Positions 1 to 64,000 of a stretch of DNA of 64,000 nucleotides are shown one piece after another; position 1 is the stretch's first letter; every line of letters begins with the position of its first letter. Origin of the DNA: a virus; IMG/VR virus record IMGVR_UViG_3300010165_000001, positions 1-64,000 of that record. The stretch is one strand, 5' to 3'. The notes below the pieces were generated by a model that worked only from the letters and a program-made list of their open reading frames with translations, was not told the origin of the DNA and did not search any database. The translations under genes were made by a program, and so were the position numbers.

Positions 1-2
1 AA

Positions 3-80
3 GAGCAACCTCAAGAACAACAAACAGAACAATATCAAGAAGAACAAACAGAAGAAGAAGAAGAAGAAGAAGAGGAATAA
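3..80 (+). CDS. 3' end of a gene starting upstream of the window; poly-Glu tail (GAA x7 at 51-71)
   Basis: Only frame open from window edge to TAA 78-80 (..EQYQEEQTEEEEEEEEE*); terminator follows. Confidence 0.5.
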   Translation, partial: EQPQEQQTEQYQEEQTEEEEEEEEE

Positions 81-96
81 ACCTCTTCTTTTTTAT
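69..96 (+). terminator. rho-independent terminator
   Basis: GAAGAGG 69-75 / CCTCTTC 82-88 stem, then TTTTTTATTTT. Confidence 0.7.
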
Positions 97-149
97 TTTA
101 TAAACGTTGATATATTAGACTATAGAGCTTAAAAAAGTAGGTGTATAAA

Positions 150-506
150 ATGGATATAGGTATCTTAGTAACATCAATTTTAGCTTTTATTTCTTCTTTA
201 CTTATCTTAGGTATAATTATTGTTCAATTTAGACCTAAACAAACAATATTGTTCGATTCAATATTTTATGTTATAATATTAGTATCAACAGTATACTTAA
301 CAATAATGTTTAGGGAAACAGCATCATTAATTAGGTATGATATTCTAAATACTGTCTCAAATACATCACGTTACAGTTATTTTATTGATATTTGGATTGT
401 TATGTCTGTATCATCTATAGGTGTAATTGTAGGATACGTAATTGTAGAAATAATAAATTATGTTAAAAGAAAAAACTATGAAAGTATATGGTATAAAAAA
501 GATTAA
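150..506 (+). CDS. multi-pass membrane protein
   Basis: ATG 150 with GGTG SD preferred over track GTG 141; several hydrophobic spans. Confidence 0.65.
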   Translation: MDIGILVTSILAFISSLLILGIIIVQFRPKQTILFDSIFYVIILVSTVYLTIMFRETASLIRYDILNTVSNTSRYSYFIDIWIVMSVSSIGVIVGYVIVEIINYVKRKNYESIWYKKD

Positions 507-526
507 AAGATAATGGTGATTACAAA

Positions 527-892
527 TTGACATACGGACAAGATAAGAAGTGGGTAGAAGCTAAAAAATTTATTGAAGAGCAAGGAATGAAAAATAATTG
601 GATAGAAGTTGTTGATTATTATAGACAAATTGGTGGTAAGCACGTTACGGTATTTATTGCTATAGATAAAGTTAAATACATGATATTAGAAGCTACAACA
701 GATAATCAAGTTATTCTTGTAGATAAAGATAATCATATTAAACTTGAGGATTATGACATTGTTTATAATAGTCGAAAGATGTTTTATTATATCGAAGAAC
801 CCTTTGAAGTTAAGATAAATGTTAGTGAAGATATTAAGAATAGAACATTTAATAACTCTACTTCAATAACGATTGTTAGGAGTGAGGAATAA
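527..892 (+). CDS. hypothetical protein
   Basis: TTG start with GGTGA SD; abuts next gene. Confidence 0.55.
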   Translation: MTYGQDKKWVEAKKFIEEQGMKNNWIEVVDYYRQIGGKHVTVFIAIDKVKYMILEATTDNQVILVDKDNHIKLEDYDIVYNSRKMFYYIEEPFEVKINVSEDIKNRTFNNSTSITIVRSEE

Positions 893-2536
893 TTGGCAGA
901 CTTTTGGAAGTCTTTAAGGTTAGGTGGATTAAAAGATGGTACTGAGAACTACGATATAGAGTTACCTGAAGAAAACCTAGCACTAAACATAAGAGAGATA
1001 GAGAAAAATGCTAAAGACAATAATATTAATAAGTCTTTAAATGGAAATCAAAAAGCCTATGCAGAACCTTTTTTAACTGCTTTTGATTCAAACCCTGAAT
1101 ATAGGGATAAGAGTAGTTATACTAAGGGAGAACATAACTTACATGATGTACTTAAAAAGTTTGGAAGTAATCCAATCTTAAACTCAGTAATACTTACGAG
1201 ACAAAACCAAGTATCTATGTATTGTCAACCTGCTAGATACTCAGAAAAAGGTTTAGGGTTCCAAGTAAGAATGAGAGATTTTAATAAAGAACCTGGTAGA
1301 CAACAAAAAGAAGAGATTAAACGTATAGAAGAATTTTTACTTAACACAGGTAAAGATAAAGATATTGATAGAGATACATTCCAAAACTTCTGTAGAAAAA
1401 TTGTTAGAGATACGTATATATTTGACCAAGTTAATTTTGAGAAAATATTTAATAAAAAGACAAATAAACTAGAGAAATTTATAGCAGTTGACCCTAGTAC
1501 AATATTCTATGGAACAAATGCTAAAGGTGAGATTATTAAAGGTGGTCAACGTTACGTTCAAGTTATAGATAAGCAAGTTCGAGCTGCTTTTACTTCTAGA
1601 GAAATGGCAATGGGTATTAGAAACCCAAGAACAGATATAGGTTCAAGTGGTTATGGATTGTCTGAAGTAGAGATAGCTATGAGAGAGTTAATCGCCTTTA
1701 TAAATACTGAGTCTTTTAATGATAGGTTCTTCTCACATGGAGGAACAACTAGAGGTGTCTTACAGATTAAAACAGGACAGCAACAGTCCCAAAGAGCACT
1801 TCAAAACTTTAAGCGTGAATGGAAAAATAGTTTAAGTGGTATCAATGGAAGTTGGCAAATTCCTGTAGTAAGTGCTGAAGATATTAACTTTGTTAACATG
1901 ACACCAACTGCAAATGATATGCAGTTCGAGAAGTGGTTGAATTTTCTTATCAATATTATAGCCAGTTTATATGGTATTGACCCTGCTGAGATTGGTTTCC
2001 CTAATAGAGGAGGAGCTACAGGTTCTAAGGGTGGAAATACTTTAAATGAATCAGACCCTCAAAAGAAACTTCAACAATCACAAAATAAAGGTTTACAACC
2101 TTTACTTAGGTTCTTAGAGGATTTAATTAATAAACATTTAGTTGCAGAATTTGGAGACCAATATCTTTTCCAATTTGTTGGTGGGGATACGAAGTCCGAA
2201 GAAGAGAAATTAGATATATTAACTAAAGAAGTATCTACATTCAAAACAGTTAATGAAGCACGTAAAGAAAAAGGTCTTGAACCTATAGAAGGTGGAGACG
2301 TTATCCTTAAAGCTGAATATATCCAAGGTATTGGACAAGATATGAACAGAGAGAGATTTGAAGCTGAAAAAGAAGGATTATTAGGAAATGACTCACCAGA
2401 TAAGCTAGACCCAAGTAAGCAACCTCTTGATGGTACAGATGAAGATGTTAATGGTAAAGCTGATGAAATAGGTAAAGATGGACAACCTAAAGATGATAAA
2501 GTAGGATACCAAAAACAAACAATGGATGAAGAATAA
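893..2536 (+). CDS. portal-like protein (HK97-type portal family resemblance)
   Basis: 547 aa; SGYGLSEVE..FFSHGGTTRGVL..QFEKWLNFLINIIASLYGIDPAEIGF resembles portal core; acidic tail; TTG start after AGGAGTGAGGA. Confidence 0.6.
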   Translation: MADFWKSLRLGGLKDGTENYDIELPEENLALNIREIEKNAKDNNINKSLNGNQKAYAEPFLTAFDSNPEYRDKSSYTKGEHNLHDVLKKFGSNPILNSVILTRQNQVSMYCQPARYSEKGLGFQVRMRDFNKEPGRQQKEEIKRIEEFLLNTGKDKDIDRDTFQNFCRKIVRDTYIFDQVNFEKIFNKKTNKLEKFIAVDPSTIFYGTNAKGEIIKGGQRYVQVIDKQVRAAFTSREMAMGIRNPRTDIGSSGYGLSEVEIAMRELIAFINTESFNDRFFSHGGTTRGVLQIKTGQQQSQRALQNFKREWKNSLSGINGSWQIPVVSAEDINFVNMTPTANDMQFEKWLNFLINIIASLYGIDPAEIGFPNRGGATGSKGGNTLNESDPQKKLQQSQNKGLQPLLRFLEDLINKHLVAEFGDQYLFQFVGGDTKSEEEKLDILTKEVSTFKTVNEARKEKGLEPIEGGDVILKAEYIQGIGQDMNRERFEAEKEGLLGNDSPDKLDPSKQPLDGTDEDVNGKADEIGKDGQPKDDKVGYQKQTMDEE

Positions 2537-2538
2537 TA

Positions 2539-2570
2539 TTAACCCCTTAAAATAGGGGTTAATTATTTAA
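2539..2570 (+). terminator. rho-independent terminator
   Basis: TTAACCCCT/AGGGGTTAA stem 2539-2562 then T-rich. Confidence 0.7.
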
Positions 2571-2574
2571 ATAT

Positions 2575-2614
2575 TTGTTGACAACAAAAAACCTTTATGA
2601 TATACTAAGTATAT
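2575..2614 (+). promoter_or_regulatory. sigma-A promoter overlapped by two perfect palindromes
   Basis: TTGACA 2578-2583, 17 nt, TATACT 2601-2606; palindromes TTGTTGaCAACAA 2575-2587 and ATATACTaAGTATAT 2600-2614. Confidence 0.75.
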
Positions 2615-2635
2615 AAAATAAAAGGAGAGATTTAA

Positions 2636-2875
2636 ATGAATTATCATGTAGAAGATTTATACAAAGAGTTAAGTAGTAATTATAAAACAGCTAGAGAGAA
2701 TAAGATTGTAAAATCTAATCCACATTTACTTAAAGATGTAGAGGAAAATTTACATGAATTTGAGATATTGGTTAAAAATAGTATTAAGTTATCCACAATT
2801 CAAAAACAACAATTAATTTCAGACATGACAAAATCTAATGATTATTTAAAAAGTATAGTGACAAAATATAGGTAA
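2636..2875 (+). CDS. hypothetical small protein
   Basis: ORF; SD AAAGGAGAG. Confidence 0.7.
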   Translation: MNYHVEDLYKELSSNYKTARENKIVKSNPHLLKDVEENLHEFEILVKNSIKLSTIQKQQLISDMTKSNDYLKSIVTKYR

Positions 2876-2885
2876 GGATGATAAT

Positions 2886-3089
2886 ATGATAAAATGGTTA
2901 AAAGAGAATGTTTTTAATAACAAAAATAAAACATATCAAATTTGTTTTTTATATAGAAACACACAAAAACTCTATCTAAGAATAGAAGCTACAACACCTG
3001 CAAAAGCAGTTAAGGAAGCTAAAGAATATATAAACGAATTCTCTGCTAACAAAAATGATTATAAATTTCAAGGTGTAGAGGAAGTTTAG
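2886..3089 (+). CDS. hypothetical small protein
   Basis: ORF; SD AAGGA. Confidence 0.7.
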   Translation: MIKWLKENVFNNKNKTYQICFLYRNTQKLYLRIEATTPAKAVKEAKEYINEFSANKNDYKFQGVEEV

Positions 3090-3105
3090 AAAGGAAAAGG
3101 ATATT

Positions 3106-3312
3106 ATGGCTAGTAAAATAATGAAAAGAGTAAGGGAGAAGAAAGGTTATTCTGTTCGTTCTTTAGCAGATGAAATAGGTGTTAACTACTCTTCTATTTC
3201 TTTATGGGAGAATGGTAAACGTAAACCTAGAAATGCAAATGCAATTAAACTAGAAAAAATACTAGGTATGCCTTTACAAGAATTACTAAAGGAGGATACA
3301 AAAGATGACTAA
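3106..3312 (+). CDS. XRE-family helix-turn-helix protein
   Basis: YSVRSLADEIGVNYSSISLWENGKR is a classic Cro/C1-type HTH. Confidence 0.75.
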   Translation: MASKIMKRVREKKGYSVRSLADEIGVNYSSISLWENGKRKPRNANAIKLEKILGMPLQELLKEDTKDD

Positions 3313-3910
3313 CTCAGAAATATTAGAAGGATATTTAGATGAAGCTAGAGATAAAGTGGATACTTATGAACTTATGGAACTTAATGAAGTTGAAAGAGTT
3401 TTAGGTACAGAAAACTTTATGAAGCTTTATGAAACAATTGAAGACCATTTAACAATTGAAGAAAGACTACATGTTTATGGTTCATTGGATAAATTATTAA
3501 ATGCTAATAAAAGTGATTTTGTAAAATATGAAGAGGGTACAGTATATCGTAAACATTCACCTATAGAAGAGAAGGCAGAGTTCTATTCCTCAATATTGAG
3601 TGATAGTATTGGACAAGCAATTGAAGATATTCGATATAATCTTAAAAACACAGGAGAGACTGTAGTTATGAGTTCTATTATTGAATATATAGTCTTAGGT
3701 AGTGACTTAAGCGAAGAAGATTCTTTATACAGTACTGAAGTTATTAAGTATTTAAGAAAAAATAAAAATAACTTAAGTAAGATGTTAGATAACTTAAAAG
3801 TTATTGATGATAATGTTGAGAATGGTTATTACTTAGACATTAACTTCAACAAAGAGGAAGAGCCTAATGATAAAGAAATGTTAGAGATTTTAAAACTTAT
3901 CAATTTCTAG
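3305..3910 (+). CDS. hypothetical protein
   Basis: ORF; SD AAGGAGGA; overlaps previous stop. Confidence 0.7.
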   Translation: MTNSEILEGYLDEARDKVDTYELMELNEVERVLGTENFMKLYETIEDHLTIEERLHVYGSLDKLLNANKSDFVKYEEGTVYRKHSPIEEKAEFYSSILSDSIGQAIEDIRYNLKNTGETVVMSSIIEYIVLGSDLSEEDSLYSTEVIKYLRKNKNNLSKMLDNLKVIDDNVENGYYLDINFNKEEEPNDKEMLEILKLINF

Positions 3911-3922
3911 GAGGATTACCAT

Positions 3923-4117
3923 ATGTTAAAATGTTTGTATAGAGTAATTGTTGATGGTCGAGAAATGTTTGCGGTTGCTAAGAATGAAGATGAAGTTAAG
4001 AAACATTGTTTTGCTTTCTTTGATTATAATGATATAAAAGTGTATTTTTTAAATTACCAAGATAACGATAGTGAATTTCCTTATATTATTAATAGAGAGG
4101 ACTTCTTATATGCTTAA
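3923..4117 (+). CDS. hypothetical small protein
   Basis: ORF; SD TAGGAGGA. Confidence 0.65.
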   Translation: MLKCLYRVIVDGREMFAVAKNEDEVKKHCFAFFDYNDIKVYFLNYQDNDSEFPYIINREDFLYA

Positions 4118-4529
4118 ACTATATACAGATGGTGCAAGCTCATACAAGAGAGGTCTCTATGGCTCTGGATATGTAATTGTAGAAAACGACTCAGAAATCT
4201 ACAGTGCAAGTATTAAAGGAAAATACCCACAATTTGTTAAGTATAATAATGTTGCAGGTGAAATATTTGCTTGTCTTTATGGTGTTGAGAAGTGTATAGA
4301 ACTAGGTTATAAGTCTGTAGAAGTTTATGTAGATTATATTGGTTTGATTAAATGGCGTAGTGGTGCTTGGAGAGCTAAGAATGAATTAAGTCAAGCTTAT
4401 ATAAGTACAATGAGGCATCTAGAACAATATATTGATATAAACTTTAAAAAGGTGAAAGCACACTCAAAAGAATTAGGGGATAAATGGAATGAAAGGGCAG
4501 ATGACCTAGCAACAAGTTCAATCAACTAG
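4110..4529 (+). CDS. RNase H (RNase HI-like)
   Basis: YTDGAS..AGE..VDY..NERADDLA (DEDD pattern); internal ATG 4110 with AGAGAGGA SD preferred over track start 4071. Confidence 0.75.
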   Translation: MLKLYTDGASSYKRGLYGSGYVIVENDSEIYSASIKGKYPQFVKYNNVAGEIFACLYGVEKCIELGYKSVEVYVDYIGLIKWRSGAWRAKNELSQAYISTMRHLEQYIDINFKKVKAHSKELGDKWNERADDLATSSIN

Positions 4530-4539
4530 GAGTGGTAAT

Positions 4540-4686
4540 TTGGAATACGAGAACTTAGATATAGCTTTAGATTATATTAAAGGTAAAATACATGACCTAC
4601 AAATAGATAGTGAAGATGAGAAGAATAATGAACTTATTGATTCTTTAGAAGACTTATTATCATTTGTAGAACAAAATAGACAGTAA
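4540..4686 (+). CDS. hypothetical small acidic protein (48 aa, not in track)
   Basis: TTG start after AGGAGTGG; fills gap between RNase H and PhoH. Confidence 0.45.
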   Translation: MEYENLDIALDYIKGKIHDLQIDSEDEKNNELIDSLEDLLSFVEQNRQ

Positions 4687-4702
4687 GGGGATACTTGTAA
4701 AT

Positions 4703-5464
4703 ATGGCATACTTTGGAATTAGTGCAAAAAATGAAGAACAAAAATTAGCTTTGAGAGCTTTAGATAATGATAAACCTATAACAATTTTGACAGGTACTTC
4801 AGGAGTAGGTAAATCTTTATTAGCTCAAGCAGTTGGACTTGAAAAAGTTATAGAAACTAAAGAGTTTAAAAGGTTAATATATACTAGATTGCAAGTGGAT
4901 GTCGGGGCTGACAGAGGATTCCTACCAGGGAGTGATGGAGAGAAGTTATACCCTTATATCGCCCCCTTCTTAGATAATTTAGATGTTATGTCTTCTGAAA
5001 ATAGTAATATAAAAGATTATTTATTGTTTGAAGGTCAAGACGATAGTAAGAAAAAAGTTTTCTTTGATAGTATACAATCTATTCGAGGAAGGTCTTTAGA
5101 TGGATGGATTATTATAGATGAAGTTCAAAACTTAGATATACACACGATTACCGCTATAGCTACTAGGTTAAAAGCGGAAAATGCTAAGTTAATTCTGATG
5201 GGTAACTTTAGTCAAATTGATGATAAGAAATTAAGAAACCCTGAACAAAATGGTTTTTATCAATTACTAAAAGGTTTATATGAAAAAGACCCAGAACAAG
5301 AATTCTTTGACCATATTAATATGGTTCAAACACATAGACACCCTGTTGTAGATTTGATAGAAGATATTTTAAGGACAGATAAAAACGTAGACCCTGTATT
5401 CTATGAACTAGAGAACAGAGGAACATTAAAAGAATATAATAATAAATATGGTATAAAAGGTTAA
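4703..5464 (+). CDS. phoH: PhoH-like ATPase
   Basis: Walker A GTSGVGKS, Walker B IIDEVQNL, typical PhoH length. Confidence 0.85.
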   Translation: MAYFGISAKNEEQKLALRALDNDKPITILTGTSGVGKSLLAQAVGLEKVIETKEFKRLIYTRLQVDVGADRGFLPGSDGEKLYPYIAPFLDNLDVMSSENSNIKDYLLFEGQDDSKKKVFFDSIQSIRGRSLDGWIIIDEVQNLDIHTITAIATRLKAENAKLILMGNFSQIDDKKLRNPEQNGFYQLLKGLYEKDPEQEFFDHINMVQTHRHPVVDLIEDILRTDKNVDPVFYELENRGTLKEYNNKYGIKG

Positions 5465-5468
5465 GATA

Positions 5469-5732
5469 ATGATGGAATACAATAAAGAAACCGTACAAAA
5501 TAAAAATGAAATAGTATTTTATGATGAAATAGAAGAGAAGTATGTTAAGGAAGTTAATCATAATAGCGTACCTATCTCTTTTACAAAAATATTAGAAGAA
5601 GCTTTAGCGATACCTAATACAATTAAGTTTAAGAATTCTAGGAAGTATGAATCATTATTAGAGAACGATAATGTTACACCTATTAATAAAATAGAAACTA
5701 CAACATATACTACGAGATTAGAAGGCTTTTAA
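5469..5732 (+). CDS. hypothetical protein
   Basis: ORF; stop inside terminator stem. Confidence 0.6.
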   Translation: MMEYNKETVQNKNEIVFYDEIEEKYVKEVNHNSVPISFTKILEEALAIPNTIKFKNSRKYESLLENDNVTPINKIETTTYTTRLEGF

Positions 5733-5749
5733 TAGCCTTCTTTTTTTTT
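5721..5749 (+). terminator. rho-independent terminator
   Basis: GAAGGCT/AGCCTTC stem then T9. Confidence 0.75.
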
Positions 5750-5760
5750 ATATTTTATAC

Positions 5761-5789
5761 TTGTATTTTTAATAATTAGATGTTATAAT
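5761..5789 (+). promoter_or_regulatory. sigma-A-like promoter
   Basis: TTGTAT-17-TATAAT. Confidence 0.6.
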
Positions 5790-5821
5790 ATAGTTAAGTT
5801 AAAAGAAAGGATTGGTAAAAC

Positions 5822-5947
5822 ATGGAAGCAAAAGTAATTATAGAAGTAGAAGAAGCGAAAGAAATATTAGAAAAATTAGATAAAGGAACACCATTATATA
5901 ATAAGATTTTAAACCAAGTCGTAAATGCGAAAGGAGTAGGGAAATGA
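5822..5947 (+). CDS. hypothetical small protein (41 aa, not in track)
   Basis: ATG after GAAAGGA; ATGA overlap with next gene. Confidence 0.5.
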   Translation: MEAKVIIEVEEAKEILEKLDKGTPLYNKILNQVVNAKGVGK

Positions 5948-6378
5948 TTGTAATTAATAAAATAGTAGATGATATGGAAGAACTTTCCAGTAAAGCAGAT
6001 AATAAATATGTTTCTAATACATATAATAATGTAAGTAAATTAACAGATGAATATGAAGAAATTATGTTAGATAACTTAACACAAGCTACATTAAATATGT
6101 TAGAAACTCAAAATATATGTAAAGATGTACGTATGGATTCAGAGTTTGCAAATCAAATAAGAACACAAATTAGAATGAGAATTGAATGTCCAGAGTTAAA
6201 TTCAGAAGATTTTCATAACTTATGGTTAGAAGATATGAAAGAAAAGGGATATACTAGAGGTGATGTATTTTCTCAAAGAAATTTAACACACCCTAATGTT
6301 GTAGAATATAAATGTTTAAATAAAAATATCCACATTAAAGATAAAATTATAGATAACTTAGTAGATGCTTTTATTTAA
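5944..6378 (+). CDS. hypothetical protein
   Basis: ORF; SD AAAGGAG. Confidence 0.7.
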   Translation: MIVINKIVDDMEELSSKADNKYVSNTYNNVSKLTDEYEEIMLDNLTQATLNMLETQNICKDVRMDSEFANQIRTQIRMRIECPELNSEDFHNLWLEDMKEKGYTRGDVFSQRNLTHPNVVEYKCLNKNIHIKDKIIDNLVDAFI

Positions 6379-6395
6379 TACATGTTAAAACATAA

Positions 6396-6420
6396 TAAGG
6401 GTCTAATAAACCCTTATTTT
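6396..6420 (+). terminator. rho-independent terminator
   Basis: TAAGGG/CCCTTA stem then TTTT. Confidence 0.6.
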
Positions 6421-6451
6421 TAACTTAATATAAAAAAATAGTATAATTTAG

Positions 6452-6480
6452 TTGACAGTACATTTTAAACATGATATTAT
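6452..6480 (+). promoter_or_regulatory. sigma-A promoter
   Basis: TTGACA-17-TATTAT. Confidence 0.75.
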
Positions 6481-6509
6481 TAATATATAAGGTATAAGGA
6501 GGAAATCAA

Positions 6510-6935
6510 ATGGTTAAAATAAAAACTAAGAAAACTATGAACTTACCACAGTTGATTGAATGGGCGTGGGAAAATGATGTAACAAATACATGGCATAGAG
6601 CTAGTAATGTTGAAGAGTATATCTCGGAAGTATTTTTCGATGCAACGGGATTACCTCGGTTTTCAAACACATTCAATAAAAATGATACTTTCACAGTCGA
6701 AGTCGAAGAAGAAATTACGGAAGATACAGAAATACCTAGATTATTAACTACATTCAAAAAGATATATTTAAAAGATAACTTTGGTTATCAACGAGTGAGA
6801 ATTGATGATAACTATCCAATTAAACTCATGTTGGATAAAGCAGAAGCCCATAGTGAACCATTAGAAACACTACACCTTGTTAATAACGATGGCACACACA
6901 CTTTAATCTGGCGTGACGGGAGATTGATTGAATGA
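6510..6935 (+). CDS. hypothetical protein, paralog of 51123..51554
   Basis: Shares NLPQLIEW and NKNDTFTVEVEEEITEDT with the minus-arm copy. Confidence 0.7.
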   Translation: MVKIKTKKTMNLPQLIEWAWENDVTNTWHRASNVEEYISEVFFDATGLPRFSNTFNKNDTFTVEVEEEITEDTEIPRLLTTFKKIYLKDNFGYQRVRIDDNYPIKLMLDKAEAHSEPLETLHLVNNDGTHTLIWRDGRLIE

Positions 6936-7009
6936 AAGAATTTACGGTTTGGTTATCAGTGGTAATCATATTGGCAATCATACTATGGATAATGTGGATA
7001 ACTATATAA
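6932..7009 (+). CDS. tiny single-TM peptide (25 aa, not in track)
   Basis: MKEFTVWLSVVIILAIILWIMWITI; ATGA overlap with upstream stop. Confidence 0.4.
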   Translation: MKEFTVWLSVVIILAIILWIMWITI

Positions 7010-7022
7010 AGGAGTGATTAGG

Positions 7023-7640
7023 GTGAAAAAGGTAATGAATATCGAAGATAAGTCATTTAGTCAAAAGGAATTTTTCGAGAAGCATAAAGCAGGTAAAGAA
7101 CATTTACCATTAAGAGAAAAAAGGTGTAGTGAATGCCCTTCTACTGATATGTATTACGAAATTTCAAAAGGGTTATCGGAACAAGAAACTGAATTACAAG
7201 TAGATTGTGCTAGCAGTTGGTTTTGTCACTGTACACCTAACAAATCATGCAGAGGTGTAGCTGATTATTTAAGCACTAAAGGTAATATCGACATAGAAAA
7301 TAACAAAATAGTACCTAAGGAGAGATTAGGAATGGAAGAGTTAGTAAAATCAGTAGAACAATGGAGTAAAGATAAAGGACTAGATACAGGAAATCGTTTT
7401 GTACAATATGCTAAGGCATCTGAAGAATTTGGTGAGGTTGGTGCTGCACTGTGTCGTGACAACCATGAAGATTTAAAAGATGGAATTGGAGATGTAGTTG
7501 TAACAATGATTATTTTAGCACAACAAAATGGTATGAATTTAGAAGAATGTTTAGAGCAAGCGTATGGAGAAATAAAAGATAGAAAAGGTAAGATGTCTAA
7601 AGATGGCTCATTTATTAAAGAAAGTGATATTAATGAGTAA
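7023..7640 (+). CDS. mazG: MazG-like nucleotide pyrophosphohydrolase with Cys-rich N-terminal domain
   Basis: C-half EEFGEVGAAL..DGIGDVVVTMIILA..AYGEIKDRKG; N-half has 7 Cys; GTG 7023 after AAGGAG; internal AAGGAGAG + ATG 7332. Confidence 0.75.
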   Translation: MKKVMNIEDKSFSQKEFFEKHKAGKEHLPLREKRCSECPSTDMYYEISKGLSEQETELQVDCASSWFCHCTPNKSCRGVADYLSTKGNIDIENNKIVPKERLGMEELVKSVEQWSKDKGLDTGNRFVQYAKASEEFGEVGAALCRDNHEDLKDGIGDVVVTMIILAQQNGMNLEECLEQAYGEIKDRKGKMSKDGSFIKESDINE

Positions 7641-8304
7641 AGCCATAGATATGACAGGATACAAGTTTAATGGTTGTGAAGTAATAGAAAAAGAGAGTTA
7701 TAAAATACATGATAGAGTTGCATGGCTATGCGTGTGTTATTGTGGAGAATATTTTTCTGCAACAGGGAAACATATTAGGAACGAAAGTGTAAAATCTTGT
7801 GGATGACTTAGAAAGGAAATATTGGGCAGTCAAGGTGAAAAAAATAAAAAGCATGGTGAAACAAATAGTAAACTTTATAGTGTTTGGCGAGGGATTAAGA
7901 AGAGATGTAGAGTTTCAAATACTCCAAACTACGAGAATTACGGTGGCAGAGGTATAGATGTTTGTGATGAGTGGTATTATGATTTTGAAAGTTTTAGAGA
8001 TTGGGCTATAAAAAATGGATATGAGGAAGGTCTATCAATAGATAGAGTAGATGTTAACGGGAATTATGAACCTTCTAACTGTCGATGGTCTACAATGAAA
8101 GAACAACAAAATAATAGAAGAAATACAAAGTATGGAATGTATAAAGGAGAGATGATGACATTTTCGGAAATTGCCGAAATAACAGGGTTGTCTCTTCAGT
8201 CAATTCACTATCGTCATAAAAACAATATCGATTTTGAAAAACCAAAAAAACAATTAAAAAAATCTAAAGAAATACCAGAAAATAAATCTGAAGACTTAAA
8301 GTAA
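7633..8304 (+). pseudogene. HNH/homing-endonuclease-like gene interrupted by one in-frame TGA (7804-7806)
   Basis: Track ORFs 7603..7806 and 7822..8304 share a frame; ..VKSCG-TGA-LRKE..HGETNSKLYSVWRGIKKRC..YGGRGI.VCDEW. Confidence 0.6.
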
Positions 8305-8314
8305 AGGTGAGAAT

Positions 8315-8476
8315 ATGAAGAAAATAATAATTATACTATCAATTACAATACCACTTATTATATTAACGAAATATCTTATTCAAGAATTAAACTACTACTT
8401 AACAGCAAATGACGATATAGATTTACCAGGTTTCAACGAAATAGACCACAAACATTTAAATGGGGTTTTTAAATGA
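8315..8476 (+). CDS. small membrane protein (53 aa, not in track)
   Basis: MKKIIIILSITIPLIIL..; SD AAAGGTGAG; ATGA overlap with next gene. Confidence 0.5.
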   Translation: MKKIIIILSITIPLIILTKYLIQELNYYLTANDDIDLPGFNEIDHKHLNGVFK

Positions 8477-8667
8477 AAGATGAAATGAATGAACGGACTG
8501 TAAGAGTAGATTACACAGTGTCTTTAACTAAACATATTACTTGGAATGTAGACTTTAGTAAAGACCAAAACATTGAGGAAGAAATAGAAAAAGATATGAA
8601 TAAAAACCCAAATGATTATTTAGATGGAAATATTAAAAATATTAATGTAAACGACATAAACTATTAA
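8473..8667 (+). CDS. hypothetical small acidic protein
   Basis: ORF coupled to previous. Confidence 0.6.
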   Translation: MKDEMNERTVRVDYTVSLTKHITWNVDFSKDQNIEEEIEKDMNKNPNDYLDGNIKNINVNDINY

Positions 8668-8730
8668 CAAAATGATATATTAAAAATGTGTCAATTGGCA
8701 CAAACTCCATAATATCTTTTTTCCTTTTTA

Positions 8731-8756
8731 CCCCTGACTTCGGTTAGGGGTTTTTG
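8731..8756 (+). terminator. rho-independent terminator
   Basis: CCCCTGAC-ttcg-GTTAGGGG then TTTTT. Confidence 0.75.
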
Positions 8757-8757
8757 T

Positions 8758-8786
8758 TTGCAATTAATTATCTTTTGTGTTATACT
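8758..8786 (+). promoter_or_regulatory. sigma-A-like promoter
   Basis: TTGCAA-17-TATACT. Confidence 0.65.
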
Positions 8787-8815
8787 TAATATAGAAAATA
8801 AAAGGAGAATGATAT

Positions 8816-9232
8816 ATGGATACAAAGGAATTTTTAGAAACACAAGGTAAAAATGAACAAGAACTTAAGGAAATTAAACAGAAAGTTTTAGATAATGCTT
8901 TTTATGTTACTCAAGATATAAATTTGTTCGAGAAACCAAGTGAGCAAGTTTTAGACTATTTAGGAACTGCAATCATAGATTTAAGTAGTTACTTTGATTA
9001 TACAATCACTAAGGAAGACATTAGTATTCCTAGTCACTATAATGGTGAGGTGGATGTTATCCAATTTCTACAGGAAGAATATTTCACAAGAGAGCAATTT
9101 GTAGGGTCTATGGTATTTAATATTGTAAAATACACAACACGTTTAGGACGTAAAGATGATACGTACAAAGAGTTAATTAAAATCTTTACTTACTTTGTCA
9201 GACTAAGAGAAGGTCTTTCTTTCTATGAATAA
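8816..9232 (+). CDS. hypothetical protein (DUF3310-like C-terminal motif)
   Basis: FNIVKYTTRLGRKDD resembles the KY..R.G.K motif of DUF3310; SD AAAGGAGAA. Confidence 0.6.
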   Translation: MDTKEFLETQGKNEQELKEIKQKVLDNAFYVTQDINLFEKPSEQVLDYLGTAIIDLSSYFDYTITKEDISIPSHYNGEVDVIQFLQEEYFTREQFVGSMVFNIVKYTTRLGRKDDTYKELIKIFTYFVRLREGLSFYE

Positions 9233-9602
9233 GAAACTTTTGGCACAATTAATCGAAGTATTCCTGGAAGAAATATTAGACGAAAGCTACGTGTTCTTAG
9301 ATGGTAATGTGGCTACACATGCACATAACTTAGGAACAACACGTTATTATACAGCTAGAGTAAATGACAATAAACGTGGAGAAGTTATTTATGTTAAAGT
9401 AGACCTAGATTATATGGCGGAACATTGTTTCAACTTAGAGGATGTTCACATTCATTTAATAGATGTAATACTAGAGAAGACATTGACACAATACGAACTC
9501 AACAAACTTTATAAAGAAAATCCAAACAAAGTAATCACAACATTCTTAGAAAAATATGTAAAATGCTACATTAATTATGAGGAGTGTGAAAAAGAATGTT
9601 AG
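9225..9602 (+). CDS. hypothetical protein
   Basis: ORF overlapping previous stop. Confidence 0.6.
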   Translation: MNKKLLAQLIEVFLEEILDESYVFLDGNVATHAHNLGTTRYYTARVNDNKRGEVIYVKVDLDYMAEHCFNLEDVHIHLIDVILEKTLTQYELNKLYKENPNKVITTFLEKYVKCYINYEECEKEC

Positions 9603-9769
9603 AAGTTAGTAAAGAATTTTTAGCAGAATTAGCAAAAAGTAATAGTCCTGTGTTAAACGATAAGCCTTTGAAGAACGAAAAATATGATATTGGTTTTGAA
9701 TTAGACGGTTTTAAATATAAATTCTCATATGATGGTACGTATTGGAATTGGGAATACTTCGCAAAGTAG
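9596..9769 (+). CDS. hypothetical small protein (57 aa, not in track)
   Basis: ATG overlaps upstream stop; open to TAG 9767-9769. Confidence 0.45.
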   Translation: MLEVSKEFLAELAKSNSPVLNDKPLKNEKYDIGFELDGFKYKFSYDGTYWNWEYFAK

Positions 9770-9840
9770 GTTAGACTATGAATATTCTAGAATATATTAA
9801 AATCAAAATAGAGTTACTAATTCAAAAACTTAAAAGAAAT

Positions 9841-9871
9841 AGAGACACCTAAAAAAGGTGTCTCTTTTTTA
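9841..9871 (+). terminator. rho-independent terminator
   Basis: AGAGACACC/GGTGTCTCT stem then T6. Confidence 0.8.
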
Positions 9872-9900
9872 TTGACATAGATATTTATATGTGATATTAT
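9872..9900 (+). promoter_or_regulatory. sigma-A promoter
   Basis: TTGACA-17-TATTAT directly after terminator. Confidence 0.75.
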
Positions 9901-9929
9901 ATATACATAAACAATAAAGGAGAGGTTTT

Positions 9930-10949
9930 ATGGAATTTGATAAAAAGAAATTAAAAGTAAAACGATTTTTAACAGGGGAAGGTAAATATTTAAATGTATT
10001 TAACCACTCGTATACGGAAAATGGCAAGAAGGTACTTTTAGTTTCAGTTAAAAAAGAAATTGATTTAGATACATTAGAGAGACCATTAACTGAGGAAGAC
10101 TTTAACTTCGTTTTTAAAATTATTCAAGTTAATGGGTATTGTGCAACACACTGTGACCATAATGATTTTTATAACTATTTAGCTGACGTAAAAGACTTTG
10201 AAGAAGGTACTCGATTAGCTTTTGATTTTATTGAAGAAAACTTAAGAGATAAAAACATGGAAGAATCATTGCATTTTATTAATGAAGTTAACAAGCTTTC
10301 ACCATTTTTAACTAAGTGGAAAGATTATATTGAACAAAGAGATGAAATTGGTGATTATCCTAGAACTAATAACTTTAACACATTAAATAAGAACAATAAT
10401 AGGTATGTACATTATTTTAGACAAGGGGATAATGATGGTATTATTTTCTATTTATATGATGAAGAATTAGATAAGAAAATCCCTGTTACTGTAGTAGAAG
10501 GAGACTTAAACACATTAAGTGTATCACTTGATAGTGTCTACCAGTTTAGAATACCAAATGAACTTGAAGATATAGAACAATGGATAAGTGATTGTTTATT
10601 AGGAGCTAAAAGTGAGTACTTACACGCAAAAGAAAAAGCAGAAAAAGGTACCCAAGAGAAAGATAGACTACCTATGATTTTTGCTATGTTATCATCTCCG
10701 ATTTATATTGGTGGATATTTACCTACTTCAAACATAACTGTAAAAAATGAAAATACTTTAAATATAGATTTAACAATGGGATATAAAATAACTTTAAAAT
10801 ATAATAAAAAAACTAATAAAACAACATTCAATTTAACACTAAACGAAGCGGAAACTACACTTGTAAATGTTGTTAAAAATAAAGAGATTAAAAATATTGA
10901 AGATTTACGTAAGTATCTACATGAGGTTGCAGAACCCTTACTTATGTAA
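9930..10949 (+). CDS. hypothetical protein (339 aa)
   Basis: ORF; SD AAAGGAGAGG. Confidence 0.7.
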   Translation: MEFDKKKLKVKRFLTGEGKYLNVFNHSYTENGKKVLLVSVKKEIDLDTLERPLTEEDFNFVFKIIQVNGYCATHCDHNDFYNYLADVKDFEEGTRLAFDFIEENLRDKNMEESLHFINEVNKLSPFLTKWKDYIEQRDEIGDYPRTNNFNTLNKNNNRYVHYFRQGDNDGIIFYLYDEELDKKIPVTVVEGDLNTLSVSLDSVYQFRIPNELEDIEQWISDCLLGAKSEYLHAKEKAEKGTQEKDRLPMIFAMLSSPIYIGGYLPTSNITVKNENTLNIDLTMGYKITLKYNKKTNKTTFNLTLNEAETTLVNVVKNKEIKNIEDLRKYLHEVAEPLLM

Positions 10950-10954
10950 TTTAT

Positions 10955-10985
10955 AGAGGTTCTTAATTGAACCTCTAATTTTTAA
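10955..10985 (+). terminator. rho-independent terminator
   Basis: AGAGGTTC/GAACCTCT stem then T-rich. Confidence 0.7.
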
Positions 10986-10992
10986 ATAAATG

Positions 10993-11021
10993 TTGACATA
11001 CAGATAATAGTATTGTATATT
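10993..11021 (+). promoter_or_regulatory. sigma-A promoter
   Basis: TTGACA-17-TATATT. Confidence 0.7.
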
Positions 11022-11042
11022 ATAAATAGGAGGATGATAGGA

Positions 11043-11375
11043 ATGAAATCAGATTTAATTATTAGGCAATCGTATCATGGTTCAGGTGGAAAAGAAGGTT
11101 ATAGATATAAAGTACTTAATTCAGATTATGAGTTTATAGGATGGATTGATGACTTTCCTATTAATCATGAGAGCCATTTATTTGAGATTAGAGGTGTATT
11201 TTATAGCTCTATATATGAAGAAGAGGACAATACACCCAATGGAGAAAAATATGAAATTGTTTATATTCATTTAGAGAAAGCATCAAGTATTAAATATTTA
11301 CACATTCCTGTAACTAGAGACAAACGTACTAAAGAAATTACAGAACGTTTACTTGACTTTAATAAGGAGGATTAA
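11043..11375 (+). CDS. hypothetical protein
   Basis: ATG 11043 after TAGGAGGA; track start 11013 lies inside the promoter. Confidence 0.65.
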   Translation: MKSDLIIRQSYHGSGGKEGYRYKVLNSDYEFIGWIDDFPINHESHLFEIRGVFYSSIYEEEDNTPNGEKYEIVYIHLEKASSIKYLHIPVTRDKRTKEITERLLDFNKED

Positions 11376-11376
11376 A

Positions 11377-11565
11377 ATGGAGACATGGTATGCTTTATGT
11401 TATTATGATAAAGTAGGTAAGAAAAAAGTACCTAGACAAATCAGAGCAAATAGGGATATTTCTATCTTAGAAGAACTTAAAGAAAGATTAGAAGAACGTA
11501 ACCCAGATACAGAGTACTCTATAAAAACAACAAAAGAATTTGATAAAATCAGAAATAATATGTAA
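11377..11565 (+). CDS. hypothetical small protein
   Basis: ATG 11377 after AAGGAGGA preferred over track start 11353. Confidence 0.65.
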   Translation: METWYALCYYDKVGKKKVPRQIRANRDISILEELKERLEERNPDTEYSIKTTKEFDKIRNNM

Positions 11566-11636
11566 TTTTATTATAAAATATTACAATAAAAATAAGATAG
11601 TTAACGGATTACTTATAGTTTTAAGTAGGTGGTAAT

Positions 11637-11795
11637 ATGGTAGATATTATAATTTTAATTATTGGATTAATACTATTTTTAGCTAGTGGATATAAATTAA
11701 TTTTAGGTAAATATTATGATGATACAGATTTAAAAAAGTTGTTTACAATTTTTAGTATTGGTGTTATACTATTACTTGTAGGATTTATATTATAA
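11637..11795 (+). CDS. small two-TM membrane protein (52 aa, not in track)
   Basis: MVDIIILIIGLILFLASG..IGVILLLVGFIL; SD AGGTGG. Confidence 0.5.
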   Translation: MVDIIILIIGLILFLASGYKLILGKYYDDTDLKKLFTIFSIGVILLLVGFIL

Positions 11796-11810
11796 AGGAG
11801 AGAATTACAA

Positions 11811-12035
11811 ATGAATTATAAAAAGGTATTAGAAACTATTAAAAAGAATAAACCATGTAAGGTTAGATTTAGTGGTAGTATTTTAGCGATTACTAATACA
11901 GAATTTAATGCAGACACTGATAAAGGTGTATTACAGATTGATGTATCAAATATTAATAAAGATGATTACATTAAGCTACAACAGTATTGTTTAGAAAGAG
12001 ATGATTATACTGTAGCAGGAACTATTTTGTTTTAA
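11811..12035 (+). CDS. hypothetical small protein
   Basis: ORF; SD AAAGGAGAG. Confidence 0.7.
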   Translation: MNYKKVLETIKKNKPCKVRFSGSILAITNTEFNADTDKGVLQIDVSNINKDDYIKLQQYCLERDDYTVAGTILF

Positions 12036-12053
12036 ACAAGGAGGGGATATATC

Positions 12054-12566
12054 ATGTATTTACAAGACTATATAGGAAAATATATTCAGAAAGAGAAAGA
12101 ATATGGTTATCAATCTACTTGTTTAGTTGATGATTATGTTAAAAGGTTAACAAGAAATAAATATGAAACTAAACTTCATGCTAGAGCCACTATGTATGAG
12201 GATTTACCTAAGTCATGGAAAATTATAAGATGTAGAGGTTCTTTTAAAATGGATGATTACAGAGAAGGAGATATTTTCGTAGATAAGGATGCTTCTGATT
12301 TTGGGTTTAATGGTATCATTTTAAGTAATCAAGACCCTTATAAAGTAACTGTAATTACACAGAACAGAACAGGAAAAGGAACAAACCCTGTAGAAAAACA
12401 TACTTATGATAAACGTAATATAAGTTATATTGTTAGACCTTCACAAGAAGATTATATTCTGAACTTTAAAAAATCTTATAAAGAAGAAAAAGTAACAATA
12501 ACAAAACAAGAGTACAATAAGTTAGTAGATGCTTATAATAAACTAAAAGAAGTACTTGATAAGTAG
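12054..12566 (+). CDS. hypothetical protein
   Basis: ORF; SD AAGGAGGGG. Confidence 0.7.
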   Translation: MYLQDYIGKYIQKEKEYGYQSTCLVDDYVKRLTRNKYETKLHARATMYEDLPKSWKIIRCRGSFKMDDYREGDIFVDKDASDFGFNGIILSNQDPYKVTVITQNRTGKGTNPVEKHTYDKRNISYIVRPSQEDYILNFKKSYKEEKVTITKQEYNKLVDAYNKLKEVLDK

Positions 12567-12576
12567 GAGGCTTTAA

Positions 12577-13173
12577 ATGGATATTAAAGTATACTTTATA
12601 CTAATTAATAATGGAGCTCCTTGGTATCCTGATGCTTATGAACATCAAGTAATGCAAAGTAATAGTACTTTGGAAACCTTCTTAAGTTCTTATAAATCAG
12701 AGTACAAATATAAAATTAAAAATGAACAAGATATAGCAAAGAAAGAGATAAAGAGTTTACTAGGTTTTAATGATTTTGAGTATATATTTAAGATTGATAA
12801 AAGGTATTTTGAATTGCAAAAAGGAATAGTAAATATACAAAGAGTAAATACTGATAGCTTTATCAATACAATAATAATAGATGAAGATATAAAATATAAT
12901 ATTACCATGGAGGACATTCTAAAACATAAAGATGAATCTAAACGAGAAGATTACTATTTACTTAAAGAGTTTAAGAAAGAAGAACTTAATGTTTTAGAAG
13001 GTGTTAAACCTAATATTACAGTAGAGGTTAATTTAGAAGAGTTATTAAATATTCATAGAGTTATAGATAAAATTAATTATATAAGAGGTTCAGTAGGTAG
13101 ACGAGGTAATAACTTTTATGTTAAACTATTTATGAAAGATTTAATAAGAAAAGAGGGATTAAATGGATATTAG
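12577..13173 (+). CDS. hypothetical protein
   Basis: ORF; SD TAGGAGG. Confidence 0.7.
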   Translation: MDIKVYFILINNGAPWYPDAYEHQVMQSNSTLETFLSSYKSEYKYKIKNEQDIAKKEIKSLLGFNDFEYIFKIDKRYFELQKGIVNIQRVNTDSFINTIIIDEDIKYNITMEDILKHKDESKREDYYLLKEFKKEELNVLEGVKPNITVEVNLEELLNIHRVIDKINYIRGSVGRRGNNFYVKLFMKDLIRKEGLNGY

Positions 13174-13891
13174 TAAATGTAAAGAATTGACATCGATTGA
13201 ATTTGGTAGTACATATCAAGGAACGAGTGATGAACACTCAGACTTAGACTTAATGTTTATTGTCCAACAACCGTTAGAAGATGTTATCTTTAGAAACAAT
13301 GAGAAAGCAAGTTATCACTCAGGAGATGTAAGATATTACTCTGTAGAGAGGTTTGTATCTTTAGTTTTAAAAGGTGGTTTTGATAATATACTATTACTAT
13401 GTGCACAACTTGAACAAGCTGAAGATTCAGAAATCAACAAGAAAGTACTACATCACTTTTATGACCGTAGTTTCTTTTCTATATTTGTTCGTTCAAGGTT
13501 CAAAGAACAAGTTTATTCAGTATGTGGACAGCTCAATAAGTATATGAACAAAGACCACTTAACAGGTAAAGAGAATGTTAAAGTTAAAACATTTATGTAT
13601 CATTTAAATAAATATAAAGATATTTTAGATAATTTTGATACTTACATTGACTACACTACATTTTCTAAAGTAGACTTACCAAGTTATGTTATAGATACAA
13701 AACGTAGCGATGATAAGTTCTATATAGACAAAGAGTATGCAGAAAACTTAATTCAAGAAGTTAAAGAAAAATTAAAAGAGAACAAAACAACAATTAAAAG
13801 ACTAAGAAAGTTATCAGAACATATAGAACAAGAAATTAAAAAAGATGTAACTAGATTTTTAATGGCAGAAAAACTTAGAGAGATATTGTAA
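13163..13891 (+). CDS. Pol-beta-superfamily nucleotidyltransferase (RlaP-like)
   Basis: N-terminal GSTYQGTSDEHSDLDLMF (GS..DxD NTase signature). Confidence 0.6.
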   Translation: MDISKCKELTSIEFGSTYQGTSDEHSDLDLMFIVQQPLEDVIFRNNEKASYHSGDVRYYSVERFVSLVLKGGFDNILLLCAQLEQAEDSEINKKVLHHFYDRSFFSIFVRSRFKEQVYSVCGQLNKYMNKDHLTGKENVKVKTFMYHLNKYKDILDNFDTYIDYTTFSKVDLPSYVIDTKRSDDKFYIDKEYAENLIQEVKEKLKENKTTIKRLRKLSEHIEQEIKKDVTRFLMAEKLREIL

Positions 13892-13905
13892 AAGGAGAGA
13901 TTTAA

Positions 13906-14148
13906 GTGGAAAAATTAGTAAAAGATTATGAAAAGGCATTAGAAAGTATGATTAAGGTTTATGGTATAAGAGTAGATAGAGAAGACTTGACTGTAGAAGT
14001 TATTTTGAATACAAATCATACAGGTGAACCACAAATTGTTAGAGGTAAAGAAGGATTTGTTAGTAACTTAGTTAATGTATTATCAAAAGATAAAGGTTAT
14101 AGAGATTATTTTTCAGTTGAATTAGAGAATTTAAATATTATTTTATAA
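13906..14148 (+). CDS. hypothetical small protein
   Basis: GTG start after AAAGGAGAG. Confidence 0.65.
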   Translation: MEKLVKDYEKALESMIKVYGIRVDREDLTVEVILNTNHTGEPQIVRGKEGFVSNLVNVLSKDKGYRDYFSVELENLNIIL

Positions 14149-14168
14149 AAATTAGGAGGAGTTATATT

Positions 14169-14408
14169 ATGGAATGGTTTACAGCAGATAAAGGGTTTAA
14201 TCAAGAGCAAGCAGATTTTTCTAATTACGTAGGGGAGTTACTACAAAATCCTGAGTATAGATATGTAGATAGAGATGTCATTGGTCATTGTATCTCTTGT
14301 TTAAGTGTATTACATCGTTCAGGAGAAGACATCAACGAATTAGCTAAGAAGGCTGATGAGTTATTTAACACTATCGTAGATAAACAGGATAATATAGAAA
14401 ATAATTAA
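14169..14408 (+). CDS. hypothetical small protein
   Basis: ORF; SD TAGGAGGAG. Confidence 0.7.
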   Translation: MEWFTADKGFNQEQADFSNYVGELLQNPEYRYVDRDVIGHCISCLSVLHRSGEDINELAKKADELFNTIVDKQDNIENN

Positions 14409-14422
14409 ATAAAAAACTTTAA

Positions 14423-14460
14423 CTCTATCTATTGACATAGGTAGAGTTTTATTATATAAT
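14423..14460 (+). promoter_or_regulatory. terminator hairpin with -35 box in its loop, fused to promoter
   Basis: Stem CTCTATCTA 14423-31 / TAGGTAGAG 14438-46, loop TTGACA 14432-37, TTTT, TATAAT 14455-60. Confidence 0.7.
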
Positions 14461-14493
14461 AAGAGTATATCAAATAAGGAGATGATGATAACG

Positions 14494-15528
14494 ATGGGTA
14501 AGGTAAAAAGAAAATGTAAACGATGGAAGCAGGAGGAAATTGAGATAGCTAAAAGTTTATATAAAAGTGGTATGAATCTTAGTGAGATTGGAAGAGAGGT
14601 AGGGAGACCGTCAGGGTCGGTAAGAGTTAAATTGTCGGAGTTGGGGATTCATAAAGTTGATAAGGTATACTTATGGGACATTGAAAGTGTTAGAGGTCAT
14701 ATAATAGATATAGATGAAGCAAAGACACTTACACATCAAAGTCATGAACGAATAATGTTTCAATGTTCTACTGTTGGATGTGAGAATACTAAAATGATGC
14801 TTGTTAAGAATTTAGTAAAACAAGGTTTCTCTTGCCCTAACTGTTCAACAGGAATCAGCTATCCCGAATCATTTTTCACAGCATATTTAGAAGTTAAAGG
14901 AATTCCATACGAGACACAGGTTATATATGAAGATTTAAGTGATAGAAGATATGATTTCCGTATACAGTTAAAGGGGACTATATTTTTATGTGAAACACAT
15001 GGCATACAGCATTATCATACAGAAGATATGGGTTATCATAAAGTTGAAACTATTCAAAAATCAGATTCTGTCAAGAGGGAATATGCTAAATCAAATGGAA
15101 TCAATTACATTGAATTAGATTGTAGGAAATCAACTTTTGAATTTATTAGAAATAGCATTGAAAGTAATAAATACTTACCTAATATAGAAGATAAAGAAAT
15201 TCCAAATATGCTAGAGTTAATGGAATTAAATTCTAAATACCCAGTGAAAAAAATTATCAGAATGTATGAATCAGGAAAATCATCTTATCAAATAGGTGAG
15301 GAGTTAGGGTATGATGCCATAATAATACAGAGAATCCTTAAGCATAATAATATTAAATTGCGTGATAAGAAGCGTATGGTGCGACTTGTAGAAACTAATC
15401 AAATTTATGTATCAATTGCGGAAGCACAACGTCAAACAGGGATTCATGGTAGTAATATCAGTATGGCTTGTAATGGAAGACGAAAAAAAGCAGGTAGTTA
15501 TCATTGGGAATATGTTGACAATGAATAG
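14494..15528 (+). CDS. free-standing homing-endonuclease-like protein (HTH modules + Zn-ribbon/nuclease-like core)
   Basis: C-terminal VETNQIYVSIAEAQRQTGIHGSNISMACNGRRKKAGSYHWEYV is NUMOD1/IENR1-like; CPNC ribbon; ..DFRI..CETHGIQHY core; ATG 14494 preferred. Confidence 0.5.
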   Translation: MGKVKRKCKRWKQEEIEIAKSLYKSGMNLSEIGREVGRPSGSVRVKLSELGIHKVDKVYLWDIESVRGHIIDIDEAKTLTHQSHERIMFQCSTVGCENTKMMLVKNLVKQGFSCPNCSTGISYPESFFTAYLEVKGIPYETQVIYEDLSDRRYDFRIQLKGTIFLCETHGIQHYHTEDMGYHKVETIQKSDSVKREYAKSNGINYIELDCRKSTFEFIRNSIESNKYLPNIEDKEIPNMLELMELNSKYPVKKIIRMYESGKSSYQIGEELGYDAIIIQRILKHNNIKLRDKKRMVRLVETNQIYVSIAEAQRQTGIHGSNISMACNGRRKKAGSYHWEYVDNE

Positions 15529-15577
15529 AAAGTATTATATACTTAGTAAAACACACATTTTATAGGAGGATTTAACC

Positions 15578-15802
15578 ATGTGGGAAATTTATTCTTTGTA
15601 TATGATTAAAGAAGATGAGAAGATAGCAGTGGAGTATTATTCTGATAAAGAAACAAGTTGGTTAAAGGAAGAAGGTCAATATTTATTAGAAGATACAAGT
15701 TTTGATAGGTATGAAATATTAGGAATGTTAGGTACGTGTGGGAAGAAAAAGCAAGAGGTATTAAAAGGATACAAAATACAAATTTATGAGGAGGAGTTAT
15801 AA
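15578..15802 (+). CDS. hypothetical small protein
   Basis: ORF; SD TAGGAGGA. Confidence 0.65.
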   Translation: MWEIYSLYMIKEDEKIAVEYYSDKETSWLKEEGQYLLEDTSFDRYEILGMLGTCGKKKQEVLKGYKIQIYEEEL

Positions 15803-16029
15803 TGAGTTTATCAGACATCTATGTACAGTTAAACCAATTAGGATTTCAAGTAGAATTTTTAGGGGATGTAGATAATAAATATGCTACACTAAAAGTCGAT
15901 GGTTACTATATTGAAAATAGAATCGTAGATAGCGGTTTTAGAATTACAGGCAAAGGTACATTTCTATCTGTACTCGAAGGTGAGGATGTAGTAGGATTTT
16001 TTAAAAATAAATTTTATAAGGAGGGTTAG
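15802..16029 (+). CDS. hypothetical small protein
   Basis: ORF; SD GAGGAGGAG. Confidence 0.65.
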   Translation: MSLSDIYVQLNQLGFQVEFLGDVDNKYATLKVDGYYIENRIVDSGFRITGKGTFLSVLEGEDVVGFFKNKFYKEG

Positions 16030-16032
16030 GTT

Positions 16033-16227
16033 GTGCTAAATTTAGAACATGATTATACAATAAGGACTGTCGATAACAGGAAATATTCTTATGAGACTAG
16101 TTATAAAGCATTAGGCTCTGTATATAGAGAAGTTATGGGTAACGATTATATAGAGGTAACTAAATGGGCTAAAGATAAAAAAGTTGTTATTGATACTAAA
16201 CATATTGTATCTATTGAAAAGTGGTAA
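16033..16227 (+). CDS. hypothetical small protein
   Basis: GTG start after AAGGAGGG. Confidence 0.6.
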   Translation: MLNLEHDYTIRTVDNRKYSYETSYKALGSVYREVMGNDYIEVTKWAKDKKVVIDTKHIVSIEKW

Positions 16228-16246
16228 ATAATAAGGAGGAATTATA

Positions 16247-16606
16247 ATGGATTATGAAAAAGAAATAGATAGATTAAAAACTAAGAATTATGAATTAGAA
16301 CAAAGACTAATGAACGAATCACGAGATGCTGCGATGTTGAGAAAACTAAATAAAGAACTATCAGAACATATTAATAAACTCTCAAGGGAAGGGATTATAG
16401 ATAGTCAAATTTATGTTATTGTGTATATAAAATACGAAAACGAAGGTGATGGCGAAGCATTTGCAAACCCGAAGTATTTTACCAATAAAGATAATGCGAT
16501 TCACCAATTAGAAAAAGAAGGGTTTGAACATATGCGTGGTGATGAATATTCAGCAACTTGGTATTTGCACGCAGAGATTAAGTTATTAACTAAGGAGGAA
16601 TTATAA
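16247..16606 (+). CDS. hypothetical protein with coiled-coil N-terminus
   Basis: ORF; SD AAGGAGGA. Confidence 0.7.
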   Translation: MDYEKEIDRLKTKNYELEQRLMNESRDAAMLRKLNKELSEHINKLSREGIIDSQIYVIVYIKYENEGDGEAFANPKYFTNKDNAIHQLEKEGFEHMRGDEYSATWYLHAEIKLLTKEEL

Positions 16607-16824
16607 TGTATAGATTTTTATTGTTTAGTTATGCTGACTATTATCCTATTGGTGGTATGAGAGATTTAGAGTTTAAATTTAATGTTTTTTATGAGTTAGT
16701 AAATAACAAGGATGATTTATATTTAAGTGACTATATTGAAATATATGATATTAAATATGACAGTACACTATATATTCGTAACAAAGAAACGATATTAAGT
16801 GAATTTAGAGACTATTTAGGATAA
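16606..16824 (+). CDS. hypothetical small protein
   Basis: ORF; SD AAGGAGGA. Confidence 0.65.
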   Translation: MYRFLLFSYADYYPIGGMRDLEFKFNVFYELVNNKDDLYLSDYIEIYDIKYDSTLYIRNKETILSEFRDYLG

Positions 16825-16858
16825 TTTAAAATGATAATTTTATAGGAGAGATTAATTA

Positions 16859-17209
16859 ATGGATGAATTAAAACTTATACCAACTTATAGAGTGGTAAAT
16901 AGATATAATGTAAGTAAAAACAAAGTTGAGATACTACTTGTTAACCTAGCTAACGATTTTGATGTTATCACAATAAAAGTATCAAAAAATGCTAGTAACA
17001 TGATTGCAGATAGCTCATGTTATTCTATTACTACAAGAACCAAGAGAACATGGTATACACTTTGGTTAGGTAAAAAAGAAGAACACCATGTGTTAGGTAA
17101 TATAGATGAAGAAGGTAAAGTACTCATGACTATAAATTCACCACCACTATCAGATAAAGCTATAGATAATTTTAAAAAAGAATGGAAAAGAGTAAATTAT
17201 AATGAATAA
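16859..17209 (+). CDS. hypothetical protein
   Basis: ORF; SD TAGGAGAG. Confidence 0.7.
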   Translation: MDELKLIPTYRVVNRYNVSKNKVEILLVNLANDFDVITIKVSKNASNMIADSSCYSITTRTKRTWYTLWLGKKEEHHVLGNIDEEGKVLMTINSPPLSDKAIDNFKKEWKRVNYNE

Positions 17210-17295
17210 CACAACAGAAGATACTGTTACTTATGTTATAAATAGAATAGAGTAACTAGGTTATAATATACAGGTGCATAGAGAGGATTATGGGT

Positions 17296-17404
17296 ATTAT
17301 ATAAGTATTTACTTATAATAAGATGGTATATTATAAGTGATATATAATGTATAAAGGAGATAGCGATATGGCAGTATTAAAGATATACAATAAAGAAAAA
17401 GAAC
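17296..17404. repeat. left copy of ~109-bp direct repeat (about 90 percent identical to 21286-21394)
   Basis: Direct alignment by eye, 11 mismatches; covers upstream region, SD and first 12 codons of the fibre gene. Confidence 0.85.
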
Positions 17405-19491
17405 TTATCCTTGTAAGCCAAGAATTTACAGGAGATAAAGGGTGGGGATTACTTACTGACCTTATACCCTATACTACTTATGAAGAAGGAACATACTTTG
17501 TAAGTTGGGAAGATAAAAATTATGAAACAGAATTAATACCAGTACCTAAATTTAAAACAGAAAGTAGTACAAATAAAGAATTAGTATTTTACTTTAAAGA
17601 TGCTTTAACAGTTAAACCTATGACTGCTTATGATATTGCAGTTAAAAACGGATTTAGCGGTACAGAAAAAGAATGGGTCGAGTCTATTAAAGGGGAGAAA
17701 GGAGATAGTGGTTTAAACCTTACACAAGGTGGAAGTGCTTATGAGTATGCTCTAGATAATGGTTTTGAAGGAACTGTAGAAGAGTGGTTAGAATCTCTTA
17801 AAGGAGACAAAGGTGATACAGGTGAACAAGGACCTAAAGGACCACAAGGACCTAAGGGTAACAAAGGAGATAAAGGGGAACCTTTAAGATTCTCAGATTT
17901 AACCGAAGAACAAATACAATCATTAAAAGGTAAAGATGGAACTATGACCTTTGAAGACTTAACAGAAAAGCAAAGAGAATCCCTTAAAGGAGCTCAGGGA
18001 GAAGATGGTCTATCTGCATATGAAATAGCAAAAAAATTAGGTTATGAAGGTACAGAAAGTGAATGGGTAGAAAGTCAAGACATTAAAATAAACACAGTTA
18101 AAAAAGAAGCTACTGAAGACCCTTATTACAATGAGATAGTATATAATACTTACTTTGATGACAATTCAAAAAGCATTTATCACGTAGTAGACATACCACA
18201 CAAAGATAAAGACGGGAATCTTATAAAGTTAAAAACAGATAAACCAGCAGAGCCTACAACTGCTAGAGAATTTTCAAATAAATACCAACCTAGTGCGATA
18301 ATAAATTCCTCCGTATTTAATACAAGAACCTTAGTACCTTCAGGTGTGCAAATACAAGATGGTGAAATAATAGAAGATAAACGTTCAGGTACATTAAGAA
18401 CGTTAGGTATCAAGGATGATAATACGTTAATAGATTTCACTTCTGATGTAACAGCTCAAGAAATACTAGATAAGGGTATAAAAAATACTGTGACAGGTTT
18501 TTACCCTATATTAAATGGAGAAGAAAAACCTTACACTACTATTGAAAATGCAAGTTCTAATGTTAATGAACAACACCCTAGGCAGATAATAGCACAAAGA
18601 CCTAATAAGGACTTAATGTTTATTACCGTAGAAGGTAGGACTACCGATAGCGTGGGTATGACTTATGACCAAATGCACGACCTATGTAAAAGATTAGGTG
18701 CTAGTTATGCTTATTGCCTAGATGGTGGAGGTTCTGCTCAAACTGTAGTAAGAGGTAATTTACTAAACCGTCAAGTAGATAATAAAGGAATGTCAGAAAG
18801 GATAGTCCCAGATTTCCTTTATGTAACTAAAGATTCTGATAATAAAAATTCAATTGTTAGTCAGAATTATGATACAGGGAATATTACTAAGAAATTAACA
18901 GAAATTATGTACACAATGTCTAATATTAATGGTGTACCTAGTAATCTAAGTTTTAGTAGTAATTTAGATACTATAGATAAAACAGGATTTTATTGGTCTT
19001 ATAAGGATACTATAGGTGTTCCAGGAGAAATGAGTTATGGTATCCTACACTTCCAAATTTCTGCTAACTCAGCTATGCAGGTTGCCTTTCCTTATCACAA
19101 TAGAGATAGTGAAATTAAATATAGAAGAACAACAGGAACAGGAACTACAAATCAATGGCATGATTGGAGGGGTAATGACACTTCAACATGGAACGGTTTA
19201 ATTTTAGCTGATGGTTGGTCAAATTATGGAAACGGAGAGCCAGGGTTAGGGTATTCACAACAAGGAAATAAAGTATATCTTAAAGGAACTGTGAAAGGAA
19301 GCTCATCTAATAATGTAGTAGCTATTTTACCCGAAGAACTAAGACCTAAAATAATGTTTGTAATCCCTTCTACTAGTAGAGAAGGAGACCAATATAAAGC
19401 CTCAGCTATTAAGATAAACCCACAAGGGGAGGTACAATTACTTAACCCTACTACAGAATGGAATATTATAAGTGTTACGTATTTAATATAA
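17368..19491 (+). CDS. collagen-like fibre/receptor-binding-type protein with phosphodiester glycosidase (DUF2233/NAGPA-like) domain
   Basis: N-terminal FN3-like module shared with 52573 and 52826; three SAYE.A..GF.GT..EW..S motifs; GXY runs (GDKGDTGEQGPKGPQGPKGNKGDKGEP); YCLDGGGSAQ; ATG 17368 after AAGGAG. Confidence 0.7.
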   Translation: MAVLKIYNKEKELILVSQEFTGDKGWGLLTDLIPYTTYEEGTYFVSWEDKNYETELIPVPKFKTESSTNKELVFYFKDALTVKPMTAYDIAVKNGFSGTEKEWVESIKGEKGDSGLNLTQGGSAYEYALDNGFEGTVEEWLESLKGDKGDTGEQGPKGPQGPKGNKGDKGEPLRFSDLTEEQIQSLKGKDGTMTFEDLTEKQRESLKGAQGEDGLSAYEIAKKLGYEGTESEWVESQDIKINTVKKEATEDPYYNEIVYNTYFDDNSKSIYHVVDIPHKDKDGNLIKLKTDKPAEPTTAREFSNKYQPSAIINSSVFNTRTLVPSGVQIQDGEIIEDKRSGTLRTLGIKDDNTLIDFTSDVTAQEILDKGIKNTVTGFYPILNGEEKPYTTIENASSNVNEQHPRQIIAQRPNKDLMFITVEGRTTDSVGMTYDQMHDLCKRLGASYAYCLDGGGSAQTVVRGNLLNRQVDNKGMSERIVPDFLYVTKDSDNKNSIVSQNYDTGNITKKLTEIMYTMSNINGVPSNLSFSSNLDTIDKTGFYWSYKDTIGVPGEMSYGILHFQISANSAMQVAFPYHNRDSEIKYRRTTGTGTTNQWHDWRGNDTSTWNGLILADGWSNYGNGEPGLGYSQQGNKVYLKGTVKGSSSNNVVAILPEELRPKIMFVIPSTSREGDQYKASAIKINPQGEVQLLNPTTEWNIISVTYLI

Positions 19492-19507
19492 AACAATAAA
19501 TAAAGTA

Positions 19508-19536
19508 TTGACATTCTAATTACTATCCTTTATACT
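19508..19536 (+). promoter_or_regulatory. sigma-A promoter
   Basis: TTGACA-17-TATACT. Confidence 0.7.
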
Positions 19537-19571
19537 AAGTATATAATCAATTAGGAGGTAATACATTACGA

Positions 19572-19759
19572 ATGAATTATAAAGCGTATAAACACTATTT
19601 AATAAATTAGAGAAGCAGTTAGAAGATAAAGAATGTTGCGAAAATGAACAATCAGGGTATAAATATATACTAAATTTTCAAAAGGGTCTTAACGATATAG
19701 GTTTCGAAGTACTATACTATGATGATTTAAAAGATATTATAGAAGAACAAAAAGACTAA
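19572..19759 (+). pseudogene. small gene split by a 1-nt frame change
   Basis: ATG 19572 after AGGAGG stops at TAG 19608; the -1 frame is open 19592-19759 (..LEKQLEDKECCENEQSGYKY..EEQKD*) and has no start codon. Confidence 0.4.
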
Positions 19760-19787
19760 TTGAGTTACCAGGATAGTGTGGTATAAT
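19760..19787 (+). promoter_or_regulatory. extended -10 promoter
   Basis: TTGAGT-16-TGgTATAAT. Confidence 0.5.
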
Positions 19788-19840
19788 TTAACAATAAAGT
19801 TGAAATACTAAAGAGACTTGTAAAACACTTATAAAAATAC

Positions 19841-19869
19841 TTGACAAAAGTAAAAACTAATGATATGAT
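19841..19869 (+). promoter_or_regulatory. sigma-A promoter
   Basis: TTGACA-17-TATGAT. Confidence 0.65.
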
Positions 19870-19903
19870 AAAGGTGATAATAAAATAAAAGGAGAAATGT
19901 AAA

Positions 19904-20236
19904 ATGGCAAGAGTAAAAATAAGTAATGTACTTGAAAAAATGTGTGTGGGGAAACTAAAGGAAGAGGTATATAAAAAAAATACTTACGCTTTCGATAACT
20001 TACACAATCACCTATTTAAGTTAAAACTAGACTATTTTAAAAACTCAAACGACCCACATTATCATGATTTACCTGATGAGCTAGTATTCAAAGGTACGTA
20101 TAAAGAGTTATATGATGAAGTGTATAGTAGTGGGTTAATTGAGTCAGAGTATGCTTACGCAAGTAAACTTAAAGAAGAAAATCAATACGGTTCGTTAATT
20201 CAGGTTAAAGTCGGAGAAGTAGAAGTAATTAAATAA
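19904..20236 (+). CDS. hypothetical protein
   Basis: ORF; SD AAAGGAGAA. Confidence 0.7.
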   Translation: MARVKISNVLEKMCVGKLKEEVYKKNTYAFDNLHNHLFKLKLDYFKNSNDPHYHDLPDELVFKGTYKELYDEVYSSGLIESEYAYASKLKEENQYGSLIQVKVGEVEVIK

Positions 20237-20245
20237 AAATTTTGA

Positions 20246-20283
20246 CCCTATCTATTGACTTAGATAGGGTTTTAGTATATAAT
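20246..20283 (+). promoter_or_regulatory. terminator hairpin with -35 box in its loop, fused to promoter
   Basis: Stem CCCTATCTA/TAGATAGGG, loop TTGACT 20255-60, TTTT, TATAAT 20278-83. Confidence 0.7.
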
Positions 20284-20313
20284 AAGAGTATATCAAATAA
20301 GGAGATGAAATGT

Positions 20314-20595
20314 ATGGAAGTCATTATTAAATTAAAAAAAGAATTAGTAGATGAAAATATCTCAGAATTGTTCGTAGGAGTAGAAGTATCGACAATAATG
20401 AATAAAGGTTGGGTATCGTTAAAAGTATCTTATGAGGAGAATAACGTTAATCAATTAAGTTACCATTTAGATGTATTATTTAAAGAGTATTTTAAATATC
20501 ATGACCGTATTGGGATGAGAATTAATAACATGACTTATATGGCAACAAGTGATAATAAAAATGTAAAAGAAATTATGCAGAAATTACTCAAATAG
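20314..20595 (+). CDS. hypothetical protein
   Basis: ATG 20314, 9 nt after AAGGAG; track start 20242 lies inside the promoter. Confidence 0.65.
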   Translation: MEVIIKLKKELVDENISELFVGVEVSTIMNKGWVSLKVSYEENNVNQLSYHLDVLFKEYFKYHDRIGMRINNMTYMATSDNKNVKEIMQKLLK

Positions 20596-20705
20596 GAAAA
20601 ACTAATAAGAATATAAAAAATTAGTCAACCTTAATAAAAATCCACGAAAGGCGTGGTTGACGTTAAATATTACGAATAAAAGAATCATTTTATAGGAGGT
20701 AGAAT

Positions 20706-20945
20706 ATGATACTAAACTTATTAATCAGTTTAAGTATTGTCATAGGATTTGTAATAATCATGTATTTTGTCGCATTAATAATAATTAATATAGCATTTAA
20801 AATAGAATCATTTATTAAAAGAAAAAAAGAAGAAGTAGGATTAGAAAAATGGTATAGAGTGGACACTATTATCAGAAGTGTTTTATTGATAAGTGGAATG
20901 ATTGCACTATTAACATTTTTTGTTTACACTATTCTTTTTACTTAA
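20706..20945 (+). CDS. two-TM membrane protein
   Basis: Hydrophobic N- and C-terminal spans; SD TAGGAGG. Confidence 0.7.
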   Translation: MILNLLISLSIVIGFVIIMYFVALIIINIAFKIESFIKRKKEEVGLEKWYRVDTIIRSVLLISGMIALLTFFVYTILFT

Positions 20946-20966
20946 AACATAAATTTTATTTTAGTG

Positions 20967-20995
20967 TTTACATTTAATAAGTAATATGGTAAGAT
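20967..20995 (+). promoter_or_regulatory. sigma-A-like promoter
   Basis: TTTACA-17-TGgTAAGAT. Confidence 0.55.
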
Positions 20996-21021
20996 TAATA
21001 TATAATAAATTAGGAGGAATT

Positions 21022-21246
21022 ATGATGAAAAAGAAATTTACAATTGAAGTTGAAATGGAAGAAAGATGGGTTAATGATTTTATGTCAATGTTAAATAAAA
21101 TGGAATATCTTGGCAGCTTAGGAGCTTCAAGAACAGTTTCTATATTTTCAGATGGCGATGGGGATTTTCAACCTAAATTTAAATCGGATGTAGAATGGGA
21201 AAAAATAGAATCTGATATAGAAGACAATCATTATGATGCAGGATAA
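21022..21246 (+). CDS. hypothetical small protein
   Basis: ATG 21022 after TAGGAGGA; track start 20986 overlaps the promoter. Confidence 0.65.
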   Translation: MMKKKFTIEVEMEERWVNDFMSMLNKMEYLGSLGASRTVSIFSDGDGDFQPKFKSDVEWEKIESDIEDNHYDAG

Positions 21247-21285
21247 AACATACATTTTATAGGGGAAGTTATAATGGGGATAGGC

Positions 21286-21394
21286 ATTATATAAGTGTTT
21301 ATCTATAACAAGGTGAAATATTATAAGTGATATATAATGTATAAAGGAGATAACGATATGGTGGTATTAAAGATATATAATAAAGAAAAAGAAC
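21286..21394. repeat. right copy of ~109-bp direct repeat
   Basis: Aligns with 17296-17404. Confidence 0.85.
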
Positions 21395-21450
21395 GTATGG
21401 AGTTGTACGAAGAAATTAAGCATATGTATAATCTTAAAGTAAAAGATTAA
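21358..21450 (+). pseudogene. 30-codon remnant duplicating the 5' end of the fibre gene
   Basis: MVVLKIYNKEKE.. versus MAVLKIYNKEKE.. at 17368; diverges after codon 12, stops at 21448. Confidence 0.45.
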
Positions 21451-21493
21451 CCTTGTTATATTAATCATAAATGTATAATAAGGGGTAATTATA

Positions 21494-21856
21494 TTGGACT
21501 TAGAAAATCAATTATATATGTACAAAGCACATGTTGATAATGTTGTAGATGGTGATACAGTTGATATTACTTTAGACCATGGATTTAATTTTTATTCAAA
21601 ACAACGTGTACGGTTATTGAGTGTAGATACTCCAGAACGTGGTCAAGAGAATTACCACCAAGCTACTGAGTTTACAGAAAGTAAACTATTAAATCAGAAC
21701 GTGGTTGTACAGACTTACAAATCAGATAATTTCGGTAGATATTTAGCTACTATATTCTACTTAGAGAATAATGAGTATAAAAGTATTAGTCAAGAACTAA
21801 TGAATAAAGGACTTATAAAACCAAATAGTAAATGGAATACTTTAGAACGAGAATAA
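21494..21856 (+). CDS. staphylococcal-nuclease-like (SNase/thermonuclease) protein
   Basis: VVDGDTVDI..QRVRLLSVDTPER..GRY pattern; TTG start. Confidence 0.65.
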   Translation: MDLENQLYMYKAHVDNVVDGDTVDITLDHGFNFYSKQRVRLLSVDTPERGQENYHQATEFTESKLLNQNVVVQTYKSDNFGRYLATIFYLENNEYKSISQELMNKGLIKPNSKWNTLERE

Positions 21857-21872
21857 ATTTCTCGTTCTTTTT
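21845..21872 (+). terminator. rho-independent terminator
   Basis: GAACGAGAA/TTCTCGTTC stem then TTTTT. Confidence 0.8.
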
Positions 21873-21903
21873 CTTTTATTGACTTTTTTTATTTATATTT
21901 TAG

Positions 21904-21932
21904 TTGACACTTACTTTTAATTATGTTATAGT
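21904..21932 (+). promoter_or_regulatory. sigma-A promoter
   Basis: TTGACA-17-TATAGT. Confidence 0.7.
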
Positions 21933-22003
21933 AGATGTATAAATAATAAGGATTATATAGATAATGATAGAAATTTGTTTATACAGCAGAAAGGATGTAA
22001 TTT

Positions 22004-22234
22004 ATGGATTATGAAACGTTTTTAGCTTTCTTTGATGAAATGAGGGAATGTAAAGTTAAAAGAATTGGGGAATACACCTTAGAGTACGTTTACTTTGGCA
22101 ATGTAATGATGAACCACCCACCTGAAGAGCATATTTATTATATCAAAGATAACGATACTATTAATGCTACTATTGGGGATGACTTTATAGCAAAAAAAGG
22201 TGTGGGAGTAGTTACAGTAATGGTAGTAAAATAA
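22004..22234 (+). CDS. hypothetical small protein (zero-frame product)
   Basis: ORF; SD GAAAGGA. Confidence 0.65.
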   Translation: MDYETFLAFFDEMRECKVKRIGEYTLEYVYFGNVMMNHPPEEHIYYIKDNDTINATIGDDFIAKKGVGVVTVMVVK

Positions 22235-22377
22235 AAGATTTTAATACAATTACAGATTACCTAGACTATTTGTACGATATATGGGAAGAAGAAAATAAAG
22301 AAAAGTTAGAAAAAGCATTAATAGACCTAGAAATAGAAAAACGTAAAAAAGATAAATTAAATAAATTTTTAAGGTAA
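22192..22377 (+). other. start-less -1 frame extension downstream of an A7 run (candidate frameshift product)
   Basis: A AAA AAA G at 22192-22199; the -1 frame is open to TAA 22375-22377, which abuts the next SD. Confidence 0.4.
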
Positions 22378-22389
22378 GGAGAGATAGTT

Positions 22390-22842
22390 ATGGAAACAAT
22401 AACATTCTATAGATTGTTAGACCTATTCAAAGATAGAAAAACGTTAAATAAACTCAATAAAGGTAATTTTATAGTTAAAAAACTTGCATATAATCATGAC
22501 AAGAGTAGTAAAGGACATAATGTACACTTTTATTTTGAGACACCCAACTTTGAAAACTTTTTCACAATTATTGTTAAATTAAATTCTTTTGATGGTTACG
22601 GTAATGATGATATTGAACTTTATCTATTGGCAGGATATACAAGTGGTTTCGTAAGAAAACGAATACCAAATACTTATGATGATTTCTTTAAAACCTTTAT
22701 CCAACTCAGAGATGAGTATATCGAGTATAGAGGAGAGTTCAAAGAATCAAACAAAAAAGAATATGATAAAGAAAACCAAGCAAATATAGAGAAACAAAAA
22801 CAACTAGACAAAATGAAAAATACTTTAGATAAGTATTTATAA
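22390..22842 (+). CDS. hypothetical protein
   Basis: ORF; SD TAAGGAGAG. Confidence 0.7.
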   Translation: METITFYRLLDLFKDRKTLNKLNKGNFIVKKLAYNHDKSSKGHNVHFYFETPNFENFFTIIVKLNSFDGYGNDDIELYLLAGYTSGFVRKRIPNTYDDFFKTFIQLRDEYIEYRGEFKESNKKEYDKENQANIEKQKQLDKMKNTLDKYL

Positions 22843-22857
22843 GGAGGAATAATACTG

Positions 22858-23106
22858 GTGAAGTATGATATTAATGAAAAAAGTTATGATGTAAAGGATT
22901 TAGTATTATCAATTATATATGAAAACTATAGTGATGAAGTAGATAAAGAAATAGAAACTATCTACCAAAAAGCAGAAGCCTTCGATGAAATTGTAAATGA
23001 ACTCCACTATCAGTTACAAAATCTAGAGCGTTGGCAAACTTTAGACCAAAAAGATTGTCAAACACTAAAACAAATACTAGAAGAAAATACTAAGGAGGAT
23101 AACTAA
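22858..23106 (+). CDS. hypothetical small protein, related to 49234..49458
   Basis: Shares IYQKAEAFDEIV / VYRKAKAFDEVI motif; GTG start after AAGGAGGA. Confidence 0.65.
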   Translation: MKYDINEKSYDVKDLVLSIIYENYSDEVDKEIETIYQKAEAFDEIVNELHYQLQNLERWQTLDQKDCQTLKQILEENTKEDN

Positions 23107-23351
23107 TGGAATTTTTTATAGATAGAACAAGCACAATTAATAAAAAGCCTATAGAAGGTGCCTATATAAAGAAATTGGAAGATGTAGACCAAAAAGGTAA
23201 CCCATTTACTATAGAACGTTGGGGTGTAGAAATTAATAGCTTAGAAGAGCTTATAGAGTTAAGTAACCAAGAGGGTGAAGTTATTATTAATACTAGAGGT
23301 GACTCACAATTTTCACCTTACTTAGAAATATATGATTATTATAGAGAGTAA
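23106..23351 (+). CDS. hypothetical small protein
   Basis: ORF; SD AAGGAGGA. Confidence 0.7.
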   Translation: MEFFIDRTSTINKKPIEGAYIKKLEDVDQKGNPFTIERWGVEINSLEELIELSNQEGEVIINTRGDSQFSPYLEIYDYYRE

Positions 23352-23366
23352 AGGAGGATAACTAAT

Positions 23367-23615
23367 ATGAAGCTATATCAAGTAGAACATAATAATTGTG
23401 AACAATATGAAGATAATTATTCTTATAGAGAAGATAAAGTTTACACAAATAAAGAGAACTTAATTAAACGTATTAAAGCAGAAGGGTATGAAGAAAAAAG
23501 AGGTGGTTACCCTCCAGATGGGTATACTTACTATTATAAAGATAATATAGAAGATGTACCATTATTTAGAGAAGATATGATTACTATTCATGAGATAACT
23601 TTAAAAGAAAATTAA
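23367..23615 (+). CDS. hypothetical small protein
   Basis: ORF; SD AAAGGAGGA. Confidence 0.7.
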   Translation: MKLYQVEHNNCEQYEDNYSYREDKVYTNKENLIKRIKAEGYEEKRGGYPPDGYTYYYKDNIEDVPLFREDMITIHEITLKEN

Positions 23616-23629
23616 ATAAAAAAATTTAA

Positions 23630-23667
23630 CTTTACGTATTTACTTTCGTAGAGTTTTACTGTATAAT
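23630..23667 (+). promoter_or_regulatory. terminator-like hairpin with -35 in loop, fused to promoter
   Basis: CTTTACG/CGTAGAG stem, TTTACT 23639-44, TTTT, TATAAT 23662-67. Confidence 0.6.
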
Positions 23668-23696
23668 AAAAGTATAACTAATAAGGAGGAATTATA

Positions 23697-24206
23697 ATGG
23701 AAGATTTAGACAGTAAATTTGACAGTATATTGGAAAGTATTTCAAATATGACTGATGAACAAATTGAAAGTATTAATAAGGATTTAAAAAGAAAAGAACA
23801 GAAGAGAGATTTAATTTCAAGGAAAGCTGAGAATAAAGATTTTGATTTAAATAAGATGTTTGGAGAGGTAATAGATATATACGGAAGTATATCGACAGAA
23901 GATATTCTTTATTCTTATGAAGATAGTTATAAACATCTATATACAAGTGAAGAATTTATGCACCAAGAATTAGACTCTATATGTATGTATGTTAATAACT
24001 TTTACAATGACAATAAAATGGAATATCCACCATTCTATATAGATACTTATTTTGGTATGGATATTTACTTACGATATAATGGTGAATTGTTTAGGTATTT
24101 CTATATGCAAGGGCAAGGAACAGCAGAAGGTTTCACTAAAGGTGGTTTAGCTAAGAGAGTTAAGTATTGCTTGAACTTAAATACTGAGACAGTTGAAAGA
24201 ATTTAA
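23697..24206 (+). CDS. hypothetical protein (last plus-arm gene)
   Basis: ORF; SD AAGGAGGA. Confidence 0.7.
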   Translation: MEDLDSKFDSILESISNMTDEQIESINKDLKRKEQKRDLISRKAENKDFDLNKMFGEVIDIYGSISTEDILYSYEDSYKHLYTSEEFMHQELDSICMYVNNFYNDNKMEYPPFYIDTYFGMDIYLRYNGELFRYFYMQGQGTAEGFTKGGLAKRVKYCLNLNTETVERI

Positions 24207-24245
24207 AACACACATTGGAGTCTTAAATAATAGGCTCCTTGTTTT

Positions 24246-24413
24246 ATGTTGACATTTATTAGCTAGTCTAATTATGTTGACATTTTATTTTTATGAATTT
24301 AAATTTTAAAATCATTAGTGTTGACATTTATATAATAAGGTACTACTTATATAATTACGGGGTGGGTGAACGGGTATGTATAAGAGAGATAAATAACTAA
24401 TCATGTTGACTTT
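24246..24413. repeat. four RTGTTGACWTT boxes
   Basis: 24246-57, 24274-85, 24318-29, 24403-13; none has a well-spaced -10. Confidence 0.6.
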
Positions 24414-24806
24414 ATATTTCAAGAAAAATGTAATTCTAAAAATTTTACCACCAAAATTTTACCAGAAAAATATAAGCCCCAAGAGAGTGTGGGGTAGGTC
24501 TCACACAACCCACATGTTATGGCATATTATAACGGGGGTACTAAATTGTACACAACTCAATAAAAGATAATTAAAATAGAGATAAAATAATTACCTTTTT
24601 TTTATATTAATTATTTTATTCTTTAAGAAATTATTTTATTATTTTAAATTAATTTTTTTATATATTTTAATTATTCATCACAGACCGATTCAACCTCTAT
24701 TCTAAGGACAATAAATCTTTTAGGTACTATTTATCCTAAATAGATATGAAGTACAATGAGAGGGCTCTGTGTGGCTCTCATAATGAATAGAGAAGCGGAC
24801 AAAAAA

Positions 24807-24828
24807 AAGACTATCAATTGATAGTCTT
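24807..24828 (-). terminator. terminator (perfect 22-nt palindrome)
   Basis: AAGACTATCAATTGATAGTCTT followed by T8 in minus sense. Confidence 0.75.
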
Positions 24829-24903
24829 AAGGAATTTAACTAATTTTTCCAAGTCTTTAGTATTCTTCTTTAGTTTGTTTATCTCTTTATCTAATTTGTC
24901 CAT
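24814..24903 (-). CDS. 29-aa Lys-rich helical peptide (not in track)
   Basis: MDKLDKEINKLKKNTKDLEKLVKFLKTIN; SD GAGGAGG; stop inside terminator. Confidence 0.45.
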   Translation of the reverse strand: MDKLDKEINKLKKNTKDLEKLVKFLKTIN

Positions 24904-24946
24904 TGTATAGCCTCCTCAATGCTTACTATGTGCCTCTGTATATCTA

Positions 24947-25426
24947 TTATAGGTCTCTCTCTTCTATTATGATTTGAGCTACCAGTTCAACTGCTAAGCA
25001 TACAAAATTAATTTTATCTTGGTCTGTAGGTAATACCTCTACATCGTTCATACAGTCAAATATAAGCTCCTCTTGTTCCTCCTCGTCCATATCGTACCAA
25101 TCTTCATGAGTCTCTGCGAGTTGTGTTGCTTCGTCTTGCATGAGGTCTAGCATATCTTCATACTCCGTAAAGCTTGTGTTAATCTCACTATTTAATAACT
25201 CCATAAGCTCAACATTTATAATATCGTAAAAAGTATCATGTGTTAAGTCCTCCACGTATTCAAGTATAACCGCTTCAATATCGTCCTCATATCTGTTAAA
25301 GAAATCTACCACGTCTGAAGTATAAATAAGTTCCCCGATTGCTCCGCTTTGTACTCCGTAAGTTGCTACGTCTTCGATTGTGCTTTGTTCTTGTCCCTGT
25401 AAAAATTCTTTTATTGTGTTTGTCAT
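24947..25426 (-). CDS. highly acidic protein (candidate DNA mimic / anti-restriction)
   Basis: 159 aa, very rich in D/E; last gene of the early array; conserved GGGAATTGAT leader. Confidence 0.7.
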   Translation of the reverse strand: MTNTIKEFLQGQEQSTIEDVATYGVQSGAIGELIYTSDVVDFFNRYEDDIEAVILEYVEDLTHDTFYDIINVELMELLNSEINTSFTEYEDMLDLMQDEATQLAETHEDWYDMDEEEQEELIFDCMNDVEVLPTDQDKINFVCLAVELVAQIIIEERDL

Positions 25427-25431
25427 AATAA

Positions 25432-25509
25432 ATCAATTCCCTTCTTATTTGTTACACTAAGTATATCATGGTTACAAGTTACTGTCAATAGTTTTTTTAA
25501 ACTTTTTTA
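25432..25509. repeat. 78-bp promoter+leader cassette, copy 1
   Basis: Apparently identical to 25748-25825; holds UP tract, TTGACA (rc 25483-88), TATACT, leader to SD. Confidence 0.9.
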
Positions 25510-25743
25510 AACTAATTTCCAGTTGATATCTGAAATGTATTCCTCTAGGTCTTCCAAAGTTTCTGCAAATTTGATTGATTGTAGAGTATCAGAAGTTACC
25601 ACAACCGCTTCTGTGTCATGAATTTCATTGTCTAAGATATTATTGTCTATGTGGTCGATATACTCCCAAATTAGGGCGTGCTTTACGCTCTCAAGTGTTG
25701 CTATACTAATTACGATTTGGTTTTCTTGGTTTAATAATTTCAT
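25507..25743 (-). CDS. acidic small protein
   Basis: ATG 25743, 10 nt after GGGA; track TTG start 25752 rejected. Confidence 0.65.
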   Translation of the reverse strand: MKLLNQENQIVISIATLESVKHALIWEYIDHIDNNILDNEIHDTEAVVVTSDTLQSIKFAETLEDLEEYISDINWKLV

Positions 25744-25747
25744 TTGT

Positions 25748-25825
25748 ATCAATTCCCTTCTTATTTGTTACACTAAGTATATCATGGTTACAAGTTACTG
25801 TCAATAGTTTTTTTAAACTTTTTTA
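25748..25825. repeat. 78-bp promoter+leader cassette, copy 2
   Basis: See 25432-25509. Confidence 0.9.
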
Positions 25826-26033
25826 TTTCTTTTTTCTAGGTGTTTTGCTTCCTTAACTTGTTAATACAAGTATATCATGAAGCGGTTATTGTGTCAACAA
25901 TTTTTTAAAAGTTTTTTAACTTCTTTTTTTAAGTGTTCCGCTTCCTTACTACACTCTATATATTACAGTATAATGATATAAAAGTCAATAGATTTTTGAA
26001 ACTTTTTTAAATAAATTATTTTGAAGAAAGGTA

Positions 26034-26062
26034 TTGACAAACCGTAGGAATTATTATATAAT
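26034..26062 (+). promoter_or_regulatory. consensus sigma-A promoter on the plus strand with no ORF downstream
   Basis: TTGACA-17-TATAAT. Confidence 0.7.
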
Positions 26063-26213
26063 GGAAGTGGACGGTTATTTTTTTATAAAAAAGGACGGAC
26101 TCCCCCCGAAACCCCTTCTTTGGTCTTGGGCTCCTTAACCTTATATCTATATTATACTATGTATTGTAAGAATTGTCAACACTTTTTATAAACTTTTTTA
26201 ATTAATTTAAGTA

Positions 26214-26242
26214 TTGACAACCAGTAGCAAAATTGATATAAT
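26214..26242 (+). promoter_or_regulatory. consensus extended -10 promoter on the plus strand with no ORF downstream
   Basis: TTGACA-17-(TGa)TATAAT. Confidence 0.7.
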
Positions 26243-26248
26243 TAAGAT

Positions 26249-26398
26249 GATACCATAAAATACCTATAATTTTTTTATATAATATTATTTTTATACTAAA
26301 ATTATCGTTCACTTCATTATCTCAAAAATATTCACATTTGTCAAGCCCTAATTTAAAATAAAATAACCGCTTCAAGAATTTAATCCGAAGCGGTTTAT
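26249..26398 (+). ncRNA. candidate ~150-nt sRNA (promoter 26214 to hairpin 26365-26395)
   Basis: No ORF above 3 codons; contains the complement of the early-leader motif (26264-26283); inference only. Confidence 0.25.
26365..26395 (-). terminator. terminator hairpin using the GAAGCGGTT stem
   Basis: AACCGCTTC/GAAGCGGTT; minus sense followed by ATTTTATTTT. Confidence 0.7.
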
Positions 26399-26407
26399 AT
26401 AAATTTT

Positions 26408-26788
26408 TTATTTCATGATATTTAGTAATGTTGTATGTAATTCTTCAATATCTGATTGGTCTACAATGTACAATACACCGTTAATCTTGATGCTTATAGC
26501 TTCTTGTCCGTAAACTTCAATTAAACGTCTTACAATTCCTTTTAATTCAACTGTCATGAATTTTGCATTGTCTTGCATGTAGTACCATTCAAGATTTAAG
26601 TTGTTATCTTCCATGATACGTTTTTCATCTTCTGAATACCATTGACCTTTGATTTCTGTTATTGTACATCCGCCCGCTTCTATTGTGATACTATTTACAT
26701 ACTCTTGAATACGTTTGTCCGCAATTTCCACGCCGTTGTTATCCTCTTTAGGTATAATAATCTCAATTTTATTTTGTAGTTTAAACAT
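26408..26788 (-). CDS. hypothetical protein
   Basis: ATG 26788, 10 nt after AAGGA; earlier TTG/ATG are too close to the SD. Confidence 0.7.
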   Translation of the reverse strand: MFKLQNKIEIIIPKEDNNGVEIADKRIQEYVNSITIEAGGCTITEIKGQWYSEDEKRIMEDNNLNLEWYYMQDNAKFMTVELKGIVRRLIEVYGQEAISIKINGVLYIVDQSDIEELHTTLLNIMK

Positions 26789-26884
26789 TTTCATCAATTC
26801 CTTTTCTCTTTGATTTGTTAATACAAGTATATCATCTATATGCTAGATTGTCAACAGTTTTTTTAAACTTTTTTTTACTAGGTT

Positions 26885-26950
26885 GGAAGCGGTTTGACCG
26901 CTTCCCTTACCTTACAATTTAATAATAACATGCTAGGTCTTGAAAGTCAA
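26885..26950 (-). promoter_or_regulatory. orphan promoter + stem-loop unit
   Basis: TTGACT (rc 26945-50)-17-TATTAT, then GGAAGCGGT-ttg-ACCGCTTCC 26885-26905; no ORF before the next promoter. Confidence 0.55.
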
Positions 26951-26959
26951 GCCTTTTTA

Positions 26960-27211
26960 TTAAAAGTTTTCAATTTCTTTTTTAGTCATTTTATCATGAC
27001 CATGTTGCATAATAAATTCGTTCACATGTCTTGCAGTAGTTTGTGAGTAGTAACCAATTTCTACAATGTTATTGTTTTCATCTAATTCACAAACATCTGT
27101 GTTATAGCTTGTTAAAATCTTGTGACCGTTGTCCAATACGTCTACGACTGCTTTTCCGTAAAAACTTTTTTGTGTACTGTAAATGCTTTCTAATTTGTAT
27201 GTGTTATTCAT
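26960..27211 (-). CDS. hypothetical small protein
   Basis: ORF; AAGGAATTGAT leader. Confidence 0.7.
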   Translation of the reverse strand: MNNTYKLESIYSTQKSFYGKAVVDVLDNGHKILTSYNTDVCELDENNNIVEIGYYSQTTARHVNEFIMQHGHDKMTKKEIENF

Positions 27212-27310
27212 AATTAATCAATTCCTTTTCTGTTTTATTTGTTATCTTAATAATATCATGGTTTCAAGTTACTGTCAATAGTTTTTTTTAAACTTTTTTT
27301 ATTTAGGTTA

Positions 27311-27375
27311 GAAGCGGTTTGACCGCTTCCCTTACCTTACAATTTAATAATATCATGTAGTGCTTAAGTTGTCAA
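27311..27375 (-). promoter_or_regulatory. orphan promoter + stem-loop unit (second copy)
   Basis: TTGACA (rc 27370-75)-17-TATTAT, then GAAGCGGT-ttg-ACCGCTTC 27311-27329; ~70 bp similar to 26885-26950. Confidence 0.55.
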
Positions 27376-27378
27376 CAC

Positions 27379-27510
27379 TTATTTTGAATATTTTACAATT
27401 TTATTTGCTTTTAGAAATGTAACATCTTGACGGTAGTTTTTTAATTCTTCTGCAAATCTTTCATTATTTTTCATTCCGATTAAGTTTAAAGTTGTTGTAA
27501 TTTTTTTCAT
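27379..27510 (-). CDS. 43-aa basic peptide (not in track)
   Basis: MKKITTTLNLIGMKNNERFAEELKNYRQDVTFLKANKIVKYSK; AAGGAATTGAT leader and own promoter (rc -35 27572-77). Confidence 0.45.
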   Translation of the reverse strand: MKKITTTLNLIGMKNNERFAEELKNYRQDVTFLKANKIVKYSK

Positions 27511-27580
27511 TTTTCATCAATTCCTTTTCTGTTTGATTTGTTACCTTAATATTAACACGTTGTTTCTAGGTTGTCAATAG

Positions 27581-27727
27581 TTATCTAATAAAAATATTTA
27601 TATTATCTTGAATTCTGATAAGATAATCAATTGTAACAACAATTCCAGTAGTACCGAATAAAGTAACTAGCTTGTCTGTCAGTGGTGTAGATTTATATTT
27701 TTTATTATTGAATTTAAATTTTATCAT
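27581..27727 (-). CDS. 48-aa peptide (not in track)
   Basis: SD AGGAGGT 8 nt upstream; own promoter (rc -35 27784-89). Confidence 0.55.
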   Translation of the reverse strand: MIKFKFNNKKYKSTPLTDKLVTLFGTTGIVVTIDYLIRIQDNINIFIR

Positions 27728-27792
27728 TTTGTGTTACCTCCTAATTAATTTGTATCTAAATTATAACATACAGTAAATAAAACTGTCAAACA

Positions 27793-27867
27793 TTAATTTT
27801 TATTTTTTTCTTCCATGTAACCATAAATAAAAGCACTCATCATCACAAAACCAAATATAAATATCAT
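27793..27867 (-). CDS. 24-aa hydrophobic peptide (not in track)
   Basis: MIFIFGFVMMSAFIYGYMEEKNKN; SD AAGGAG; own promoter (rc -35 27920-25). Confidence 0.3.
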   Translation of the reverse strand: MIFIFGFVMMSAFIYGYMEEKNKN

Positions 27868-28114
27868 TTCTTTCAACTCCTTATCTTGTATCTAAACTAT
27901 AACATATAATACTAAATAAAGTCAAACATTAATTTTAAGCCCTAGAGAGCAAAGAGAAGTCCATTCTGTATACATTCAATAATAATTAGGATAAATACAT
28001 CATATAATAGAAGAAACTAAATAAACACACTCCAAAGTACCCTGTATAAGATAATACAATGAAGCGGTTAAAATAGAGCATAAAAAAATAATTTAAAAAA
28101 GTTTTAAAAACCTA

Positions 28115-28143
28115 TTGCAATTTATATCAAACTGTAGTATCAT
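28115..28143 (+). promoter_or_regulatory. plus-strand promoter with UP tract, no ORF downstream
   Basis: TTGCAA-17-TATCAT preceded by AAAAAAGTTTTAAAAACCTA. Confidence 0.6.
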
Positions 28144-28149
28144 TATAAG

Positions 28150-28225
28150 TGAAGTAAGAAAGAGGAGACCAGCCTGATAACCTCTATAAACCTCGGATAG
28201 GTTGGGGAGAAGGCACCCCCTAAAC
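28150..28225 (+). ncRNA. candidate structured sRNA (three adjacent GC-rich hairpins)
   Basis: AGAGG/CCTCT 28161-85, AACCT/AGGTT 28189-203, GGGG/CCCC 28204-19 in AT-rich DNA; strand uncertain because an antisense promoter sits at 28356. Confidence 0.25.
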
Positions 28226-28386
28226 TCATTTAAGTAGTAGACAACTCTATAAATTATTTATATAATTCCCCTAGAATACAATTGAACACAATATAAAAAC
28301 TTTTTTATATATAAAAAAGTCATCTCACTTTAATTATACACCTATTTTAACCACTTGTCAATACCCAATTTTACACTATTTTGTTA

Positions 28387-28415
28387 TTGACATTCATGCC
28401 GAATTTTGATATAAT
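28387..28415 (+). promoter_or_regulatory. consensus extended -10 promoter on the plus strand, no ORF downstream
   Basis: TTGACA-17-(TGa)TATAAT. Confidence 0.7.
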
Positions 28416-28954
28416 GGAATTGATGACCTAAAATACCTATAATTTTTTTATATAATACTATTTGAATAGAAGCGGATGCAATATATTAATTACTGAATAA
28501 GGTTGCCCGATTCATATCTGTAGCAAATCCTTTAGTCAATTAATACGTTACCATATTAAAGTAAACTATATAATTTTTTTTATATAATAACAAATGAATA
28601 GAAGAGGTCATAAACTAATAACTATTGAATAATGTTATATACAACTATATAATTTTTTTATATAATAACAAATGAATACAACCGCTTCAAATACTATAAG
28701 AATATTATACAATTGATTACAAGCCATTAGCCAACGAATACAATTCATTAACTATTCATTAGTACACAATATAATATCATTAGCATTGATTAGCCCACAA
28801 TTAGATAGTAAAATTATAGAATAAAATAAGTATTGAAGCGGACACAATACAATAACTATTGAATAATGTTTACTACAATAAGTTAAAAAGTTTAATAGGT
28901 GGGTAGGCAATATAAATATAATGTTATCTTATGGGGTGGTTAAAGAATTCCCAG

Positions 28955-29194
28955 GTTCTAATATATTTTAGTTATTCTATATTTTAGTTATTCTATAAAT
29001 TATTTATTCTATAATAAAGTTATCCTATAATAAAATTATACAATATAAAGGTTAAATAGTTCCTGTAGTATCTTATAATAAAGTTATTCTATAAATAAGT
29101 TAATCAATAAATAAATTAATCAATAAATAAATTAATCAATATTAAGGTTATTCAATTTTTCTTTTATTCTATACAGTAATTAATATATAATTTT
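28955..29194. repeat. degenerate 16-bp tandem array, ~15 units (consensus GTTATTCTATAAATAA)
   Basis: Units in register every 16 bp from 28955 or 28971 to 29178 or 29194, including three near-perfect TTAATCAATAAATAAA units at 29100-29147. Confidence 0.85.
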
Positions 29195-29221
29195 TTTATA
29201 TAAATTTAAACAAATAAAAAA

Positions 29222-29243
29222 CCCTAGGAATCTAATCCCAGGG
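29222..29243 (-). terminator. rho-independent terminator
   Basis: CCCTGGGA/TCCTAGGG stem (one G-U) then T6 in minus sense. Confidence 0.7.
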
Positions 29244-29267
29244 AATTCTATAATTTTTTTATATTAT

Positions 29268-29504
29268 TTAAATATATTGTTTTAATTCTTGCATATTATG
29301 AGAAACTTTTTTACTAACATAATAATTAGATAATTTTTTTATAATTTCCCACTGTTCGTTTATTTCATCTACAATAATAAATTCGTTATTATTTAATTCA
29401 TATACTATAGGTTCATCATAAACATATAATAAATTTTCCAATTCATTTTCATTTGGTTCAGTTGTAATCAATTCATTTTCTAATACATAATAATTTTTTG
29501 TCAT
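29268..29504 (-). CDS. hypothetical small acidic protein
   Basis: ORF; AAAGGATTGAT leader preceded by motif copy. Confidence 0.7.
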   Translation of the reverse strand: MTKNYYVLENELITTEPNENELENLLYVYDEPIVYELNNNEFIIVDEINEQWEIIKKLSNYYVSKKVSHNMQELKQYI

Positions 29505-29533
29505 TTTAAATCAATCCTTTTTTTATAATTTTT

Positions 29534-29800
29534 TTATATTTCTAACATTGCATTTAAATCTTCTAACACTTCAATAATATAATTATGAAATAATATAGGT
29601 GTAACATTAGAATTTTTATATAACTTTTCTTCATCTGTTATAATTGCATTATTTAATGCTATGCTATCTTGAATTTGAAAATAATTATTTAATTCTTTTA
29701 ATTCATTTAAAGTTACATCATAATTGAGTGCAATTCTATTTATTTCTTCATCAGTTCCAAAAAGTACAATTTTAATAATTTCATTTAATTTTTTATTCAT
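29534..29800 (-). CDS. hypothetical small protein
   Basis: Internal ATG 29800 after GGGA SD; track start 29932 would overlap the upstream gene and its hairpin. Confidence 0.6.
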   Translation of the reverse strand: MNKKLNEIIKIVLFGTDEEINRIALNYDVTLNELKELNNYFQIQDSIALNNAIITDEEKLYKNSNVTPILFHNYIIEVLEDLNAMLEI

Positions 29801-29849
29801 AATATCATATCCCTTTTTTATAAATTTTTTATTTAATTCAGAAGCGGTT

Positions 29850-30128
29850 TTAATTCTTAACCGCTTCATTATGTCTTGCTTCTGCTTCTGCATGAGTATC
29901 AGGGAAATCGAACGTGCGGACTGTTTTGCCAAATTCTGATGTTACAGTCGTTTTAGTGTGGTAGTAACCAAAGATAGTATATTTTTTATTTGTACGTCTC
30001 TCACCTTTCCAACGTTCATCAATAAAGCTAGTTTTGAATTGGTCATGTGTTAAGTACATTTCTATTGTTTCACCGTCTAAATTTGTGTAAGTCATTTTAA
30101 TTGCTTTCATTTGGTTTAAGTTTGTCAT
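29850..30128 (-). CDS. hypothetical small protein
   Basis: ATG 30128 after AGGATTTGAT; stop lies in GAAGCGGTT hairpin. Confidence 0.65.
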   Translation of the reverse strand: MTNLNQMKAIKMTYTNLDGETIEMYLTHDQFKTSFIDERWKGERRTNKKYTIFGYYHTKTTVTSEFGKTVRTFDFPDTHAEAEARHNEAVKN

Positions 30129-30309
30129 AATAATCAAATCCTATTCTATAATTTTTTTATATAATTCTAATATTCGTTATTTGCTAGGTGGTTTGTCTTA
30201 TTTGTTATCTTAATAATAACATGTATCTTGTAAGCTGTCAATACTTTTCTTTAACTTTTTTAAAAAGTTTTTTTAAGATGTGCTTGATTACCTTACAAAT
30301 ACAATTTTA

Positions 30310-30408
30310 CTACAGTTTGTTTAGTGAGTCAATAGCTTTTTTAAATTCTTTTTGCAATTTCTCAATTTCTTTTTTATCTTGCTTGAGTTTCTTAAGTAGT
30401 AAACTCAT
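30310..30408 (-). CDS. 32-aa Lys-rich helical peptide (not in track)
   Basis: MSLLLKKLKQDKKEIEKLQKEFKKAIDSLNKL; GGGGG SD; own promoter (rc -35 30515-20). Confidence 0.4.
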   Translation of the reverse strand: MSLLLKKLKQDKKEIEKLQKEFKKAIDSLNKL

Positions 30409-30576
30409 AATATATTGCCCCCAATTCTATAATTTTTTTTTATTTAATTTCCTTATTTGCTTAAGTTCCTTTTTGATTACCTTACAAATACTATTATATC
30501 AAGTTATAAGATAATTGCAATAGTTTTTTTAAATTTGGTAGTGCTTTAACGTGGTAAAAGGTTAAAGCACTTTTTT

Positions 30577-30744
30577 TTATTTTGCTACAATCCCATCAAC
30601 TAAAGTTAAACCATTTATTTTTTCAATTATTTTAGTTACGGTAATATTATATTGTGTATCATTTAATTCACTTTCTATATAATCCCCTACAACTAAATTA
30701 TTTTTTTGTACTTTTACGTTTTTTATAATTTGAACAGTTTTCAT
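30577..30744 (-). CDS. 55-aa protein (not in track)
   Basis: SD TAGGAGAA; followed by an 11-bp-stem hairpin. Confidence 0.55.
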   Translation of the reverse strand: MKTVQIIKNVKVQKNNLVVGDYIESELNDTQYNITVTKIIEKINGLTLVDGIVAK

Positions 30745-30786
30745 ATTTTATTTTCTCCTATTCTATAATTTTTTTATTTAAATATA

Positions 30787-31089
30787 TTAATCAAGAATTT
30801 CAATTTGATTAATTATTTTTTGATTTCTAATGATATATAACATTCTATTAATATATAAAAATGTTAAACCGTATTTATGAAACATCGTTCCATATTCTTG
30901 TGGTAACTGTTTTTTAAAAAACTTTTGTTTCTGATAAAACTCAACGTAACCCTGTTTGGTTTGTATAAGTAACTGCAAATATTCGCCTTGTGGTTTACCA
31001 TATACGATATAATTTTCATTACGTCTGTCTATAGCACCATATAAACCAAATACCCCTATTATATTTTGTATATCTTTATTCTTTTTCAA
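30787..31089 (-). CDS. hypothetical protein
   Basis: TTG start after GGAAGGTGA; ~230-nt leader from promoter with rc -35 at 31331-36. Confidence 0.6.
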   Translation of the reverse strand: MKKNKDIQNIIGVFGLYGAIDRRNENYIVYGKPQGEYLQLLIQTKQGYVEFYQKQKFFKKQLPQEYGTMFHKYGLTFLYINRMLYIIRNQKIINQIEILD

Positions 31090-31405
31090 TTAAATCACCT
31101 TCCGTATTTTTTAATAAGTTATCTATTTGTTATCTGTCTAATACTATACATGATATTAATATAAAAAACAACCCCCCAAATTAAAGAAATTTTTTTAGGT
31201 CTTAATTTTTGTTTTATATGGAAGAAACTGGAAATTAAGCAAAAAATAAATAGTATAATTTTTTTATATAATTCTGTATATAAGACAGACAGACCCCTCT
31301 AATTATTATGATAAAGGATAATACCCGATTTGTCAATACACAATTTTACACTTTTTTTAAATTGTCATAAAGTGTAAAATTTCTCATTTAATTTATTTAA
31401 AAGTA

Positions 31406-31433
31406 TTGAAATTATATATCAATCTGCTATAAT
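31406..31433 (+). promoter_or_regulatory. plus-strand promoter for 31492..31773
   Basis: TTGAAA-16-TATAAT, then the shared initial transcribed sequence AGTATTTGTAAGGTAATCAA. Confidence 0.6.
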
Positions 31434-31491
31434 AGTATTTGTAAGGTAATCAAACAACCTTAACAAATTAAATGAAAAGGATTGATATATA

Positions 31492-31773
31492 ATGAAAATT
31501 TACAATGAGGACAACACACAATTAATCGAAGTAATAGACGGATTAGACAACGGTCTAGCAATTAGCCAAACATTTAGAAATAGCACATATGAATTCTATA
31601 AAGAAAATAATAATATTCTTGTAAGATTAGACAGTGAAACAATTGGGCATATTGAGAGAATTCCATATGGCACATATGAACAGTTAAGATTTGAAGATTG
31701 GGACACTGAAAAAATTCTAATAATTGAATGGTTGGATGAGTTAGATGCTTATATTTTTGAATATGAAGTTTAA
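31492..31773 (+). CDS. hypothetical small protein (only plus-strand gene in the early region)
   Basis: ORF; AAAGGATTGAT leader as in the minus-strand genes. Confidence 0.65.
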   Translation: MKIYNEDNTQLIEVIDGLDNGLAISQTFRNSTYEFYKENNNILVRLDSETIGHIERIPYGTYEQLRFEDWDTEKILIIEWLDELDAYIFEYEV

Positions 31774-31794
31774 TATATAAAAAAATTATAGAAT

Positions 31795-31826
31795 ACACTG
31801 GGAATAATATTCCTGGTGTATTTTTT
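31795..31826 (+). terminator. rho-independent terminator
   Basis: ACACTGGGA/TCCTGGTGT stem (G-U pairs) then ATTTTTT. Confidence 0.7.
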
Positions 31827-31868
31827 ATGTTAATTAAATTTTTTTATAGGGCGATATTTCTTCATTCC

Positions 31869-32140
31869 TACTTATGCTTTTTACGATTTGATAAAAGTTA
31901 GAATATACTTATGCTTTTTACGTTTTCAATTTACTTCTAAATATGAATTGGAAATACTAGAAACATACTTAGGCTTTTTTACGATTGGACAAAACCTCAT
32001 TCCTACTTGTCTTTTTTACGTTTTGATATTTCTTTATTCATACTTATGATTTTTACTCTTACAGAGACACTACAGAGTGGTCTCCTTGGACTTCATTTCA
32101 TTTTAGGATTAATCCTACCTTCTTTATTCATACTTGTCTA
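31869..32140. repeat. six degenerate TACTTRKSTTTTTACG-type repeats
   Basis: Copies start near 31869, 31906, 31966, 32004, 32041, 32131. Confidence 0.6.
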
Positions 32141-32179
32141 AAACAAGCTCCTATTATCTCTCTGATTAAACATAAAAAA

Positions 32180-32203
32180 AACTACCCAACTTAATGAGTA
32201 GTT
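32180..32203 (-). terminator. rho-independent terminator
   Basis: AACTACTCA/TGGGTAGTT stem then T8 in minus sense. Confidence 0.7.
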
Positions 32204-32208
32204 AACAT

Positions 32209-33114
32209 TTATGGTATAAGTAAATCTAGTTCTTCTATTGTTTCATATACTAATGGTTCTTCATCGAGTATTTCATATCCATTATTATCGTATGCTCGAA
32301 TAGTAATTTTATTGTAATTTTCATGAGGTTTAATAATAGTAATCGCATCCTTACTTTCAATTGCTACAAAATTAACTTTATCATCCTTGCAATCAATTGA
32401 ATAAGTAAAATAACATGAGTCTAAATGTTTTATAACCTCTTCGATTACATCATCTACTAAAGCATTTTCACTTATAACAGAATTTAGTTCTTCAATACTA
32501 CCAATTTCTACTGATTTTACGTACCCTACTAAGTTTGATAAATACAACTTACCTTTATTCTCGAAAAATTCTAAGTCTCTTCCAGGAAATTTTACACTAA
32601 TTTTATCACCTGTATCATCAAAAGCATAGCCTGTATCAACTAAATAATTGAAAACCTTAACTAGCTTATCCTCTTTTAAAATACTACCAATCTCTTTTTG
32701 TACATTCCTACTTAGGAAAGTTTCTAATTCTTGAGAAGTCATTTCAAAATTTAGGTCTCCGATAAATAAAACGAAGTCTTTTTCTGAACCTTTATTTATA
32801 ACAATCTCTTTACTATCTAACTTGATATATACTTGGAAATCTCCTGATAAATATTCAAGGTCAAAATCTAGTTCATACTTGTCTAAAAGTGATTCTAGTT
32901 CTACTAGATTCTCATTCTTAATTTGCTTAATAATATTATTTAAAGCAATTTTTTCACCTTCAATATCAAATAATACTGCATCTATACTTGTGACTTTTGA
33001 ACCTATATATTCCTTTACGTTTTTTTTAAGTTTCTCGTCACCTTCTATTCTTTCTGTAAGTAAATCATCTAATAATTCTAGTACCTTTGTTTGGTATCTT
33101 GTTTTATTTGTCAT
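32209..33114 (-). CDS. hypothetical acidic protein (301 aa)
   Basis: ORF; SD TAGGAGGA. Confidence 0.7.
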   Translation of the reverse strand: MTNKTRYQTKVLELLDDLLTERIEGDEKLKKNVKEYIGSKVTSIDAVLFDIEGEKIALNNIIKQIKNENLVELESLLDKYELDFDLEYLSGDFQVYIKLDSKEIVINKGSEKDFVLFIGDLNFEMTSQELETFLSRNVQKEIGSILKEDKLVKVFNYLVDTGYAFDDTGDKISVKFPGRDLEFFENKGKLYLSNLVGYVKSVEIGSIEELNSVISENALVDDVIEEVIKHLDSCYFTYSIDCKDDKVNFVAIESKDAITIIKPHENYNKITIRAYDNNGYEILDEEPLVYETIEELDLLIP

Positions 33115-33134
33115 TATAAATTCCTCCTAATTTT

Positions 33135-33317
33135 TTAATAGTAATAATATACTGGTGTTGTCCATACTTGGTATGAATGATATACAACACACAGTGAAAA
33201 TGCTAATAACATTAATTGAAACCAAAGTTGTTCTTTATCTCCAACTTGATAACATTCCCATACATTTCTTAATAAGTATACTGAAGCCATGATACTAATA
33301 ATCATTGCAAATCCCAT
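33135..33317 (-). CDS. small two-TM membrane protein
   Basis: ORF; SD AAGGAG. Confidence 0.6.
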   Translation of the reverse strand: MGFAMIISIMASVYLLRNVWECYQVGDKEQLWFQLMLLAFSLCVVYHSYQVWTTPVYYYY

Positions 33318-33337
33318 AGTCTTTTCACTCCTTATTC

Positions 33338-33631
33338 CTACTTGTCTTTTTTACCGAATCTCTCTTGTGCTAATTTAGACATTTGCTCTCTCGTCTCTTT
33401 CTTAACAGGTTTTCTAAAGCTAATTAAGTCCTCTTCTAATTTTACTCTAATATATGTTGGTGTACCATTTTCATATTGTTCTACAACCTCTGCTTGAGGG
33501 TATTGTTTTAGTATTTTTGTGATGTGTTTCCTAGTTGAACTCTCGATAATCCAACATCCATTTAGTGCATCCCATACACAAACTGTTTCCATCTCTTCTT
33601 TAGGTACACCTGTTTCTGTTATTTTAACCAT
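33338..33631 (-). CDS. hypothetical protein
   Basis: ORF; SD TAGGAGGA. Confidence 0.65.
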   Translation of the reverse strand: MVKITETGVPKEEMETVCVWDALNGCWIIESSTRKHITKILKQYPQAEVVEQYENGTPTYIRVKLEEDLISFRKPVKKETREQMSKLAQERFGKKDK

Positions 33632-33646
33632 TTAATTTTCCTCCTA

Positions 33647-34018
33647 TCATCCTTTAATATTACTAATTAATTCTTTGATAGCTACATACTCAGGTGCGAA
33701 TATTCCTATAATGTTAAAACCAATCAATAAAAGTCCTACACATGCTAATATTGCTATAATTAACCAACCTGAAATAGCTATTGTTGTGCTTGAGTCTAAT
33801 ACGTATACGTCTGAGTCATTTAAGGAACTTTTCTCCCCTAACTTATCAATAGTTCGGTCTGCATACTTAAATACAAAAGGAATAATAGCTAAACATATTA
33901 AACCTATTAGGGTATACACTATACTAGAAGCCCAAACCCCTTGTACATATGTTTCAAATCCTTGGCTACTTATGTCTTTCAAATACTTTCCTACTTCATT
34001 AATCATTTTATCATCCAT
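33647..34018 (-). CDS. membrane protein, paralog of 35227..35631
   Basis: Two hydrophobic spans; shared C-terminus PEYVAIKELISNIK / PEIYAIKEILYQIK. Confidence 0.7.
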   Translation of the reverse strand: MDDKMINEVGKYLKDISSQGFETYVQGVWASSIVYTLIGLICLAIIPFVFKYADRTIDKLGEKSSLNDSDVYVLDSSTTIAISGWLIIAILACVGLLLIGFNIIGIFAPEYVAIKELISNIKG

Positions 34019-34238
34019 TTAATTCTCCTCCTATATAGTTAATACTTCTAATTGAATCTACCATTATTATAGTATAACCTTCTATGTTATGCAAGTCATT
34101 TTTAACTTTATCTACGTTTTTATTCAATGAAACAAATATAATTTTTCTCGTATCATCGATGTAAATATCCATACCATCTTCATTATTTGTTAAAATCGTA
34201 TTTTCTTTTTTATTCAACAGGTTCACCACTTTCCTCAT
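34011..34238 (-). CDS. hypothetical small protein
   Basis: ORF overlapping the lipoprotein gene's 3' end; weak SD. Confidence 0.5.
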   Translation of the reverse strand: MRKVVNLLNKKENTILTNNEDGMDIYIDDTRKIIFVSLNKNVDKVKNDLHNIEGYTIIMVDSIRSINYIGGELNG

Positions 34239-34629
34239 AATAACCTTTCTCTTGAAACTTTCTTTCTTTTTCTCTATTTTCTTCTACCTGACGATTTACG
34301 CCCTCTTTCCATCTCTCGTATTCACCTTCTTCGTAACCATAACTTCCTCCACTAAATTCTATTAACTCTTCTTCAGCTTCCTCTGCGTGAGGGTCTACCC
34401 ATTCATCTTCAGATGTATCAACAGTAGCTCCATTTTCTTCATAAGGTACTTCTTCTAGTTTCTCCTGTCCACCTTCTTCTTCCCACCAAGGTACGTTAGG
34501 GTCATCTTTCTTTGTTTCTACTTGTGTTTTTTCTTTTGTTGGTTCCTCTTTACTTACTTGTTCTTCATTTCCACATGCTCCTAGTAACAATACACTACCT
34601 ATAACTAAACTTCCTAATAATTTTTTCAT
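34210..34629 (-). CDS. lipoprotein with acidic mature domain
   Basis: MKKLLGSLVIGSVLLLGAC: signal peptide + lipobox LLGAC. Confidence 0.75.
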   Translation of the reverse strand: MKKLLGSLVIGSVLLLGACGNEEQVSKEEPTKEKTQVETKKDDPNVPWWEEEGGQEKLEEVPYEENGATVDTSEDEWVDPHAEEAEEELIEFSGGSYGYEEGEYERWKEGVNRQVEENREKERKFQEKGYYEESGEPVE

Positions 34630-34661
34630 TTAAATCGTCTCCTTTTATTTGGTATATACTT

Positions 34662-34690
34662 AGTATAAATGATTTCTATAAGATTGTCAA
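34662..34690 (-). promoter_or_regulatory. sigma-A promoter
   Basis: TTGACA-17-TATACT in minus sense. Confidence 0.7.
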
Positions 34691-34692
34691 TA

Positions 34693-34797
34693 CTATTTTT
34701 TAAATAAATCTACTAAAGAATAAATACTACTTACAATGATAGTTAATAACACTAATAATACTACGAAGCCTGAGAATATACTTCCAATTGTAATCAT
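34693..34797 (-). CDS. 34-aa single-TM peptide (not in track)
   Basis: MITIGSIFSGFVVLLVLLTIIVSSIYSLVDLFKK; SD TAGGAGGTG. Confidence 0.5.
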   Translation of the reverse strand: MITIGSIFSGFVVLLVLLTIIVSSIYSLVDLFKK

Positions 34798-34882
34798 TCT
34801 AACACCTCCTAATTGATTATATATTAAATATAACATACCCGCTTCATAGCTGTCAAGAATAGAAGCAGGTATTTCATTTCAC

Positions 34883-35215
34883 TTATTCTTCTGTATGTTC
34901 TTCATTTAAGCTTAACACTGTTCTTTTATTCAAATTAGTTGTATTTCTATCATAGTAGCCTTTAAGGTTTTTAATCTTAGTGTTATTCTCAAGTATAACT
35001 TTATTAACACTATAAGATTTATTATCCATGAAATTGTACATATCTATTAACTCATATATTTTTTCATATATTTTTGCCTGTTCAAGCATTAATTTTTTTC
35101 TGTAACTACTTAATTCATTTGTTTCTTCTTCTAGTTCTTGTATCTTATCTTTAAACGGTTCGTTATTCAATAGTTCAGTAATATACTCTTTATCAATTTT
35201 AATTTCTTCATTCAT
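34883..35215 (-). CDS. hypothetical coiled-coil protein
   Basis: ORF; SD TAGGAGAG. Confidence 0.65.
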   Translation of the reverse strand: MNEEIKIDKEYITELLNNEPFKDKIQELEEETNELSSYRKKLMLEQAKIYEKIYELIDMYNFMDNKSYSVNKVILENNTKIKNLKGYYDRNTTNLNKRTVLSLNEEHTEE

Positions 35216-35226
35216 AATTATCTCTC

Positions 35227-35631
35227 CTATTTAATTTGATATAATATTTCTTTTATAGCATAGATTTCTGGTACGCTTAGTCTCATAACCCCAGAGTATA
35301 CTAAGAATATAGATGATATAATCCCAATAGCAGATACCCCAAATAATAACACTACGATAATTATTCCAGAATCTGTAAACTCAATATCTTCAAAATAATC
35401 AATTTCAAAAACACTATTGTCTCTATCTGTTCTTTTAACTTTACTGTATTGTTTTTTGATAAATAATACAGTAAAAAATACAAATAGTAAAATCAAGAAA
35501 GCTCCTACAAGCTGACAAATACCTGTAATAATTTCATATTTAATCAATGAATCCCAAGCATGTGTACCTAACCCATTTAACTTCTCACTCAATACGTCTA
35601 CTCTATCTAATACCTTATCTTCTAGTTTCAT
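35227..35631 (-). CDS. membrane protein, paralog of 33647..34018
   Basis: See 33647..34018. Confidence 0.7.
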   Translation of the reverse strand: MKLEDKVLDRVDVLSEKLNGLGTHAWDSLIKYEIITGICQLVGAFLILLFVFFTVLFIKKQYSKVKRTDRDNSVFEIDYFEDIEFTDSGIIIVVLLFGVSAIGIISSIFLVYSGVMRLSVPEIYAIKEILYQIK

Positions 35632-36245
35632 TTGTTTCCTCCAATTTTAATTTTTTTAATATCTAGATTAAACTCTACCATTCCTTTATCTTCTAAACCA
35701 AAGATTTGGAAAGTATTATTATCTTTATACAATACAAACTTATCTTTAACAACTTTCATATCCATATCTTCATCAAACATTGATTGAATATACTTAAGAA
35801 CTGTGTTGTGTCCTGTAAGTTCTTTTAAGTAACTCTCTACGTCTTTACGTGTTAGGTAAGAATTATTCAATTTATAAATTCTAGTTCTAACTGTTCCTGC
35901 ACCAATAAACATATTGTCTACATGACAGTTCGTTCTATCTCCGTCTTTAAAACATACATTACCTGTTCTAATATCTCCACGTGACTGACTAATCAATTCT
36001 GGAAATGTACTTGCGATTAAGTGTGCTCTTGAGTATGATGTTTTCTTAGGATGTAGGAAATATACAATTTCATGAGCAGTGTGCTTAGGATGATACTTTC
36101 GTGTCATAGTCCCTTTAATCAATTTCTTAGTTTTTCTATTACGAATCATTCCATTTATATTCGCTTCAAATAAACTATTTTGTGGGATAACCCTCCAGCC
36201 TGTTTCAGGTTGGATTGAGCTATCTAAATGTTCTCTTGTCTTCAT
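35628..36245 (-). CDS. HNH homing-endonuclease-like protein (NUMOD4-like N-terminus)
   Basis: GWRVIP..NGMIRN..K.IKG then HLIASTF.. and DGDRTNCHVDNM; ATG 36245, 7 nt after GGAGGAG. Confidence 0.6.
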   Translation of the reverse strand: MKTREHLDSSIQPETGWRVIPQNSLFEANINGMIRNRKTKKLIKGTMTRKYHPKHTAHEIVYFLHPKKTSYSRAHLIASTFPELISQSRGDIRTGNVCFKDGDRTNCHVDNMFIGAGTVRTRIYKLNNSYLTRKDVESYLKELTGHNTVLKYIQSMFDEDMDMKVVKDKFVLYKDNNTFQIFGLEDKGMVEFNLDIKKIKIGGNK

Positions 36246-36274
36246 AATCATTCTCCTCCTATAAATCTATCGTT

Positions 36275-36778
36275 TTACTCCCAAAATCCCCATTCATTAT
36301 TTTCTTTTTCTTTTACAATATAATTATAACTTACTTCATCTAACCCATCATCAAGAAATTCTTTTAATCTTTTCTTACGATTAATTAAAACATGTAAGTT
36401 TCCATTATTAGCCATTTGTGTATCTTGATAATTATTTATATACTCACTATCCCAATCCCAATCAACAAAGTATTCTTCTTTTGAATCATAATATGCAACT
36501 TCTATACTTGTTATATCTTCATGTTGCATCAATCTTTGAGAACAACTAAGAATTTCTTTATCATCTTCGTTAAACATTCCTAATGTTTTAATTATTTCTG
36601 GTTTAATAATTTCTAAATATATACTATTAGCAGTTTGTATCTTATCAATAGCATTGATTGCTGTTCGTCTTACGCTCATATCTACATCTTCAATAATTAT
36701 GTTTCCTAAATGCTTAGTTGGAATCTTTATATATTCACAGTTTTCTAAAACTAGCACTATTTCTTTTACTTTTGTCAT
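36275..36778 (-). CDS. hypothetical protein
   Basis: ORF; SD TAGGAGGA. Confidence 0.7.
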   Translation of the reverse strand: MTKVKEIVLVLENCEYIKIPTKHLGNIIIEDVDMSVRRTAINAIDKIQTANSIYLEIIKPEIIKTLGMFNEDDKEILSCSQRLMQHEDITSIEVAYYDSKEEYFVDWDWDSEYINNYQDTQMANNGNLHVLINRKKRLKEFLDDGLDEVSYNYIVKEKENNEWGFWE

Positions 36779-37095
36779 AATGTTTTTCCTCCTAATTGTA
36801 GATTGTGATAATTATATATGTCCTTTGTTACGCTCTTAATAAAATATTTAATAGCAAAGTCTTCATTACCTTCTTTAACTCTATCATAACTAAACTCTGG
36901 TGTTACAAAGATAACAAATCCTCCTAAATCTATCCCATTATCAAACACATCAAATGTAATCATTTCTCCATCAAAAGTTTTAATTCTAAATTCCTTATCT
37001 GTACCTAAATTTTTAGGGAAGTGCATTTTCCCTTGTTCATATAACCACTCTACAGCAATTCCAAATAGTCTTTCTACATTTTCTTTACTTAACAT
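36775..37095 (-). CDS. hypothetical protein
   Basis: ATG 37095 after AAAGGGA; track start 37137 lies in the promoter. Confidence 0.6.
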   Translation of the reverse strand: MLSKENVERLFGIAVEWLYEQGKMHFPKNLGTDKEFRIKTFDGEMITFDVFDNGIDLGGFVIFVTPEFSYDRVKEGNEDFAIKYFIKSVTKDIYNYHNLQLGGKTL

Positions 37096-37127
37096 ATTAA
37101 TCATTCCCTTTCTTAATTTGTACATTA

Positions 37128-37156
37128 AGTATAACATGGTAAGAAAGAAGAGTCAA
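37128..37156 (-). promoter_or_regulatory. sigma-A promoter
   Basis: TTGACT-17-TATACT. Confidence 0.7.
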
Positions 37157-37161
37157 TAGTT

Positions 37162-37362
37162 TTATCGAGTAATTTTAAATTGTTTTGTCTTTAAGTCTAC
37201 CTTAAATCTGTAACCTCTAAATTTAAAGGCTCGTTTAAGATACTTAACGTCCTCTTTCGTTAACTCCAGCTCTAAAAACCCTACAGAACGATATAGAGAA
37301 CCATTGTCTCTAAAATCTTCCGTCTCTTTTAGCATAAAATTATCTAGTTTATCTTTATCCAT
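37162..37362 (-). CDS. hypothetical small basic protein
   Basis: ATG 37362 after AAGGAGG preferred over track start 37398. Confidence 0.6.
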   Translation of the reverse strand: MDKDKLDNFMLKETEDFRDNGSLYRSVGFLELELTKEDVKYLKRAFKFRGYRFKVDLKTKQFKITR

Positions 37363-37363
37363 A

Positions 37364-38461
37364 CTAAACCTCCTTAAATGGTAATGTTTTTGAGTCATCT
37401 AGTTCTACTTTACCTGTAGTGTTATTGTATACCATATCAGGTACTTCTTTATGTTTAAAAGGTAGAATATTTTTACTCTCTTCTAGAATATCTTTAATAT
37501 TGCGAAGTAAAAGCTCATACTTTCCAAAAGAACCATGTCTTGTGTCTAAATCATTCTTATTATAACTATATTGTTTATGGAATGGTTTAACTTCAAAGTA
37601 ATACGTATTGAATTCATTAAGGTATTCAAACTTCATTGTATAGTCCTCTTCCACAACTAAAGAATCCATATCTAAATTAAATCCATTAATACGTACATTC
37701 ATCATACTTCTGAAAGCATCTGTAAAGTTAGATAAATCATAAAGTAGCTTACTTTCAATCTCTTCTAATGCAGGGTTAATCTCAGCTAAGCTATTAACTC
37801 TTTTATAATAACTATCAAAATATTCTTCATTTATAACATAAGAATGTATACCTCTAGAAAATATGTCAGATTTAATAAGCCTATTTCCATGGTAAATCTT
37901 TACTTCTTCCTTTGGGTCAAACATTCTAGTAAAATCTTGAATGGTTATAGGTATATGGTTATACTCTAAAAGTAACTTATTATCTTCTTCACCTACAATT
38001 AAATCTTTAAAGTTATTTTTAATATCTAAGAATAAATTAAAATCTTCTTTATATGTTTTAATTTGTTTTAACATCTCTCTAACATCTTTAAGTACCTCTG
38101 CCTTTAATATCCATTTACCTACGTCCCTAGACATATGTCCACTTGAATAATTACTATCATCTTTTAAGTGTCTAAATTCCACAAAAAAAGTATCCTTTAT
38201 TGCAGAATCTTGTATAGATACTTCTAACTTGTAACCTAAATAACTAAATGCAAAGTATTCTGTTTCGTTAGTTATATATTCAACACCTTCTTCATTTAAA
38301 CATTTCTTTATAATTTCAGAAATGGTTGATTTACTTAGTTTTTCTTCTTTTTTAACTACTTCTTCCTTTATATCTTCCCCTTCATTATAGACAGACCAAA
38401 CAACACCAACTATTAAAACTAAACAAAATAATACACAAATTCCTATTGTAATCCAAACCAT
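37364..38461 (-). CDS. N-terminally membrane-anchored protein (365 aa)
   Basis: MVWITIGICVLFCLVLIVGVVW anchor; SD AAGGAGGA. Confidence 0.7.
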   Translation of the reverse strand: MVWITIGICVLFCLVLIVGVVWSVYNEGEDIKEEVVKKEEKLSKSTISEIIKKCLNEEGVEYITNETEYFAFSYLGYKLEVSIQDSAIKDTFFVEFRHLKDDSNYSSGHMSRDVGKWILKAEVLKDVREMLKQIKTYKEDFNLFLDIKNNFKDLIVGEEDNKLLLEYNHIPITIQDFTRMFDPKEEVKIYHGNRLIKSDIFSRGIHSYVINEEYFDSYYKRVNSLAEINPALEEIESKLLYDLSNFTDAFRSMMNVRINGFNLDMDSLVVEEDYTMKFEYLNEFNTYYFEVKPFHKQYSYNKNDLDTRHGSFGKYELLLRNIKDILEESKNILPFKHKEVPDMVYNNTTGKVELDDSKTLPFKEV

Positions 38462-38474
38462 AATTATTTCCTCC

Positions 38475-38717
38475 TTATACTAACCCTAAATATTTTAACA
38501 TTTTATTTGCTTCTACTTCATTCAGTTCTTCTAAGTACAGATACACACTTAGAAATCTATTCTGTAATCTAAACTTATAATAAGGATTCTTAGTCCTTAG
38601 TATAAATGTTACCATCTGTGATAACGTTGCTCTGATATAAGGTATCTTATCTTCCTTTGTTCTTAAAATCTTTTTACTATCTTTCATTATAAATTTATAT
38701 CGTTCTCTTTCTGTCAT
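38475..38717 (-). CDS. hypothetical small protein
   Basis: ORF; SD AAAGGAG just downstream of the tRNA. Confidence 0.65.
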   Translation of the reverse strand: MTERERYKFIMKDSKKILRTKEDKIPYIRATLSQMVTFILRTKNPYYKFRLQNRFLSVYLYLEELNEVEANKMLKYLGLV

Positions 38718-38741
38718 ATAAGTACTCCTTTTTATTATTAG

Positions 38742-38818
38742 TGCCCTGTATAGGATTTGAACCTATACAATCACATGGTTTAGGAGACCATGGCTCTATC
38801 CTATTGAGCTAACAGGGC
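38742..38818 (-). tRNA. tRNA-Arg(CCU), 77 nt, no encoded CCA, 8-nt variable region
   Basis: Hand-folded cloverleaf: acceptor GCCCTGT/ACAGGGC, D GCTC/GAGC with GG, anticodon stem ATGGT/ACCAT, loop CTCCTAA, T arm ATAGG-TTCAAAT-CCTAT. Confidence 0.75.
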
Positions 38819-38846
38819 ATGTAGGTAGCTCTCACTACCTATTAAA

Positions 38847-39236
38847 TTATTTATAACTCTGTGAGTCTATTTTGTTAATATATTCTTGAATATCTTTATC
38901 TAAATCTTTAGTCATCTTATTTAATTGCTTAGCTAATTTTTTCTCACTGTGACCTTTTTTAATAATACTTCCTTTAGTTACAGGTTCTGGGTCTACATAC
39001 AAACCTTTAGCTCTTTGTGTATTTAATTCAAATTGTTCCTTACGTTCTTGTTCTTCTAAATACACAATAGATAGTGTATTAACTAATGTTGTTCCTAGTG
39101 TCGTAACTTTATTTATCGTGTGTTGATGTTTTGTGACTTTACCTTTCGTGAACACAATACTATTGTATAAATCTAACCCACTTAATACTAAATTACTAAT
39201 CTTTAATGCTCTAATTTTCTTTTTTCTGTTTAACAT
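38847..39236 (-). CDS. hypothetical basic protein
   Basis: ORF; SD AAAGGAGAG. Confidence 0.65.
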   Translation of the reverse strand: MLNRKKKIRALKISNLVLSGLDLYNSIVFTKGKVTKHQHTINKVTTLGTTLVNTLSIVYLEEQERKEQFELNTQRAKGLYVDPEPVTKGSIIKKGHSEKKLAKQLNKMTKDLDKDIQEYINKIDSQSYK

Positions 39237-39266
39237 AATATCTCTCCTTTAATTATTTATGTACTT

Positions 39267-39296
39267 ATCTTACCACACTTCATTATTGCTTGTCAA
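39267..39296 (-). promoter_or_regulatory. sigma-A-like promoter
   Basis: TTGACAAGCAATAATGAAGTGTGGTAAGAT. Confidence 0.6.
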
Positions 39297-39299
39297 TAC

Positions 39300-39566
39300 T
39301 TAGATTAATAAATTTAAAACTATTAGTAATAACATACCTATAAGACTTGCAATACTCAAACCTTTAATGTAAGTTGTCATTCCTATATAGTATAGAATTA
39401 ATACACCCAAACCTATCAAAATAGACACATCAAAAGTAATAACTAACTTAATTAATTCTAACAAGAATACAAGTAAGAATAAATTTATTGGTACAATCCC
39501 ATACTTAAAGCCTTGTACTATTAGAATAATAAATAATATCATAGATATAAAACTAAAAACTTCCAT
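39300..39566 (-). CDS. multi-TM small membrane protein
   Basis: Almost entirely hydrophobic; SD AAGGAGG. Confidence 0.7.
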   Translation of the reverse strand: MEVFSFISMILFIILIVQGFKYGIVPINLFLLVFLLELIKLVITFDVSILIGLGVLILYYIGMTTYIKGLSIASLIGMLLLIVLNLLI

Positions 39567-39587
39567 TACCTAACCTCCTTAAATACA

Positions 39588-39616
39588 ATTATACAGACTT
39601 CATTCCTACTTGTCAA
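39588..39616 (-). promoter_or_regulatory. sigma-A promoter
   Basis: TTGACAAGTAGGAATGAAGTCTGTATAAT. Confidence 0.7.
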
Positions 39617-39626
39617 CACTAAACTT

Positions 39627-39652
39627 AAAAAAATAAGGGAAATTAATCCCTT
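39627..39652 (-). terminator. rho-independent terminator
   Basis: AAGGGA/TCCCTT stem then ATTTTTTT in minus sense. Confidence 0.65.
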
Positions 39653-39801
39653 AAATTAATGTAGTTATACTTCCTATGAAAGTAAGCTTGCCATTCTTCT
39701 TTTTTCATATTCTTAAAAGGACTTTCCACTTTTACTTCTCTCTTCTTGTGTACTGCTGTTTGTCTACTTTCTTCTTTAAGTAAATCTCTAAGATTCTTCA
39801 T
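39643..39801 (-). CDS. 52-aa basic protein (not in track)
   Basis: ATG 39801 overlaps the upstream gene's end; stop inside the terminator; weak SD. Confidence 0.4.
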   Translation of the reverse strand: MKNLRDLLKEESRQTAVHKKREVKVESPFKNMKKEEWQAYFHRKYNYINLRD

Positions 39802-40009
39802 TACGATTACCTAACAATATCTCTTTATGCACTTTATCACGTAAGAATTTTGCAAACTCATCATCAGAAGAAAAGACAACCTCTTCATCACTATCTTCTT
39901 GAAACTCATTAATTAAGTCTAATACTGAAGCTATGAAAGTATCTTCATCAGTTGTATACATATGAAGTAGCCTTAAGTCTCCTAAGATACTTTGAATACA
40001 TTTATCCAC
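39788..40009 (-). CDS. hypothetical small acidic protein
   Basis: GTG start after AGAGGTGA. Confidence 0.65.
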   Translation of the reverse strand: MDKCIQSILGDLRLLHMYTTDEDTFIASVLDLINEFQEDSDEEVVFSSDDEFAKFLRDKVHKEILLGNRNEES

Positions 40010-40218
40010 TATAAATCACCTCTAATTGCAATAATCAAAATCATTATACCTGCAAAACATAAAAATAAGCTTGCCATACTATATATTAAACCGAGTGTAA
40101 TTGTTCCTACATAAAAGTATACCGAAGCTATAGCTATATAATAAGCTGAAAAGTAAATAATAATTAAGCTTATTGCAATCAATAATAATCTTACAAACAA
40201 TCCTTTCACAGTCTTCAC
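40009..40218 (-). CDS. two-TM small membrane protein
   Basis: Start may be GTG 40209 rather than 40218. Confidence 0.6.
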   Translation of the reverse strand: MKTVKGLFVRLLLIAISLIIIYFSAYYIAIASVYFYVGTITLGLIYSMASLFLCFAGIMILIIAIRGDL

Positions 40219-40619
40219 TCCCTTATATACAAGGTATTATTGAATGTGATACTTCCTTCTTCTGATAAAGTCTTTCTACTATTATCAATCTTCAAAGGAT
40301 TATATACTGTATAATATCTCCATATCTTACTATTATCTTCTACTGTTTTTACTTTACCATCAATCTCATCATAATACTTTAATAACTTTTTAACTTTCCT
40401 ATGATAACTCCAATATGATTTAAATGTATGGAACCCATAACGTTTCCATACATAAAAAGGTATCTTATAATCTGGTAACTGACTTTCTTTACCAAATTGA
40501 TACTCATATATACTTGGGATATTATCTAAGAATACAAAACCTTTAAGGTTAAAGTCATTAGAACTATAAGGACTACATAAGTAAAGTAACCTATCTAAAT
40601 CTCTAAAAAACTTCTCCAT
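40215..40619 (-). CDS. hypothetical protein
   Basis: ORF; SD TAAGGAGA. Confidence 0.7.
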   Translation of the reverse strand: MEKFFRDLDRLLYLCSPYSSNDFNLKGFVFLDNIPSIYEYQFGKESQLPDYKIPFYVWKRYGFHTFKSYWSYHRKVKKLLKYYDEIDGKVKTVEDNSKIWRYYTVYNPLKIDNSRKTLSEEGSITFNNTLYIRE

Positions 40620-40634
40620 AATATCTCTATCTCC

Positions 40635-40703
40635 TTACGACATCCACCAAAGAATTAAAACAACAATAACTGTAATAATTGCTACCCAAATTATTGATTC
40701 CAT
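40635..40703 (-). CDS. 22-aa TM peptide (not in track)
   Basis: MESIIWVAIITVIVVLILWWMS; TAATG overlap with the upstream stop. Confidence 0.35.
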   Translation of the reverse strand: MESIIWVAIITVIVVLILWWMS

Positions 40704-41086
40704 TACTTATCACTCGTCTCATCATCAAAATCTCGGACAAACTTATACTCTGCTACTGTACTTCCGTCTTTATTTTCTTTGTAAATTCTCATAAGCTTAA
40801 ACTTGTGTCCTTCTTTTAATTCACTTGTTTTATAAGAATCTAGGTCGATACTATTTTTTCCTGTTTTACCAGGTATATAAGACGGTAAATCCTCTACAAA
40901 ATACGCTCTATTGTTTTTAATTTCTTGTAATGTAAAATTTTCTATATAATCCACACTGTTTGTTTTATTTATTGGAACTTCATAGTTACTCTTTAATTCT
41001 CTATCCATAAGATAGAATATGCTTGCAATTGCAAACAATAACAAAACAAGAATTAAAAGTAAAATACCTTGTTTTCTTTTATTCAT
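40703..41086 (-). CDS. N-terminally anchored or secreted protein
   Basis: MNKRKQGILLLILVLLLFAIASIFYL. Confidence 0.7.
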   Translation of the reverse strand: MNKRKQGILLLILVLLLFAIASIFYLMDRELKSNYEVPINKTNSVDYIENFTLQEIKNNRAYFVEDLPSYIPGKTGKNSIDLDSYKTSELKEGHKFKLMRIYKENKDGSTVAEYKFVRDFDDETSDK

Positions 41087-41781
41087 TATTTTTCACCCTC
41101 AAATATATAAACTTCTCTGTCAATAATAGGGCAAAACACCATTTTCTTATTTCCTTCTAGTAATTCTTTATACTTTAAACTTCGTTTAATATCTTCATCT
41201 GGATTAGTTAATTCTTTGTACCTGCTTAAGACTTCATCAATTCTATTATCAAAATAGTTTTGGTCTACTATCTCTAAGTAATCTACTTTAGCATTACTCA
41301 TTAAGATTTTATTGTCTCCAATATCTTCAACTTCCTTAACCTTTAAACCTTCTTCTAACTTCTGAACCATTTCTCCTTGTGTAATGCTATTATCACCAAT
41401 TTTGAATAATAGTTCACAGTTATTCACATAATCTAGTGTATCTTTAGATATAGGTTCTTCTCCCATATCTTCAACTTCTAGAATATAATCTTCTAAGTTC
41501 ACAGGTTCTTTACCTAAAGCAATGTAACTACCTTGAGGAATATCATAGAATTCACTTGCATACTTATCTACATGAATATATAGAAGGTTTGCTTGTTCAT
41601 TCTTTTTAAGTTCCTCAAAGTCTCCAATAAAATCACTTGTATTGTCTTTGAATAAGTTATTAATCATTGTCTCCTTAGTGTAGTTATGGTTCTCAACTTT
41701 TTCATGAGTACCTTCAGGTAGACTTTCTAATTTCTTAGATTGTTTAAGTTCATTAATTCTATCTTGTATATTTTTACGCAA
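41086..41781 (-). CDS. hypothetical acidic protein
   Basis: ORF in operon. Confidence 0.7.
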   Translation of the reverse strand: MRKNIQDRINELKQSKKLESLPEGTHEKVENHNYTKETMINNLFKDNTSDFIGDFEELKKNEQANLLYIHVDKYASEFYDIPQGSYIALGKEPVNLEDYILEVEDMGEEPISKDTLDYVNNCELLFKIGDNSITQGEMVQKLEEGLKVKEVEDIGDNKILMSNAKVDYLEIVDQNYFDNRIDEVLSRYKELTNPDEDIKRSLKYKELLEGNKKMVFCPIIDREVYIFEGEK

Positions 41782-41795
41782 TATAAATCTCTCCT

Positions 41796-42224
41796 TTAGT
41801 CACTAAGGATTTCTTCTCTCTCTTTATCTTTTCTTGGTACATCATATTTATCTAAGATATAGTATAAACCATTCTTATATAAATCATACTTCTCATAAAT
41901 ATCTTTAAGTTTCATAAACTGATAATCATTAATTAATTCTTGTAAGACTTTTGGATTATCTAGAATATGACTTACTCTTTCTTCTACCTTTAAACTCTTT
42001 CTACGATTTAATCTACCATAGTTATTAACAACAGATTGTACAGTACCACTACTAATCTTAAACTCTTTCATAATTTCTCTCATTGTAAAACCTGCATAGT
42101 AAGCTTCACAAATTGCTTTTTCCTTTTCAGTCTTGAAAGACTTCTTACTAATTGGTGTATACTCTTTCTTTGGTGTTACCTTTTGTTTATCTTTATTACT
42201 TAATTTAATTTCCACAATACCCAC
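41796..42224 (-). CDS. DNA-binding protein with sigma-70 region-4/LuxR-like HTH
   Basis: AYYAGFTMREIMKEFKISSGTVQSVVNNY. Confidence 0.55.
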   Translation of the reverse strand: MGIVEIKLSNKDKQKVTPKKEYTPISKKSFKTEKEKAICEAYYAGFTMREIMKEFKISSGTVQSVVNNYGRLNRRKSLKVEERVSHILDNPKVLQELINDYQFMKLKDIYEKYDLYKNGLYYILDKYDVPRKDKEREEILSD

Positions 42225-42230
42225 TCCTAA

Positions 42231-42671
42231 TTAATATTTATTTAAATCTGATTCTTTATATACATTTGAATCATTACTTACAGTATACCAGTAATCTTTA
42301 TTATTGTCAATATAAATATTTGTAATTTCTGCAATATCTTTTTCAAACCCATCAACAGGGTTATAAGATACAGGTTGCCCAATCTTAAATCTGTTATCTT
42401 GTTCTTGCCATTCAGAATCTAAATACACTTTATAGTTCATTAAAGCATTTAAAGAATAATTATTTAATTGCCAATAACGATTATAATAGAAGGTTTCTTT
42501 TTTAGTATCTAGACTTGTTTCTGTAGCTGTATACTTTCCTTTCTTAATACGTATTAAGACTGGTGTACCTTCTTGGTCTACTCTTAAAACATTACCTTCT
42601 TCTAATAATCTTACTATATCTACAATACTATCTATCGGTTTTAATTCTTTAACTTCTTTTAAATCAGACAT
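42231..42671 (-). CDS. hypothetical protein
   Basis: ORF in operon. Confidence 0.7.
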   Translation of the reverse strand: MSDLKEVKELKPIDSIVDIVRLLEEGNVLRVDQEGTPVLIRIKKGKYTATETSLDTKKETFYYNRYWQLNNYSLNALMNYKVYLDSEWQEQDNRFKIGQPVSYNPVDGFEKDIAEITNIYIDNNKDYWYTVSNDSNVYKESDLNKY

Positions 42672-42682
42672 TTAAACTCTCC

Positions 42683-43423
42683 TTAAATAGAGTATCCAAT
42701 ACGTTCTAATGATTCCTTAAGTTTTCTATCTTCATCATCTAAGTCTAAGTTTCTGTAGAATTCTTCTTCGACCTCTTGCATTTTATTTAATACTTCTTCA
42801 TGTTGGTCTTCTGGAATATATTCTAACATTGTTTCAGTCATAGCGGTTTCCTTAGCTACTTGTTTTAACTGTAATTCTCTTAAACCTAATAAAGACATTC
42901 CTTTTAATTGACCATCAGTAATCTTATCTTTAATTTCAATAGCTTTCATAGCAATACTAGGGTCTAGTGTGTAAATCTCATCTAAACCTATATCACCTTT
43001 ACTAATAATTTTATCTAAGAAACTAACATCATCTAAAAGGTCTCTCGTCTTACTCATTGTAGCATTAAAAGGATGGTTTTCACTATTAGGGTTTGTATCT
43101 AGAATATCTTGTTCTTTATGTTCTATAGAAACAACATTTGTTTTCTTACGTTTATCTAGATAGTCACCTAAGTCCCAACCATTCTTAACACATTCTTCTC
43201 TAGATTTACTATATCTAGACAATGAAGGAATAGAAATATCAAAATCATATGCTTGACAAAGCTCTTGTATCTCTTCTAAAGTATATCCTTTATCTAAAGC
43301 ATTGTGTACTTTAGAGGATAGCTCTTTATTATTATAAAGCTTTGTTTGAACATTTTCTCGTTTTGGTTTCTCTTGTTTTGACTTTGCATCATTTTTATTT
43401 CTTAAATTTTTCTTATTACTCAT
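42683..43423 (-). CDS. hypothetical protein with basic N-terminus and possible HTH
   Basis: LDKGYTLEEIQELCQAYDFDISIPSLSRYSK; SD TAGGAGCG. Confidence 0.6.
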   Translation of the reverse strand: MSNKKNLRNKNDAKSKQEKPKRENVQTKLYNNKELSSKVHNALDKGYTLEEIQELCQAYDFDISIPSLSRYSKSREECVKNGWDLGDYLDKRKKTNVVSIEHKEQDILDTNPNSENHPFNATMSKTRDLLDDVSFLDKIISKGDIGLDEIYTLDPSIAMKAIEIKDKITDGQLKGMSLLGLRELQLKQVAKETAMTETMLEYIPEDQHEEVLNKMQEVEEEFYRNLDLDDEDRKLKESLERIGYSI

Positions 43424-43743
43424 TATCCTTACGCTCCTAATATAATAGTTAAACTTTTTGAATTGAAAATTATAGTTAAATATGACCCTTAAATCATTGA
43501 CACTAAAGGGTTTAGTATTTCGGTTTTCAGTATTAATATATCAACTTTTTACAGTTTTTAATTAATAATAGTTCTCACTATAAAAAAGTACACTAAGTAG
43601 TATATTTTTTAACTGTATATATTGTATATACACACTATACATACTGGAAATATTTTCTAAACCATTTTCATTTTTTATTTCTAAAGTGAAAACCATTTTC
43701 AAAATATCTAACTATTAACTATACAATTATGTGTATGAAAAAT

Positions 43744-43968
43744 CTATTTAGTACGGTCTACATCATCTAAATTCTTTAGTTCAGGCTCTGAATTAGACTC
43801 AGAAGTTACTTCTTCAGAATCAGACTCATAGTCATCTTCCTCATCGTATCCCTCATCATCATAATATAATTGGTCATATAAACCATCTTCCCAATTCTCA
43901 TCTATCTTTTTACTTAGGTATAAACCTACACCTGCACAAACCATGAATATTAAAATATACATAAACAT
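43744..43968 (-). CDS. single-TM protein with acidic tail
   Basis: MFMYILIFMVCAGVGLYL then a D/E/Y-rich tail. Confidence 0.65.
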   Translation of the reverse strand: MFMYILIFMVCAGVGLYLSKKIDENWEDGLYDQLYYDDEGYDEEDDYESDSEEVTSESNSEPELKNLDDVDRTK

Positions 43969-43977
43969 GTAAAAAAA

Positions 43978-44029
43978 CCTCCTTGATTAATTATACTCTT
44001 AGTATACATTAATCAAGGAGGGTTGTCAA
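43978..44029 (-). promoter_or_regulatory. long terminator hairpin sequestering the downstream SD, with an internal promoter
   Basis: Arms 43978-91 / 44008-21 (14 bp) plus inner TATACT/AGTATA; U7 follows; TTGACA (rc 44024-29)-17-TATACT (rc 44001-06). Confidence 0.6.
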
Positions 44030-44032
44030 GCA

Positions 44033-44959
44033 TTAAATATAAATTGTTAGTTCTTTTTCTTTACCAAAATTAAAGTTTAACTCAAATCTTGTATTATCTG
44101 CTTTAGATATAACTTCTGCACTTTTTAATTTACTTAAGTCTAAATTAATAAATGAATTACTACTCAAGACAGATACTCTTTGGTCTTCTTGATTAACAAT
44201 AATACGCATACCTTTATAATTAATATTAAATAGGTTTACTCTAAGTTCTTCACCTGAATAATAAGCTCCACCTATTTCTTTATTTAATATTGTGTTACCA
44301 CTAATCAACATTAGTAAGTTTCTAGCACTTGTAGGTGTTAAAGATTCTTCTAATGATAACTTACCTAATAAAGTTTCTCCGTCATATTCTGGTACTGTAG
44401 TTAATATCTCTACACCATGTGTGTATTCTACACCCTCATCATTAAAATCAGTTACAATACCCGTTTCATAAATACGGTATAAACGATATTTATTATCTTT
44501 ACCTATCTTGAAGTCTTGGTATTCTACAGTAGGATTAACAAACTGATGTCTCATACTTACTCTAAAGTTTTCTGAAGTCTTCATATCTTTAAGGATTTGA
44601 GCAGTTAAGAAACCTTGTCCTACATTAAGTTGTCCATAAAGTTCATTCATATTTATGTCTGCAAAACCTGTTTGTTCTGCAATATACATAAAATCTTTAA
44701 GTCTATCTACATCAGAAGCATGAACTTTAAGTATACTTGTAAATTCTATGTTACTTGTATCAGATACATCATAGATATAAGAGTCACTAACAATACCTTC
44801 TATCATATTATCACTAATAACTTTTACACCTAATACTTCAAATTCTTTTTTCTTTAACTTATTTAAAAATGATTGTATTTTCATTTCTTTAATTGTACTT
44901 TTCATTTCTGTTTTATCCATAACTCTAATTCTATCCTTTCTTTTGGTCTTTAGATTCAT
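44033..44959 (-). CDS. hypothetical protein (308 aa)
   Basis: ORF in operon. Confidence 0.7.
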   Translation of the reverse strand: MNLKTKRKDRIRVMDKTEMKSTIKEMKIQSFLNKLKKKEFEVLGVKVISDNMIEGIVSDSYIYDVSDTSNIEFTSILKVHASDVDRLKDFMYIAEQTGFADINMNELYGQLNVGQGFLTAQILKDMKTSENFRVSMRHQFVNPTVEYQDFKIGKDNKYRLYRIYETGIVTDFNDEGVEYTHGVEILTTVPEYDGETLLGKLSLEESLTPTSARNLLMLISGNTILNKEIGGAYYSGEELRVNLFNINYKGMRIIVNQEDQRVSVLSSNSFINLDLSKLKSAEVISKADNTRFELNFNFGKEKELTIYI

Positions 44960-45389
44960 TAGTTAGACTTCTAGCTTTCCTACCAGAAACTCTAACCCTA
45001 TATCTAAAGATAATAATTAAGTTTGTTTGAGTAAATGTTCTTTGTTCTCTAATACTACATTTACCTAACAACTTTTTCCCTTTTCTTATATAATATACCC
45101 TATCTGTATGAAGAATATCTTCCGTTTTCTTATGCTGTCTTACTGTAAGGAATTGTTCTTTAATATTTAAGAAATCTGTAATTAAATTTAAGGCATATTT
45201 TCTTTGTAGACTTAAATCTTTAGATGATACATTTTTATATACTTTAACAAAAGCTATTTTATACTTAATTGTTTTAGCACTATCACTAATTTCTACTTTC
45301 TTTCGTTTATAAAATAAGGGTTTGTTATTTACACCTAACATATTTCCTAAGGGAGCATAGTTAACAAAAGGTTTATTTTTCTTTGTCAA
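44931..45389 (-). CDS. hypothetical basic protein
   Basis: ORF overlapping both neighbours. Confidence 0.6.
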   Translation of the reverse strand: MTKKNKPFVNYAPLGNMLGVNNKPLFYKRKKVEISDSAKTIKYKIAFVKVYKNVSSKDLSLQRKYALNLITDFLNIKEQFLTVRQHKKTEDILHTDRVYYIRKGKKLLGKCSIREQRTFTQTNLIIIFRYRVRVSGRKARSLTNESKDQKKG

Positions 45390-46125
45390 GTAAATCCCCC
45401 ATTTCTGTGTTTAAAGCTTTAAAGAAGTTATCTTCAACAATCTTCCATCTATCATTATAACCATAAATAACAGTTCTTGTAAAGAGTTTATAAGCATTAT
45501 TCCATCCTAAATAACTAAGTAAACCATTAATAATCTGTGGTTTTGTATTTCTTTTTCTAGAAAAAGCTAAGTTATTCGCATGCCCTTCACCTGAAGAGTG
45601 TCCTTGAGCATTAATATTGTATCCTGTTCTAAATGTAACAGGGTCTCTTACGTACCTCATTAGAATAAGTAATACGTTCTTCCATAAAATATTCAAACAA
45701 TGATAAGGATTTCTATGTGGGCTATATGTTGCTTGCTTGTACTTACCTATCATTACTTCACCCTTAAACTCTATATAACTTAAAATACCTACATGATTAT
45801 GGTTATGGTCTTTTAAAATCTTCTCTACTTTAGGTAAATGTTTGTCATGACAGAGTACATATACATAAGAACACACCTGACTATAGTAAAACATTTGTTT
45901 ATTCAGTCTATGTGTGGAATCTCTCTCTGTCTTGATTTCTATACCTAATGTATGCCCGTTTTTATCTAATACAAAACAGTCCATAATACACTTACCTTGT
46001 GCTATAGCTTTCTCATTATATATACGAATGTCATCTATATCACTTGTAATCCCATCATCGTAGAATAAATGTCTTTCTTTTAATACTGCCTTCTTGATAT
46101 CTGCTTCATAAAATTTCTTAGACAT
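45373..46125 (-). CDS. possible PD-(D/E)XK-fold nuclease
   Basis: ..MDCFVLDKNGHTLGIEIKTERDS.. fits D..(D/E)xK; ATG 46125 preferred over track start 46167. Confidence 0.45.
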   Translation of the reverse strand: MSKKFYEADIKKAVLKERHLFYDDGITSDIDDIRIYNEKAIAQGKCIMDCFVLDKNGHTLGIEIKTERDSTHRLNKQMFYYSQVCSYVYVLCHDKHLPKVEKILKDHNHNHVGILSYIEFKGEVMIGKYKQATYSPHRNPYHCLNILWKNVLLILMRYVRDPVTFRTGYNINAQGHSSGEGHANNLAFSRKRNTKPQIINGLLSYLGWNNAYKLFTRTVIYGYNDRWKIVEDNFFKALNTEMGDLLDKEK

Positions 46126-46657
46126 TGATATTATCTTCCACCATTCTCTGATACTCTGAAATAACACTTTCTAATGGAACATAAGACTTAACCCAAGATA
46201 TTGTTTCTAATGAAATAAACACTCCTGTGTAGTCCCCACCTGTTTGTTTTGCTCCTTTATTACTATAAATCGTACCTTCAGGTCTACGTTCAAAGAAACC
46301 TTTACCATACTTACCTGTAATAGTATCTCTACCATTATGAACAACTACAGAAGCAAATAAAGGGTCTTCATAAACAGTTTTATACTCATACTTATCTCCT
46401 ACACTACGTCTAATAGAATCACTTAATGTTGTTCCTCCAGGTAAGAGTTTATCAGTTTTATTGATAGAAACTTTCTTATGTGCTCTTGTAGGTTTATCAG
46501 ACTTAGGGTCTTGCACCCTATAAACTAACACATACTCCTCTCCATATTCCTCAATATAAACTATGTAATACTGCGGAACATCTTTAAAGTAATATATACC
46601 TTCACTAATACGTGTTGTTAGGTTATTTTCTTCCATATTTAAGTTACTGAATTCCAT
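46118..46657 (-). CDS. hypothetical protein
   Basis: ORF; SD GAGAGGTGA. Confidence 0.65.
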   Translation of the reverse strand: MEFSNLNMEENNLTTRISEGIYYFKDVPQYYIVYIEEYGEEYVLVYRVQDPKSDKPTRAHKKVSINKTDKLLPGGTTLSDSIRRSVGDKYEYKTVYEDPLFASVVVHNGRDTITGKYGKGFFERRPEGTIYSNKGAKQTGGDYTGVFISLETISWVKSYVPLESVISEYQRMVEDNINV

Positions 46658-46678
46658 CTATTTCACCTCTCTCTATCT

Positions 46679-46720
46679 ATTATAGCATAAAAAAAGAGAT
46701 AAGTCAAATTACTTATCTCT
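46679..46720 (-). promoter_or_regulatory. terminator hairpin with -35 box in its loop, fused to promoter
   Basis: AGAGATAAGT/ACTTATCTCT stem 46695-46720, TTGACT (rc 46702-07), T-run, TATAAT (rc 46679-84). Confidence 0.65.
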
Positions 46721-47035
46721 CTTCTGTAACAATGATACAATTAAATTACCTAGTAAAGTACATACAGTATATAAGATGTAAGCACCTACTGTTACCCATA
46801 TTACATTATTAAATGTAAATGATAAAGGTGTAGTAGGTATTTTTAAAACTATACATCCTACAATAATAAATACCAATTGAGGTACAATTGTATAACTATA
46901 TGTCCATTTAGGAAAGCTCTCTCCTGTTCTTTGGAAAGCTTTCCTTTCTTCAATTAGTCCTGTAGTTACTTGAACAGCTGTGTTAACTGTTGTGACAAAT
47001 AATAAAACATATATAACAATATTAATTAGTTCCAT
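46709..47035 (-). CDS. three-TM membrane protein
   Basis: Hydrophobic spans throughout. Confidence 0.7.
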   Translation of the reverse strand: MELINIVIYVLLFVTTVNTAVQVTTGLIEERKAFQRTGESFPKWTYSYTIVPQLVFIIVGCIVLKIPTTPLSFTFNNVIWVTVGAYILYTVCTLLGNLIVSLLQKRDK

Positions 47036-47043
47036 TTGCTCAC

Positions 47044-48288
47044 CTACAAATAAACTGTTTTAAGTTCAATATCATCTGAATTATGTTCCAAGAACAATAA
47101 TTGCTGAGAAGGTGCTGTACGTGATAAGTTAAGTTCTTTGCTATATGTGTTATAACCAATCGTACTACCTACTGTAATATGTTGTCTTGTATAATCTTCT
47201 TGTTTAACTTTAAGATGGTGTACATGTCCTGTAATAAGGATATCAAACACTTGGTCTTTAATAAACTTAGGAATATGGTTTACATTACCTTTAAGTGTAT
47301 CTCCATGATTTACAATAATATTCTTACCACATACTTGGTCTTCAATTGTGTATACATCGTCCCTATTATCAATAATTTCAATACCATTAAATAATTCTAA
47401 TTCCTGTAAATTAATCAATGTATCTAAAACAATGTAAGCTACATTATCATTGTAAATCTTTTCATTCTTATTACCTTGTAAACGGTCATGATTTCCACCA
47501 ATCATACCAAACTTCAAGTTACCTTCAGTTACATCACTAATTTGTTGGATTACATCAATCAATAATCGAGTACCTTTTGTAATTTGCTCTGATAAAGTAA
47601 ACTCTGTATCAAATGCTTGGTTTACATTTCTCATTGAAACGTGTTCGATAAGGTCTCCTACAAAGTATATTGTAACATTACGAATATCTCTTTCCAAGAT
47701 TTCTTTTACTGTTTTATTAACAAAGTGTTGGATACGTTCTTTTAAGATTTCAAAGTTATATCCACCTGTTTTAGAATCTTTAAACTGGTAACCAATATGA
47801 GTATCGCTCAATAATACAACTAATTCTTTATCATTAGACTCTTTAATAGTAATACCTGATTCTCTATCTAAGATAGGTTCCTCAATAGACTTAAAATCTT
47901 CTCTTAAGTCTTGCATAAGTATTGTAGTATAAGCATGAGGTTCTTGTTGTTTCCTAACCTCTCTTAGTTCGGCTAACCTACGCTTGTTATCTACAACATA
48001 GTTAGATACAGCATCTACGAGTTTCTTATCTTCAAAAGGTTTATCACCTGTAACTCCTTCTACTGTATCTAAAGTAATTTCACCATCAATTGCTTGTTCT
48101 TTAATATCTGCTAAATAATTATCAGCATCGATTTCATTATAAATCTCTTGTATCTCTTTTGCCCTTACTCTATCTAATCCTAGTTCATTGATAATCTTAT
48201 TGAATTTAGATGATACAATCTTACCTTCATCTCTTAATAAGACACCAAAGACGACTGCATATACTTCTTCTACTGTGTTAAACTTCAT
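47044..48288 (-). CDS. Mre11/SbcD-like metallophosphoesterase with ~150-aa N-terminal extension
   Basis: LSDTHIG, VGDLIEH, GGNHDR, VNHGD, TGHVHH motifs in canonical order. Confidence 0.75.
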   Translation of the reverse strand: MKFNTVEEVYAVVFGVLLRDEGKIVSSKFNKIINELGLDRVRAKEIQEIYNEIDADNYLADIKEQAIDGEITLDTVEGVTGDKPFEDKKLVDAVSNYVVDNKRRLAELREVRKQQEPHAYTTILMQDLREDFKSIEEPILDRESGITIKESNDKELVVLLSDTHIGYQFKDSKTGGYNFEILKERIQHFVNKTVKEILERDIRNVTIYFVGDLIEHVSMRNVNQAFDTEFTLSEQITKGTRLLIDVIQQISDVTEGNLKFGMIGGNHDRLQGNKNEKIYNDNVAYIVLDTLINLQELELFNGIEIIDNRDDVYTIEDQVCGKNIIVNHGDTLKGNVNHIPKFIKDQVFDILITGHVHHLKVKQEDYTRQHITVGSTIGYNTYSKELNLSRTAPSQQLLFLEHNSDDIELKTVYL

Positions 48289-49006
48289 TGTTCTCCTCCA
48301 TAAATTTCTTTATTTGTTTTCCTAATACGTTAATGTGACTAGGTATAAACATACTTACAATATTTGAATGTTCTGGATAGTCTAAGTTAAATATTTCACA
48401 CACTTTATCTTTGTCTACATCTTTCATATAAATAGTTAAGATGTCATTATTACTTCTAGTTTGTGAAACAGTAATAAATAAACCACTTGTATTTTTAAGT
48501 GCTTCGTGTGCTAATAATATCTTAAGTTTAGGGTCATTCTCATATAATAAATAGATATGTTTATCACCTATATTACTATAATAACACTTTTCTATTAATT
48601 CGTCAAGCTTAATTGGGTTATTATCCGAAATAAAACTTTGAATATTTTGATTGTATTCTAAAAAGTTAAAGTAATTATCGTGTTCTAATGCTACTCTCTT
48701 AAGTTCTTTGCTACTTTCAAGTAAACCTAAATAAAGTAATTGATGAATGATACTATAATGTTTCTTATCTTCTCCTACAGTATTAAAACCTTGAGGCATT
48801 GTACCTATGTTAGTGATAAAGTAAGTATTCTTGTTTTTAAAATAATCAAACTTACCTTCTTTATAGATGAAACCGATTAAAATATATTGTTCATTATCTA
48901 CATATCTAATAGGTTCTTTTTCTATATCTGATATACCATGAGTTTCTTTAAACAATCTAGGTATATATTTACTTTGTGTACTTTTCTCATTATATATAAC
49001 TATCAT
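48278..49006 (-). CDS. hypothetical protein
   Basis: ORF overlapping the downstream start. Confidence 0.7.
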   Translation of the reverse strand: MIVIYNEKSTQSKYIPRLFKETHGISDIEKEPIRYVDNEQYILIGFIYKEGKFDYFKNKNTYFITNIGTMPQGFNTVGEDKKHYSIIHQLLYLGLLESSKELKRVALEHDNYFNFLEYNQNIQSFISDNNPIKLDELIEKCYYSNIGDKHIYLLYENDPKLKILLAHEALKNTSGLFITVSQTRSNNDILTIYMKDVDKDKVCEIFNLDYPEHSNIVSMFIPSHINVLGKQIKKFMEENNEV

Positions 49007-49020
49007 ATAAACCTCCTTGT

Positions 49021-49233
49021 CTATCCCATAATATTATCGTCATCTAATTTATCGATATACTTTCTTACAGAATCGTTTTTAGTTTCGATGTTTTTTATAG
49101 CTTTGCAAATATGATTAGTTCCTAATGTTATCGCTGCAACTATCAGTAAAGTATCGAATTTAAAATCGTGAAATTTACTCATACCTTCTTTGAGGTTGGC
49201 ATATACCTTTTCAAGTTCTATTAAAGAATACAT
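49021..49233 (-). CDS. hypothetical small protein
   Basis: ORF abutting upstream gene. Confidence 0.6.
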   Translation of the reverse strand: MYSLIELEKVYANLKEGMSKFHDFKFDTLLIVAAITLGTNHICKAIKNIETKNDSVRKYIDKLDDDNIMG

Positions 49234-49458
49234 TTACTCGTCCTCCTTGTCGTACTCATAGTCATATACCAATGTACGTATATCGTCTGCTAAGTCCTGT
49301 GAAACAAATTCTGTTTTAACTTTTTTAATCACTTCATCAAAAGCCTTAGCTTTGCGATAGACTTCTTGTAGTTCTTTTAATATCTCTTTCTTTTCACTCT
49401 CGACCCACACACCTGATAACTTAGCAATTAAATTTTTCGTCTCATATTCATACGCCAT
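49234..49458 (-). CDS. hypothetical small protein, related to 22858..23106
   Basis: VYRKAKAFDEVI motif. Confidence 0.65.
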   Translation of the reverse strand: MAYEYETKNLIAKLSGVWVESEKKEILKELQEVYRKAKAFDEVIKKVKTEFVSQDLADDIRTLVYDYEYDKEDE

Positions 49459-49800
49459 CTAATCACGCTCCAATCTATCAATGTAGTTAACCAAATCTAT
49501 ATAACGACTTACCCCTGGGTTCATTTCTGCTTTTGTCCGTATGTGACTGGTTAGGGTGGTGTATCTATCTTCTATTACTTCAAACGATTCTTGATAGCGA
49601 TAACATTTAACCCTAAGGTCTCTATAGAACTCCTGTAACTCCTCGTTCTCTCGTTCCAACCGTTTATTATTCGCACGCAAGACGATTAAATCATCCACAC
49701 AGTGTTGGTACGCTTTTTTGTATTGATTAAGTTCATTCATTACTTGTCTATATTCATTTTCAGACATTGTTATTCTATCGCTTTTGACATCTATTCTCAC
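49459..49800 (-). CDS. coiled-coil protein
   Basis: GTG start inside the 20-bp repeat AAGGAGTGATGGCGAGTG. Confidence 0.65.
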   Translation of the reverse strand: MRIDVKSDRITMSENEYRQVMNELNQYKKAYQHCVDDLIVLRANNKRLERENEELQEFYRDLRVKCYRYQESFEVIEDRYTTLTSHIRTKAEMNPGVSRYIDLVNYIDRLERD

Positions 49801-49817
49801 TCGCCATCACTCCTTTA
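49798..49817. repeat. 20-bp perfect direct repeat, copy 1
   Basis: cactcgccatcactccttta, identical to 50213-50232; encodes SD + GTG start in minus sense. Confidence 0.9.
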
Positions 49818-50024
49818 TTGATTAGGTAATCCATAACTCATGCACTCATTAAACAGTTCATCTTGTGCTATCCCTTTTTTGAGTTCGTGTATTTTATTAC
49901 TCACTTCTTCATTACTCATCATCTTTATTTCAGTTTTTGATAACATACCTTCTTCAGATATATCGCTGTCATAATACTGTGCTTGTAATGATTGAACATA
50001 CTTTACTTGTTTATCTGTAGCCAT
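49815..50024 (-). CDS. hypothetical small protein (MATDKQVKYVQSL..), related to 51624..51842
   Basis: ATG 50024 after GAGGAGTGA preferred over track start 50057. Confidence 0.6.
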   Translation of the reverse strand: MATDKQVKYVQSLQAQYYDSDISEEGMLSKTEIKMMSNEEVSNKIHELKKGIAQDELFNECMSYGLPNQ

Positions 50025-50029
50025 TTTAA

Positions 50030-50215
50030 TCACTCCTCGTAATTTCGTGTGTTCCATATCTTAACTAACTTATCTACGCTATCTGTTTTAACGTGTAACC
50101 ATGTAGAAGGTTGTAATTTACATTTAGTGTTAGTACATTCAACTAAAGCTTTGTCGAAACTATAACTTAAATCTGCACGACCTCCACAAAAGGGGCAGGG
50201 TTTTAATAATTCCAC
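50030..50215 (-). CDS. Lar-family restriction-alleviation-like zinc-ribbon protein
   Basis: LKPCPFCGG..ECTNTKC..IWNTR in 61 aa matches the Lar family pattern. Confidence 0.65.
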   Translation of the reverse strand: MELLKPCPFCGGRADLSYSFDKALVECTNTKCKLQPSTWLHVKTDSVDKLVKIWNTRNYEE

Positions 50216-50232
50216 TCGCCATCACTCCTTTA
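50213..50232. repeat. 20-bp perfect direct repeat, copy 2
   Basis: See 49798-49817. Confidence 0.9.
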
Positions 50233-50764
50233 GTAAATGTGGGTGTTCGTATATTCTTTGTCTAATAACGCTACGGTCACAACCGTATATTCTTGATATC
50301 TGACTTATGTTTAGTCCATTGTCTAAATGTGACTTTAACTCTTTCAAATCAATGTTGTATTTCCTCTTATATTTAATACCTTTCCTATTCTTATTTGCTT
50401 TAGAAATACCTTCCTTATGTTTTTCTGTAAATTCTCTTCCAGTTAAATGGTTAGATAAATGAGTAAAACTATCTAACACCTCTAAATTGTTTTTTGAAGA
50501 ATCTAATTTATTTTCGTTTATATGATGAACATGCTCATTAGTTTCTAATTTTCTATCTAACCAATACATCATTAACAATCTATGAACATGATATTTTTTA
50601 TCATGTATTGATACGCACGGATAACAACCATGCATATATATTTTCTTTTTGCTCAATGTTGGTTTACTCTGAAACCATAGAATTGCTTTTTCTAGTTCTT
50701 CATAATCAACAATACAATTAGCTACATTATTAAATTTAATAGGTTTTTGATTATTCACTGTCAT
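50222..50764 (-). CDS. HNH endonuclease with C-terminal HTH
   Basis: HVHRLLM..HVHHINENKLDSSKNNLEVL..HLSNH; LNISQISRIYGCDRSVIRQRI. Confidence 0.75.
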   Translation of the reverse strand: MTVNNQKPIKFNNVANCIVDYEELEKAILWFQSKPTLSKKKIYMHGCYPCVSIHDKKYHVHRLLMMYWLDRKLETNEHVHHINENKLDSSKNNLEVLDSFTHLSNHLTGREFTEKHKEGISKANKNRKGIKYKRKYNIDLKELKSHLDNGLNISQISRIYGCDRSVIRQRIYEHPHLLKE

Positions 50765-51122
50765 ATTCTAATAACTCCTTATGCTCAAATTTATTACCAA
50801 TGATTTCAAAAAGTCCGTTTAAATCTTCATGCCATGACAAATACTGTTTAACACCTTCTGAATAAAATTTTGCACTGCCGTATTTGACTACACCAATGTG
50901 TCTACCATGTTCACCGTATTTTGTTTTAACAACATCTCCCTCAAACACCTCAACACCATGCTTGTCTTTAAGCCCTGTGGATTGGAGGAGTATAATATCC
51001 TTAAAATCTGCTACTTCTGTGTATTTTCCATTTTCATATACAATCTCTTTATATTTATAATTAATCTCTTGTACATCTACAATGATTCCTGTTCCTTTTA
51101 AATACGCTCTAAACTTAATCAT
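50751..51122 (-). CDS. YopX-family protein
   Basis: MIKFRAY..TGLKDKHGVEVFEGDVV..GVVKY..F pattern. Confidence 0.6.
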   Translation of the reverse strand: MIKFRAYLKGTGIIVDVQEINYKYKEIVYENGKYTEVADFKDIILLQSTGLKDKHGVEVFEGDVVKTKYGEHGRHIGVVKYGSAKFYSEGVKQYLSWHEDLNGLFEIIGNKFEHKELLEYDSE

Positions 51123-51554
51123 CTACTCCACCAGCCCTTTATCGTGTGTCCAAATTAAATGTGGTATTCCTTTATCATCAAAATAAGTTATGCTTAATTG
51201 TTCACTCACATACATCAAGCTGTCAGATTGACTTAATACACTTTTCTTACATTTATCTTCATACCAATGTGTTTCAATTTTATCGTTGTCTTTTTTGTAA
51301 GTTAATAATAAATAATTAAACACTGTATCTTCTGTGACCTCCTCCTCGACTTCGACTGTGAAAGTGTCTTTATTATTTATAGATTGACTTGTTCTAACAC
51401 CGTAACCATCTACAGAAAACTGCACATAAGGGCTGTATTCGTCATGTTCTTTTGTTAAATATAGTTTGCCTTTTACCAACTCTGGATTATTAAATCCCCA
51501 CTCAATCAACTGCGGTAAGTTTAATTCTTTCTTTTGTTTAATCTTCATAACCAT
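51123..51554 (-). CDS. hypothetical protein, paralog of 6510..6935
   Basis: NLPQLIEW, NNKDTFTVEVEEEVTEDT. Confidence 0.7.
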   Translation of the reverse strand: MVMKIKQKKELNLPQLIEWGFNNPELVKGKLYLTKEHDEYSPYVQFSVDGYGVRTSQSINNKDTFTVEVEEEVTEDTVFNYLLLTYKKDNDKIETHWYEDKCKKSVLSQSDSLMYVSEQLSITYFDDKGIPHLIWTHDKGLVE

Positions 51555-51623
51555 TCTCCTCCATTACTTTCCTGTATAGTTTAACATACTAAGATAAATA
51601 AGTAAAGCTATTTTTTTATTTTT

Positions 51624-51842
51624 TTATCTATCTCCTACATCTTCACAGTAGCACTCTGCTTCTATCTCTATCCATAAGTCTTCTATCTCTTTAATATATA
51701 CGAAAGCTTCATCAATTGTTAGAGAGTCAAAGTCTATGTCTTCATGTATACTGTACTCCTTAATGAAAGCTACCTGTTTAGGGGTGGCTTTATTAATTTC
51801 TTTGTGTTCATGATTAAGTAATCTCTTGAAGTTTCTATTCAT
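51624..51842 (-). CDS. hypothetical small acidic protein
   Basis: ATPKQVAFIKEY motif as in 49815..50024. Confidence 0.6.
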   Translation of the reverse strand: MNRNFKRLLNHEHKEINKATPKQVAFIKEYSIHEDIDFDSLTIDEAFVYIKEIEDLWIEIEAECYCEDVGDR

Positions 51843-52213
51843 AACATATCTACCAATCTCATTAAATCAATAACAGTATCATTGTATTCAGGACTACCAT
51901 TTAATTCTCTTAGTTTAGATAGTTTATCTTTAACTATAGCTTTAATCTTTTCATCTCTACTATCTTTAAGGTTAGGATTCTCATCTAAATATTTTAAAAC
52001 TTTCTCTATATTTCCATTTATGATTTTAAAGTTTTCGTATTCAAAATCAGGTATTGTTTTAATATATTCAAACAAACCGTCTATGGAAGCTTTATTTAAA
52101 TCAGCTTTATCTTTAATATCCCATGTATTTCTTAAAGTATTTTTAATATCATGGTCTTCTAACAACTTTATCCTTGATTTAATATCTCGTAATAAAACCA
52201 TTTCCTCTGTCAT
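51839..52213 (-). CDS. hypothetical protein
   Basis: ORF coupled to neighbours. Confidence 0.65.
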   Translation of the reverse strand: MTEEMVLLRDIKSRIKLLEDHDIKNTLRNTWDIKDKADLNKASIDGLFEYIKTIPDFEYENFKIINGNIEKVLKYLDENPNLKDSRDEKIKAIVKDKLSKLRELNGSPEYNDTVIDLMRLVDML

Positions 52214-52215
52214 GA

Positions 52216-52470
52216 TTATTCCTCCTCTTTCTCTTTCTTATACATGTAACCGAAAGTATCTCCACCTGGTTCTGTGAACCCATACTCACTAATACCATAT
52301 CCATTACCTACTCGAATAAAATTAATTTCATCTGCAATAGCTTGAACATTTAGTGTCTTAGTAGAAACTTTATCAAATACGACTGCAATATCTTCATTGT
52401 CTTTTACATCTTTCATTTTCTCTCTTACCTTTTCTAAATCATTCCACGTTCTAAATGTAATTACTTCCAT
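52216..52470 (-). CDS. hypothetical small protein
   Basis: ORF; SD AAAGGAGAGG. Confidence 0.65.
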   Translation of the reverse strand: MEVITFRTWNDLEKVREKMKDVKDNEDIAVVFDKVSTKTLNVQAIADEINFIRVGNGYGISEYGFTEPGGDTFGYMYKKEKEEE

Positions 52471-52502
52471 GTAAAACCTCTCCTTTTATTTGATATGTAT
52501 AT

Positions 52503-52562
52503 ACTATACCATAGTTAATAGTTTATGTCAATAAAAAAAGACCAACAAATTAATGTTGGTCT
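52503..52562 (-). promoter_or_regulatory. terminator followed by promoter
   Basis: AGACCAACA/TGTTGGTCT stem + T7, then TTGACA (rc 52526-31)-17-TGgTATAGT. Confidence 0.7.
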
Positions 52563-52572
52563 AAAATATTTT

Positions 52573-52809
52573 TTAAGCTTCAGGTTCTCCCGACTCTTCT
52601 GGTTGTTCAGCTTGTTCTGTTGTAAATGTAGGTACATCTACTTTAGCACTTTCCCCTGATTCATTAGAGAACGAGACTTGGAAAGTACCTTCAGGATACT
52701 CAGTTCCTGCATCTAAGCCACTAATAGTAGCTTTAGCAGAACCATCTTCCCCTACTTCTGTATATTGTACTACTTCTTCACCTTTATAAACATTGAATAC
52801 TTTTGCCAT
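52573..52809 (-). CDS. FN3/Ig-like single-domain protein
   Basis: Same ~65-aa module as the N-termini of 52826 and 17368 (..Y.G....G......I..L...T.YP.GT.QV....ESGES.KVDVP.F.T). Confidence 0.65.
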   Translation of the reverse strand: MAKVFNVYKGEEVVQYTEVGEDGSAKATISGLDAGTEYPEGTFQVSFSNESGESAKVDVPTFTTEQAEQPEESGEPEA

Positions 52810-52825
52810 AAGTTAGAGTTTCCTC

Positions 52826-53341
52826 CTATACGATAATATCTGCTGTTGTTTCACTTGGTTCTACAGTTACATCTTCAGGTGCATCAGGTATTGGGTCTTT
52901 TACAGTTACTTCACAAGTAGCTTGTTTATTACCTTCTTCACTTGTAACAGTAATAGTAGCTGTACCTGGACTAATTGCTAATACACTACCTGAATCATCT
53001 ACAGTAGCAACGTCTTCATTATCTGAAGAGAAACTTACATTTTTATTATCTGCTTCATTAGGACTTACTGTTGCTGTTAGGGTATCTGTTTGTTCAGTTT
53101 CTAATTCTAAAGTGTTTTTATCTAAAGATACACTAACTACACCAACAGATTTAGTTTTAAATTCAGGAACATCTACCTTATCACTTTCACCCGATTCATT
53201 TTCAAAAGCAACTTGATATGTTCCTTTAGGATATGTCGTATTAGAGTCTAAGTCTGTAATTGTAACAGAAGCAATATCTCCTTGTTTTTCTCCAGATGTT
53301 AATAATTCTTCACCTTTATACAAATTTAACTTTTCTACCAA
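52826..53341 (-). CDS. Ig-like protein (FN3-like module + Big_2 domain)
   Basis: VSLDKNTLELETEQTDTLTATVSPNEADNKNVSFSSDNEDVATVDDSGSVLAISPGTATITVTS is a typical Big_2. Confidence 0.75.
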   Translation of the reverse strand: MVEKLNLYKGEELLTSGEKQGDIASVTITDLDSNTTYPKGTYQVAFENESGESDKVDVPEFKTKSVGVVSVSLDKNTLELETEQTDTLTATVSPNEADNKNVSFSSDNEDVATVDDSGSVLAISPGTATITVTSEEGNKQATCEVTVKDPIPDAPEDVTVEPSETTADIIV

Positions 53342-53359
53342 AACATTTCATCCTTTCAA

Positions 53360-54010
53360 TTATTCAGCAGATACATCTGCTTCTTTTTCTTTTGGCTCTA
53401 CGTCTACATTTTCTGGTTCTTTAGGTGCTTCGATTTCTTTTTCTTCTTTAGCTACTGATTCAGCTACACCTTCTGGGTATGGTCTCATTTCAGTACGTGT
53501 TGAACCCCAAGCAAAACGTTCTTCTCTTGCTCGTGCAGAAGGTGTATCAGAGTCTTCAAAGTTCTCTGCATCTTCATCAGAGCTATCTTTAACACCGAAA
53601 GCATCTTCTGTATTTGTAAAGAATACGTTATAAACACCTAATGTAAAGTTATCATAAGCAAATGCTAAGAAAGCTTGTAATACTTGTTTAGCTTTGTCTA
53701 ATCCTTTAATATCTTCTTCACGAATAATTGGGTGTTCGTATGGGTCTGTAACTGTACTTACTACGAAATATACAATATCTCCATCAGTGTAAATGATTGG
53801 TGATTTCTTACGTGTAACAAGTGTACCTTTACCATCAGTTTCTACTGGGTATACAAAGTACTCTTCACCTTCTTGAACCACTTTATAAGAGTATACCCCA
53901 TTATGTGTTCCTGTATAACCGTCTGCATTTGTTTTAACTTCTAGATATTTATTATTAATATCTACTGTACCATCTTGAAAGATTACATCTTTCAATACTT
54001 CTTTAACCAT
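53360..54010 (-). CDS. hypothetical protein (possibly virion-associated)
   Basis: Leads the Ig-like gene trio; no sigma-A promoter upstream. Confidence 0.6.
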   Translation of the reverse strand: MVKEVLKDVIFQDGTVDINNKYLEVKTNADGYTGTHNGVYSYKVVQEGEEYFVYPVETDGKGTLVTRKKSPIIYTDGDIVYFVVSTVTDPYEHPIIREEDIKGLDKAKQVLQAFLAFAYDNFTLGVYNVFFTNTEDAFGVKDSSDEDAENFEDSDTPSARAREERFAWGSTRTEMRPYPEGVAESVAKEEKEIEAPKEPENVDVEPKEKEADVSAE

Positions 54011-54086
54011 TTATTTTCATCTCCTAATTGATTTAAATTATTATTATTGTTTTCAGTAATAATATATCACTCATACGGTACTCTTC

Positions 54087-54740
54087 CTACATTTCCCACG
54101 TATTATTTTCAGTATTCACTCTACCTTTAACAATATCTATATCCTTATTATTACTTTCATGTGCATGTAACTTAAACCTTATAAAATCTTTTAGTTCTGT
54201 TAATGTTCGTGTAACATCTTTTCTAGGTACTTCCATTCGACTAGCTACATTAGATACAATGATAGGGTCATCTACATTCTCATCATTTGTAAATATTTCA
54301 TGTAATAACTCACTCTCAACTTCAGTGAAATCAACACCATCGAATAAATAACTTACCAAATCATTCATATATAAATCACTATCACTTGATTCGATAATCG
54401 TTTCTAATGTATCATCATCATTACCAAATACAACATTAGCTTCCCTATCTCTATTCTTTTTAACATAACTATTTCTAACTCTCATTGTTAATTTACTTTT
54501 AATGTAATAAGGGAAGTCTACTTCACTATGAATATTATATTCTTTAACAAGTTTAATGAATTGCTCATTAATGTATTCTAAGAGTTCTTCTTTCTTAACA
54601 TAACTATCCATTTGGTTTGCAAATCTATAATATAGAGCATATCTAAGGTTTTTATAGTTGTGCATAAGCTTATCTATGTCTCTATCTAATTCATGACTCA
54701 ATCCTTCTGTATCTATTACATATCTATTTCCATTATTCAA
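54087..54740 (-). CDS. phage RNA polymerase sigma-factor-like protein
   Basis: Region-2-like EQFIKLVKEYN..FPYYIKSKLTMRVRNSYVKK and C-terminal HTH-like RMEVPRKDVTRTLTELK; position next to recA as in Twort/SPO1-like phages. Confidence 0.55.
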   Translation of the reverse strand: MNNGNRYVIDTEGLSHELDRDIDKLMHNYKNLRYALYYRFANQMDSYVKKEELLEYINEQFIKLVKEYNIHSEVDFPYYIKSKLTMRVRNSYVKKNRDREANVVFGNDDDTLETIIESSDSDLYMNDLVSYLFDGVDFTEVESELLHEIFTNDENVDDPIIVSNVASRMEVPRKDVTRTLTELKDFIRFKLHAHESNNKDIDIVKGRVNTENNTWEM

Positions 54741-55099
54741 CTCATTTCACTCCGATACGGGTTAGCTCCCTCTACAATAATCTTTACTTTATTATATTTA
54801 TCTTGTACATATATATCTGAATAATGAATTGTTCTAGGTACTTGGATATTTTCTCCATTAAATCTAGTAATAGAATAACCCCTACACCATCTATCATATA
54901 CATCAGTAATGTAAATTACCATTGCATCTGTGTAAGGAAATCCACTTTCTTCATAGATAATATACAATCCATTCTCTTTAATATATTTGAACCTTGTCTT
55001 AATATCTCTATAAGGTTCAGGTACTGCTTCTAAATAAGATTCATCTTCTAAACTCTGTTTAATACGTTCTAGGTTATCATCAATCATATTACTTGTCAA
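54737..55099 (-). CDS. hypothetical protein
   Basis: TTG start after AAGGAGG. Confidence 0.6.
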   Translation of the reverse strand: MTSNMIDDNLERIKQSLEDESYLEAVPEPYRDIKTRFKYIKENGLYIIYEESGFPYTDAMVIYITDVYDRWCRGYSITRFNGENIQVPRTIHYSDIYVQDKYNKVKIIVEGANPYRSEMS

Positions 55100-55116
55100 G
55101 ACACTTACCTCCTTTT

Positions 55117-55143
55117 AAAACAAGAAGACCTTTATTGGTCTTC
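55117..55143 (-). terminator. terminator overlapping the recombinase stop codon
   Basis: GAAGACC/GGTCTTC stem then TTGTTTT. Confidence 0.6.
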
Positions 55144-56358
55144 CTGCTCTCCTTTTGTTTCTTCTTTAGGTTTTTCTTTTTCTAATTCATCATAATATTC
55201 TTCTAGTGCTTTATATTCAGGTATAGTTGTAATATCTACATCTTTATTCTTTAATGGTGCATACCCTTTAGGGAAATTTGCTACATAAGTACGTTTAAAT
55301 AGCTCTTCAAACAACTCAGGGTCTTCCTTAAGTCTAGGAGTCCATTCAGCATCACGTAATTTAATCTCTTCACCATTTAAAGTAACATAATTTCTCCATG
55401 CTCCTTTAGTAATAAAACCTTTTTCTACTGCTTCTTGATAAATTGTATACTCAGGGTCTAAACCATTAATAACTTCTCCTGTAGGTAAATCCCATTCTGA
55501 AAGTAAATCAGCACTTGCTTTTTGATTAGGTCTAGATAATTTAGATTTCTTAGTTTCTAATCTCATAGAGTGTCCTGAATATTCTTCTTTACCTGCTGTT
55601 TCTTTATGTTGTTTTACTTGTGCTCCTTTATTAACTTTAAGTCTTAAACTAGCACTATGCTCAAAAGCTTTACCCCCACCAGATTTAACTTTATCCCCAT
55701 ACATACCTGCATCCATGTCGTCTCTTGCTTGGTTTACAACAATAATACCTGTGTTTGTATTATTTAATTTAGGTGTTATAGCATTAATAACTTTTTGTGT
55801 GGCAGAAGCTCTTATACCCATCTGTTTAGTATCAATACCGCCATCTATTTCTGTTTGTGAACGTGTAGCACCTAGTGAATCCCATATAAATACAATAGGA
55901 ACACCTGGGTACTTCTCATTAAAAGTATCTACCCAATACTCTAACTCCTTACCTACTTGTTCAATAGATAACTCAACTGTATTTTTAAGTCTCTGACCTT
56001 CTCCTGCTTGAATAGAGAATATCTTAGTAATATCCACACCTAGTTGTTCCATTCTTGCATTATCGGCTGTACCTTCTGTATCTACCCAAACAGTAATAAT
56101 ACCTAAATCAATTAGTGTTTTTGTTAGGTGCACAGCAAAAGTCGATTTACCGCTACTAGGTATCCCGTAAACCTCGGTAAGTCTTCCTAAAGGAATCCCT
56201 CCACCCATAATTCTATCATATTGAGGTACTCTTGTAGGTAATATATTTTTAATATCTGCTTTGTTTGTATCTGATAGGATTGTCAATCCCATTTCTTTAC
56301 CTAAATCAATTGTATTTAAATCAGACATATCAAATTGTTTTTTACTGCTTCTTGCCAT
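55132..56358 (-). CDS. RecA/UvsX-family recombinase
   Basis: Walker A GIPSSGKST, IVFIWDS, VVNQARD.. core typical of RecA-like ATPases. Confidence 0.8.
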   Translation of the reverse strand: MARSSKKQFDMSDLNTIDLGKEMGLTILSDTNKADIKNILPTRVPQYDRIMGGGIPLGRLTEVYGIPSSGKSTFAVHLTKTLIDLGIITVWVDTEGTADNARMEQLGVDITKIFSIQAGEGQRLKNTVELSIEQVGKELEYWVDTFNEKYPGVPIVFIWDSLGATRSQTEIDGGIDTKQMGIRASATQKVINAITPKLNNTNTGIIVVNQARDDMDAGMYGDKVKSGGGKAFEHSASLRLKVNKGAQVKQHKETAGKEEYSGHSMRLETKKSKLSRPNQKASADLLSEWDLPTGEVINGLDPEYTIYQEAVEKGFITKGAWRNYVTLNGEEIKLRDAEWTPRLKEDPELFEELFKRTYVANFPKGYAPLKNKDVDITTIPEYKALEEYYDELEKEKPKEETKGEQEDQ

Positions 56359-56384
56359 AAATCTTTTCCTCCTTTTGTATACCT

Positions 56385-56415
56385 AAAAAATAAAGTAGCA
56401 CAGTTAAGTGCTACT
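56385..56415 (-). terminator. rho-independent terminator
   Basis: AGTAGCAC/GTGCTACT stem then TTATTTTTT. Confidence 0.7.
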
Positions 56416-56424
56416 ATTAAATTC

Positions 56425-57594
56425 TTATAGTCCAATATTCCCTAGAATATCGTCTACACTCTTCATTTTGTTCTGTGATTGCTGTTCTTGAGGAATATTA
56501 GGTTGTTCTTGTTGTTGTTGTGCTTGTTGTTGTTGTTGTGTATTGAATGGTACTTGTGAGTCATCTACACTACCTGTACCCACACCAGACCATGGATTAC
56601 CTTGTTCTGGTTGTGATTGTTGTTGAGCTAAGTTATTCCAATCAACATTACCTTGTTGAGTAGATTGAGACTGTTGAACAGGCTGTTGTTGCTCTACAGG
56701 TTGACTTTGAGTTGGAGCTCCTAAGTTTGAAGGCATTTGATTATCGATTTGTTGCTGTGAAGGTGATTGTCCTCCAGATTGACCTTGACTTGGTGCTGTA
56801 TTACCATCATCTTCAAAATCAAAGTTCTTGATTGATTTATCTGTACCATTAATACTGTTGATTACAAAGTTTACAAAACCTGGTGAACTTTCCTCTGTTG
56901 GTTCAGCCATTTTTTGAATGTCACTTGTTAAGTTTTCCCATCCTTGTGGTAATTGACCTAAATCTTGACGTTGGTAAACTTCTGCTTTATAACTTGTATC
57001 TGTTCCTTGACCTGTACGATATAGTTTAACTGCAAAGGCATGGTTTTCTGAGATAAAATTTAAGTTAGAATCTTGTGTTGGCATTAAGTTTTCATCTTGT
57101 AACTTAACTGATAAGTCGTCAAATAATGTTTTTGTTAATTCCATAGGTGCTACAAGAACATTACCCATAGGGTCTACTTGATATTGGAATTGACCTTGAT
57201 TAGATACTAATGGGATTACGTTTACTAAATAACGTTGTGCAGGGTTTGTATTATAGTCATTAATCTTAACGTTATTATTCTTCCAGTTAGAAATAAATGA
57301 ATCTAATACTGATTCTCCCATAGTGAATGGTAATGTGAATGGTGAACTTGTAGCTGTTCCATCACCTTTAACATAGTTTAAGAAAATACTACGGAATTTA
57401 CTAAAGAATTGAAGACCTTCTGTATCTTCTTGTGTTTTAACTCCTGGTAATACACGTACAATAATCTCAGGGTTTTGTTTATTTAAACGAATTGTTTTAT
57501 TCTTTGGTTGGTATCTCTCTTGTTGGTTATTATTGAAATTACTCTCTGTACTTTGTTGTTCTTGTGATAAAAAATTACTAAATGAATTCATCAT
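56425..57594 (-). CDS. gp32-like ssDNA-binding protein with Q-rich linker and acidic tip
   Basis: IVRVLPG, RYLVNVIPL, AFAVKLYRTGQGTDTSYKAEVY parallel T4 gp32 [36 protein letters not shown]; ends ..VDDILGNIGL. Confidence 0.5.
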   Translation of the reverse strand: MMNSFSNFLSQEQQSTESNFNNNQQERYQPKNKTIRLNKQNPEIIVRVLPGVKTQEDTEGLQFFSKFRSIFLNYVKGDGTATSSPFTLPFTMGESVLDSFISNWKNNNVKINDYNTNPAQRYLVNVIPLVSNQGQFQYQVDPMGNVLVAPMELTKTLFDDLSVKLQDENLMPTQDSNLNFISENHAFAVKLYRTGQGTDTSYKAEVYQRQDLGQLPQGWENLTSDIQKMAEPTEESSPGFVNFVINSINGTDKSIKNFDFEDDGNTAPSQGQSGGQSPSQQQIDNQMPSNLGAPTQSQPVEQQQPVQQSQSTQQGNVDWNNLAQQQSQPEQGNPWSGVGTGSVDDSQVPFNTQQQQQAQQQQEQPNIPQEQQSQNKMKSVDDILGNIGL

Positions 57595-57611
57595 ATTTAT
57601 TCCTCTCCTAA

Positions 57612-58094
57612 TTAATATTGTAGTGGACTTGTAATACCACCATTTTTATTTGTTTTTCTTTGTTCAGCACCTAAGTGTGTTAGAGCATTTACCCTTTGCT
57701 CGAAAGCTTTGACTATATAATTTAATTGTTTAGTCTTATAAGACCAATCCTCTACAATGTTTAATTGATTCTGATAGTTTTGATTAATAAACACATCAGC
57801 CTCAATCATATCTTTTGTAGGCTTTTCACCTTTTTGCTTATAGGCTTGTCTAACTGTTAAGTTTAACTGACTACCTATGGTTTCTAACTTTCTTTGCTCT
57901 GCTTCATAATATCGTCTTACAATTTCTAATAATGAAGCCCAATAAGCATACTTGCCTGACTGCTTCATAAACTCTTCGTTGATATTATTCTCATCAATCA
58001 TTAATTCATCATTAATGTTAAGATTTTCCCTATTACCATTCTTATCAATGATTGTAAAAGTATCAAAATCTAAACTATCAACATAAATTTCCAT
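57612..58094 (-). CDS. UvsY-like recombination mediator (tentative)
   Basis: GKYAYWASLL..RKLE..TKDMIEADV..WSYKTKQLNYIVKAFEQRVNAL resembles the T4 UvsY pattern; sits beside the SSB and recombinase genes. Confidence 0.4.
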   Translation of the reverse strand: MEIYVDSLDFDTFTIIDKNGNRENLNINDELMIDENNINEEFMKQSGKYAYWASLLEIVRRYYEAEQRKLETIGSQLNLTVRQAYKQKGEKPTKDMIEADVFINQNYQNQLNIVEDWSYKTKQLNYIVKAFEQRVNALTHLGAEQRKTNKNGGITSPLQY

Positions 58095-58122
58095 CAAATT
58101 CCTCCTTTCCAGTTACCTATCT

Positions 58123-58151
58123 ATTATAACATCTGTTTCCATTCTTGTCAA
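58123..58151 (-). promoter_or_regulatory. sigma-A promoter inside the 3' end of the upstream gene
   Basis: TTGACA-17-TATAAT. Confidence 0.7.
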
Positions 58152-58741
58152 GCTCGATATTTCATACACATAAAGAAACATATAATAATTAAGATTAGAT
58201 TAACTACTTCTGTTATAATAACATGTATATAAGCATTTGTCAATAACAAATTAAGTATTAAAAATAATATAGCCATTCCTAAAATAAAGTATAGTAAAGG
58301 GCTTGTACCTACTGCTGTTTTCCTTACTACAAATCTAATTATCTGGTCTACATATGCTAAAATAATTGTTATTGTCGCTATAGACTGTAAACTGCTTAGT
58401 GAAATATCAAATACAAAGTAAACCATTAAGTTTATTACTATATATAGTATTGTATATAATATTCCGATTGCTTGGTATCTTAATATATTCTTCCAAGCTA
58501 ACATAATTAAAGCTAAAAACATATTACAACCTACTACAACAATATTTACAATATCTGCTCCTGTGATAATTAAAGTGTAGAAACTAAATGAAACTGTAGT
58601 TAATACCAGTTCCCAAAATAATTGTGATACTCCTTCTACGCTCTTATCTATATACATAGCTCTTAATCCAGGAAGATAGCCTACAATGTATAGTATCCCA
58701 GATAAAAAGAATAATATCCATGCTAGTGCTTCTATGTTCAT
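58148..58741 (-). CDS. multi-pass membrane protein (PQ-loop-like)
   Basis: About 6 hydrophobic spans; LPGLRAMYIDKSVEGVS resembles a PQ-loop motif. Confidence 0.6.
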   Translation of the reverse strand: MNIEALAWILFFLSGILYIVGYLPGLRAMYIDKSVEGVSQLFWELVLTTVSFSFYTLIITGADIVNIVVVGCNMFLALIMLAWKNILRYQAIGILYTILYIVINLMVYFVFDISLSSLQSIATITIILAYVDQIIRFVVRKTAVGTSPLLYFILGMAILFLILNLLLTNAYIHVIITEVVNLILIIICFFMCMKYRA

Positions 58742-59046
58742 TGTTCTTTAATCCTTACTTCTTTTATTTTTAAACTATGATATTTCGTTTCTATTGTATC
58801 TTCCAGTATTCCATTAAAGATTACATCACTACTTATAATTAATGAAGAATGTTCTCCTGTGATAATTAGCTCAATATTACTATTATCTAATTTATTAGTA
58901 TGTTCTATAACAAGTTCATACCCTATTTTTCCTTTACTTTCCAATTCTAAAAATTTGTACATATCAATATTATGTTTTTCAAGATAATCTATTCTTGATT
59001 TTTTCGATAACTTAGAAAACACTCTAGGTTCTTGTTCTCTTGCCAT
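58738..59046 (-). CDS. hypothetical protein
   Basis: ORF coupled to neighbours. Confidence 0.65.
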   Translation of the reverse strand: MAREQEPRVFSKLSKKSRIDYLEKHNIDMYKFLELESKGKIGYELVIEHTNKLDNSNIELIITGEHSSLIISSDVIFNGILEDTIETKYHSLKIKEVRIKEQ

Positions 59047-59645
59047 TACGTATTACTCCCTAATTTTTCTAATCTCTTTAAAACTTCTTCCCAAGAGATA
59101 AATCCCTCTCCATTGGTCAATGACAAAATCATGCCATAGATAAATTGGTTCGTACTAAATTCAGCTCTATCAGGGTCATTGTAAGGTTTACCATGCCCTT
59201 GACGAATATCTGAACAATAAATTAAAACAGGTTTATTTACAATATCTACAGCTAATCTATAAGCATCATTAAGATGTTCGTCAGATATAACACTATTATT
59301 ATCTACAGTATGCTTAGCTTTATTGATAGTTTGTTGTGCTTGGTGTTTCATACCTAATAAGATACCTAGCTCTGCAATTGTCCCTAATCCTTCATTAAGA
59401 ATATCAAATACAAAAATATCTGATTCTTGCATAGCTTTAAAATCGTTACTTAAGATACGTTCCGCTAACTTAGTTTGTTCTGCGTTAGCTTTATCATTAA
59501 TTGATTTATCTTTATGAGGACTATAAGGAGTTACTCCTATAATGCCTTCTACTTGTTTATGTTGTTTGTCTCTATAATCTACCATAGCTTGGTTAAGTAG
59601 ATGACCTCCTAGATAACAAACTTTATCTTTAATATAATTAGTCAT
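59046..59645 (-). CDS. nucleoside 2-deoxyribosyltransferase-like protein
   Basis: CYLGGHLLNQ..SPH..SDIFVFDILNEGLGTIAELGILLG pattern. Confidence 0.55.
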   Translation of the reverse strand: MTNYIKDKVCYLGGHLLNQAMVDYRDKQHKQVEGIIGVTPYSPHKDKSINDKANAEQTKLAERILSNDFKAMQESDIFVFDILNEGLGTIAELGILLGMKHQAQQTINKAKHTVDNNSVISDEHLNDAYRLAVDIVNKPVLIYCSDIRQGHGKPYNDPDRAEFSTNQFIYGMILSLTNGEGFISWEEVLKRLEKLGSNT

Positions 59646-59660
59646 TTATCTTTTCTCCTT

Positions 59661-59840
59661 TTAACTTAATAATGTTATCATAGAACCTATAATTAATACT
59701 CCAACCATACATACTACTGATTGAGTTAAATACATACTACTTGTAATTTCATTTCCATTTTTAGCTTCTTTAATAGAAAGAAAACTGTATACTAATTGGA
59801 ATACAAATAAAGCAATCAAAAACATAAAAGCTACTGTCAT
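59661..59840 (-). CDS. 59-aa two-TM membrane protein (not in track)
   Basis: TAATG overlap with the upstream stop; hydrophobic. Confidence 0.5.
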   Translation of the reverse strand: MTVAFMFLIALFVFQLVYSFLSIKEAKNGNEITSSMYLTQSVVCMVGVLIIGSMITLLS

Positions 59841-60061
59841 TATTTATCCTCCTTTTTATTTACAATTGCTAAAAGAATAATACTCACACTAGCTAAAAAT
59901 GCTAGTACAATTAAACCTGGTAGGTTTAGTACTGTAGATAAGAATAGTGATAAAGCACTTACTACGTATACTAAACCACATAATACAATTGTAAGTAATA
60001 CAATCGTTACCATTTTAATAAACCAGTTACTATTTAAAAATACATTAGCTAAGTAATTCAT
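59840..60061 (-). CDS. two-TM small membrane protein
   Basis: Hydrophobic ORF. Confidence 0.65.
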   Translation of the reverse strand: MNYLANVFLNSNWFIKMVTIVLLTIVLCGLVYVVSALSLFLSTVLNLPGLIVLAFLASVSIILLAIVNKKEDK

Positions 60062-60072
60062 TTATAGTCATC

Positions 60073-60195
60073 CTATATAATCATCGCCAGCCTCTTGACT
60101 AATTTCGTATTCCCTTTCAATATCTTCTTCTGATTTACCTTGTAATCTTCTGCAACTTCACCATATTCATCAAATAAAAAATCTAAAAGTCCCAT
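60073..60195 (-). CDS. 40-aa ORF (not in track); reading frame uncertain
   Basis: TAATG-coupled ATG 60195; an alternative acidic frame (..EEDIEREYEISQEAGDDYIG*) has no start. Confidence 0.3.
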   Translation of the reverse strand: MGLLDFLFDEYGEVAEDYKVNQKKILKGNTKLVKRLAMII

Positions 60196-60446
60196 TATAA
60201 AACCTCCTCAAAGTCGTAGTCTAAAGCATCTAATACTTCTGTTAATATTAAGTGTTCTTGGTCTAAGCTAACTGTTGTTGTTTTTAAATCATTATCTAAA
60301 ATCTCTGCGTAATAATCTTCTACAAAATCCATTGTAATTGAATGTCCTTCCGAATCCTCAACAGTATAATACCCTTGACTTCCATCTACTTCTAATCCTT
60401 CGTTTTCTAATACTTCAATAATACGGTTTTGTTTTTCTGTAATCAT
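60195..60446 (-). CDS. hypothetical small acidic protein
   Basis: ORF; SD AAAGGAGAG. Confidence 0.65.
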   Translation of the reverse strand: MITEKQNRIIEVLENEGLEVDGSQGYYTVEDSEGHSITMDFVEDYYAEILDNDLKTTTVSLDQEHLILTEVLDALDYDFEEVL

Positions 60447-60475
60447 TTAAATCTCTCCTTTAATTTTATATATTA

Positions 60476-60504
60476 ATTGTACCACGACTCAAAAGTAATG
60501 TCAA
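60476..60504 (-). promoter_or_regulatory. extended -10 promoter
   Basis: TTGACA-17-TGgTACAAT. Confidence 0.7.
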
Positions 60505-60517
60505 TCATTATTTTAAA

Positions 60518-60646
60518 TTATTTTCCACCTTCTTCTGAAAATCTACTTAGTTCTTCAATTTGAGCTTTAAGCTCTTTGTTTTCTTTTCTTAGTTCCTCAT
60601 TCTCTTTGATTAGTGCTTCTTGATAATCTGTATCGTATTTATTCAT
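60518..60646 (-). CDS. 42-aa coiled-coil peptide (not in track)
   Basis: MNKYDTDYQEALIKENEELRKENKELKAQIEELSRFSEEGGK; SD AAGGGGAG. Confidence 0.45.
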   Translation of the reverse strand: MNKYDTDYQEALIKENEELRKENKELKAQIEELSRFSEEGGK

Positions 60647-60658
60647 TTATATCTCCCC

Positions 60659-61171
60659 TTAATCAAATTTTCTCCATTCTTTAATAAAATCTTTATATTC
60701 TTTATCTTCGTGTTCCCAAGTTAAAGTAATCTCACCATCAATATCTCTGTAAAGTTTAGCTTCTATATTACTTGAGTCATAGTATCTACGATAATCCAAA
60801 TCCCTTTTCTTTTCATTTTCATTGAATTCTTCTACATAACCCTTAAGTGTTGTTAATATAGATTTATTAATATTTTCATTTGATTCTAATTCTAGTTTTC
60901 GTTTAGGGACGGAAACATAACTTGCCCAACCTACATAGATAGGTAGTATTGTATAATCTTTATACCCTTTCATATCTAAATTAACAAGTACGTAAACTTG
61001 GAATGGATAAAATTCATCTTCATAATCCTCCCAAATCTCATGAACTTTATCTACAATTGGTTTAGGTTCTTCATTTTCTTTTTGCCTAACAACAAGTCTC
61101 TCAAAGTCTCTGAATGGGCTCGTAATGAGCAATTCATTACCATATACTTTTAAGTCTTCAAAGTTAATCAT
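60659..61171 (-). CDS. hypothetical protein
   Basis: ORF coupled to the upstream gene. Confidence 0.7.
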   Translation of the reverse strand: MINFEDLKVYGNELLITSPFRDFERLVVRQKENEEPKPIVDKVHEIWEDYEDEFYPFQVYVLVNLDMKGYKDYTILPIYVGWASYVSVPKRKLELESNENINKSILTTLKGYVEEFNENEKKRDLDYRRYYDSSNIEAKLYRDIDGEITLTWEHEDKEYKDFIKEWRKFD

Positions 61172-61533
61172 TACAATTCCTCCAATACAGTATTAAGAGT
61201 TTCAAAGAATTCTTCTTCTTGTTTACGTTCATTTAATATATAATCTGATTCTTTTTTAACTTCTTCTTTAATATATTCTACTAACTCTTTAAGTCCTCTT
61301 AGTTCTTTACTATTCACTACAAAATTATAATCACTTATATGGTAAACATCTATATCTACTTTTCTTAAACTTCCTGGAGTATTGTCTGCAAATCCCATAT
61401 ACAAGTATGGTATAGATACATGAAAGTCTATAACTTCCATTTTTTTTCTCACGTTATATAATTCAAATATTCCGATTGTTAATTTTTCTTTGTTTTCTTT
61501 AGACAAAAAATATTTTTCTAATAAATCAATCAT
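61171..61533 (-). CDS. hypothetical protein
   Basis: ORF; SD AAAGGAGGAG. Confidence 0.7.
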   Translation of the reverse strand: MIDLLEKYFLSKENKEKLTIGIFELYNVRKKMEVIDFHVSIPYLYMGFADNTPGSLRKVDIDVYHISDYNFVVNSKELRGLKELVEYIKEEVKKESDYILNERKQEEEFFETLNTVLEEL

Positions 61534-61560
61534 ATTATCTCCTCCTTTATTTCTAATACA

Positions 61561-61599
61561 AGTATATAATAAAAGGAAACCTAAGTCAATAGGTTTCCT
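61561..61599 (-). promoter_or_regulatory. terminator hairpin with -35 box in its loop, fused to promoter
   Basis: AGGAAACCTA/TAGGTTTCCT stem 61574-99, TTGACT (rc 61584-89), TTTTATTA, TATACT (rc 61561-66). Confidence 0.7.
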
Positions 61600-61608
61600 A
61601 AACTTTTT

Positions 61609-64000
61609 TTAAATTTCTTGATATAAATGTTTCTGTTCTTCCACTTGACTAATTGCTTCTTTATATTGCTCTTCATTAATTTTCTTAGATTCAAAGTAAT
61701 CACTTAATTTATCTAATGCTAAATGATATTTAATGTATCCTTGATAGGATTTAAAAGTTTCTATCTCTTCTTCATCATATTCAACAGCATCATTATAGTT
61801 AAATCCTATTTCCATATCTGCATCTATAGGGTATCTTATCTTTTCTCCTTTATAGTCTACAAATAAGAAATCAAAAGGTAAATTCTCCATACAAGTAAGA
61901 ATAACTTTAGACATTGTTTTAACTTCTTCTGGAGGGCAATCTACAACTATACTATCATGTACTGTAGCTACTAATTTACTTCTCATATTTCTTGTTTGAA
62001 TATATTCATCTATATATGTTATTGCCATATTAGTAAAGTAAGCTCCCCCACCTTGAATAACTGTATTAAATGATTGTCTTAAAGCTTCATTCTTTTTCTT
62101 TCTATCTGTACTTTGAGCATCTGCTAAAAATCTTCTATGTCCATTCATTGTTTCTACATAACCATTTTCCTGAACAAAATTATGAACATCATCTATAGAT
62201 TGTTTAACTTTAGGTTTAGTAGCATAATATTTATTAAATATATCTTCTGCTTCATCTACAGTCATATTATTTTTCCCTGCAAACGATTGCGGTGTTTCCC
62301 CATAAGCTAAACCGAAGTTAACAGCTTTACTAGCTTGTCTTTCTTCTTTAGTTACTTCATCTACAGGTTTTTTATACATAATACTTGCAGTAGCTTTATG
62401 AATATCTTCCCCATTTAAAAATGACTCTAACATATTTTCATCTTTAGTATATAGTCCTATAACCCTCATTTCAAGAGAACTATAGTCTGCCATTAGATAA
62501 ATACCATCTTTAAATCTAGATGTATAAGAACGTTTAATTGGGTGCCAATAATCAAAATCACTAACGTTATTTGTATGTGCAGGTTGGTTTTGAAGATTCG
62601 GATTATTACTTGAAAGTCTAGAAGAGGCAGTACCTGTTTCGTTAAAGTTACCATGAACATTACCTGTCTGAGGATTAACTATTTTAGGTAACTTCTTAGT
62701 GAAACTATTTCTCTTAGTTTGAAGACTTGCATAATACTGTAATAATTCAACAAACTCTTTTGTACCTTCATTTACATCTAATTCACCTAAAATATATTTT
62801 AAAGCATTTTTATCAGTTTTATAGTCTGACCAAGATAATTCACTTTCTGGAATATTTGCATTGAAAGGTTTATCTTTTACATACTGTTTGTCATAAGGTA
62901 AATGTAATCCTAAAATATCGTAAAGTATTTCACCTTTATGTTCTCCTGAGCTTGGACTAAACTTCCATCCTCCATCTTTAAACTTAGTTCTATATTCAGC
63001 TAACTCTTTATCTCTATCTTTAGGTGGTTTATTCTCAAATTCTTCTAAACCTTTTTCAAAGAGATTATATCTTATTTCTTCAAACTCAAGTACCGCCCAA
63101 TGTTTTCTCATTTCTTCGTGAGTCTTTTCCATTTCTTCTCTATAAGCCTTATCATTATTTTCCATATAGTCTAGGTCTGTATGGAACCCATTACTTTGTA
63201 TTCTGGCTAATGTTCTTGTTAGTCTTGGGTAATCTTCCTTTAGAAGCCTAAGAACTTTAGGTCTATCTTGCTTCTCTAACTTTCTTAATACTTCACAATA
63301 AATTCTTCGACAAACATCAACGTCTCCACTAGCGTAAGGGTGCATTAGTTCTACAGGGAACCAATCATAACTAAATTTACCTCCATCTACTTCATTAATA
63401 ACATTCTTCTGTTCTCTGAATTTATTAATTAAGTTAATAGCTGTAGTTATTGTGTATTCCTTACCTTTATCAGATAAGTTCATATACTCTTCTGATTCTT
63501 CTAACACATTTTGATTAATGTGTTCTTTTGTTACAACTTCTGGGTTAAGATTTAAGTTAGTGTATTGTTCTTCTAAATCTTTAGTGAAATCAATATTGTC
63601 TTCTATCCACTTCTTATACTCATTCGCTTTAATGCCATATTCTTTTTTAGCTATCTTCTTGTTTTCTTTCTGTATCTCTTTCATTTCTTTATCTAATTCT
63701 TTTAAGAGTTTTGTAATAAACCATACTTTAAAGTTTTCTAATGGCTCATCATACCCTCCCATATCAGTGGCTTCATAAGCTAAATTTGTAAGCCTTAAAG
63801 ACTCACTTGCTTCTTGAGATACTGCTAAATACCAACCTACCTTAGTATCTTCATTACTTTCAAAATCTGTAAATCCTTCAGTAGTCATAAGGAAGTTAAT
63901 ATCATATCTACCGTTATGAAGGACTTTTACATCTTGATTATTAGCTAACCATTCTTTCATTAAACTTAACACTTCATCAATATCTTGTTGTCCATTAGCC
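61609..64000 (-). CDS. family A DNA polymerase (5' end beyond window)
   Basis: Motif A DYSSLEMRV, motif B RQASKAVNFGLAYG, motif C VHDSIVVD; frame stays open past track start 63972 to the window edge. Confidence 0.9.
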   Translation of the reverse strand, partial: ANGQQDIDEVLSLMKEWLANNQDVKVLHNGRYDINFLMTTEGFTDFESNEDTKVGWYLAVSQEASESLRLTNLAYEATDMGGYDEPLENFKVWFITKLLKELDKEMKEIQKENKKIAKKEYGIKANEYKKWIEDNIDFTKDLEEQYTNLNLNPEVVTKEHINQNVLEESEEYMNLSDKGKEYTITTAINLINKFREQKNVINEVDGGKFSYDWFPVELMHPYASGDVDVCRRIYCEVLRKLEKQDRPKVLRLLKEDYPRLTRTLARIQSNGFHTDLDYMENNDKAYREEMEKTHEEMRKHWAVLEFEEIRYNLFEKGLEEFENKPPKDRDKELAEYRTKFKDGGWKFSPSSGEHKGEILYDILGLHLPYDKQYVKDKPFNANIPESELSWSDYKTDKNALKYILGELDVNEGTKEFVELLQYYASLQTKRNSFTKKLPKIVNPQTGNVHGNFNETGTASSRLSSNNPNLQNQPAHTNNVSDFDYWHPIKRSYTSRFKDGIYLMADYSSLEMRVIGLYTKDENMLESFLNGEDIHKATASIMYKKPVDEVTKEERQASKAVNFGLAYGETPQSFAGKNNMTVDEAEDIFNKYYATKPKVKQSIDDVHNFVQENGYVETMNGHRRFLADAQSTDRKKKNEALRQSFNTVIQGGGAYFTNMAITYIDEYIQTRNMRSKLVATVHDSIVVDCPPEEVKTMSKVILTCMENLPFDFLFVDYKGEKIRYPIDADMEIGFNYNDAVEYDEEEIETFKSYQGYIKYHLALDKLSDYFESKKINEEQYKEAISQVEEQKHLYQEI

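What the first reader, a model, noticed from the sequence alone, without database searches (positions are those of the whole stretch)
17296..21394. Fibre-gene cassette flanked by ~109-bp direct repeats that duplicate its upstream region and first 12 codons
17296-17404 and 21286-21394 align at about 90 percent identity (11 mismatches by eye). The identical core is ATATTATAAGTGATATATAATGTATAAAGGAGATA, followed by the ATG. The left copy starts the 707-aa collagen-like fibre gene (MAVLKIYNKEKEL..). The right copy starts a 30-codon remnant (MVVLKIYNKEKERMEL..*). The 4-kb interval holds the fibre gene plus five small genes and one frameshifted gene. The geometry fits either a recombination scar from swapping an alternative fibre allele, or a substrate for precise deletion or amplification of the cassette. 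Either way it bears on host-range variation. The shared upstream block has no sigma-A consensus, so it may contain a late promoter.
Basis: seen in the sequence. Interest (0 to 1): 0.65.

Follow-up and report, generated by a model that had tools for sequence, protein, structure and literature searches.

The report
Orphan fibre-gene head: a recombination scar
The repeat is the late promoter, ribosome-binding site and first 12 codons of a swappable fibre-like enzyme gene of a Staphylococcus myophage. It is present once in working form and once as a dead stub fused to the tail of another small gene, which makes it a well-documented but ordinary scar of module shuffling.

Summary
The repeat is real: 17290-17408 and 21280-21398 match at 88% over 119 nt, with a 35-nt identical core that occurs nowhere else in the window. 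It is not an assembly artefact. The isolate phage vB_SurM-PSU4 and independent SRA contigs carry the same pair.

The block is the 5' "head" of a modular gene family of Twortvirinae. It holds a Kayvirus-type late promoter box (TGGTATATTA), an RBS, an ATG and the first codons. The family combines an Ig-like N-terminal module, collagen-like repeats and a variable C-terminal enzyme.

The left copy drives an intact 707-aa NAGPA-domain gene. The right copy is an orphan:
- Head codons 1-12 are fused in frame to the last 18 codons of a 53-aa gene. The join crosses an 11-nt microhomology (AGAAAAAGAAC). That gene is intact in Alsa phages.
- The orphan is a different allele: 87% identical to its neighbour and 91% to another lineage.
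- It carries disabling-looking private changes.
- In other samples it has received a 61-nt patch from a third allele.

Relatives fill the slot differently. However, the real exchange boundaries are the collagen-repeat region and a conserved early-promoter block, not the two repeats. No deletion product was found.

Verdict: a recombination scar in a hyperplastic locus. The late-promoter guess is supported, and interest is moderate to low.

The parts
16859..17209 (+). 116-aa gene (phrog_19859, annotated 'transcriptional regulator'). It is the usual upstream neighbour of intact family heads.
   Evidence: PHROG hit 5.3e-63. A homologous 114-116-aa gene precedes the head in PSU4, L089, L093 and L094.
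17290..17408 (+). Left repeat: the functional 'head block', holding the late promoter, leader, RBS and codons 1-13.
   Evidence: the repeat finder D1. It is 100% identical to the PSU4 left copy.
17324..17333 (+). Late-promoter-type extended -10 box TGGTATATTA. The predicted TSS is the G at about 17339. RBS AGGAG lies at 17355-17359.
   Evidence: Matches 9 of 10 positions of the Kayvirus consensus. The box is invariant in 12 of 12 intact heads. The same variant precedes the PSU4 transglycosylase gene.
17368..19491 (+). 707-aa late gene. Ig-like head is aa 1-~80. 'AYDIAVKNGF..EW..SIKG' repeats and a 9-triplet collagen-like run span aa ~85-240. The NAGPA phosphodiester glycosidase domain is aa 309-487, followed by a C-terminal domain of unknown fold.
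   Evidence: Pfam NAGPA 7.5e-29; Collagen below the cut-off. PHROGs. An identical protein occurs in two other SRA samples.
17705..17955 (+). Crossover zone inside the gene, in the collagen/repeat region, where homology to relatives with other bodies ends or begins.
   Evidence: Homology ends at 17705 (Golestan), 17850 (PSU4) and 17883 (L007). Homology to EW3 starts at 17955.
19508..19558 (+). Conserved sigma-A early-promoter block (TTGACA-17-TATACT plus the following TIR). This is the right-hand boundary of the swapped C-terminal module.
   Evidence: The same block follows family genes in PSU4 (twice), L089, L091 and MCE-2014.
19571..19830 (+). Decayed gene with in-frame stops. It is homologous to the 97-aa gene that follows the second-locus paralog in PSU4.
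   Evidence: tblastn 50% identity over 84 aa, E 7e-22, with stops in frame.
19904..21246 (+). Four small ORFs of unknown function: 19904-20236, 20314-20595, 20706-20945 (membrane-like) and 21022-21246. They carry internal early promoters at 19841 and 20255.
   Evidence: The segment 19559-20998 is absent in PSU4 and is bracketed by a 24-nt TIR-type repeat (D14, 15). L005 replaces 20700-21243 with another small gene.
21280..21394 (+). Right repeat: an orphan head fragment of a different allele. Its left edge abuts the TIR/ATG of a displaced gene at about 21270-21280.
21314..21323 (+). Degenerate late box TGAAATATTA, with a private GT->AA change at positions that do not vary in intact heads.
21312..21372 (+). 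Patch that is replaced by another head allele (L093-type) in the orphans of L104 and L101.
   Evidence: 22-23 of the 27 differences in 1,032 aligned nt fall in this stretch (alignment).
21358..21450 (+). Chimeric 30-codon ORF: head codons 1-12 plus the last 18 codons of a 53-aa gene. The join lies within the microhomology AGAAAAAGAAC (21384-21394).
   Evidence: Alsa_1 CDS0174 is intact (...SESDLEKERMELYEEIKHMYNLKVKD*) directly upstream of the nuclease. The 53-aa gene forms a 12-member cluster on many 142-148-kb contigs.
21454..21463 (+). Perfect late box TGTTATATTA upstream of the nuclease gene.
   Evidence: It is conserved in PSU4, Golestan101-M and Alsa_1.
21494..21868 (+). SNase-type nuclease gene (TTG start, 120 aa) with an intrinsic terminator at 21844-21868. 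It is the conserved right-hand neighbour.
   Evidence: Pfam SNase 3.2e-11. Terminator. An identical protein is found in 14 contigs with varied upstream content.

Best explanation
The window comes from a Baoshanvirus-like Staphylococcus myophage (Herelleviridae, Twortvirinae). Its 'left arm' of small early genes contains a single-gene late transcription unit for a modular protein. That protein has an Ig-like N-terminal 'head', collagen-like and helical repeats, and a variable C-terminal enzyme, here a NAGPA phosphodiester glycosidase.

The repeated block is the conserved 5' end of this gene family. It consists of a phage-sigma-dependent late promoter (extended -10 box, no -35), a short leader, the RBS and the first 12 codons. 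The left copy is the working one.

The right copy is an orphan fragment of another allele's head, joined illegitimately at both ends. On the left it abuts the translation-initiation region of a displaced small gene. On the right it is fused, across an 11-nt microhomology, into codon ~35 of a 53-aa gene that normally sits just upstream of the nuclease. It is therefore a scar of past cassette turnover, not a boundary element.

Shown:
- the anatomy of both copies;
- the chimeric junction;
- the allelic (non-sister) relationship of the two copies;
- polymorphism of the slot among relatives;
- patch replacement inside the orphan.

Inferred:
- late transcription in this particular phage;
- that the orphan is functionally dead;
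- the order of events. The likely order is acquisition of a second head-bearing unit by recombination between co-infecting phages, followed by microhomology-mediated loss of its body;
- that the protein is a virion-attached or lysis-released enzyme acting on cell-wall polymers.
For: - Repeat and core are specific to these two sites.
- PSU4 has the same pair with a different gene body plus an S8 peptidase between the copies.
- Proteins headed by this block share about 110-150 identical N-terminal residues and then diverge into NAGPA, SGNH, deacetylase, M14, beta-helix and other domains.
- The late box TG-N-TATATTA lies 35-45 nt upstream of the ATG in all intact heads, including distant paralogs.
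- The published Kayvirus late consensus is TGTTATATTA with no -35.
- In PSU4, 9 of 10 such boxes are intergenic, on the coding strand and 33-85 nt upstream of the next annotated gene: holin, transglycosylase, major capsid protein and six unnamed genes. Five of those nine lie inside the structural-gene block.
- The mapped late promoter pL32 of phage 515A1 drives ORF32, a 105-aa 'structural protein' homologous to the head (E 1e-11 to 1e-13). The predicted head fold matches the ISP 105-aa protein at 1.1 A rmsd.
- The window encodes the phage sigma factor and a RecA-like recombinase.
- The orphan is 87% identical to the left copy but 91% identical to the L089 head. Between-lineage alleles differ by 83-91%.
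- The orphan tail equals the 3' end of the intact Alsa 53-aa gene, joined at AGAAAAAGAAC. That gene is common while the chimera is rare.
- The left flank is the native TIR of the 74-aa gene's downstream neighbour.
- Each orphan allele has its own disabling-looking change. The window and PSU4 have box TGAAATATTA. L104 and L101 have RBS AGGAAA->AGTAAA.
- 22-23 of the 27 window-versus-L104 differences lie in a 61-nt patch.
Against: - There are no transcription data for this phage, so promoter activity rests on motif and homology.
- The orphan ORF is still open in both alleles, and one allele keeps an intact RBS while the other keeps an intact box. Residual expression or a role as an extra late promoter for the nuclease cannot be excluded.
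- The sequence of events (tandem acquisition then deletion, or circle integration) is not resolved by the available genomes. No genome with two adjacent intact heads at this spot was found.
- Virion association is inferred from 'structural protein' annotations of homologs. The fold search against PDB gave nothing significant.
- Pfam Collagen is below its cut-off.
Confidence: 0.8

Rival explanations
1. The head block plus a downstream orphan head form a working recombination 'handle'. LxR recombination would excise the 3,990-bp cassette as a circle, or delete or amplify it. Orphan heads in other genomes would serve as docking sites for re-insertion, as with PeSL mini-circles of T4-type phages.
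For: - The two copies are direct repeats sharing a 35-nt perfect tract.
- The phage encodes RecA-like and gp32-like proteins.
- The orphan demonstrably takes part in homologous exchange, as shown by the 61-nt patch.
- A precedent exists in PMC2839356.
- The geometry head-cassette-head is what Campbell-type integration at a head would give.
Against: - Crossovers that distinguish relatives map elsewhere: the collagen region, the early-promoter block and TIR repeats.
- The predicted recombinant mini-ORF MAVLKIYNKEKERMELYEE... is absent from the 15-billion-protein collection.
- Only one lineage group carries the orphan.
- The orphan accumulates disabling changes.
- The homology is only 115 nt at 88%.
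Confidence: 0.1
2. This is an in-situ tandem duplication of the head region, or of the whole gene, followed by decay of the second copy. No foreign allele is involved.
For: Direct repeats in the same orientation 4 kb apart. Two family members per genome is common, as in PSU4, L090 and EW3.
Against: - The two copies differ by 12-13%, while the flanking DNA is 99-100% identical between the window and PSU4.
- The orphan is closer to the head of another lineage (L089, 91%) than to its neighbour (87%).
- The orphan's left and right flanks are non-homologous joins to other genes.
Confidence: 0.05
3. The right copy is retained because it works as an additional late promoter or leader for the nuclease operon.
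For: It lies 165 nt upstream of the nuclease start. The L104 allele has an intact TGGTATATTA box.
Against: - The nuclease has its own perfect TGTTATATTA box at 21454, also present in genomes without the orphan.
- The window/PSU4 allele has a box mutated at position 4, which does not vary in the boxes examined.
- Many phages with the identical nuclease lack the orphan.
Confidence: 0.08
4. The repeat is an assembly artefact or a chance AT-rich similarity.
For: The window is a metagenome contig, and Logan unitigs break inside the 35-nt core.
Against: - The same pair is in a sequenced isolate, PSU4.
- L005 spans the interval.
- The repeat is shorter than a read and only 88% identical.
- No core matches are expected by chance.
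Confidence: 0.01

Closest known systems
Kayvirus late promoters and the pL32-ORF32 late unit of phage vB_SauM-515A1 (Kornienko et al. 2020, PMC7698491)
   Same: Extended -10 box TG(T/C/G)TATATTA without a -35 box, about 40 nt upstream of the start codon. The unit is a lone late gene embedded in the early left arm. ORF32 is homologous to the head module.
   Different: ORF32 is head-only at 105 aa. Here the head carries a collagen-like stalk and an enzyme. The box has G at position 3. No TSS has been mapped for this phage.
PeSL regulatory cassettes that mediate modular shuffling, and mini-circles, in T4-type phages (Arbiol et al. 2010, PMC2839356; Comeau et al. 2014, PMC4122927)
   Same: Short conserved regulatory sequences bracket variable genes in hyperplastic regions and act as recombination points. 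Here the 3' boundary of the family (terminator hairpin plus TTGACA...TATACT) and the recurrent hairpin-promoter element at 14.4, 20.25 and 23.65 kb are composite terminator/early-promoter motifs of this kind.
   Different: The repeated block in the finding is a late promoter plus coding head, present only twice. One copy is a dead fragment made by microhomology joins. No circles have been shown.
Exchange of receptor-binding modules at collagen-like repeats in Streptococcus thermophilus phages (Duplessis & Moineau 2001). Cited from memory, not checked here.
   Same: Collagen-like G-X-Y repeats flank the variable part of a host-interaction protein and coincide with crossover points. Here homology to relatives ends at 17705-17955 within such repeats.
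   Different: Different phage group. Here the variable part is an enzyme domain, and passenger genes such as the S8 peptidase travel with it.
'Novel joints' and gene remnants in mosaic phage genomes (Hendrix/Hatfull school; from memory), and orphan modules of polymorphic toxin loci (CDI/Rhs; from memory)
   Same: A conserved N-terminal part with a variable C-terminal part. Truncated orphan pieces retain a short stretch of homology to the main gene. Junctions form at a few bases of microhomology.
   Different: In CDI/Rhs the orphans are 3' tips that can be swapped in. Here the orphan is a 5' head with no body, so it cannot supply a new function.

Membership tests
Kayvirus-type (phage sigma-dependent) late promoter | Extended -10 box TGTTATATTA (TGCTATATTA tolerated) | tested here: met
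   The left copy has TGGTATATTA at 17324-17333 (9/10). The same variant precedes the PSU4 transglycosylase gene. The orphan has TGAAATATTA (8/10, with position 4 changed).
Kayvirus-type (phage sigma-dependent) late promoter | No -35 box / UP element | tested here: met
   The sigma-70 scan lists no site of 9/12 or better whose -10 overlaps 17324-17349. Four weaker hits of that scan were not displayed. Read by eye, the hexamer about 17 nt upstream of the box core, AGTATT at 17304-17309, does not resemble TTGACA.
Kayvirus-type (phage sigma-dependent) late promoter | Transcription start about 6 nt after the box, active only late in infection | not testable with these tools
   A G lies at 17339, where a start is predicted. 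No RNA data exist for this phage. A homologous unit, pL32-ORF32, is late-only in phage 515A1.
Kayvirus-type (phage sigma-dependent) late promoter | Phage encodes the late sigma factor | tested here: met
   Window 54087-54740 (-) hits phrog_1025, RNA polymerase sigma factor, at 7.9e-69.
PeSL-like mobile regulatory cassette | Strong sigma-70 early promoter combined with a terminator stem-loop, in many copies in hyperplastic regions | tested here: not met
   The repeated head block has no sigma-70 promoter and no stem-loop terminator, and only two copies exist. Other elements of the locus do fit this description.
Recent in-situ tandem duplication | The two copies are each other's closest relatives | tested here: not met
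   L-R identity is 87%; R-L089 is 91%; L-L088 is 91%.
Truncated pseudogene / chimeric gene remnant | A fragment of a gene that is intact elsewhere, joined to unrelated sequence, with loss of conserved features | tested here: met
   Head codons 1-12 are joined to the 3' end of the Alsa 53-aa gene. There are private changes in the box or the RBS. The intact partners are common.
Collagen triple-helix fibre protein (Pfam PF01391) | Run of G-X-Y repeats scoring above the Pfam gathering threshold | tested here: inconclusive
   Nine uninterrupted triplets at aa 144-170, but 22.1 bits against a cut-off of 27.2. Several relatives pass the threshold.
NAGPA phosphodiester glycosidase (PF09992) | Domain match above the gathering threshold | tested here: met
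   101.5 bits against a cut-off of 25, aa 309-487. Catalytic activity was not tested.
Virion structural (fibre or decoration) protein | Detected in purified virions or attached via the N-terminal module | not testable with these tools
   Evidence is indirect only. The head is homologous to 'structural / major tail protein' PHROGs and to ISP and 515A1 proteins, and the promoter is of late type.

The most novel reading that the evidence does not exclude
The conserved late-promoter/head block is a dedicated recombination handle of Twortvirinae. Head-flanked cassettes, made of an enzyme tip plus passenger genes, would be excised as circles by recombination between an intact head and a downstream orphan head. 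They would then be captured at heads or orphans of co-infecting phages. That would give these therapeutic-type phages an integron-like or PeSL-mini-circle-like way to exchange late-expressed cell-surface enzymes.
Probability: 0.08. Interest if true: 0.65.

Novelty: new member of a known kind. Interest (0 to 1): 0.35.

Why it matters
Twort-like staphylococcal myophages are leading candidates for phage therapy. This locus shows, at base-pair resolution, how they reshuffle a late-expressed family of collagen-stalked enzymes (NAGPA, SGNH esterase, hexosaminidase, deacetylase, peptidase and others). These enzymes plausibly act on wall teichoic acid, peptidoglycan or biofilm matrix.

For annotators:
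- The 30-37-aa 'hypothetical protein' upstream of the nuclease is a chimera, not a gene.
- 'Lipase' and 'tail fiber' labels on family members hide a common head.
- A late promoter sits inside an otherwise early region.

For engineers, the conserved head/collagen region and the early-promoter block are natural seams for swapping enzymatic tips. The scar itself has no demonstrated function.

Tried and rejected
- Exact scans of IMG/VR and JGI metagenome contigs for the core gave 0 hits. The window's own contig appears to be withheld, so these scans say nothing about rarity.
- The search for related loci with a head alignment mostly returned the generic 'AYDIAVxNGFxGTExEW' fibre motif from unrelated phages. 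Only four true heads came back.
- I tested whether the Golestan101-M gene-to-nuclease spacer is itself a decayed head. The local alignment score was below the shuffle mean, so this was rejected. Its 3' part is instead a decayed end of the 53-aa gene.
- The idea that the orphan's CGTAT is a point mutation of the head's CTTAT was rejected once the Alsa gene was found.
- A possible GTTATAAT microhomology at the left junction would need an extra 19-nt deletion, so it was not adopted. The left join is placed at about 21270-21280, at the ATG of the displaced gene.
- Rfam found no family (best E 0.14, elsewhere in the scanned stretch), and the leader folds no better than shuffles.
- The single-sequence AlphaFold model of the head was unusable (pLDDT 54). 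The alignment-based model (pLDDT 84.8) has no significant PDB neighbour and matches only family members in BFVD.
- A PDB sequence search with the 707-aa protein gave nothing useful.
- Literature searches found no description of this gene family or locus.

Full report
**Observation.** The repeat is present as described.
- The repeat finder reports 17290-17408 and 21280-21398: 119 nt, 88% identity, 3,990 nt apart.
- The 35-nt identical core occurs only at these two sites, with none expected by chance.
- The left copy ends in the first codons of a 707-aa ORF (17368-19491). The right copy ends in a 30-codon ORF (21358-21450).

**Source and authenticity.**
- The window is part of a 140-kb JGI metagenome contig.
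- It belongs to a Staphylococcus myophage of Herelleviridae/Twortvirinae. The closest isolates are the Baoshanvirus phages vB_SurM-PSU4, Golestan101-M and phiSA_BS2.
- PSU4 has the same repeat pair (123 nt, 88%). Its left copy is 100% identical to the window's over 119 nt and its right copy over 181 nt.
- SRA contig L005 runs from the left copy into the right copy. L006 and L099 are 100% identical to the window and break inside the 35-nt core, as k-mer assemblies do at repeats. L104 and L101 carry the right copy in other samples.
- An assembly artefact is therefore excluded.

**What the block is.**
- The 707-aa protein, the PSU4 412-aa 'lipase acylhydrolase domain protein' and the Golestan 654-aa SGNH protein share an almost identical N-terminus of 110-155 residues and then diverge completely.
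- The large protein database holds many more members with the same head. Their C-termini include NAGPA, SGNH/GDSL, polysaccharide deacetylase, M14 peptidase and several unknown domains.
- tblastn finds the head in 246 Staphylococcus phage records.
- The first ~75 residues resemble small Ig-like 'structural / major tail protein' PHROGs. Paralogs lie at window 52573-53341 (-).
- An alignment-based model of the head (pLDDT 84.8) matches family members and the 105-aa ISP protein (rmsd 1.1 A) in BFVD. It matches nothing significant in PDB.
- The window protein also has 'AYDIAVKNGF..EW..SIKG' repeats, nine G-X-Y triplets and a NAGPA domain.

**Late promoter.** RNA-seq of Kayvirus 515A1 defined late promoters as an extended -10 box TGTTATATTA (TGCTATATTA tolerated), with no -35 and a start 6 nt downstream (PMC7698491).
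- The left copy has TGGTATATTA at 17324-17333, followed by G at 17339. The RBS is at 17355-17359.
- All twelve intact heads examined have TG-N-TATATTA 35-45 nt upstream of the ATG. This includes distant paralogs in MCE-2014, SA11, EW3 and PSU4.
- In 50 kb of PSU4's lysis and structural region, 9 of 10 such boxes are intergenic, on the coding strand and 33-85 nt upstream of the next annotated gene. Named examples are holin, transglycosylase (the same TGGTATATTA variant) and major capsid protein.
- The mapped late promoter pL32 of 515A1 lies in the left arm. It drives ORF32, a 105-aa 'structural protein' that is a head-only homolog.
- The window encodes the phage sigma factor.

**The right copy is an orphan chimera.**
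- In Alsa_1-4 and PG-2021_27, an intact 53-aa gene (...SESDLEKERMELYEEIKHMYNLKVKD*) lies directly upstream of the nuclease. Window 21384-21500 matches it at about 97%.
- The orphan ORF is therefore head codons 1-12 fused in frame to the last 18 codons of that gene. The join falls within the shared 11-mer AGAAAAAGAAC (21384-21394).
- The 53-aa gene is common: a 12-member cluster on many 142-148-kb contigs. The chimera is rare: three variants on four contigs.
- On the left, the orphan starts at the ATG of a gene displaced from behind the 74-aa gene. The TIR there is native to that position in genomes without the orphan.

**The right copy is not a sister of the left copy.**
- The two copies are 87% identical, within the 83-91% range seen between alleles of different lineages. 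The orphan's best match is the L089 head at 91%.
- The window/PSU4 orphan has a private GT->AA change in the -10 box, at a position that does not vary in intact heads or in PSU4 late boxes.
- L104 and L101 carry an orphan with identical outer junctions. Their central 61 nt comes from a third allele (L093-type), with an intact box but a mutated RBS. 22-23 of the 27 differences in 1,032 nt lie in that patch.
- The orphan therefore still undergoes homologous patch exchange with intact heads while it decays.

**Polymorphism of the slot.**

| Genome or contig | Content at the locus |
|---|---|
| L007 | Head plus a 574-aa body; no orphan and no nuclease |
| Golestan101-M, L088 | Head plus SGNH body, then the nuclease |
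| PSU4 | Head plus 412-aa body, S8 peptidase and one small gene, then orphan and nuclease |
| Window | NAGPA body, a pseudogene and four small genes, then orphan and nuclease |
| L005 | As the window, with one small gene swapped |
| L096-type | Nuclease with no family gene nearby |

The crossovers do not coincide with the repeats.
- Homology to relatives ends within the collagen/repeat region: 17705 (Golestan), 17850 (PSU4) and 17883 (L007). It begins at 17955 for EW3, where the NAGPA body sits on the other head type at a second locus.
- On the 3' side the boundary is a conserved early-promoter block at 19508. The same block follows family genes in PSU4, L089, L091 and MCE-2014.
- The 1.44-kb segment 19559-20998, absent in PSU4, is bracketed by a 24-nt TIR-type repeat.
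- Composite hairpin plus sigma-A promoter elements recur at 14.4, 20.25 and 23.65 kb. The window has 22 perfect TTGACW-N17-TATAMT sites against 0.22 expected. These resemble the PeSL cassettes that mediate shuffling in T4-type phages (PMC2839356).

**Mechanism.**
- Most likely, a second head-bearing unit was brought next to the nuclease by recombination between co-infecting relatives. The phage has its own RecA-like and gp32-like proteins.
- The body of that unit, and the front of the 53-aa gene, were then lost by a microhomology-mediated deletion. A similar join trimmed its upstream side.
- The order of these events is inferred, not shown.
- The two copies could in principle recombine, since they share a 35-nt perfect tract, and delete or duplicate the 3,990-bp cassette. 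The predicted recombinant mini-ORF is not in a 15-billion-protein collection, and no such variant was seen.

**Verdict.** The scar and late-promoter interpretations are supported. The cassette-boundary and deletion-substrate readings are not. The feature is a new, well-resolved example of known kinds of phage mosaicism. The modular late gene family around it is of more interest than the repeat itself.

Noticed in passing
window 21454-21463 and 21494-21868: The SNase-type nuclease has a perfect late box, TGTTATATTA, 31 nt upstream of its TTG start, and its own terminator. It therefore looks like a second late gene embedded in the early arm. The identical protein occurs in 14 contigs with at least four different upstream contexts.
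   Followed up: partly
window 14392-14484, 20216-20320 and 23600-23700 (also 19508-19558 and 21904-21932): A recurrent ~90-nt element: a hairpin whose loop carries the -35 TTGACA, then TATAAT and a conserved RBS. This is a composite terminator/early-promoter cassette resembling T4-type PeSLs. The window has 22 perfect TTGACW-N17-TATAMT sites against 0.22 expected.
   Followed up: partly
window 19571-19830: A decayed gene with several in-frame stops. It is homologous to the 97-aa gene that follows the second-locus paralog in PSU4. This suggests the NAGPA body and its 3' flank were imported from a second-locus arrangement. The window lacks the second-locus (MPHLKAYD-type) paralog that PSU4, L090 and EW3 have.
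   Followed up: partly
window 52573-54740 (-), with a box at 54060-54069 (-): The phage sigma factor gene (54087-54740) is followed by three Ig-like 'structural' genes. Two of them (78 aa and 171 aa) share the N-terminal module of the fibre family. A TGATATATTA box lies 50 nt upstream of the first of the three.
   Followed up: partly
window 55132-57594 (-): Genes for a RecA/UvsX-like recombinase (408 aa) and a gp32-like ssDNA-binding protein (389 aa). These are the phage's own recombination machinery and are relevant to the mosaicism seen here.
   Followed up: no
window 14482-15528: A 348-aa ORF with HTH and I-HmuI-type NUMOD motifs, possibly a homing-endonuclease-like protein, 1.8 kb upstream of the locus. 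Relatives carry an HNH_3 gene or IS605-type TnpB genes at comparable positions (L007, L093, L094).
   Followed up: no
window 17311-17338: A perfect 10-bp inverted repeat, ACTTATAATA-N8-TATTATAAGT, straddles the late -10 box of the left copy. It is only partly conserved in other heads and in the orphan (fold z-scores -1.7 to -2.0). It could be an operator for the upstream phrog_19859 'regulator' or could be fortuitous.
   Followed up: partly
L092 6148-6187 (Logan SRR9276232 contig): A 40-nt copy of the upstream part of the head block lies about 230 nt upstream of the true head, separated from it by a 51-aa ORF. This may be another small insertion scar in a relative.
   Followed up: no
window 25460-25488 and 25776-25804 (-): Two identical strong promoters (TTGACAGTAACTTGTAACCATGATATACT) lie 316 nt apart, in a region of repeated sequence around 25.3-30.5 kb with low GC. 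This probably lies near the long terminal repeat or host-takeover region.
   Followed up: no

Follow-up and report, generated by a model that had tools for sequence, protein, structure and literature searches.

Early genes and promoters of the region

The region described here lies within a 64,000-nucleotide stretch of viral DNA (IMG/VR record IMGVR_UViG_3300010165_000001, positions 1 to 64,000; hereafter the window). By sequence comparison, the window is that of a Baoshanvirus-type Staphylococcus myovirus (Herelleviridae, Twortvirinae); Baoshanvirus PSU4 shares 95.6% identity with the flanks, and Tre-gene matches were found in 282 Staphylococcus myovirus records. The small genes of the region, whose sizes (24-159 aa) had been given correctly in the preliminary description of this DNA, are by sequence homologues of the tre genes encoded in long terminal repeats (LTRs), including gp014-gp018 of phage K, and the type of region is thus already known. 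Further homologues are Stab22 g012, g013 and g018 and PHROG families including a TreN-like one, and the repeat_region annotated in Stab22 spans the homologous genes. The earlier phrase 'Twort-like terminal-repeat genes' therefore holds literally, the ORFs being homologous to Kayvirus tre/LTR genes. The genes are as follows (Chi and the AT motif are treated below).

24947..25426, minus: 159-aa early gene, homologue of K gp018 (53% aa identity) and Stab22 g021; phrog_2543, 4.9e-55; in-frame Chi at 25270
25507..25743, minus: 78-aa early gene, homologue of K gp017 (79%); phrog_3480; in-frame Chi at 25605
26408..26785, minus: 125-aa early gene, homologue of Stab22 g018; phrog_3543; in-frame Chi at 26674
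26960..27211, minus: 83-aa early gene; phrog_4264, 5e-32
27379..27510, minus: 43-aa gene, K gp015 (97.7%)
27581..27727, minus: TreN-like membrane protein gene, 48 aa; phrog_3325; K gp014 family
27793..27867, minus: ORF for a 24-aa hydrophobic peptide (MIFIFGFVMMSAFIYGYMEEKNKN); AAGGAG SD
29268..29504, minus: 78-aa gene, homologue of Stab22 g013 (87% aa)
29534..29800, minus: 88-aa ORF, no PHROG match; AT-motif variant and SD upstream
29850..30128, minus: 92-aa gene, homologue of the N-terminal half of Stab22 g012
30310..30408, minus: 32-aa ORF; AT motif and GGGGG SD upstream
30577..30744, minus: 55-aa ORF; AT motif and AGGAG upstream
30787..31089, minus: 100-aa ORF; TTG start, GGAAGGTGA SD, leader of ~210 nt from P31336
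31492..31773, plus: 93-aa gene, followed by an AT motif (31779) and a terminator (31790-31824)

Both strands of 25400-31900 were searched with the promoter model TTGACA-N16-18-TATAAT, scored out of 12. Seventeen matches scored at least 11/12, compared to 0.93 ± 0.99 in 200 dinucleotide shuffles (maximum 4), and six were perfect (0.01 expected); the density of matches of at least 11/12 was 2.6/kb in the region versus 0.39/kb in the remaining window. All 18 minus-strand -35 positions listed previously are present, and 17 of them score at least 10/12; the promoter at 25983 is weaker (TTGACT-17-TAATAT, 9/12). The spacer is 17 nt in 15 of the 18, 18 nt at 27784 and 27920, and 16 nt at 30515. Furthermore, the UP-like tract AAAAAGTTTAAAAAAACTA occurs in two exact copies and about eight with up to three mismatches, each directly adjoining a -35 element, and the 78-bp block 25432-25509 recurs with 100% identity at 25748-25825, upstream of two different genes (gp018-family and gp017-family ORFs), as had been described. 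In addition, we found five strong plus-strand promoters absent from that description (26034, 26214 and 28387, all 12/12; 28115; 31406), which make divergent and convergent pairs with minus-strand promoters.

P25488, 25460..25488, minus: TTGACA-17-TATACT, TG-extended; exact UP-like tract; within the 78-bp cassette 25432-25509
P25804, 25776..25804, minus: gene-proximal in a triple tandem array; second cassette copy 25748-25825
P25897, 25869..25897, minus: middle of the triple array; Chi heptamer (25879, plus) in the spacer
P25988, 25960..25988, minus: weak, distal in the triple array; back-to-back with P26034; surrounding block 25942-26040 conserved in relatives
P26034, 26034..26062, plus: 12/12; no ORF downstream; convergent with P26179
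P26179, 26151..26179, minus: 12/12; without ORF; predicted RNA of ~55 nt stops at terminator-like hairpin 26097-26114
P26214, 26214..26242, plus: 12/12, TG-extended; no ORF; paralogue of P28387; transcript would extend to the bidirectional terminator 26365-26395
P26344, 26316..26344, minus: TTGACA-17-GATAAT; directly downstream of the Chi-stem terminator; no ORF ahead of P26179; homologous to the K promoter at 4962
P26854, 26826..26854, minus: gene-proximal; conserved leader ...AACAAATCAAAGAGAAAAGGAATTGAT..ATG
P26950, 26922..26950, minus: upstream tandem member; initial transcribed sequence GTAAGGTAAGG, then hairpin
P27278, 27250..27278, minus: gene-proximal; homologue of the K promoter at 6285
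P27375, 27347..27375, minus: upstream tandem member; homologue of the K promoter at 6189
P27577, 27549..27577, minus: serves the 43-aa gene
P27789, 27760..27789, minus: 12/12, 18-nt spacer; serves the TreN-like gene
P27925, 27896..27925, minus: paralogue of P27789; serves the 24-aa ORF
P28115, 28115..28143, plus: TTGCAA-17-TATCAT, UP-like tract; no ORF; convergent with P28361
P28361, 28333..28361, minus: 12/12; first minus-strand promoter inside the inferred terminus; followed by ~270 nt without a credible ORF
P28387, 28387..28415, plus: 12/12; directed toward the inferred genome end through ~540 nt of ORF-free repeats
P30241, 30213..30241, minus: gene-proximal
P30332, 30304..30332, minus: upstream tandem member, GTAAGGTAA start; overlaps the 3' end of the 32-aa ORF
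P30520, 30493..30520, minus: TTGCAA-16-TATAAT, GTAAGGTAA start
P31336, 31308..31336, minus: paralogue of P28361; upstream AGTGTAAAATTGKGTA common to both
P31406, 31406..31433, plus: TTGAAA-16-TATAAT, GTAAGGTAA start; serves the 93-aa gene

These results collectively demonstrate that host sigma-A promoters close to consensus, equipped with A-tract UP-like elements, drive the early genes. Divergent pairs stand back-to-back, and the transcripts of their plus-strand members contain no ORF and converge on the next minus-strand promoter. The supposed 'promoters with no gene' turned out to be upstream members of tandem arrays (P26950 to P26854, P27375 to P27278, P30332 to P30241, and P25988 to P25897 to P25804); the promoters in these are 91-97 bp apart with no terminator in between, and each array thus feeds one and the same gene. 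Previous work showed that K gp014-gp018 give abundant transcripts at 2 min (PMC9241854) and that LTR transcription units form the earliest transcript class (PMC11598898). The K transcript snc003 (6186-6352) aligns at 88% to window positions 27378 to 27212, a stretch covering P27375, the hairpin, P27278 and the leader; the K homologue of the 'orphan' promoter P27375 is thus transcribed in vivo, snc003 being the transcript detected. Given that the homologous K genes are the first to be transcribed abundantly, and that snc003 arises from the K counterpart of an 'orphan' promoter, unmodified host RNA polymerase would be expected to fire the early promoters within the first minutes after injection.

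Chi heptamers and hairpins

A hairpin stem reused across the region had been seen without being recognised as a host signal. This stem, GAAGCGG(T), is identical in sequence to the Chi site of Staphylococcus aureus, GAAGCGG, for AddAB/RexAB (PMC8022716, PMC11442139, bioRxiv 10.1101/2021.07.08.451572). Eighteen of the 20 copies in the window lie in 24.2-32.1 kb and two in the other 56 kb, while 500 shuffles gave a mean of 0.076 copies (maximum 2) for 24.2-32.1 kb. Phage K carries 20 copies per LTR (40 in total) and none in its 131-kb unique part, and GAAGCGG is its top LTR-enriched 7-mer (~600-fold); Stab22 carries 33 in the LTR and none in the next 3.2 kb. The heptamer is therefore hugely over-represented here, and both K and the examined Stab22 stretch carry it in the LTR only. 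Copies within genes occupy the same codon offset in the window as in K, via Ala-GCG (5% codon usage). We found no prior report of such Chi loading.

24792..28841: ten solitary Chi heptamers, plus at 24792, 25879, 28061, 28469 and 28835, minus at 25270, 25605, 25938, 26674 and 28682
26365..26395: bidirectional terminator-like hairpin of -15.0 kcal/mol, with a T-rich tail on either strand; inverted Chi pair AACCGCTTC...GAAGCGGTT
26885..26905: hairpin lying between two tandem promoters, made by the inverted Chi pair GGAAGCGGT-ttg-ACCGCTTCC; lacks a U-tail
27310..27330: second inverted Chi pair hairpin; homologue of K 6235/6246
29841..29868: inverted Chi pair hairpin; overlaps the 92-aa gene at its stop codon; ~0.9 kb beyond the inferred LTR
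29222..29243, minus: intrinsic terminator of the 78-aa gene; AT motif on each side

Chi occurs in both orientations, and the four perfect inverted pairs are the hairpins. The perfect 9-bp stem at 26885-26905 (-14.1 kcal/mol) was as described, while the stem at 27310-27330 (-12.4 kcal/mol) consists of eight Watson-Crick pairs and a terminal G-U rather than nine Watson-Crick pairs. Reuse of the GAAGCGGT stem at 26365-26395 and 29841-29868 was also borne out, but the terminator role proposed for the latter was not, as it has no T-rich tail. Among the four stem-loops only 26365-26395 has such tails; A-rich sequence follows the other three on the transcribed strand, and these are thus not canonical intrinsic terminators. 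The hairpins could act at the RNA level, in addition to or instead of serving as Chi pairs. The proposed analogy to the PeSL cassettes of T4-type phages fits in function, with a promoter and stem-loop at module borders, but not in membership, since only one of the four stem-loops has a terminator tail.

Probable genome terminus and extent of the repeat

28938..28961, minus: homologue of the Kayvirus physical left end, reading TTAGAACCTGGG followed by AATTCTTTAACC
28962..29153: 16-nt tandem repeat array, ~11.5 copies, on the unique side of the bracket motif and directly adjoining it
28448..28878: ORF-free repeat family D5, four copies, each an AT motif followed by Chi or a Chi-like heptamer; in copy 3 the heptamer is inverted in the same repeat context

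In K-like phages, the 12-bp inverted repeats TAAGTACCTGGG/CCCAGGTACTTA divide the LTR from unique DNA (PMC6022877), and the annotated LTR end of Stab22 carries CCCAGGTACTTA. In the window, CCCAGGTTCTAA at 28950 is followed on the minus strand by GGAATTCTTTAACC, compared to GGAATTCTTTTACC at K positions 1-14; the 12-mer matches TAAGTACCTGGG at 10/12 and the following 14 nt match K at 13/14. The next ~300 nt align to the LTR starts of K and Stab22. By this alignment, 28961 to 28938 is homologous to the Kayvirus bracket motif together with the opening bases of the K and Stab22 genomes. The array beside the motif has its counterpart in kayvirus 812/K, whose unit genome terminates in a tandem repeat (PMC6445280). 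We infer that the physical left end of virion DNA would lie at ~28951, that 29.0-31.9 kb, present once, would form the right end of the unit genome, and that two LTR copies were presumably merged into one in the assembly. The LTR would then probably span only ~24.5-28.95 kb (~4.5 kb), and the suggested terminal redundancy would apply to this part but not to the whole region, inside which the left-end homologue lies.

Chi sites number 16 in 4.2 kb on the LTR side of ~28951 versus 3 in 9 kb on the other. Those at -115 and -268 from the inferred end are conserved in PSU4 and Golestan101-M; the former, 28835 (plus, ~110-115 bp away), is in the correct orientation for that end. An LTR edge at the second tandem repeat, 31840-32056, would also fit, as this is where mosaic sequence switches to colinear sequence; the LTR inferred here leaves out one Chi hairpin (29841-29868), several strong promoters and the majority of the AT motifs, and no inverted partner of the bracket motif was found near 24.47 kb.

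Mosaicism and a possible role for Chi

26265..31790: AT-rich linker motif ATTATATAAAAAAATTATAG(A/G)AT, 14 copies, given in the sense of the adjacent gene

The region had been called hyperplastic, and this was supported: its coverage by any single relative, out of 282 matching records, was at most 41%, while the adjacent 31869-36804 is a single colinear block (92% with PSU4). Of 59 breakpoints in alignments with relatives, 32 lay no more than 20 bp from a promoter core or an AT motif (32% expected, p=4e-4), an enrichment at the regulatory cassettes. This enrichment is moderate and may only reflect breakpoints lying between genes, since promoters and AT motifs occupy most intergenic space. Overall, the promoters, 78-bp block and hairpins of the preliminary description were confirmed, and its reading was supported in part. 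Its likening to SPO1 holds for architecture but not for proteins, as no homologue of the SPO1 terminal-redundancy proteins was found in the region. Like the LTR here for S. aureus Chi, the SPO1 terminal redundancy is enriched for the B. subtilis Chi AGCGG (3.2x denser, for a 5-mer against a control of 36.8 kb of unique DNA only), and its top-enriched words are GAGCGG (24 vs 2) and TGAGCGG (10 vs 0).

In S. aureus, Chi limits the processing that AddAB carries out from free DNA ends (PMC8860600). Sequence identity and distribution suggest that GAAGCGG acts as Chi in this phage, whose natural host may be a coagulase-negative Staphylococcus, whose Chi may differ. Host AddAB/RexAB would load on the free ends of injected linear DNA and meet a correctly oriented Chi within ~0.1-0.8 kb, at which point it would stop degrading the DNA and instead generate a recombinogenic 3' tail within the repeat. 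Both orientations would be needed, since the LTR, the same at both ends, points outward in one sense at the left end and in the other at the right, and inverted Chi pairs would provide both; no clear positional polarity was detected within the LTR (9 plus and 9 minus here, 13 and 7 in K). The switch at Chi would protect the early genes and favour LTR-LTR recombination, leading to circularisation or concatemer formation. We consider this overall reading likely, with an immediate-early region around the LTR that carries host sigma-A promoters and is loaded with Chi. Chi-stimulated exchange, together with many short common cassettes (promoter/UP/leader units and the 20-nt AT-rich linker flanking ORFs), may have produced the patchwork among relatives.

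Gene content and promoters of the region between the genome arms

The promoter-dense region (25400-31900) matched 282 records by megablast, all of Staphylococcus myoviruses, on genes annotated as Tre (terminal repeat-encoded), and the best coverage of the region by any single one of these records was at most 41%. The flank at 36-58 kb showed 95.6% identity to Baoshanvirus vB_SurM-PSU4 and 91-92% identity to JDF86, Golestan101-M and phiSA_BS1/BS2. The window is oriented opposite to the phage K convention, and homology placed the tail-fibre/BofL arm, including the gp022 homologue, at 1-24.2 kb (plus strand) and the end of the replication arm at 32.2-64 kb (minus strand). This arm-LTR-arm order is the same as in the Stab22 record, in which the long terminal repeat (LTR) is annotated as repeat_region 1-12225; because the region between the arms corresponds to the LTR, the two LTR copies have probably been collapsed in the assembly. 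Homologues of K and Stab22 genes were found in the region as listed below, and Stab22 g020 and g021 likewise gave homologues there by tblastn. Stab22 g001, the first LTR gene, did not match the 301-aa ORF at 32209-33114. The likeness to Twort-like terminal-repeat genes drawn in the preliminary description thus holds for both gene homology and position.

Homologues in the region (tblastn, except where PHROGs is named)
24974-25426, K gp018 homologue, 53% amino acid identity
25519-25743, K gp017 homologue, 79% amino acid identity
26414-26794, Stab22 g018 homologue
27382-27510, K gp015 homologue, 97.7%
27581-27727, TreN-like membrane protein (PHROGs)
29271-29504, Stab22 g013 homologue
29871-30122, Stab22 g012 homologue

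Two further features of gene content were seen outside this list. A single tRNA-Arg (CCU) gene lies at 38741-38818 (minus strand), in the replication-arm end of the window. In the phiSA_BS2 locus, a 3-gene block (ORFs of 471, 273 and 246 nt) that is single in BS1 is directly duplicated (10649-11732 and 12234-13317, 1585-bp spacing), which is either cassette amplification or an assembly artefact of the LTR region.

Both strands of 25200-32200 were read, and promoters were scored against TTGACA-N16-18-TATAAT with invariant A2 and T6 of the −10 box; P with a number denotes a sigma-A promoter by the start of its −35 box, on the minus strand unless marked +. All 18 minus-strand −35 hexamers that had been proposed were present, 17 of them scoring at least 10/12 and the weakest, at 25983 (TTGACT-17-TAATAT), 9/12. 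The region as a whole contains 17 promoters at ≥11/12, compared to 0.93 ± 0.99 expected from 200 dinucleotide-preserving shuffles, and 6 at 12/12, compared to 0.01 expected from such shuffles, which confirms the reported abundance; promoter density was 2.6 per kb compared to 0.39 per kb elsewhere in the window. The UP-like tract AAAAAGTTTAAAAAAACTA, also described before, occurs in 2 exact and ~8 near-exact copies, each abutting a −35 box, and the 78-bp blocks 25432-25509 and 25748-25825 are indeed 100% identical and lie 5′ of two unrelated genes. Strong plus-strand promoters missing from the preliminary description were found at 26034, 26214 and 28387 (each 12/12), 28115 and 31406. Promoter alignment showed that the gene-proximal cassettes (25488, 25804, 26854, 27278, 27577 and 30241) are built from a UP-like tract, TTGACA, a 17-nt stretch with TG and a TATAcT/TATtAT box, with the conserved leader ...AACAAAT.A.A.AGAAAAGGAATTGAT...ATG, and that the predicted transcripts from the upstream cassettes 26950, 27375, 30332, 30520 and 31406(+) start with GTAAGGTAA. 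The promoter pairs 27789/27925 and 28361/31336 are paralogous. Two adjacent paralogous mini-cassettes (27581-27727 with promoter 27760-27789, and 27793-27867 with promoter 27896-27925) have a near-identical promoter and leader and encode tiny hydrophobic products, the 48-aa TreN-like protein and a 24-aa ORF, which could be membrane-active early peptides.

Five promoters had previously been read as promoters with no gene. We found that they are upstream members of tandem arrays, in which the −35 boxes are 91-97 bp apart with no terminator between them.

Tandem promoter arrays (minus strand)
P25988, P25897, P25804, then the gp017-like gene
P26950, P26854, then the g018-like gene
P27375, P27278, then an 83-aa gene
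P30332, P30241, then the g012-like gene

The unit formed by P27375, hairpin, P27278 and leader shares 88% identity with its K homologue, and since the K copy coincides with snc003 (K 6186-6352, RNA-seq), an upstream promoter of the P27375 type is active in a close homologue. Better candidates for genuinely gene-less promoters are P26179−, P26344−, P26034+, P26214+, P28115+, P28387+ and P28361−, with no credible ORF downstream. Four promoter pairs stand back to back and diverge (25988/26034, 26179/26214, 28361/28387 and 31336/31406), and convergent transcripts would therefore arise; the ORF-less transcripts would be either regulatory RNAs or transcriptional noise of bidirectional UP regions. 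GC-rich islands at 26069-26144 (GGACGGACTCCCCCCGAAACCCCTTCTTTGGTCTTGGGCTCC) and 28150-28230 (GAGGAGACCAGCCTGATAACCTC...GGGGAGAAGGCACCCCC) lie exactly at the overlap of convergent ORF-less transcripts; they are conserved in close relatives only and have no significant predicted fold. A strong intrinsic terminator at 30540-30580 (plus strand; AGTGCTTTAAC-N10-GTTAAAGCACT followed by T8) opposes the minus-strand genes; read on the minus strand, it is accompanied only by an upstream A-run. Its probable role is to halt antisense transcription arriving from lower coordinates. Its 10-nt loop explains why the terminator scan did not pick it up.

In phage K, the five transcripts that are abundant at 2 min are those of gp014-gp018 (PMC9241854), the earliest transcript class is made up of LTR units (PMC11598898), and the legend to Fig. 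5A of Botka 2019 (PMC6445280) presents the LTR promoters of phage 812 as a separate consensus sigma-70 class. Because the K homologues are the earliest and the LTR promoters are a class of their own, a promoter-dense region of this kind is well known. By analogy with the earliest-transcribed K homologues gp014-gp018, and with snc003 lying over the homologue of P27375-P27278, these data indirectly suggest that host RNA polymerase transcribes the region in the first minutes. A tie between the UP-dependent promoters and shut-off through an anti-sigma factor of the ORF67/gp137 type was considered and dropped, as tblastn found no such homologue in the 64-kb window.

The reused stem is the host Chi heptamer

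AddAB/RexAB of S. aureus recognises 5′-GAAGCGG-3′ as its Chi sequence, according to Halpern 2007 as quoted by PMC8022716, PMC11442139 and bioRxiv 10.1101/2021.07.08.451572. The preliminary description correctly characterised a known kind of region; it drew one mistaken inference (the orphan promoters), did not place the probable genome end within the region and did not identify the stem, which it had reported as reused between hairpins. By exact match and by over-representation, the reused stem GAAGCGG is the host Chi sequence. All of the hairpins described there exist, but the one at 27310-27330 has 8 Watson-Crick pairs plus a G-U, and, of the terminator tails, T-rich ones flank 26365-26395, whereas past each of the other three the transcribed strand continues as A-rich sequence.

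Hairpins formed by inverted Chi pairs
26365-26395, before P26344
26885-26905, before P26854
27310-27330, before P27278
29841-29868

The window contains 20 exact copies of GAAGCGG, 18 of them within 24792-29861, compared to a mean of 0.076 and a maximum of 2 in 500 shuffles of 24.2-32.1 kb, and no other GC-containing 7-mer of the region is as enriched. Each of the four hairpins is a perfect inverted pair, and ten more copies are solitary. Three copies lie within ORFs, in the frame GAA-GCG-G; in the gp017 and gp018 homologues, Chi is at the same codon offsets as in K (132 and 150 nt) while protein identity is only 53-79%, and the Ala codon used, GCG, makes up 5% of the Ala codons of this phage. 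In the ORF-free 4-copy repeat family at 28448-28878 (D5), the heptamer is inverted in one copy within the same context. There was no obvious positional polarity in the orientation of Chi within the LTR.

The same concentration was found in related phages. In the complete genome of phage K, 40 of 40 Chi copies lie in the LTRs (20 per LTR) and none in the 131-kb unique part, and GAAGCGG is the top LTR-enriched 7-mer (~600-fold). In Stab22, the LTR has 33 copies, and the adjoining 3.2 kb lacks the heptamer altogether. Chi was present at each Twortvirinae LTR locus examined, mostly in 9-35 copies per locus, with 5 in the PSU4 end fragment. We also compared 50 kb of the SPO1 genome, 1-13185 against 13186-50000: the B. 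subtilis Chi, AGCGG, occurs at 3.49/kb in the 13.2-kb terminal redundancy compared to 1.09/kb in the next 36.8 kb. The top words of the terminal redundancy were GAGCGG (24 versus 2), TGAGCGG (10 versus 0) and GAGCGGG (9 versus 0), often as close inverted pairs, which suggests that SPO1 uses an extended Chi-like word.

The SPO1 host-takeover module, to which the region had been likened, is alike in architecture: small early genes lie in a terminal redundancy (inferred for the window), strong sigma-A promoters are clustered, units are both divergent and convergent, and the host-Chi word is enriched, often in inverted pairs. The likeness does not extend to the proteins. By tblastn, the 27 SPO1 terminal-redundancy proteins gave no match in 24-32 kb, the only match being that of gp36.2 at 42.7-43.3 kb, and none of gp37-gp60 has homology in the region; in addition, the SPO1 genes are larger and have assigned shutoff functions, and SPO1 promoter density is lower (5 at ≥11/12 in 13.2 kb).

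Mosaic structure and the probable genome end

In blastn comparisons with twelve relatives, 24.2-31.87 kb is a patchwork, followed by one colinear block. Blocks ending on promoters include 25799-27382 in PSU5, 26919-27382 in PSU4 and 27571-27800 in Golestan101-M. We analysed the positions of 59 distinct block ends. For the proposal that gene shuffling is bounded by promoter cassettes, 14 of 25 block ends in 25.4-28.45 kb lie ≤10 bp from a promoter core (29% expected, p=0.005), although this is confounded with intergenic position. In 28.45-31.85 kb, 15 of 28 lie ≤30 bp from an AT motif, a 20-nt AT-rich linker (26% expected, p=0.002), and 32 of all 59 lie ≤20 bp from a promoter core or AT motif taken jointly (32% expected, p=4e-4). 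Promoter cores alone gave a weak enrichment over the whole region (p~0.02), which became clear only after the region was split and the AT motif added. The association gives moderate support to cassette-bounded shuffling, and it is confounded because promoters and AT motifs fill most of the intergenic space.

The AT motif, ATTATATAAAAAAATTATAG(A/G)AT, occurs in 14 copies, all within 26.27-31.79 kb and 13 of them in the sense of the adjacent gene (TATAATTTTTTTATATAAT on the plus strand; ATTATATAAAAAAATTATAGAAT on the sense strand), and no copy lies in the remaining 56 kb of the window. Its copies (for example at 26265, 28438, 28569, 28648, 29186, 29249, 29524, 29819, 30147, 30428, 30764, 31254 and 31779) lie just upstream of the Shine-Dalgarno sequence or between stop codon and terminator, and coincide with mosaic breakpoints. 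Phage K has 5 copies per LTR compared to 2 in 131 kb, and K 4289-4314 and window 30756-30781 share a 26-nt identity across an AT-motif site. The AT motif was also considered as a Kayvirus late promoter and ruled out, since late promoters, as published, have the −10 motif TGTTATATTA and lack a −35 box (PMC10383478).

In K-like phages, the 12-bp inverted repeats TAAGTACCTGGG and CCCAGGTACTTA separate the LTR from unique DNA (PMC6022877); in Stab22, CCCAGGTACTTA is exactly at the annotated LTR end and CGTACCTGGG directly before the right LTR copy. A diverged homologue of this bracket motif, CCCAGGTTCTAA (10/12), was found at 28950-28961. Past it, the minus strand reads GGAATTCTTTAACC, compared to GGAATTCTTTTACC at phage K positions 1-14; the ~300 nt beyond can be aligned with the initial ~350 nt of the LTR in both K and Stab22. 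On the other side of the bracket motif is a 16-nt tandem array (28962-29153); according to the account of the genome ends of kayvirus 812 in PMC6445280, a variable tandem repeat ends the unit genome there, just before the right LTR. The terminus element found at 28951 is conserved in every Baoshanvirus examined, and also in a contig from IMG/VR; in this contig, the single public one with the terminus motif, the motif is internal, and no contig ended there. We infer from the sequence that virion DNA begins at ~28951 and reads toward lower coordinates; with this left end, it would end in ...GGTTAAAGAATTCC. A bracket partner was not found near 24.2-24.9 kb in searches for TTAGAACCTGGG and TAAGTACCTGGG at up to 2 mismatches, and near 24.47 kb there is only a positional analogue, ATAAGCCCCAAG.

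The density of Chi drops sharply at the terminus motif: in the window, PSU4 and Golestan101-M, there are 16 sites in 4.2 kb on the LTR side compared to 3 in 9 kb on the other side, and the sites at −115 and −268 from the terminus are kept in all three. The plus-strand Chi at 28835 is correctly oriented and lies ~115 bp inside the inferred left end; in K, the distance to the first correctly oriented Chi is 403 bp at the left end and 559 bp at the right. Chi here agrees with the known Chi sites of AddAB/RexAB in its exact heptamer, in having both orientations near free ends and in a correct copy within ~115 bp of the inferred end. In contrast, chromosomal Chi of the host occurs at ~1 per 8 kb and is co-oriented with replication, whereas here it occurs at ~1 per 0.3 kb in a phage terminal repeat, often as inverted pairs.

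The region shares with the Kayvirus LTR (K, 812 and Stab20-23) the homologous small genes gp014-gp018 and the Tre families, a location flanked by the tail-fibre/BofL arm and the replication-arm end, near-consensus sigma-A promoters, a candidate bracket 12-mer beside a tandem repeat and a gene content that varies between phages; in K, the LTR has the earliest transcription and LTR sncRNAs. Chi loading is common to the window, K and Stab22. The bracket motif here differs in its divergence and in the partner that was not found, and the inferred LTR is ~4.5 kb compared to 7.6-12.2 kb, about half, because the terminus homologue lies between the g013-like and TreN-like genes, both LTR-internal in Stab22. 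It is possible, if rather unlikely, that the LTR is instead the whole of ~24.5-31.85 kb (~7.4 kb, a Kayvirus-like size), with the 28951 element an internal relic or duplicate and the edge at a tandem repeat at 31840-32056. The patchwork does give way to colinearity at 31869, and the repeat there varies in copy number as does the one ending the kayvirus 812 unit genome; moreover, a Chi hairpin, AT motifs and strong promoters reach 29.8-31.4 kb, and the Stab22 homologues of 29268-30128 sit inside the LTR. However, nothing resembling the bracket motif or the beginning of the LTR in K or Stab22 was found near 31.85 kb, and the sole terminus homologue is the one at 28951, conserved in all Baoshanviruses and coincident with the drop in Chi density.

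Several observations concern the borders of the region and of public records. The 31840-32056 element is a degenerate ~37-nt tandem repeat (TTTTTTACG..TTGA....CATTCCTACTTATGC) at the border of mosaic and colinear DNA, and is expanded to ~8 units of 74 bp in the phiSA_BS1 (~8700-9440) and BS2 (~8790-9570) loci; it could be an alternative LTR edge, an iteron/origin array or an array bound by protein. Immediately beyond the inferred boundary of the LTR on the TreU side are short AT tandem repeats (24438-24673) and a run (24249-24420) of plus-strand TTGACA/TTGACT boxes at 24249, 24277, 24322 and 24405, which point into the repeat; in position, the run corresponds to K snc004 (8370-8665, minus strand), an RNA that spans the boundary of the K LTR. 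GC-rich islands in this part of the window (ACGGGGTGGGTGAACGGG; CCCCAAGAGAGTGTGGGGTAGGTC) resemble those at the Stab22 boundary. Public Baoshanvirus records were opened at arbitrary points inside the LTR region; in window coordinates, position 1 of PSU4 is at ~28600, position 1 of JDF86 at ~25930 and the end of BS2 at ~26100. These record ends are not physical ends, because none starts at the terminus homologue.

A possible role of Chi in the terminal repeats

AddAB-type enzymes enter free duplex ends and degrade the DNA until they meet Chi on the 3′-ended strand, after which they make a 3′ single-stranded tail for RecA. From AddAB/RecBCD biochemistry, an enzyme coming from a DNA end meets 5′-GAAGCGG-3′ on the 3′-ended strand. 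If both ends of a linear genome carry Chi-dense repeats, the loss would not exceed ~0.1-0.8 kb and would be backed up by the other repeat copy. Both Chi orientations would be needed, since the two ends present one and the same repeat outward in opposite polarity, and inverted Chi pairs would supply both in ~20-30 bp. The enzyme would thereby be turned into a substrate-maker for LTR-LTR recombination, giving a circularised or concatenated genome. In S. aureus, according to PMC8860600 and the work cited there, processing from free ends, including those of injected phage DNA, is limited by Chi. On balance, we favour the proposal that the terminal repeats of Herelleviridae act as Chi "bumpers", in which host Chi is concentrated almost exclusively, running in either orientation and frequently forming inverted pairs that serve as hairpins too, so that AddAB/RexAB entering the injected DNA is disarmed within a few hundred bases and converted to a recombinase loader that joins the repeats.

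It seems improbable to us that the GAAGCGGT stems act at the RNA level (as terminators, 5′ stabilisers, or RNase III sites like those of phage SP82 early mRNA) and were spread by duplication of the cassettes, with the identity to Chi coincidental. The four sites fold stably (−12 to −15 kcal/mol), the cassettes are clearly paralogous, and one stem is plausible as a bidirectional terminator; two stems lie ~10 nt downstream of predicted starts, after the conserved purine-rich GTAAGGTAAGG, a placement that recalls the 5′ stabilisers of Gram-positive mRNAs reportedly treated by Hue, Cohen and Bechhofer in 1995 and by Panganiban and Whiteley in 1983. However, 10 of the 18 copies are solitary half-sites unable to form hairpins, the three copies in ORFs keep their codon offsets and use a rare codon, and three of the four hairpins have no U-tail. 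Furthermore, the 40 copies in K are all in LTRs, whereas terminators occur genome-wide, the SPO1 repeat is enriched for the Chi of its own host, and the chance that the top GC-containing 7-mer equals the single known host Chi is ~1 in 8000. The hairpins may also act in RNA, which is compatible with a DNA-level role. A reading that we regard as less likely than not holds that plasticity is driven mainly by mobile promoter and stem-loop cassettes that shuffle single-gene modules, with no role for Chi, as for the promoter-early stem-loops (PeSLs) defined in T4-type phages (Arbiol 2010, PMC2839356; Comeau 2014, PMC4122927). As with PeSLs, a short conserved unit of a strong early promoter of the sigma-70 type and a stem-loop recurs here through a hyperplastic stretch of small, non-essential ORFs, and replacements and indels have their borders at these units. 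Composite units of stem-loop, UP tract and promoter precede P26344, P26854 and P27278, degenerate half-sites precede P25897 and P25804, block ends of relatives coincide with promoter cores, and the exact 78-bp duplicate before two different genes indicates recent conversion between cassettes. The PeSL likeness seen in the preliminary description thus stands for these promoter/stem-loop units but, judged by sequence, fails for termination, since PeSL stem-loops terminate effectively and three of the four here have no terminator tail. There is also no sequence relationship to PeSLs, the stems here being host Chi sites, and in the right half of the region the borders follow the promoter-less AT motif, not promoters; the enrichment at promoters may reflect intergenic location only. 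Such exchanges are compatible with the Chi explanation, because Chi would raise their rate.

It is also doubtful that the ORF-less promoters (P26034+, P26179−, P26214+, P26344−, P28115+, P28361− and P28387+) and the upstream tandem members are a source of functional small or antisense RNAs regulating phage or host genes, and not redundant promoters. Three of the ORF-less promoters are perfect (12/12), convergent pairs have overlapping transcripts, and phage K RNA-seq detected sncRNAs in the LTR, of which snc003 aligns with P27375..P27278 and snc002 overlaps an AT-motif copy homologous to 26265-26286. However, snc003 may equally well be the 5′ leader of the gp016-family mRNA, and beyond close relatives the promoter parts are conserved but the transcribed parts are not. 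A search of 24-33 kb against Rfam at a permissive E-value found no known RNA family (the sole match was a chance miRNA, E=0.36), and the seven predicted ORF-less transcripts folded no better than shuffles (z −0.5 to −2.8), with no convincing structure.

A promoter-dense tre region is textbook for Twort-like phages, and the present one is a new member from the little-studied Baoshanvirus. Within the literature searched, what is new is that the reused stem is host Chi and that Chi is essentially confined to the terminal repeats; no paper linking Chi or AddAB to Kayvirus, phage K, SPO1 or Herelleviridae was found in open-access text. This Chi loading is the part that would surprise a specialist. 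The probable genome end inside the region matters for annotation, as Baoshanvirus records could be re-opened at the true terminus. If the Chi bumper proposal is true, the oligomer most enriched in the terminal repeat would predict the host Chi (GAAGCGG for Staphylococcus; for B. subtilis SPO1, (T)GAGCGG(G), in which AGCGG is embedded). This would offer an easy computational way to find the Chi of Gram-positive hosts, including Firmicutes lacking a known one, e.g. Listeria, Enterococcus and Lactobacillus. Functional Chi would also bear on phage engineering, and RexAB inhibitors, which have been proposed as antibiotic adjuvants, might alter phage efficacy. Finally, it would explain how these therapeutic phages, whose injected linear DNA is free-ended, survive AddAB/RexAB and limit CRISPR spacer capture from their ends, how the repeats recombine into replicating concatemers and why mosaicism in the genome is greatest in the LTR.
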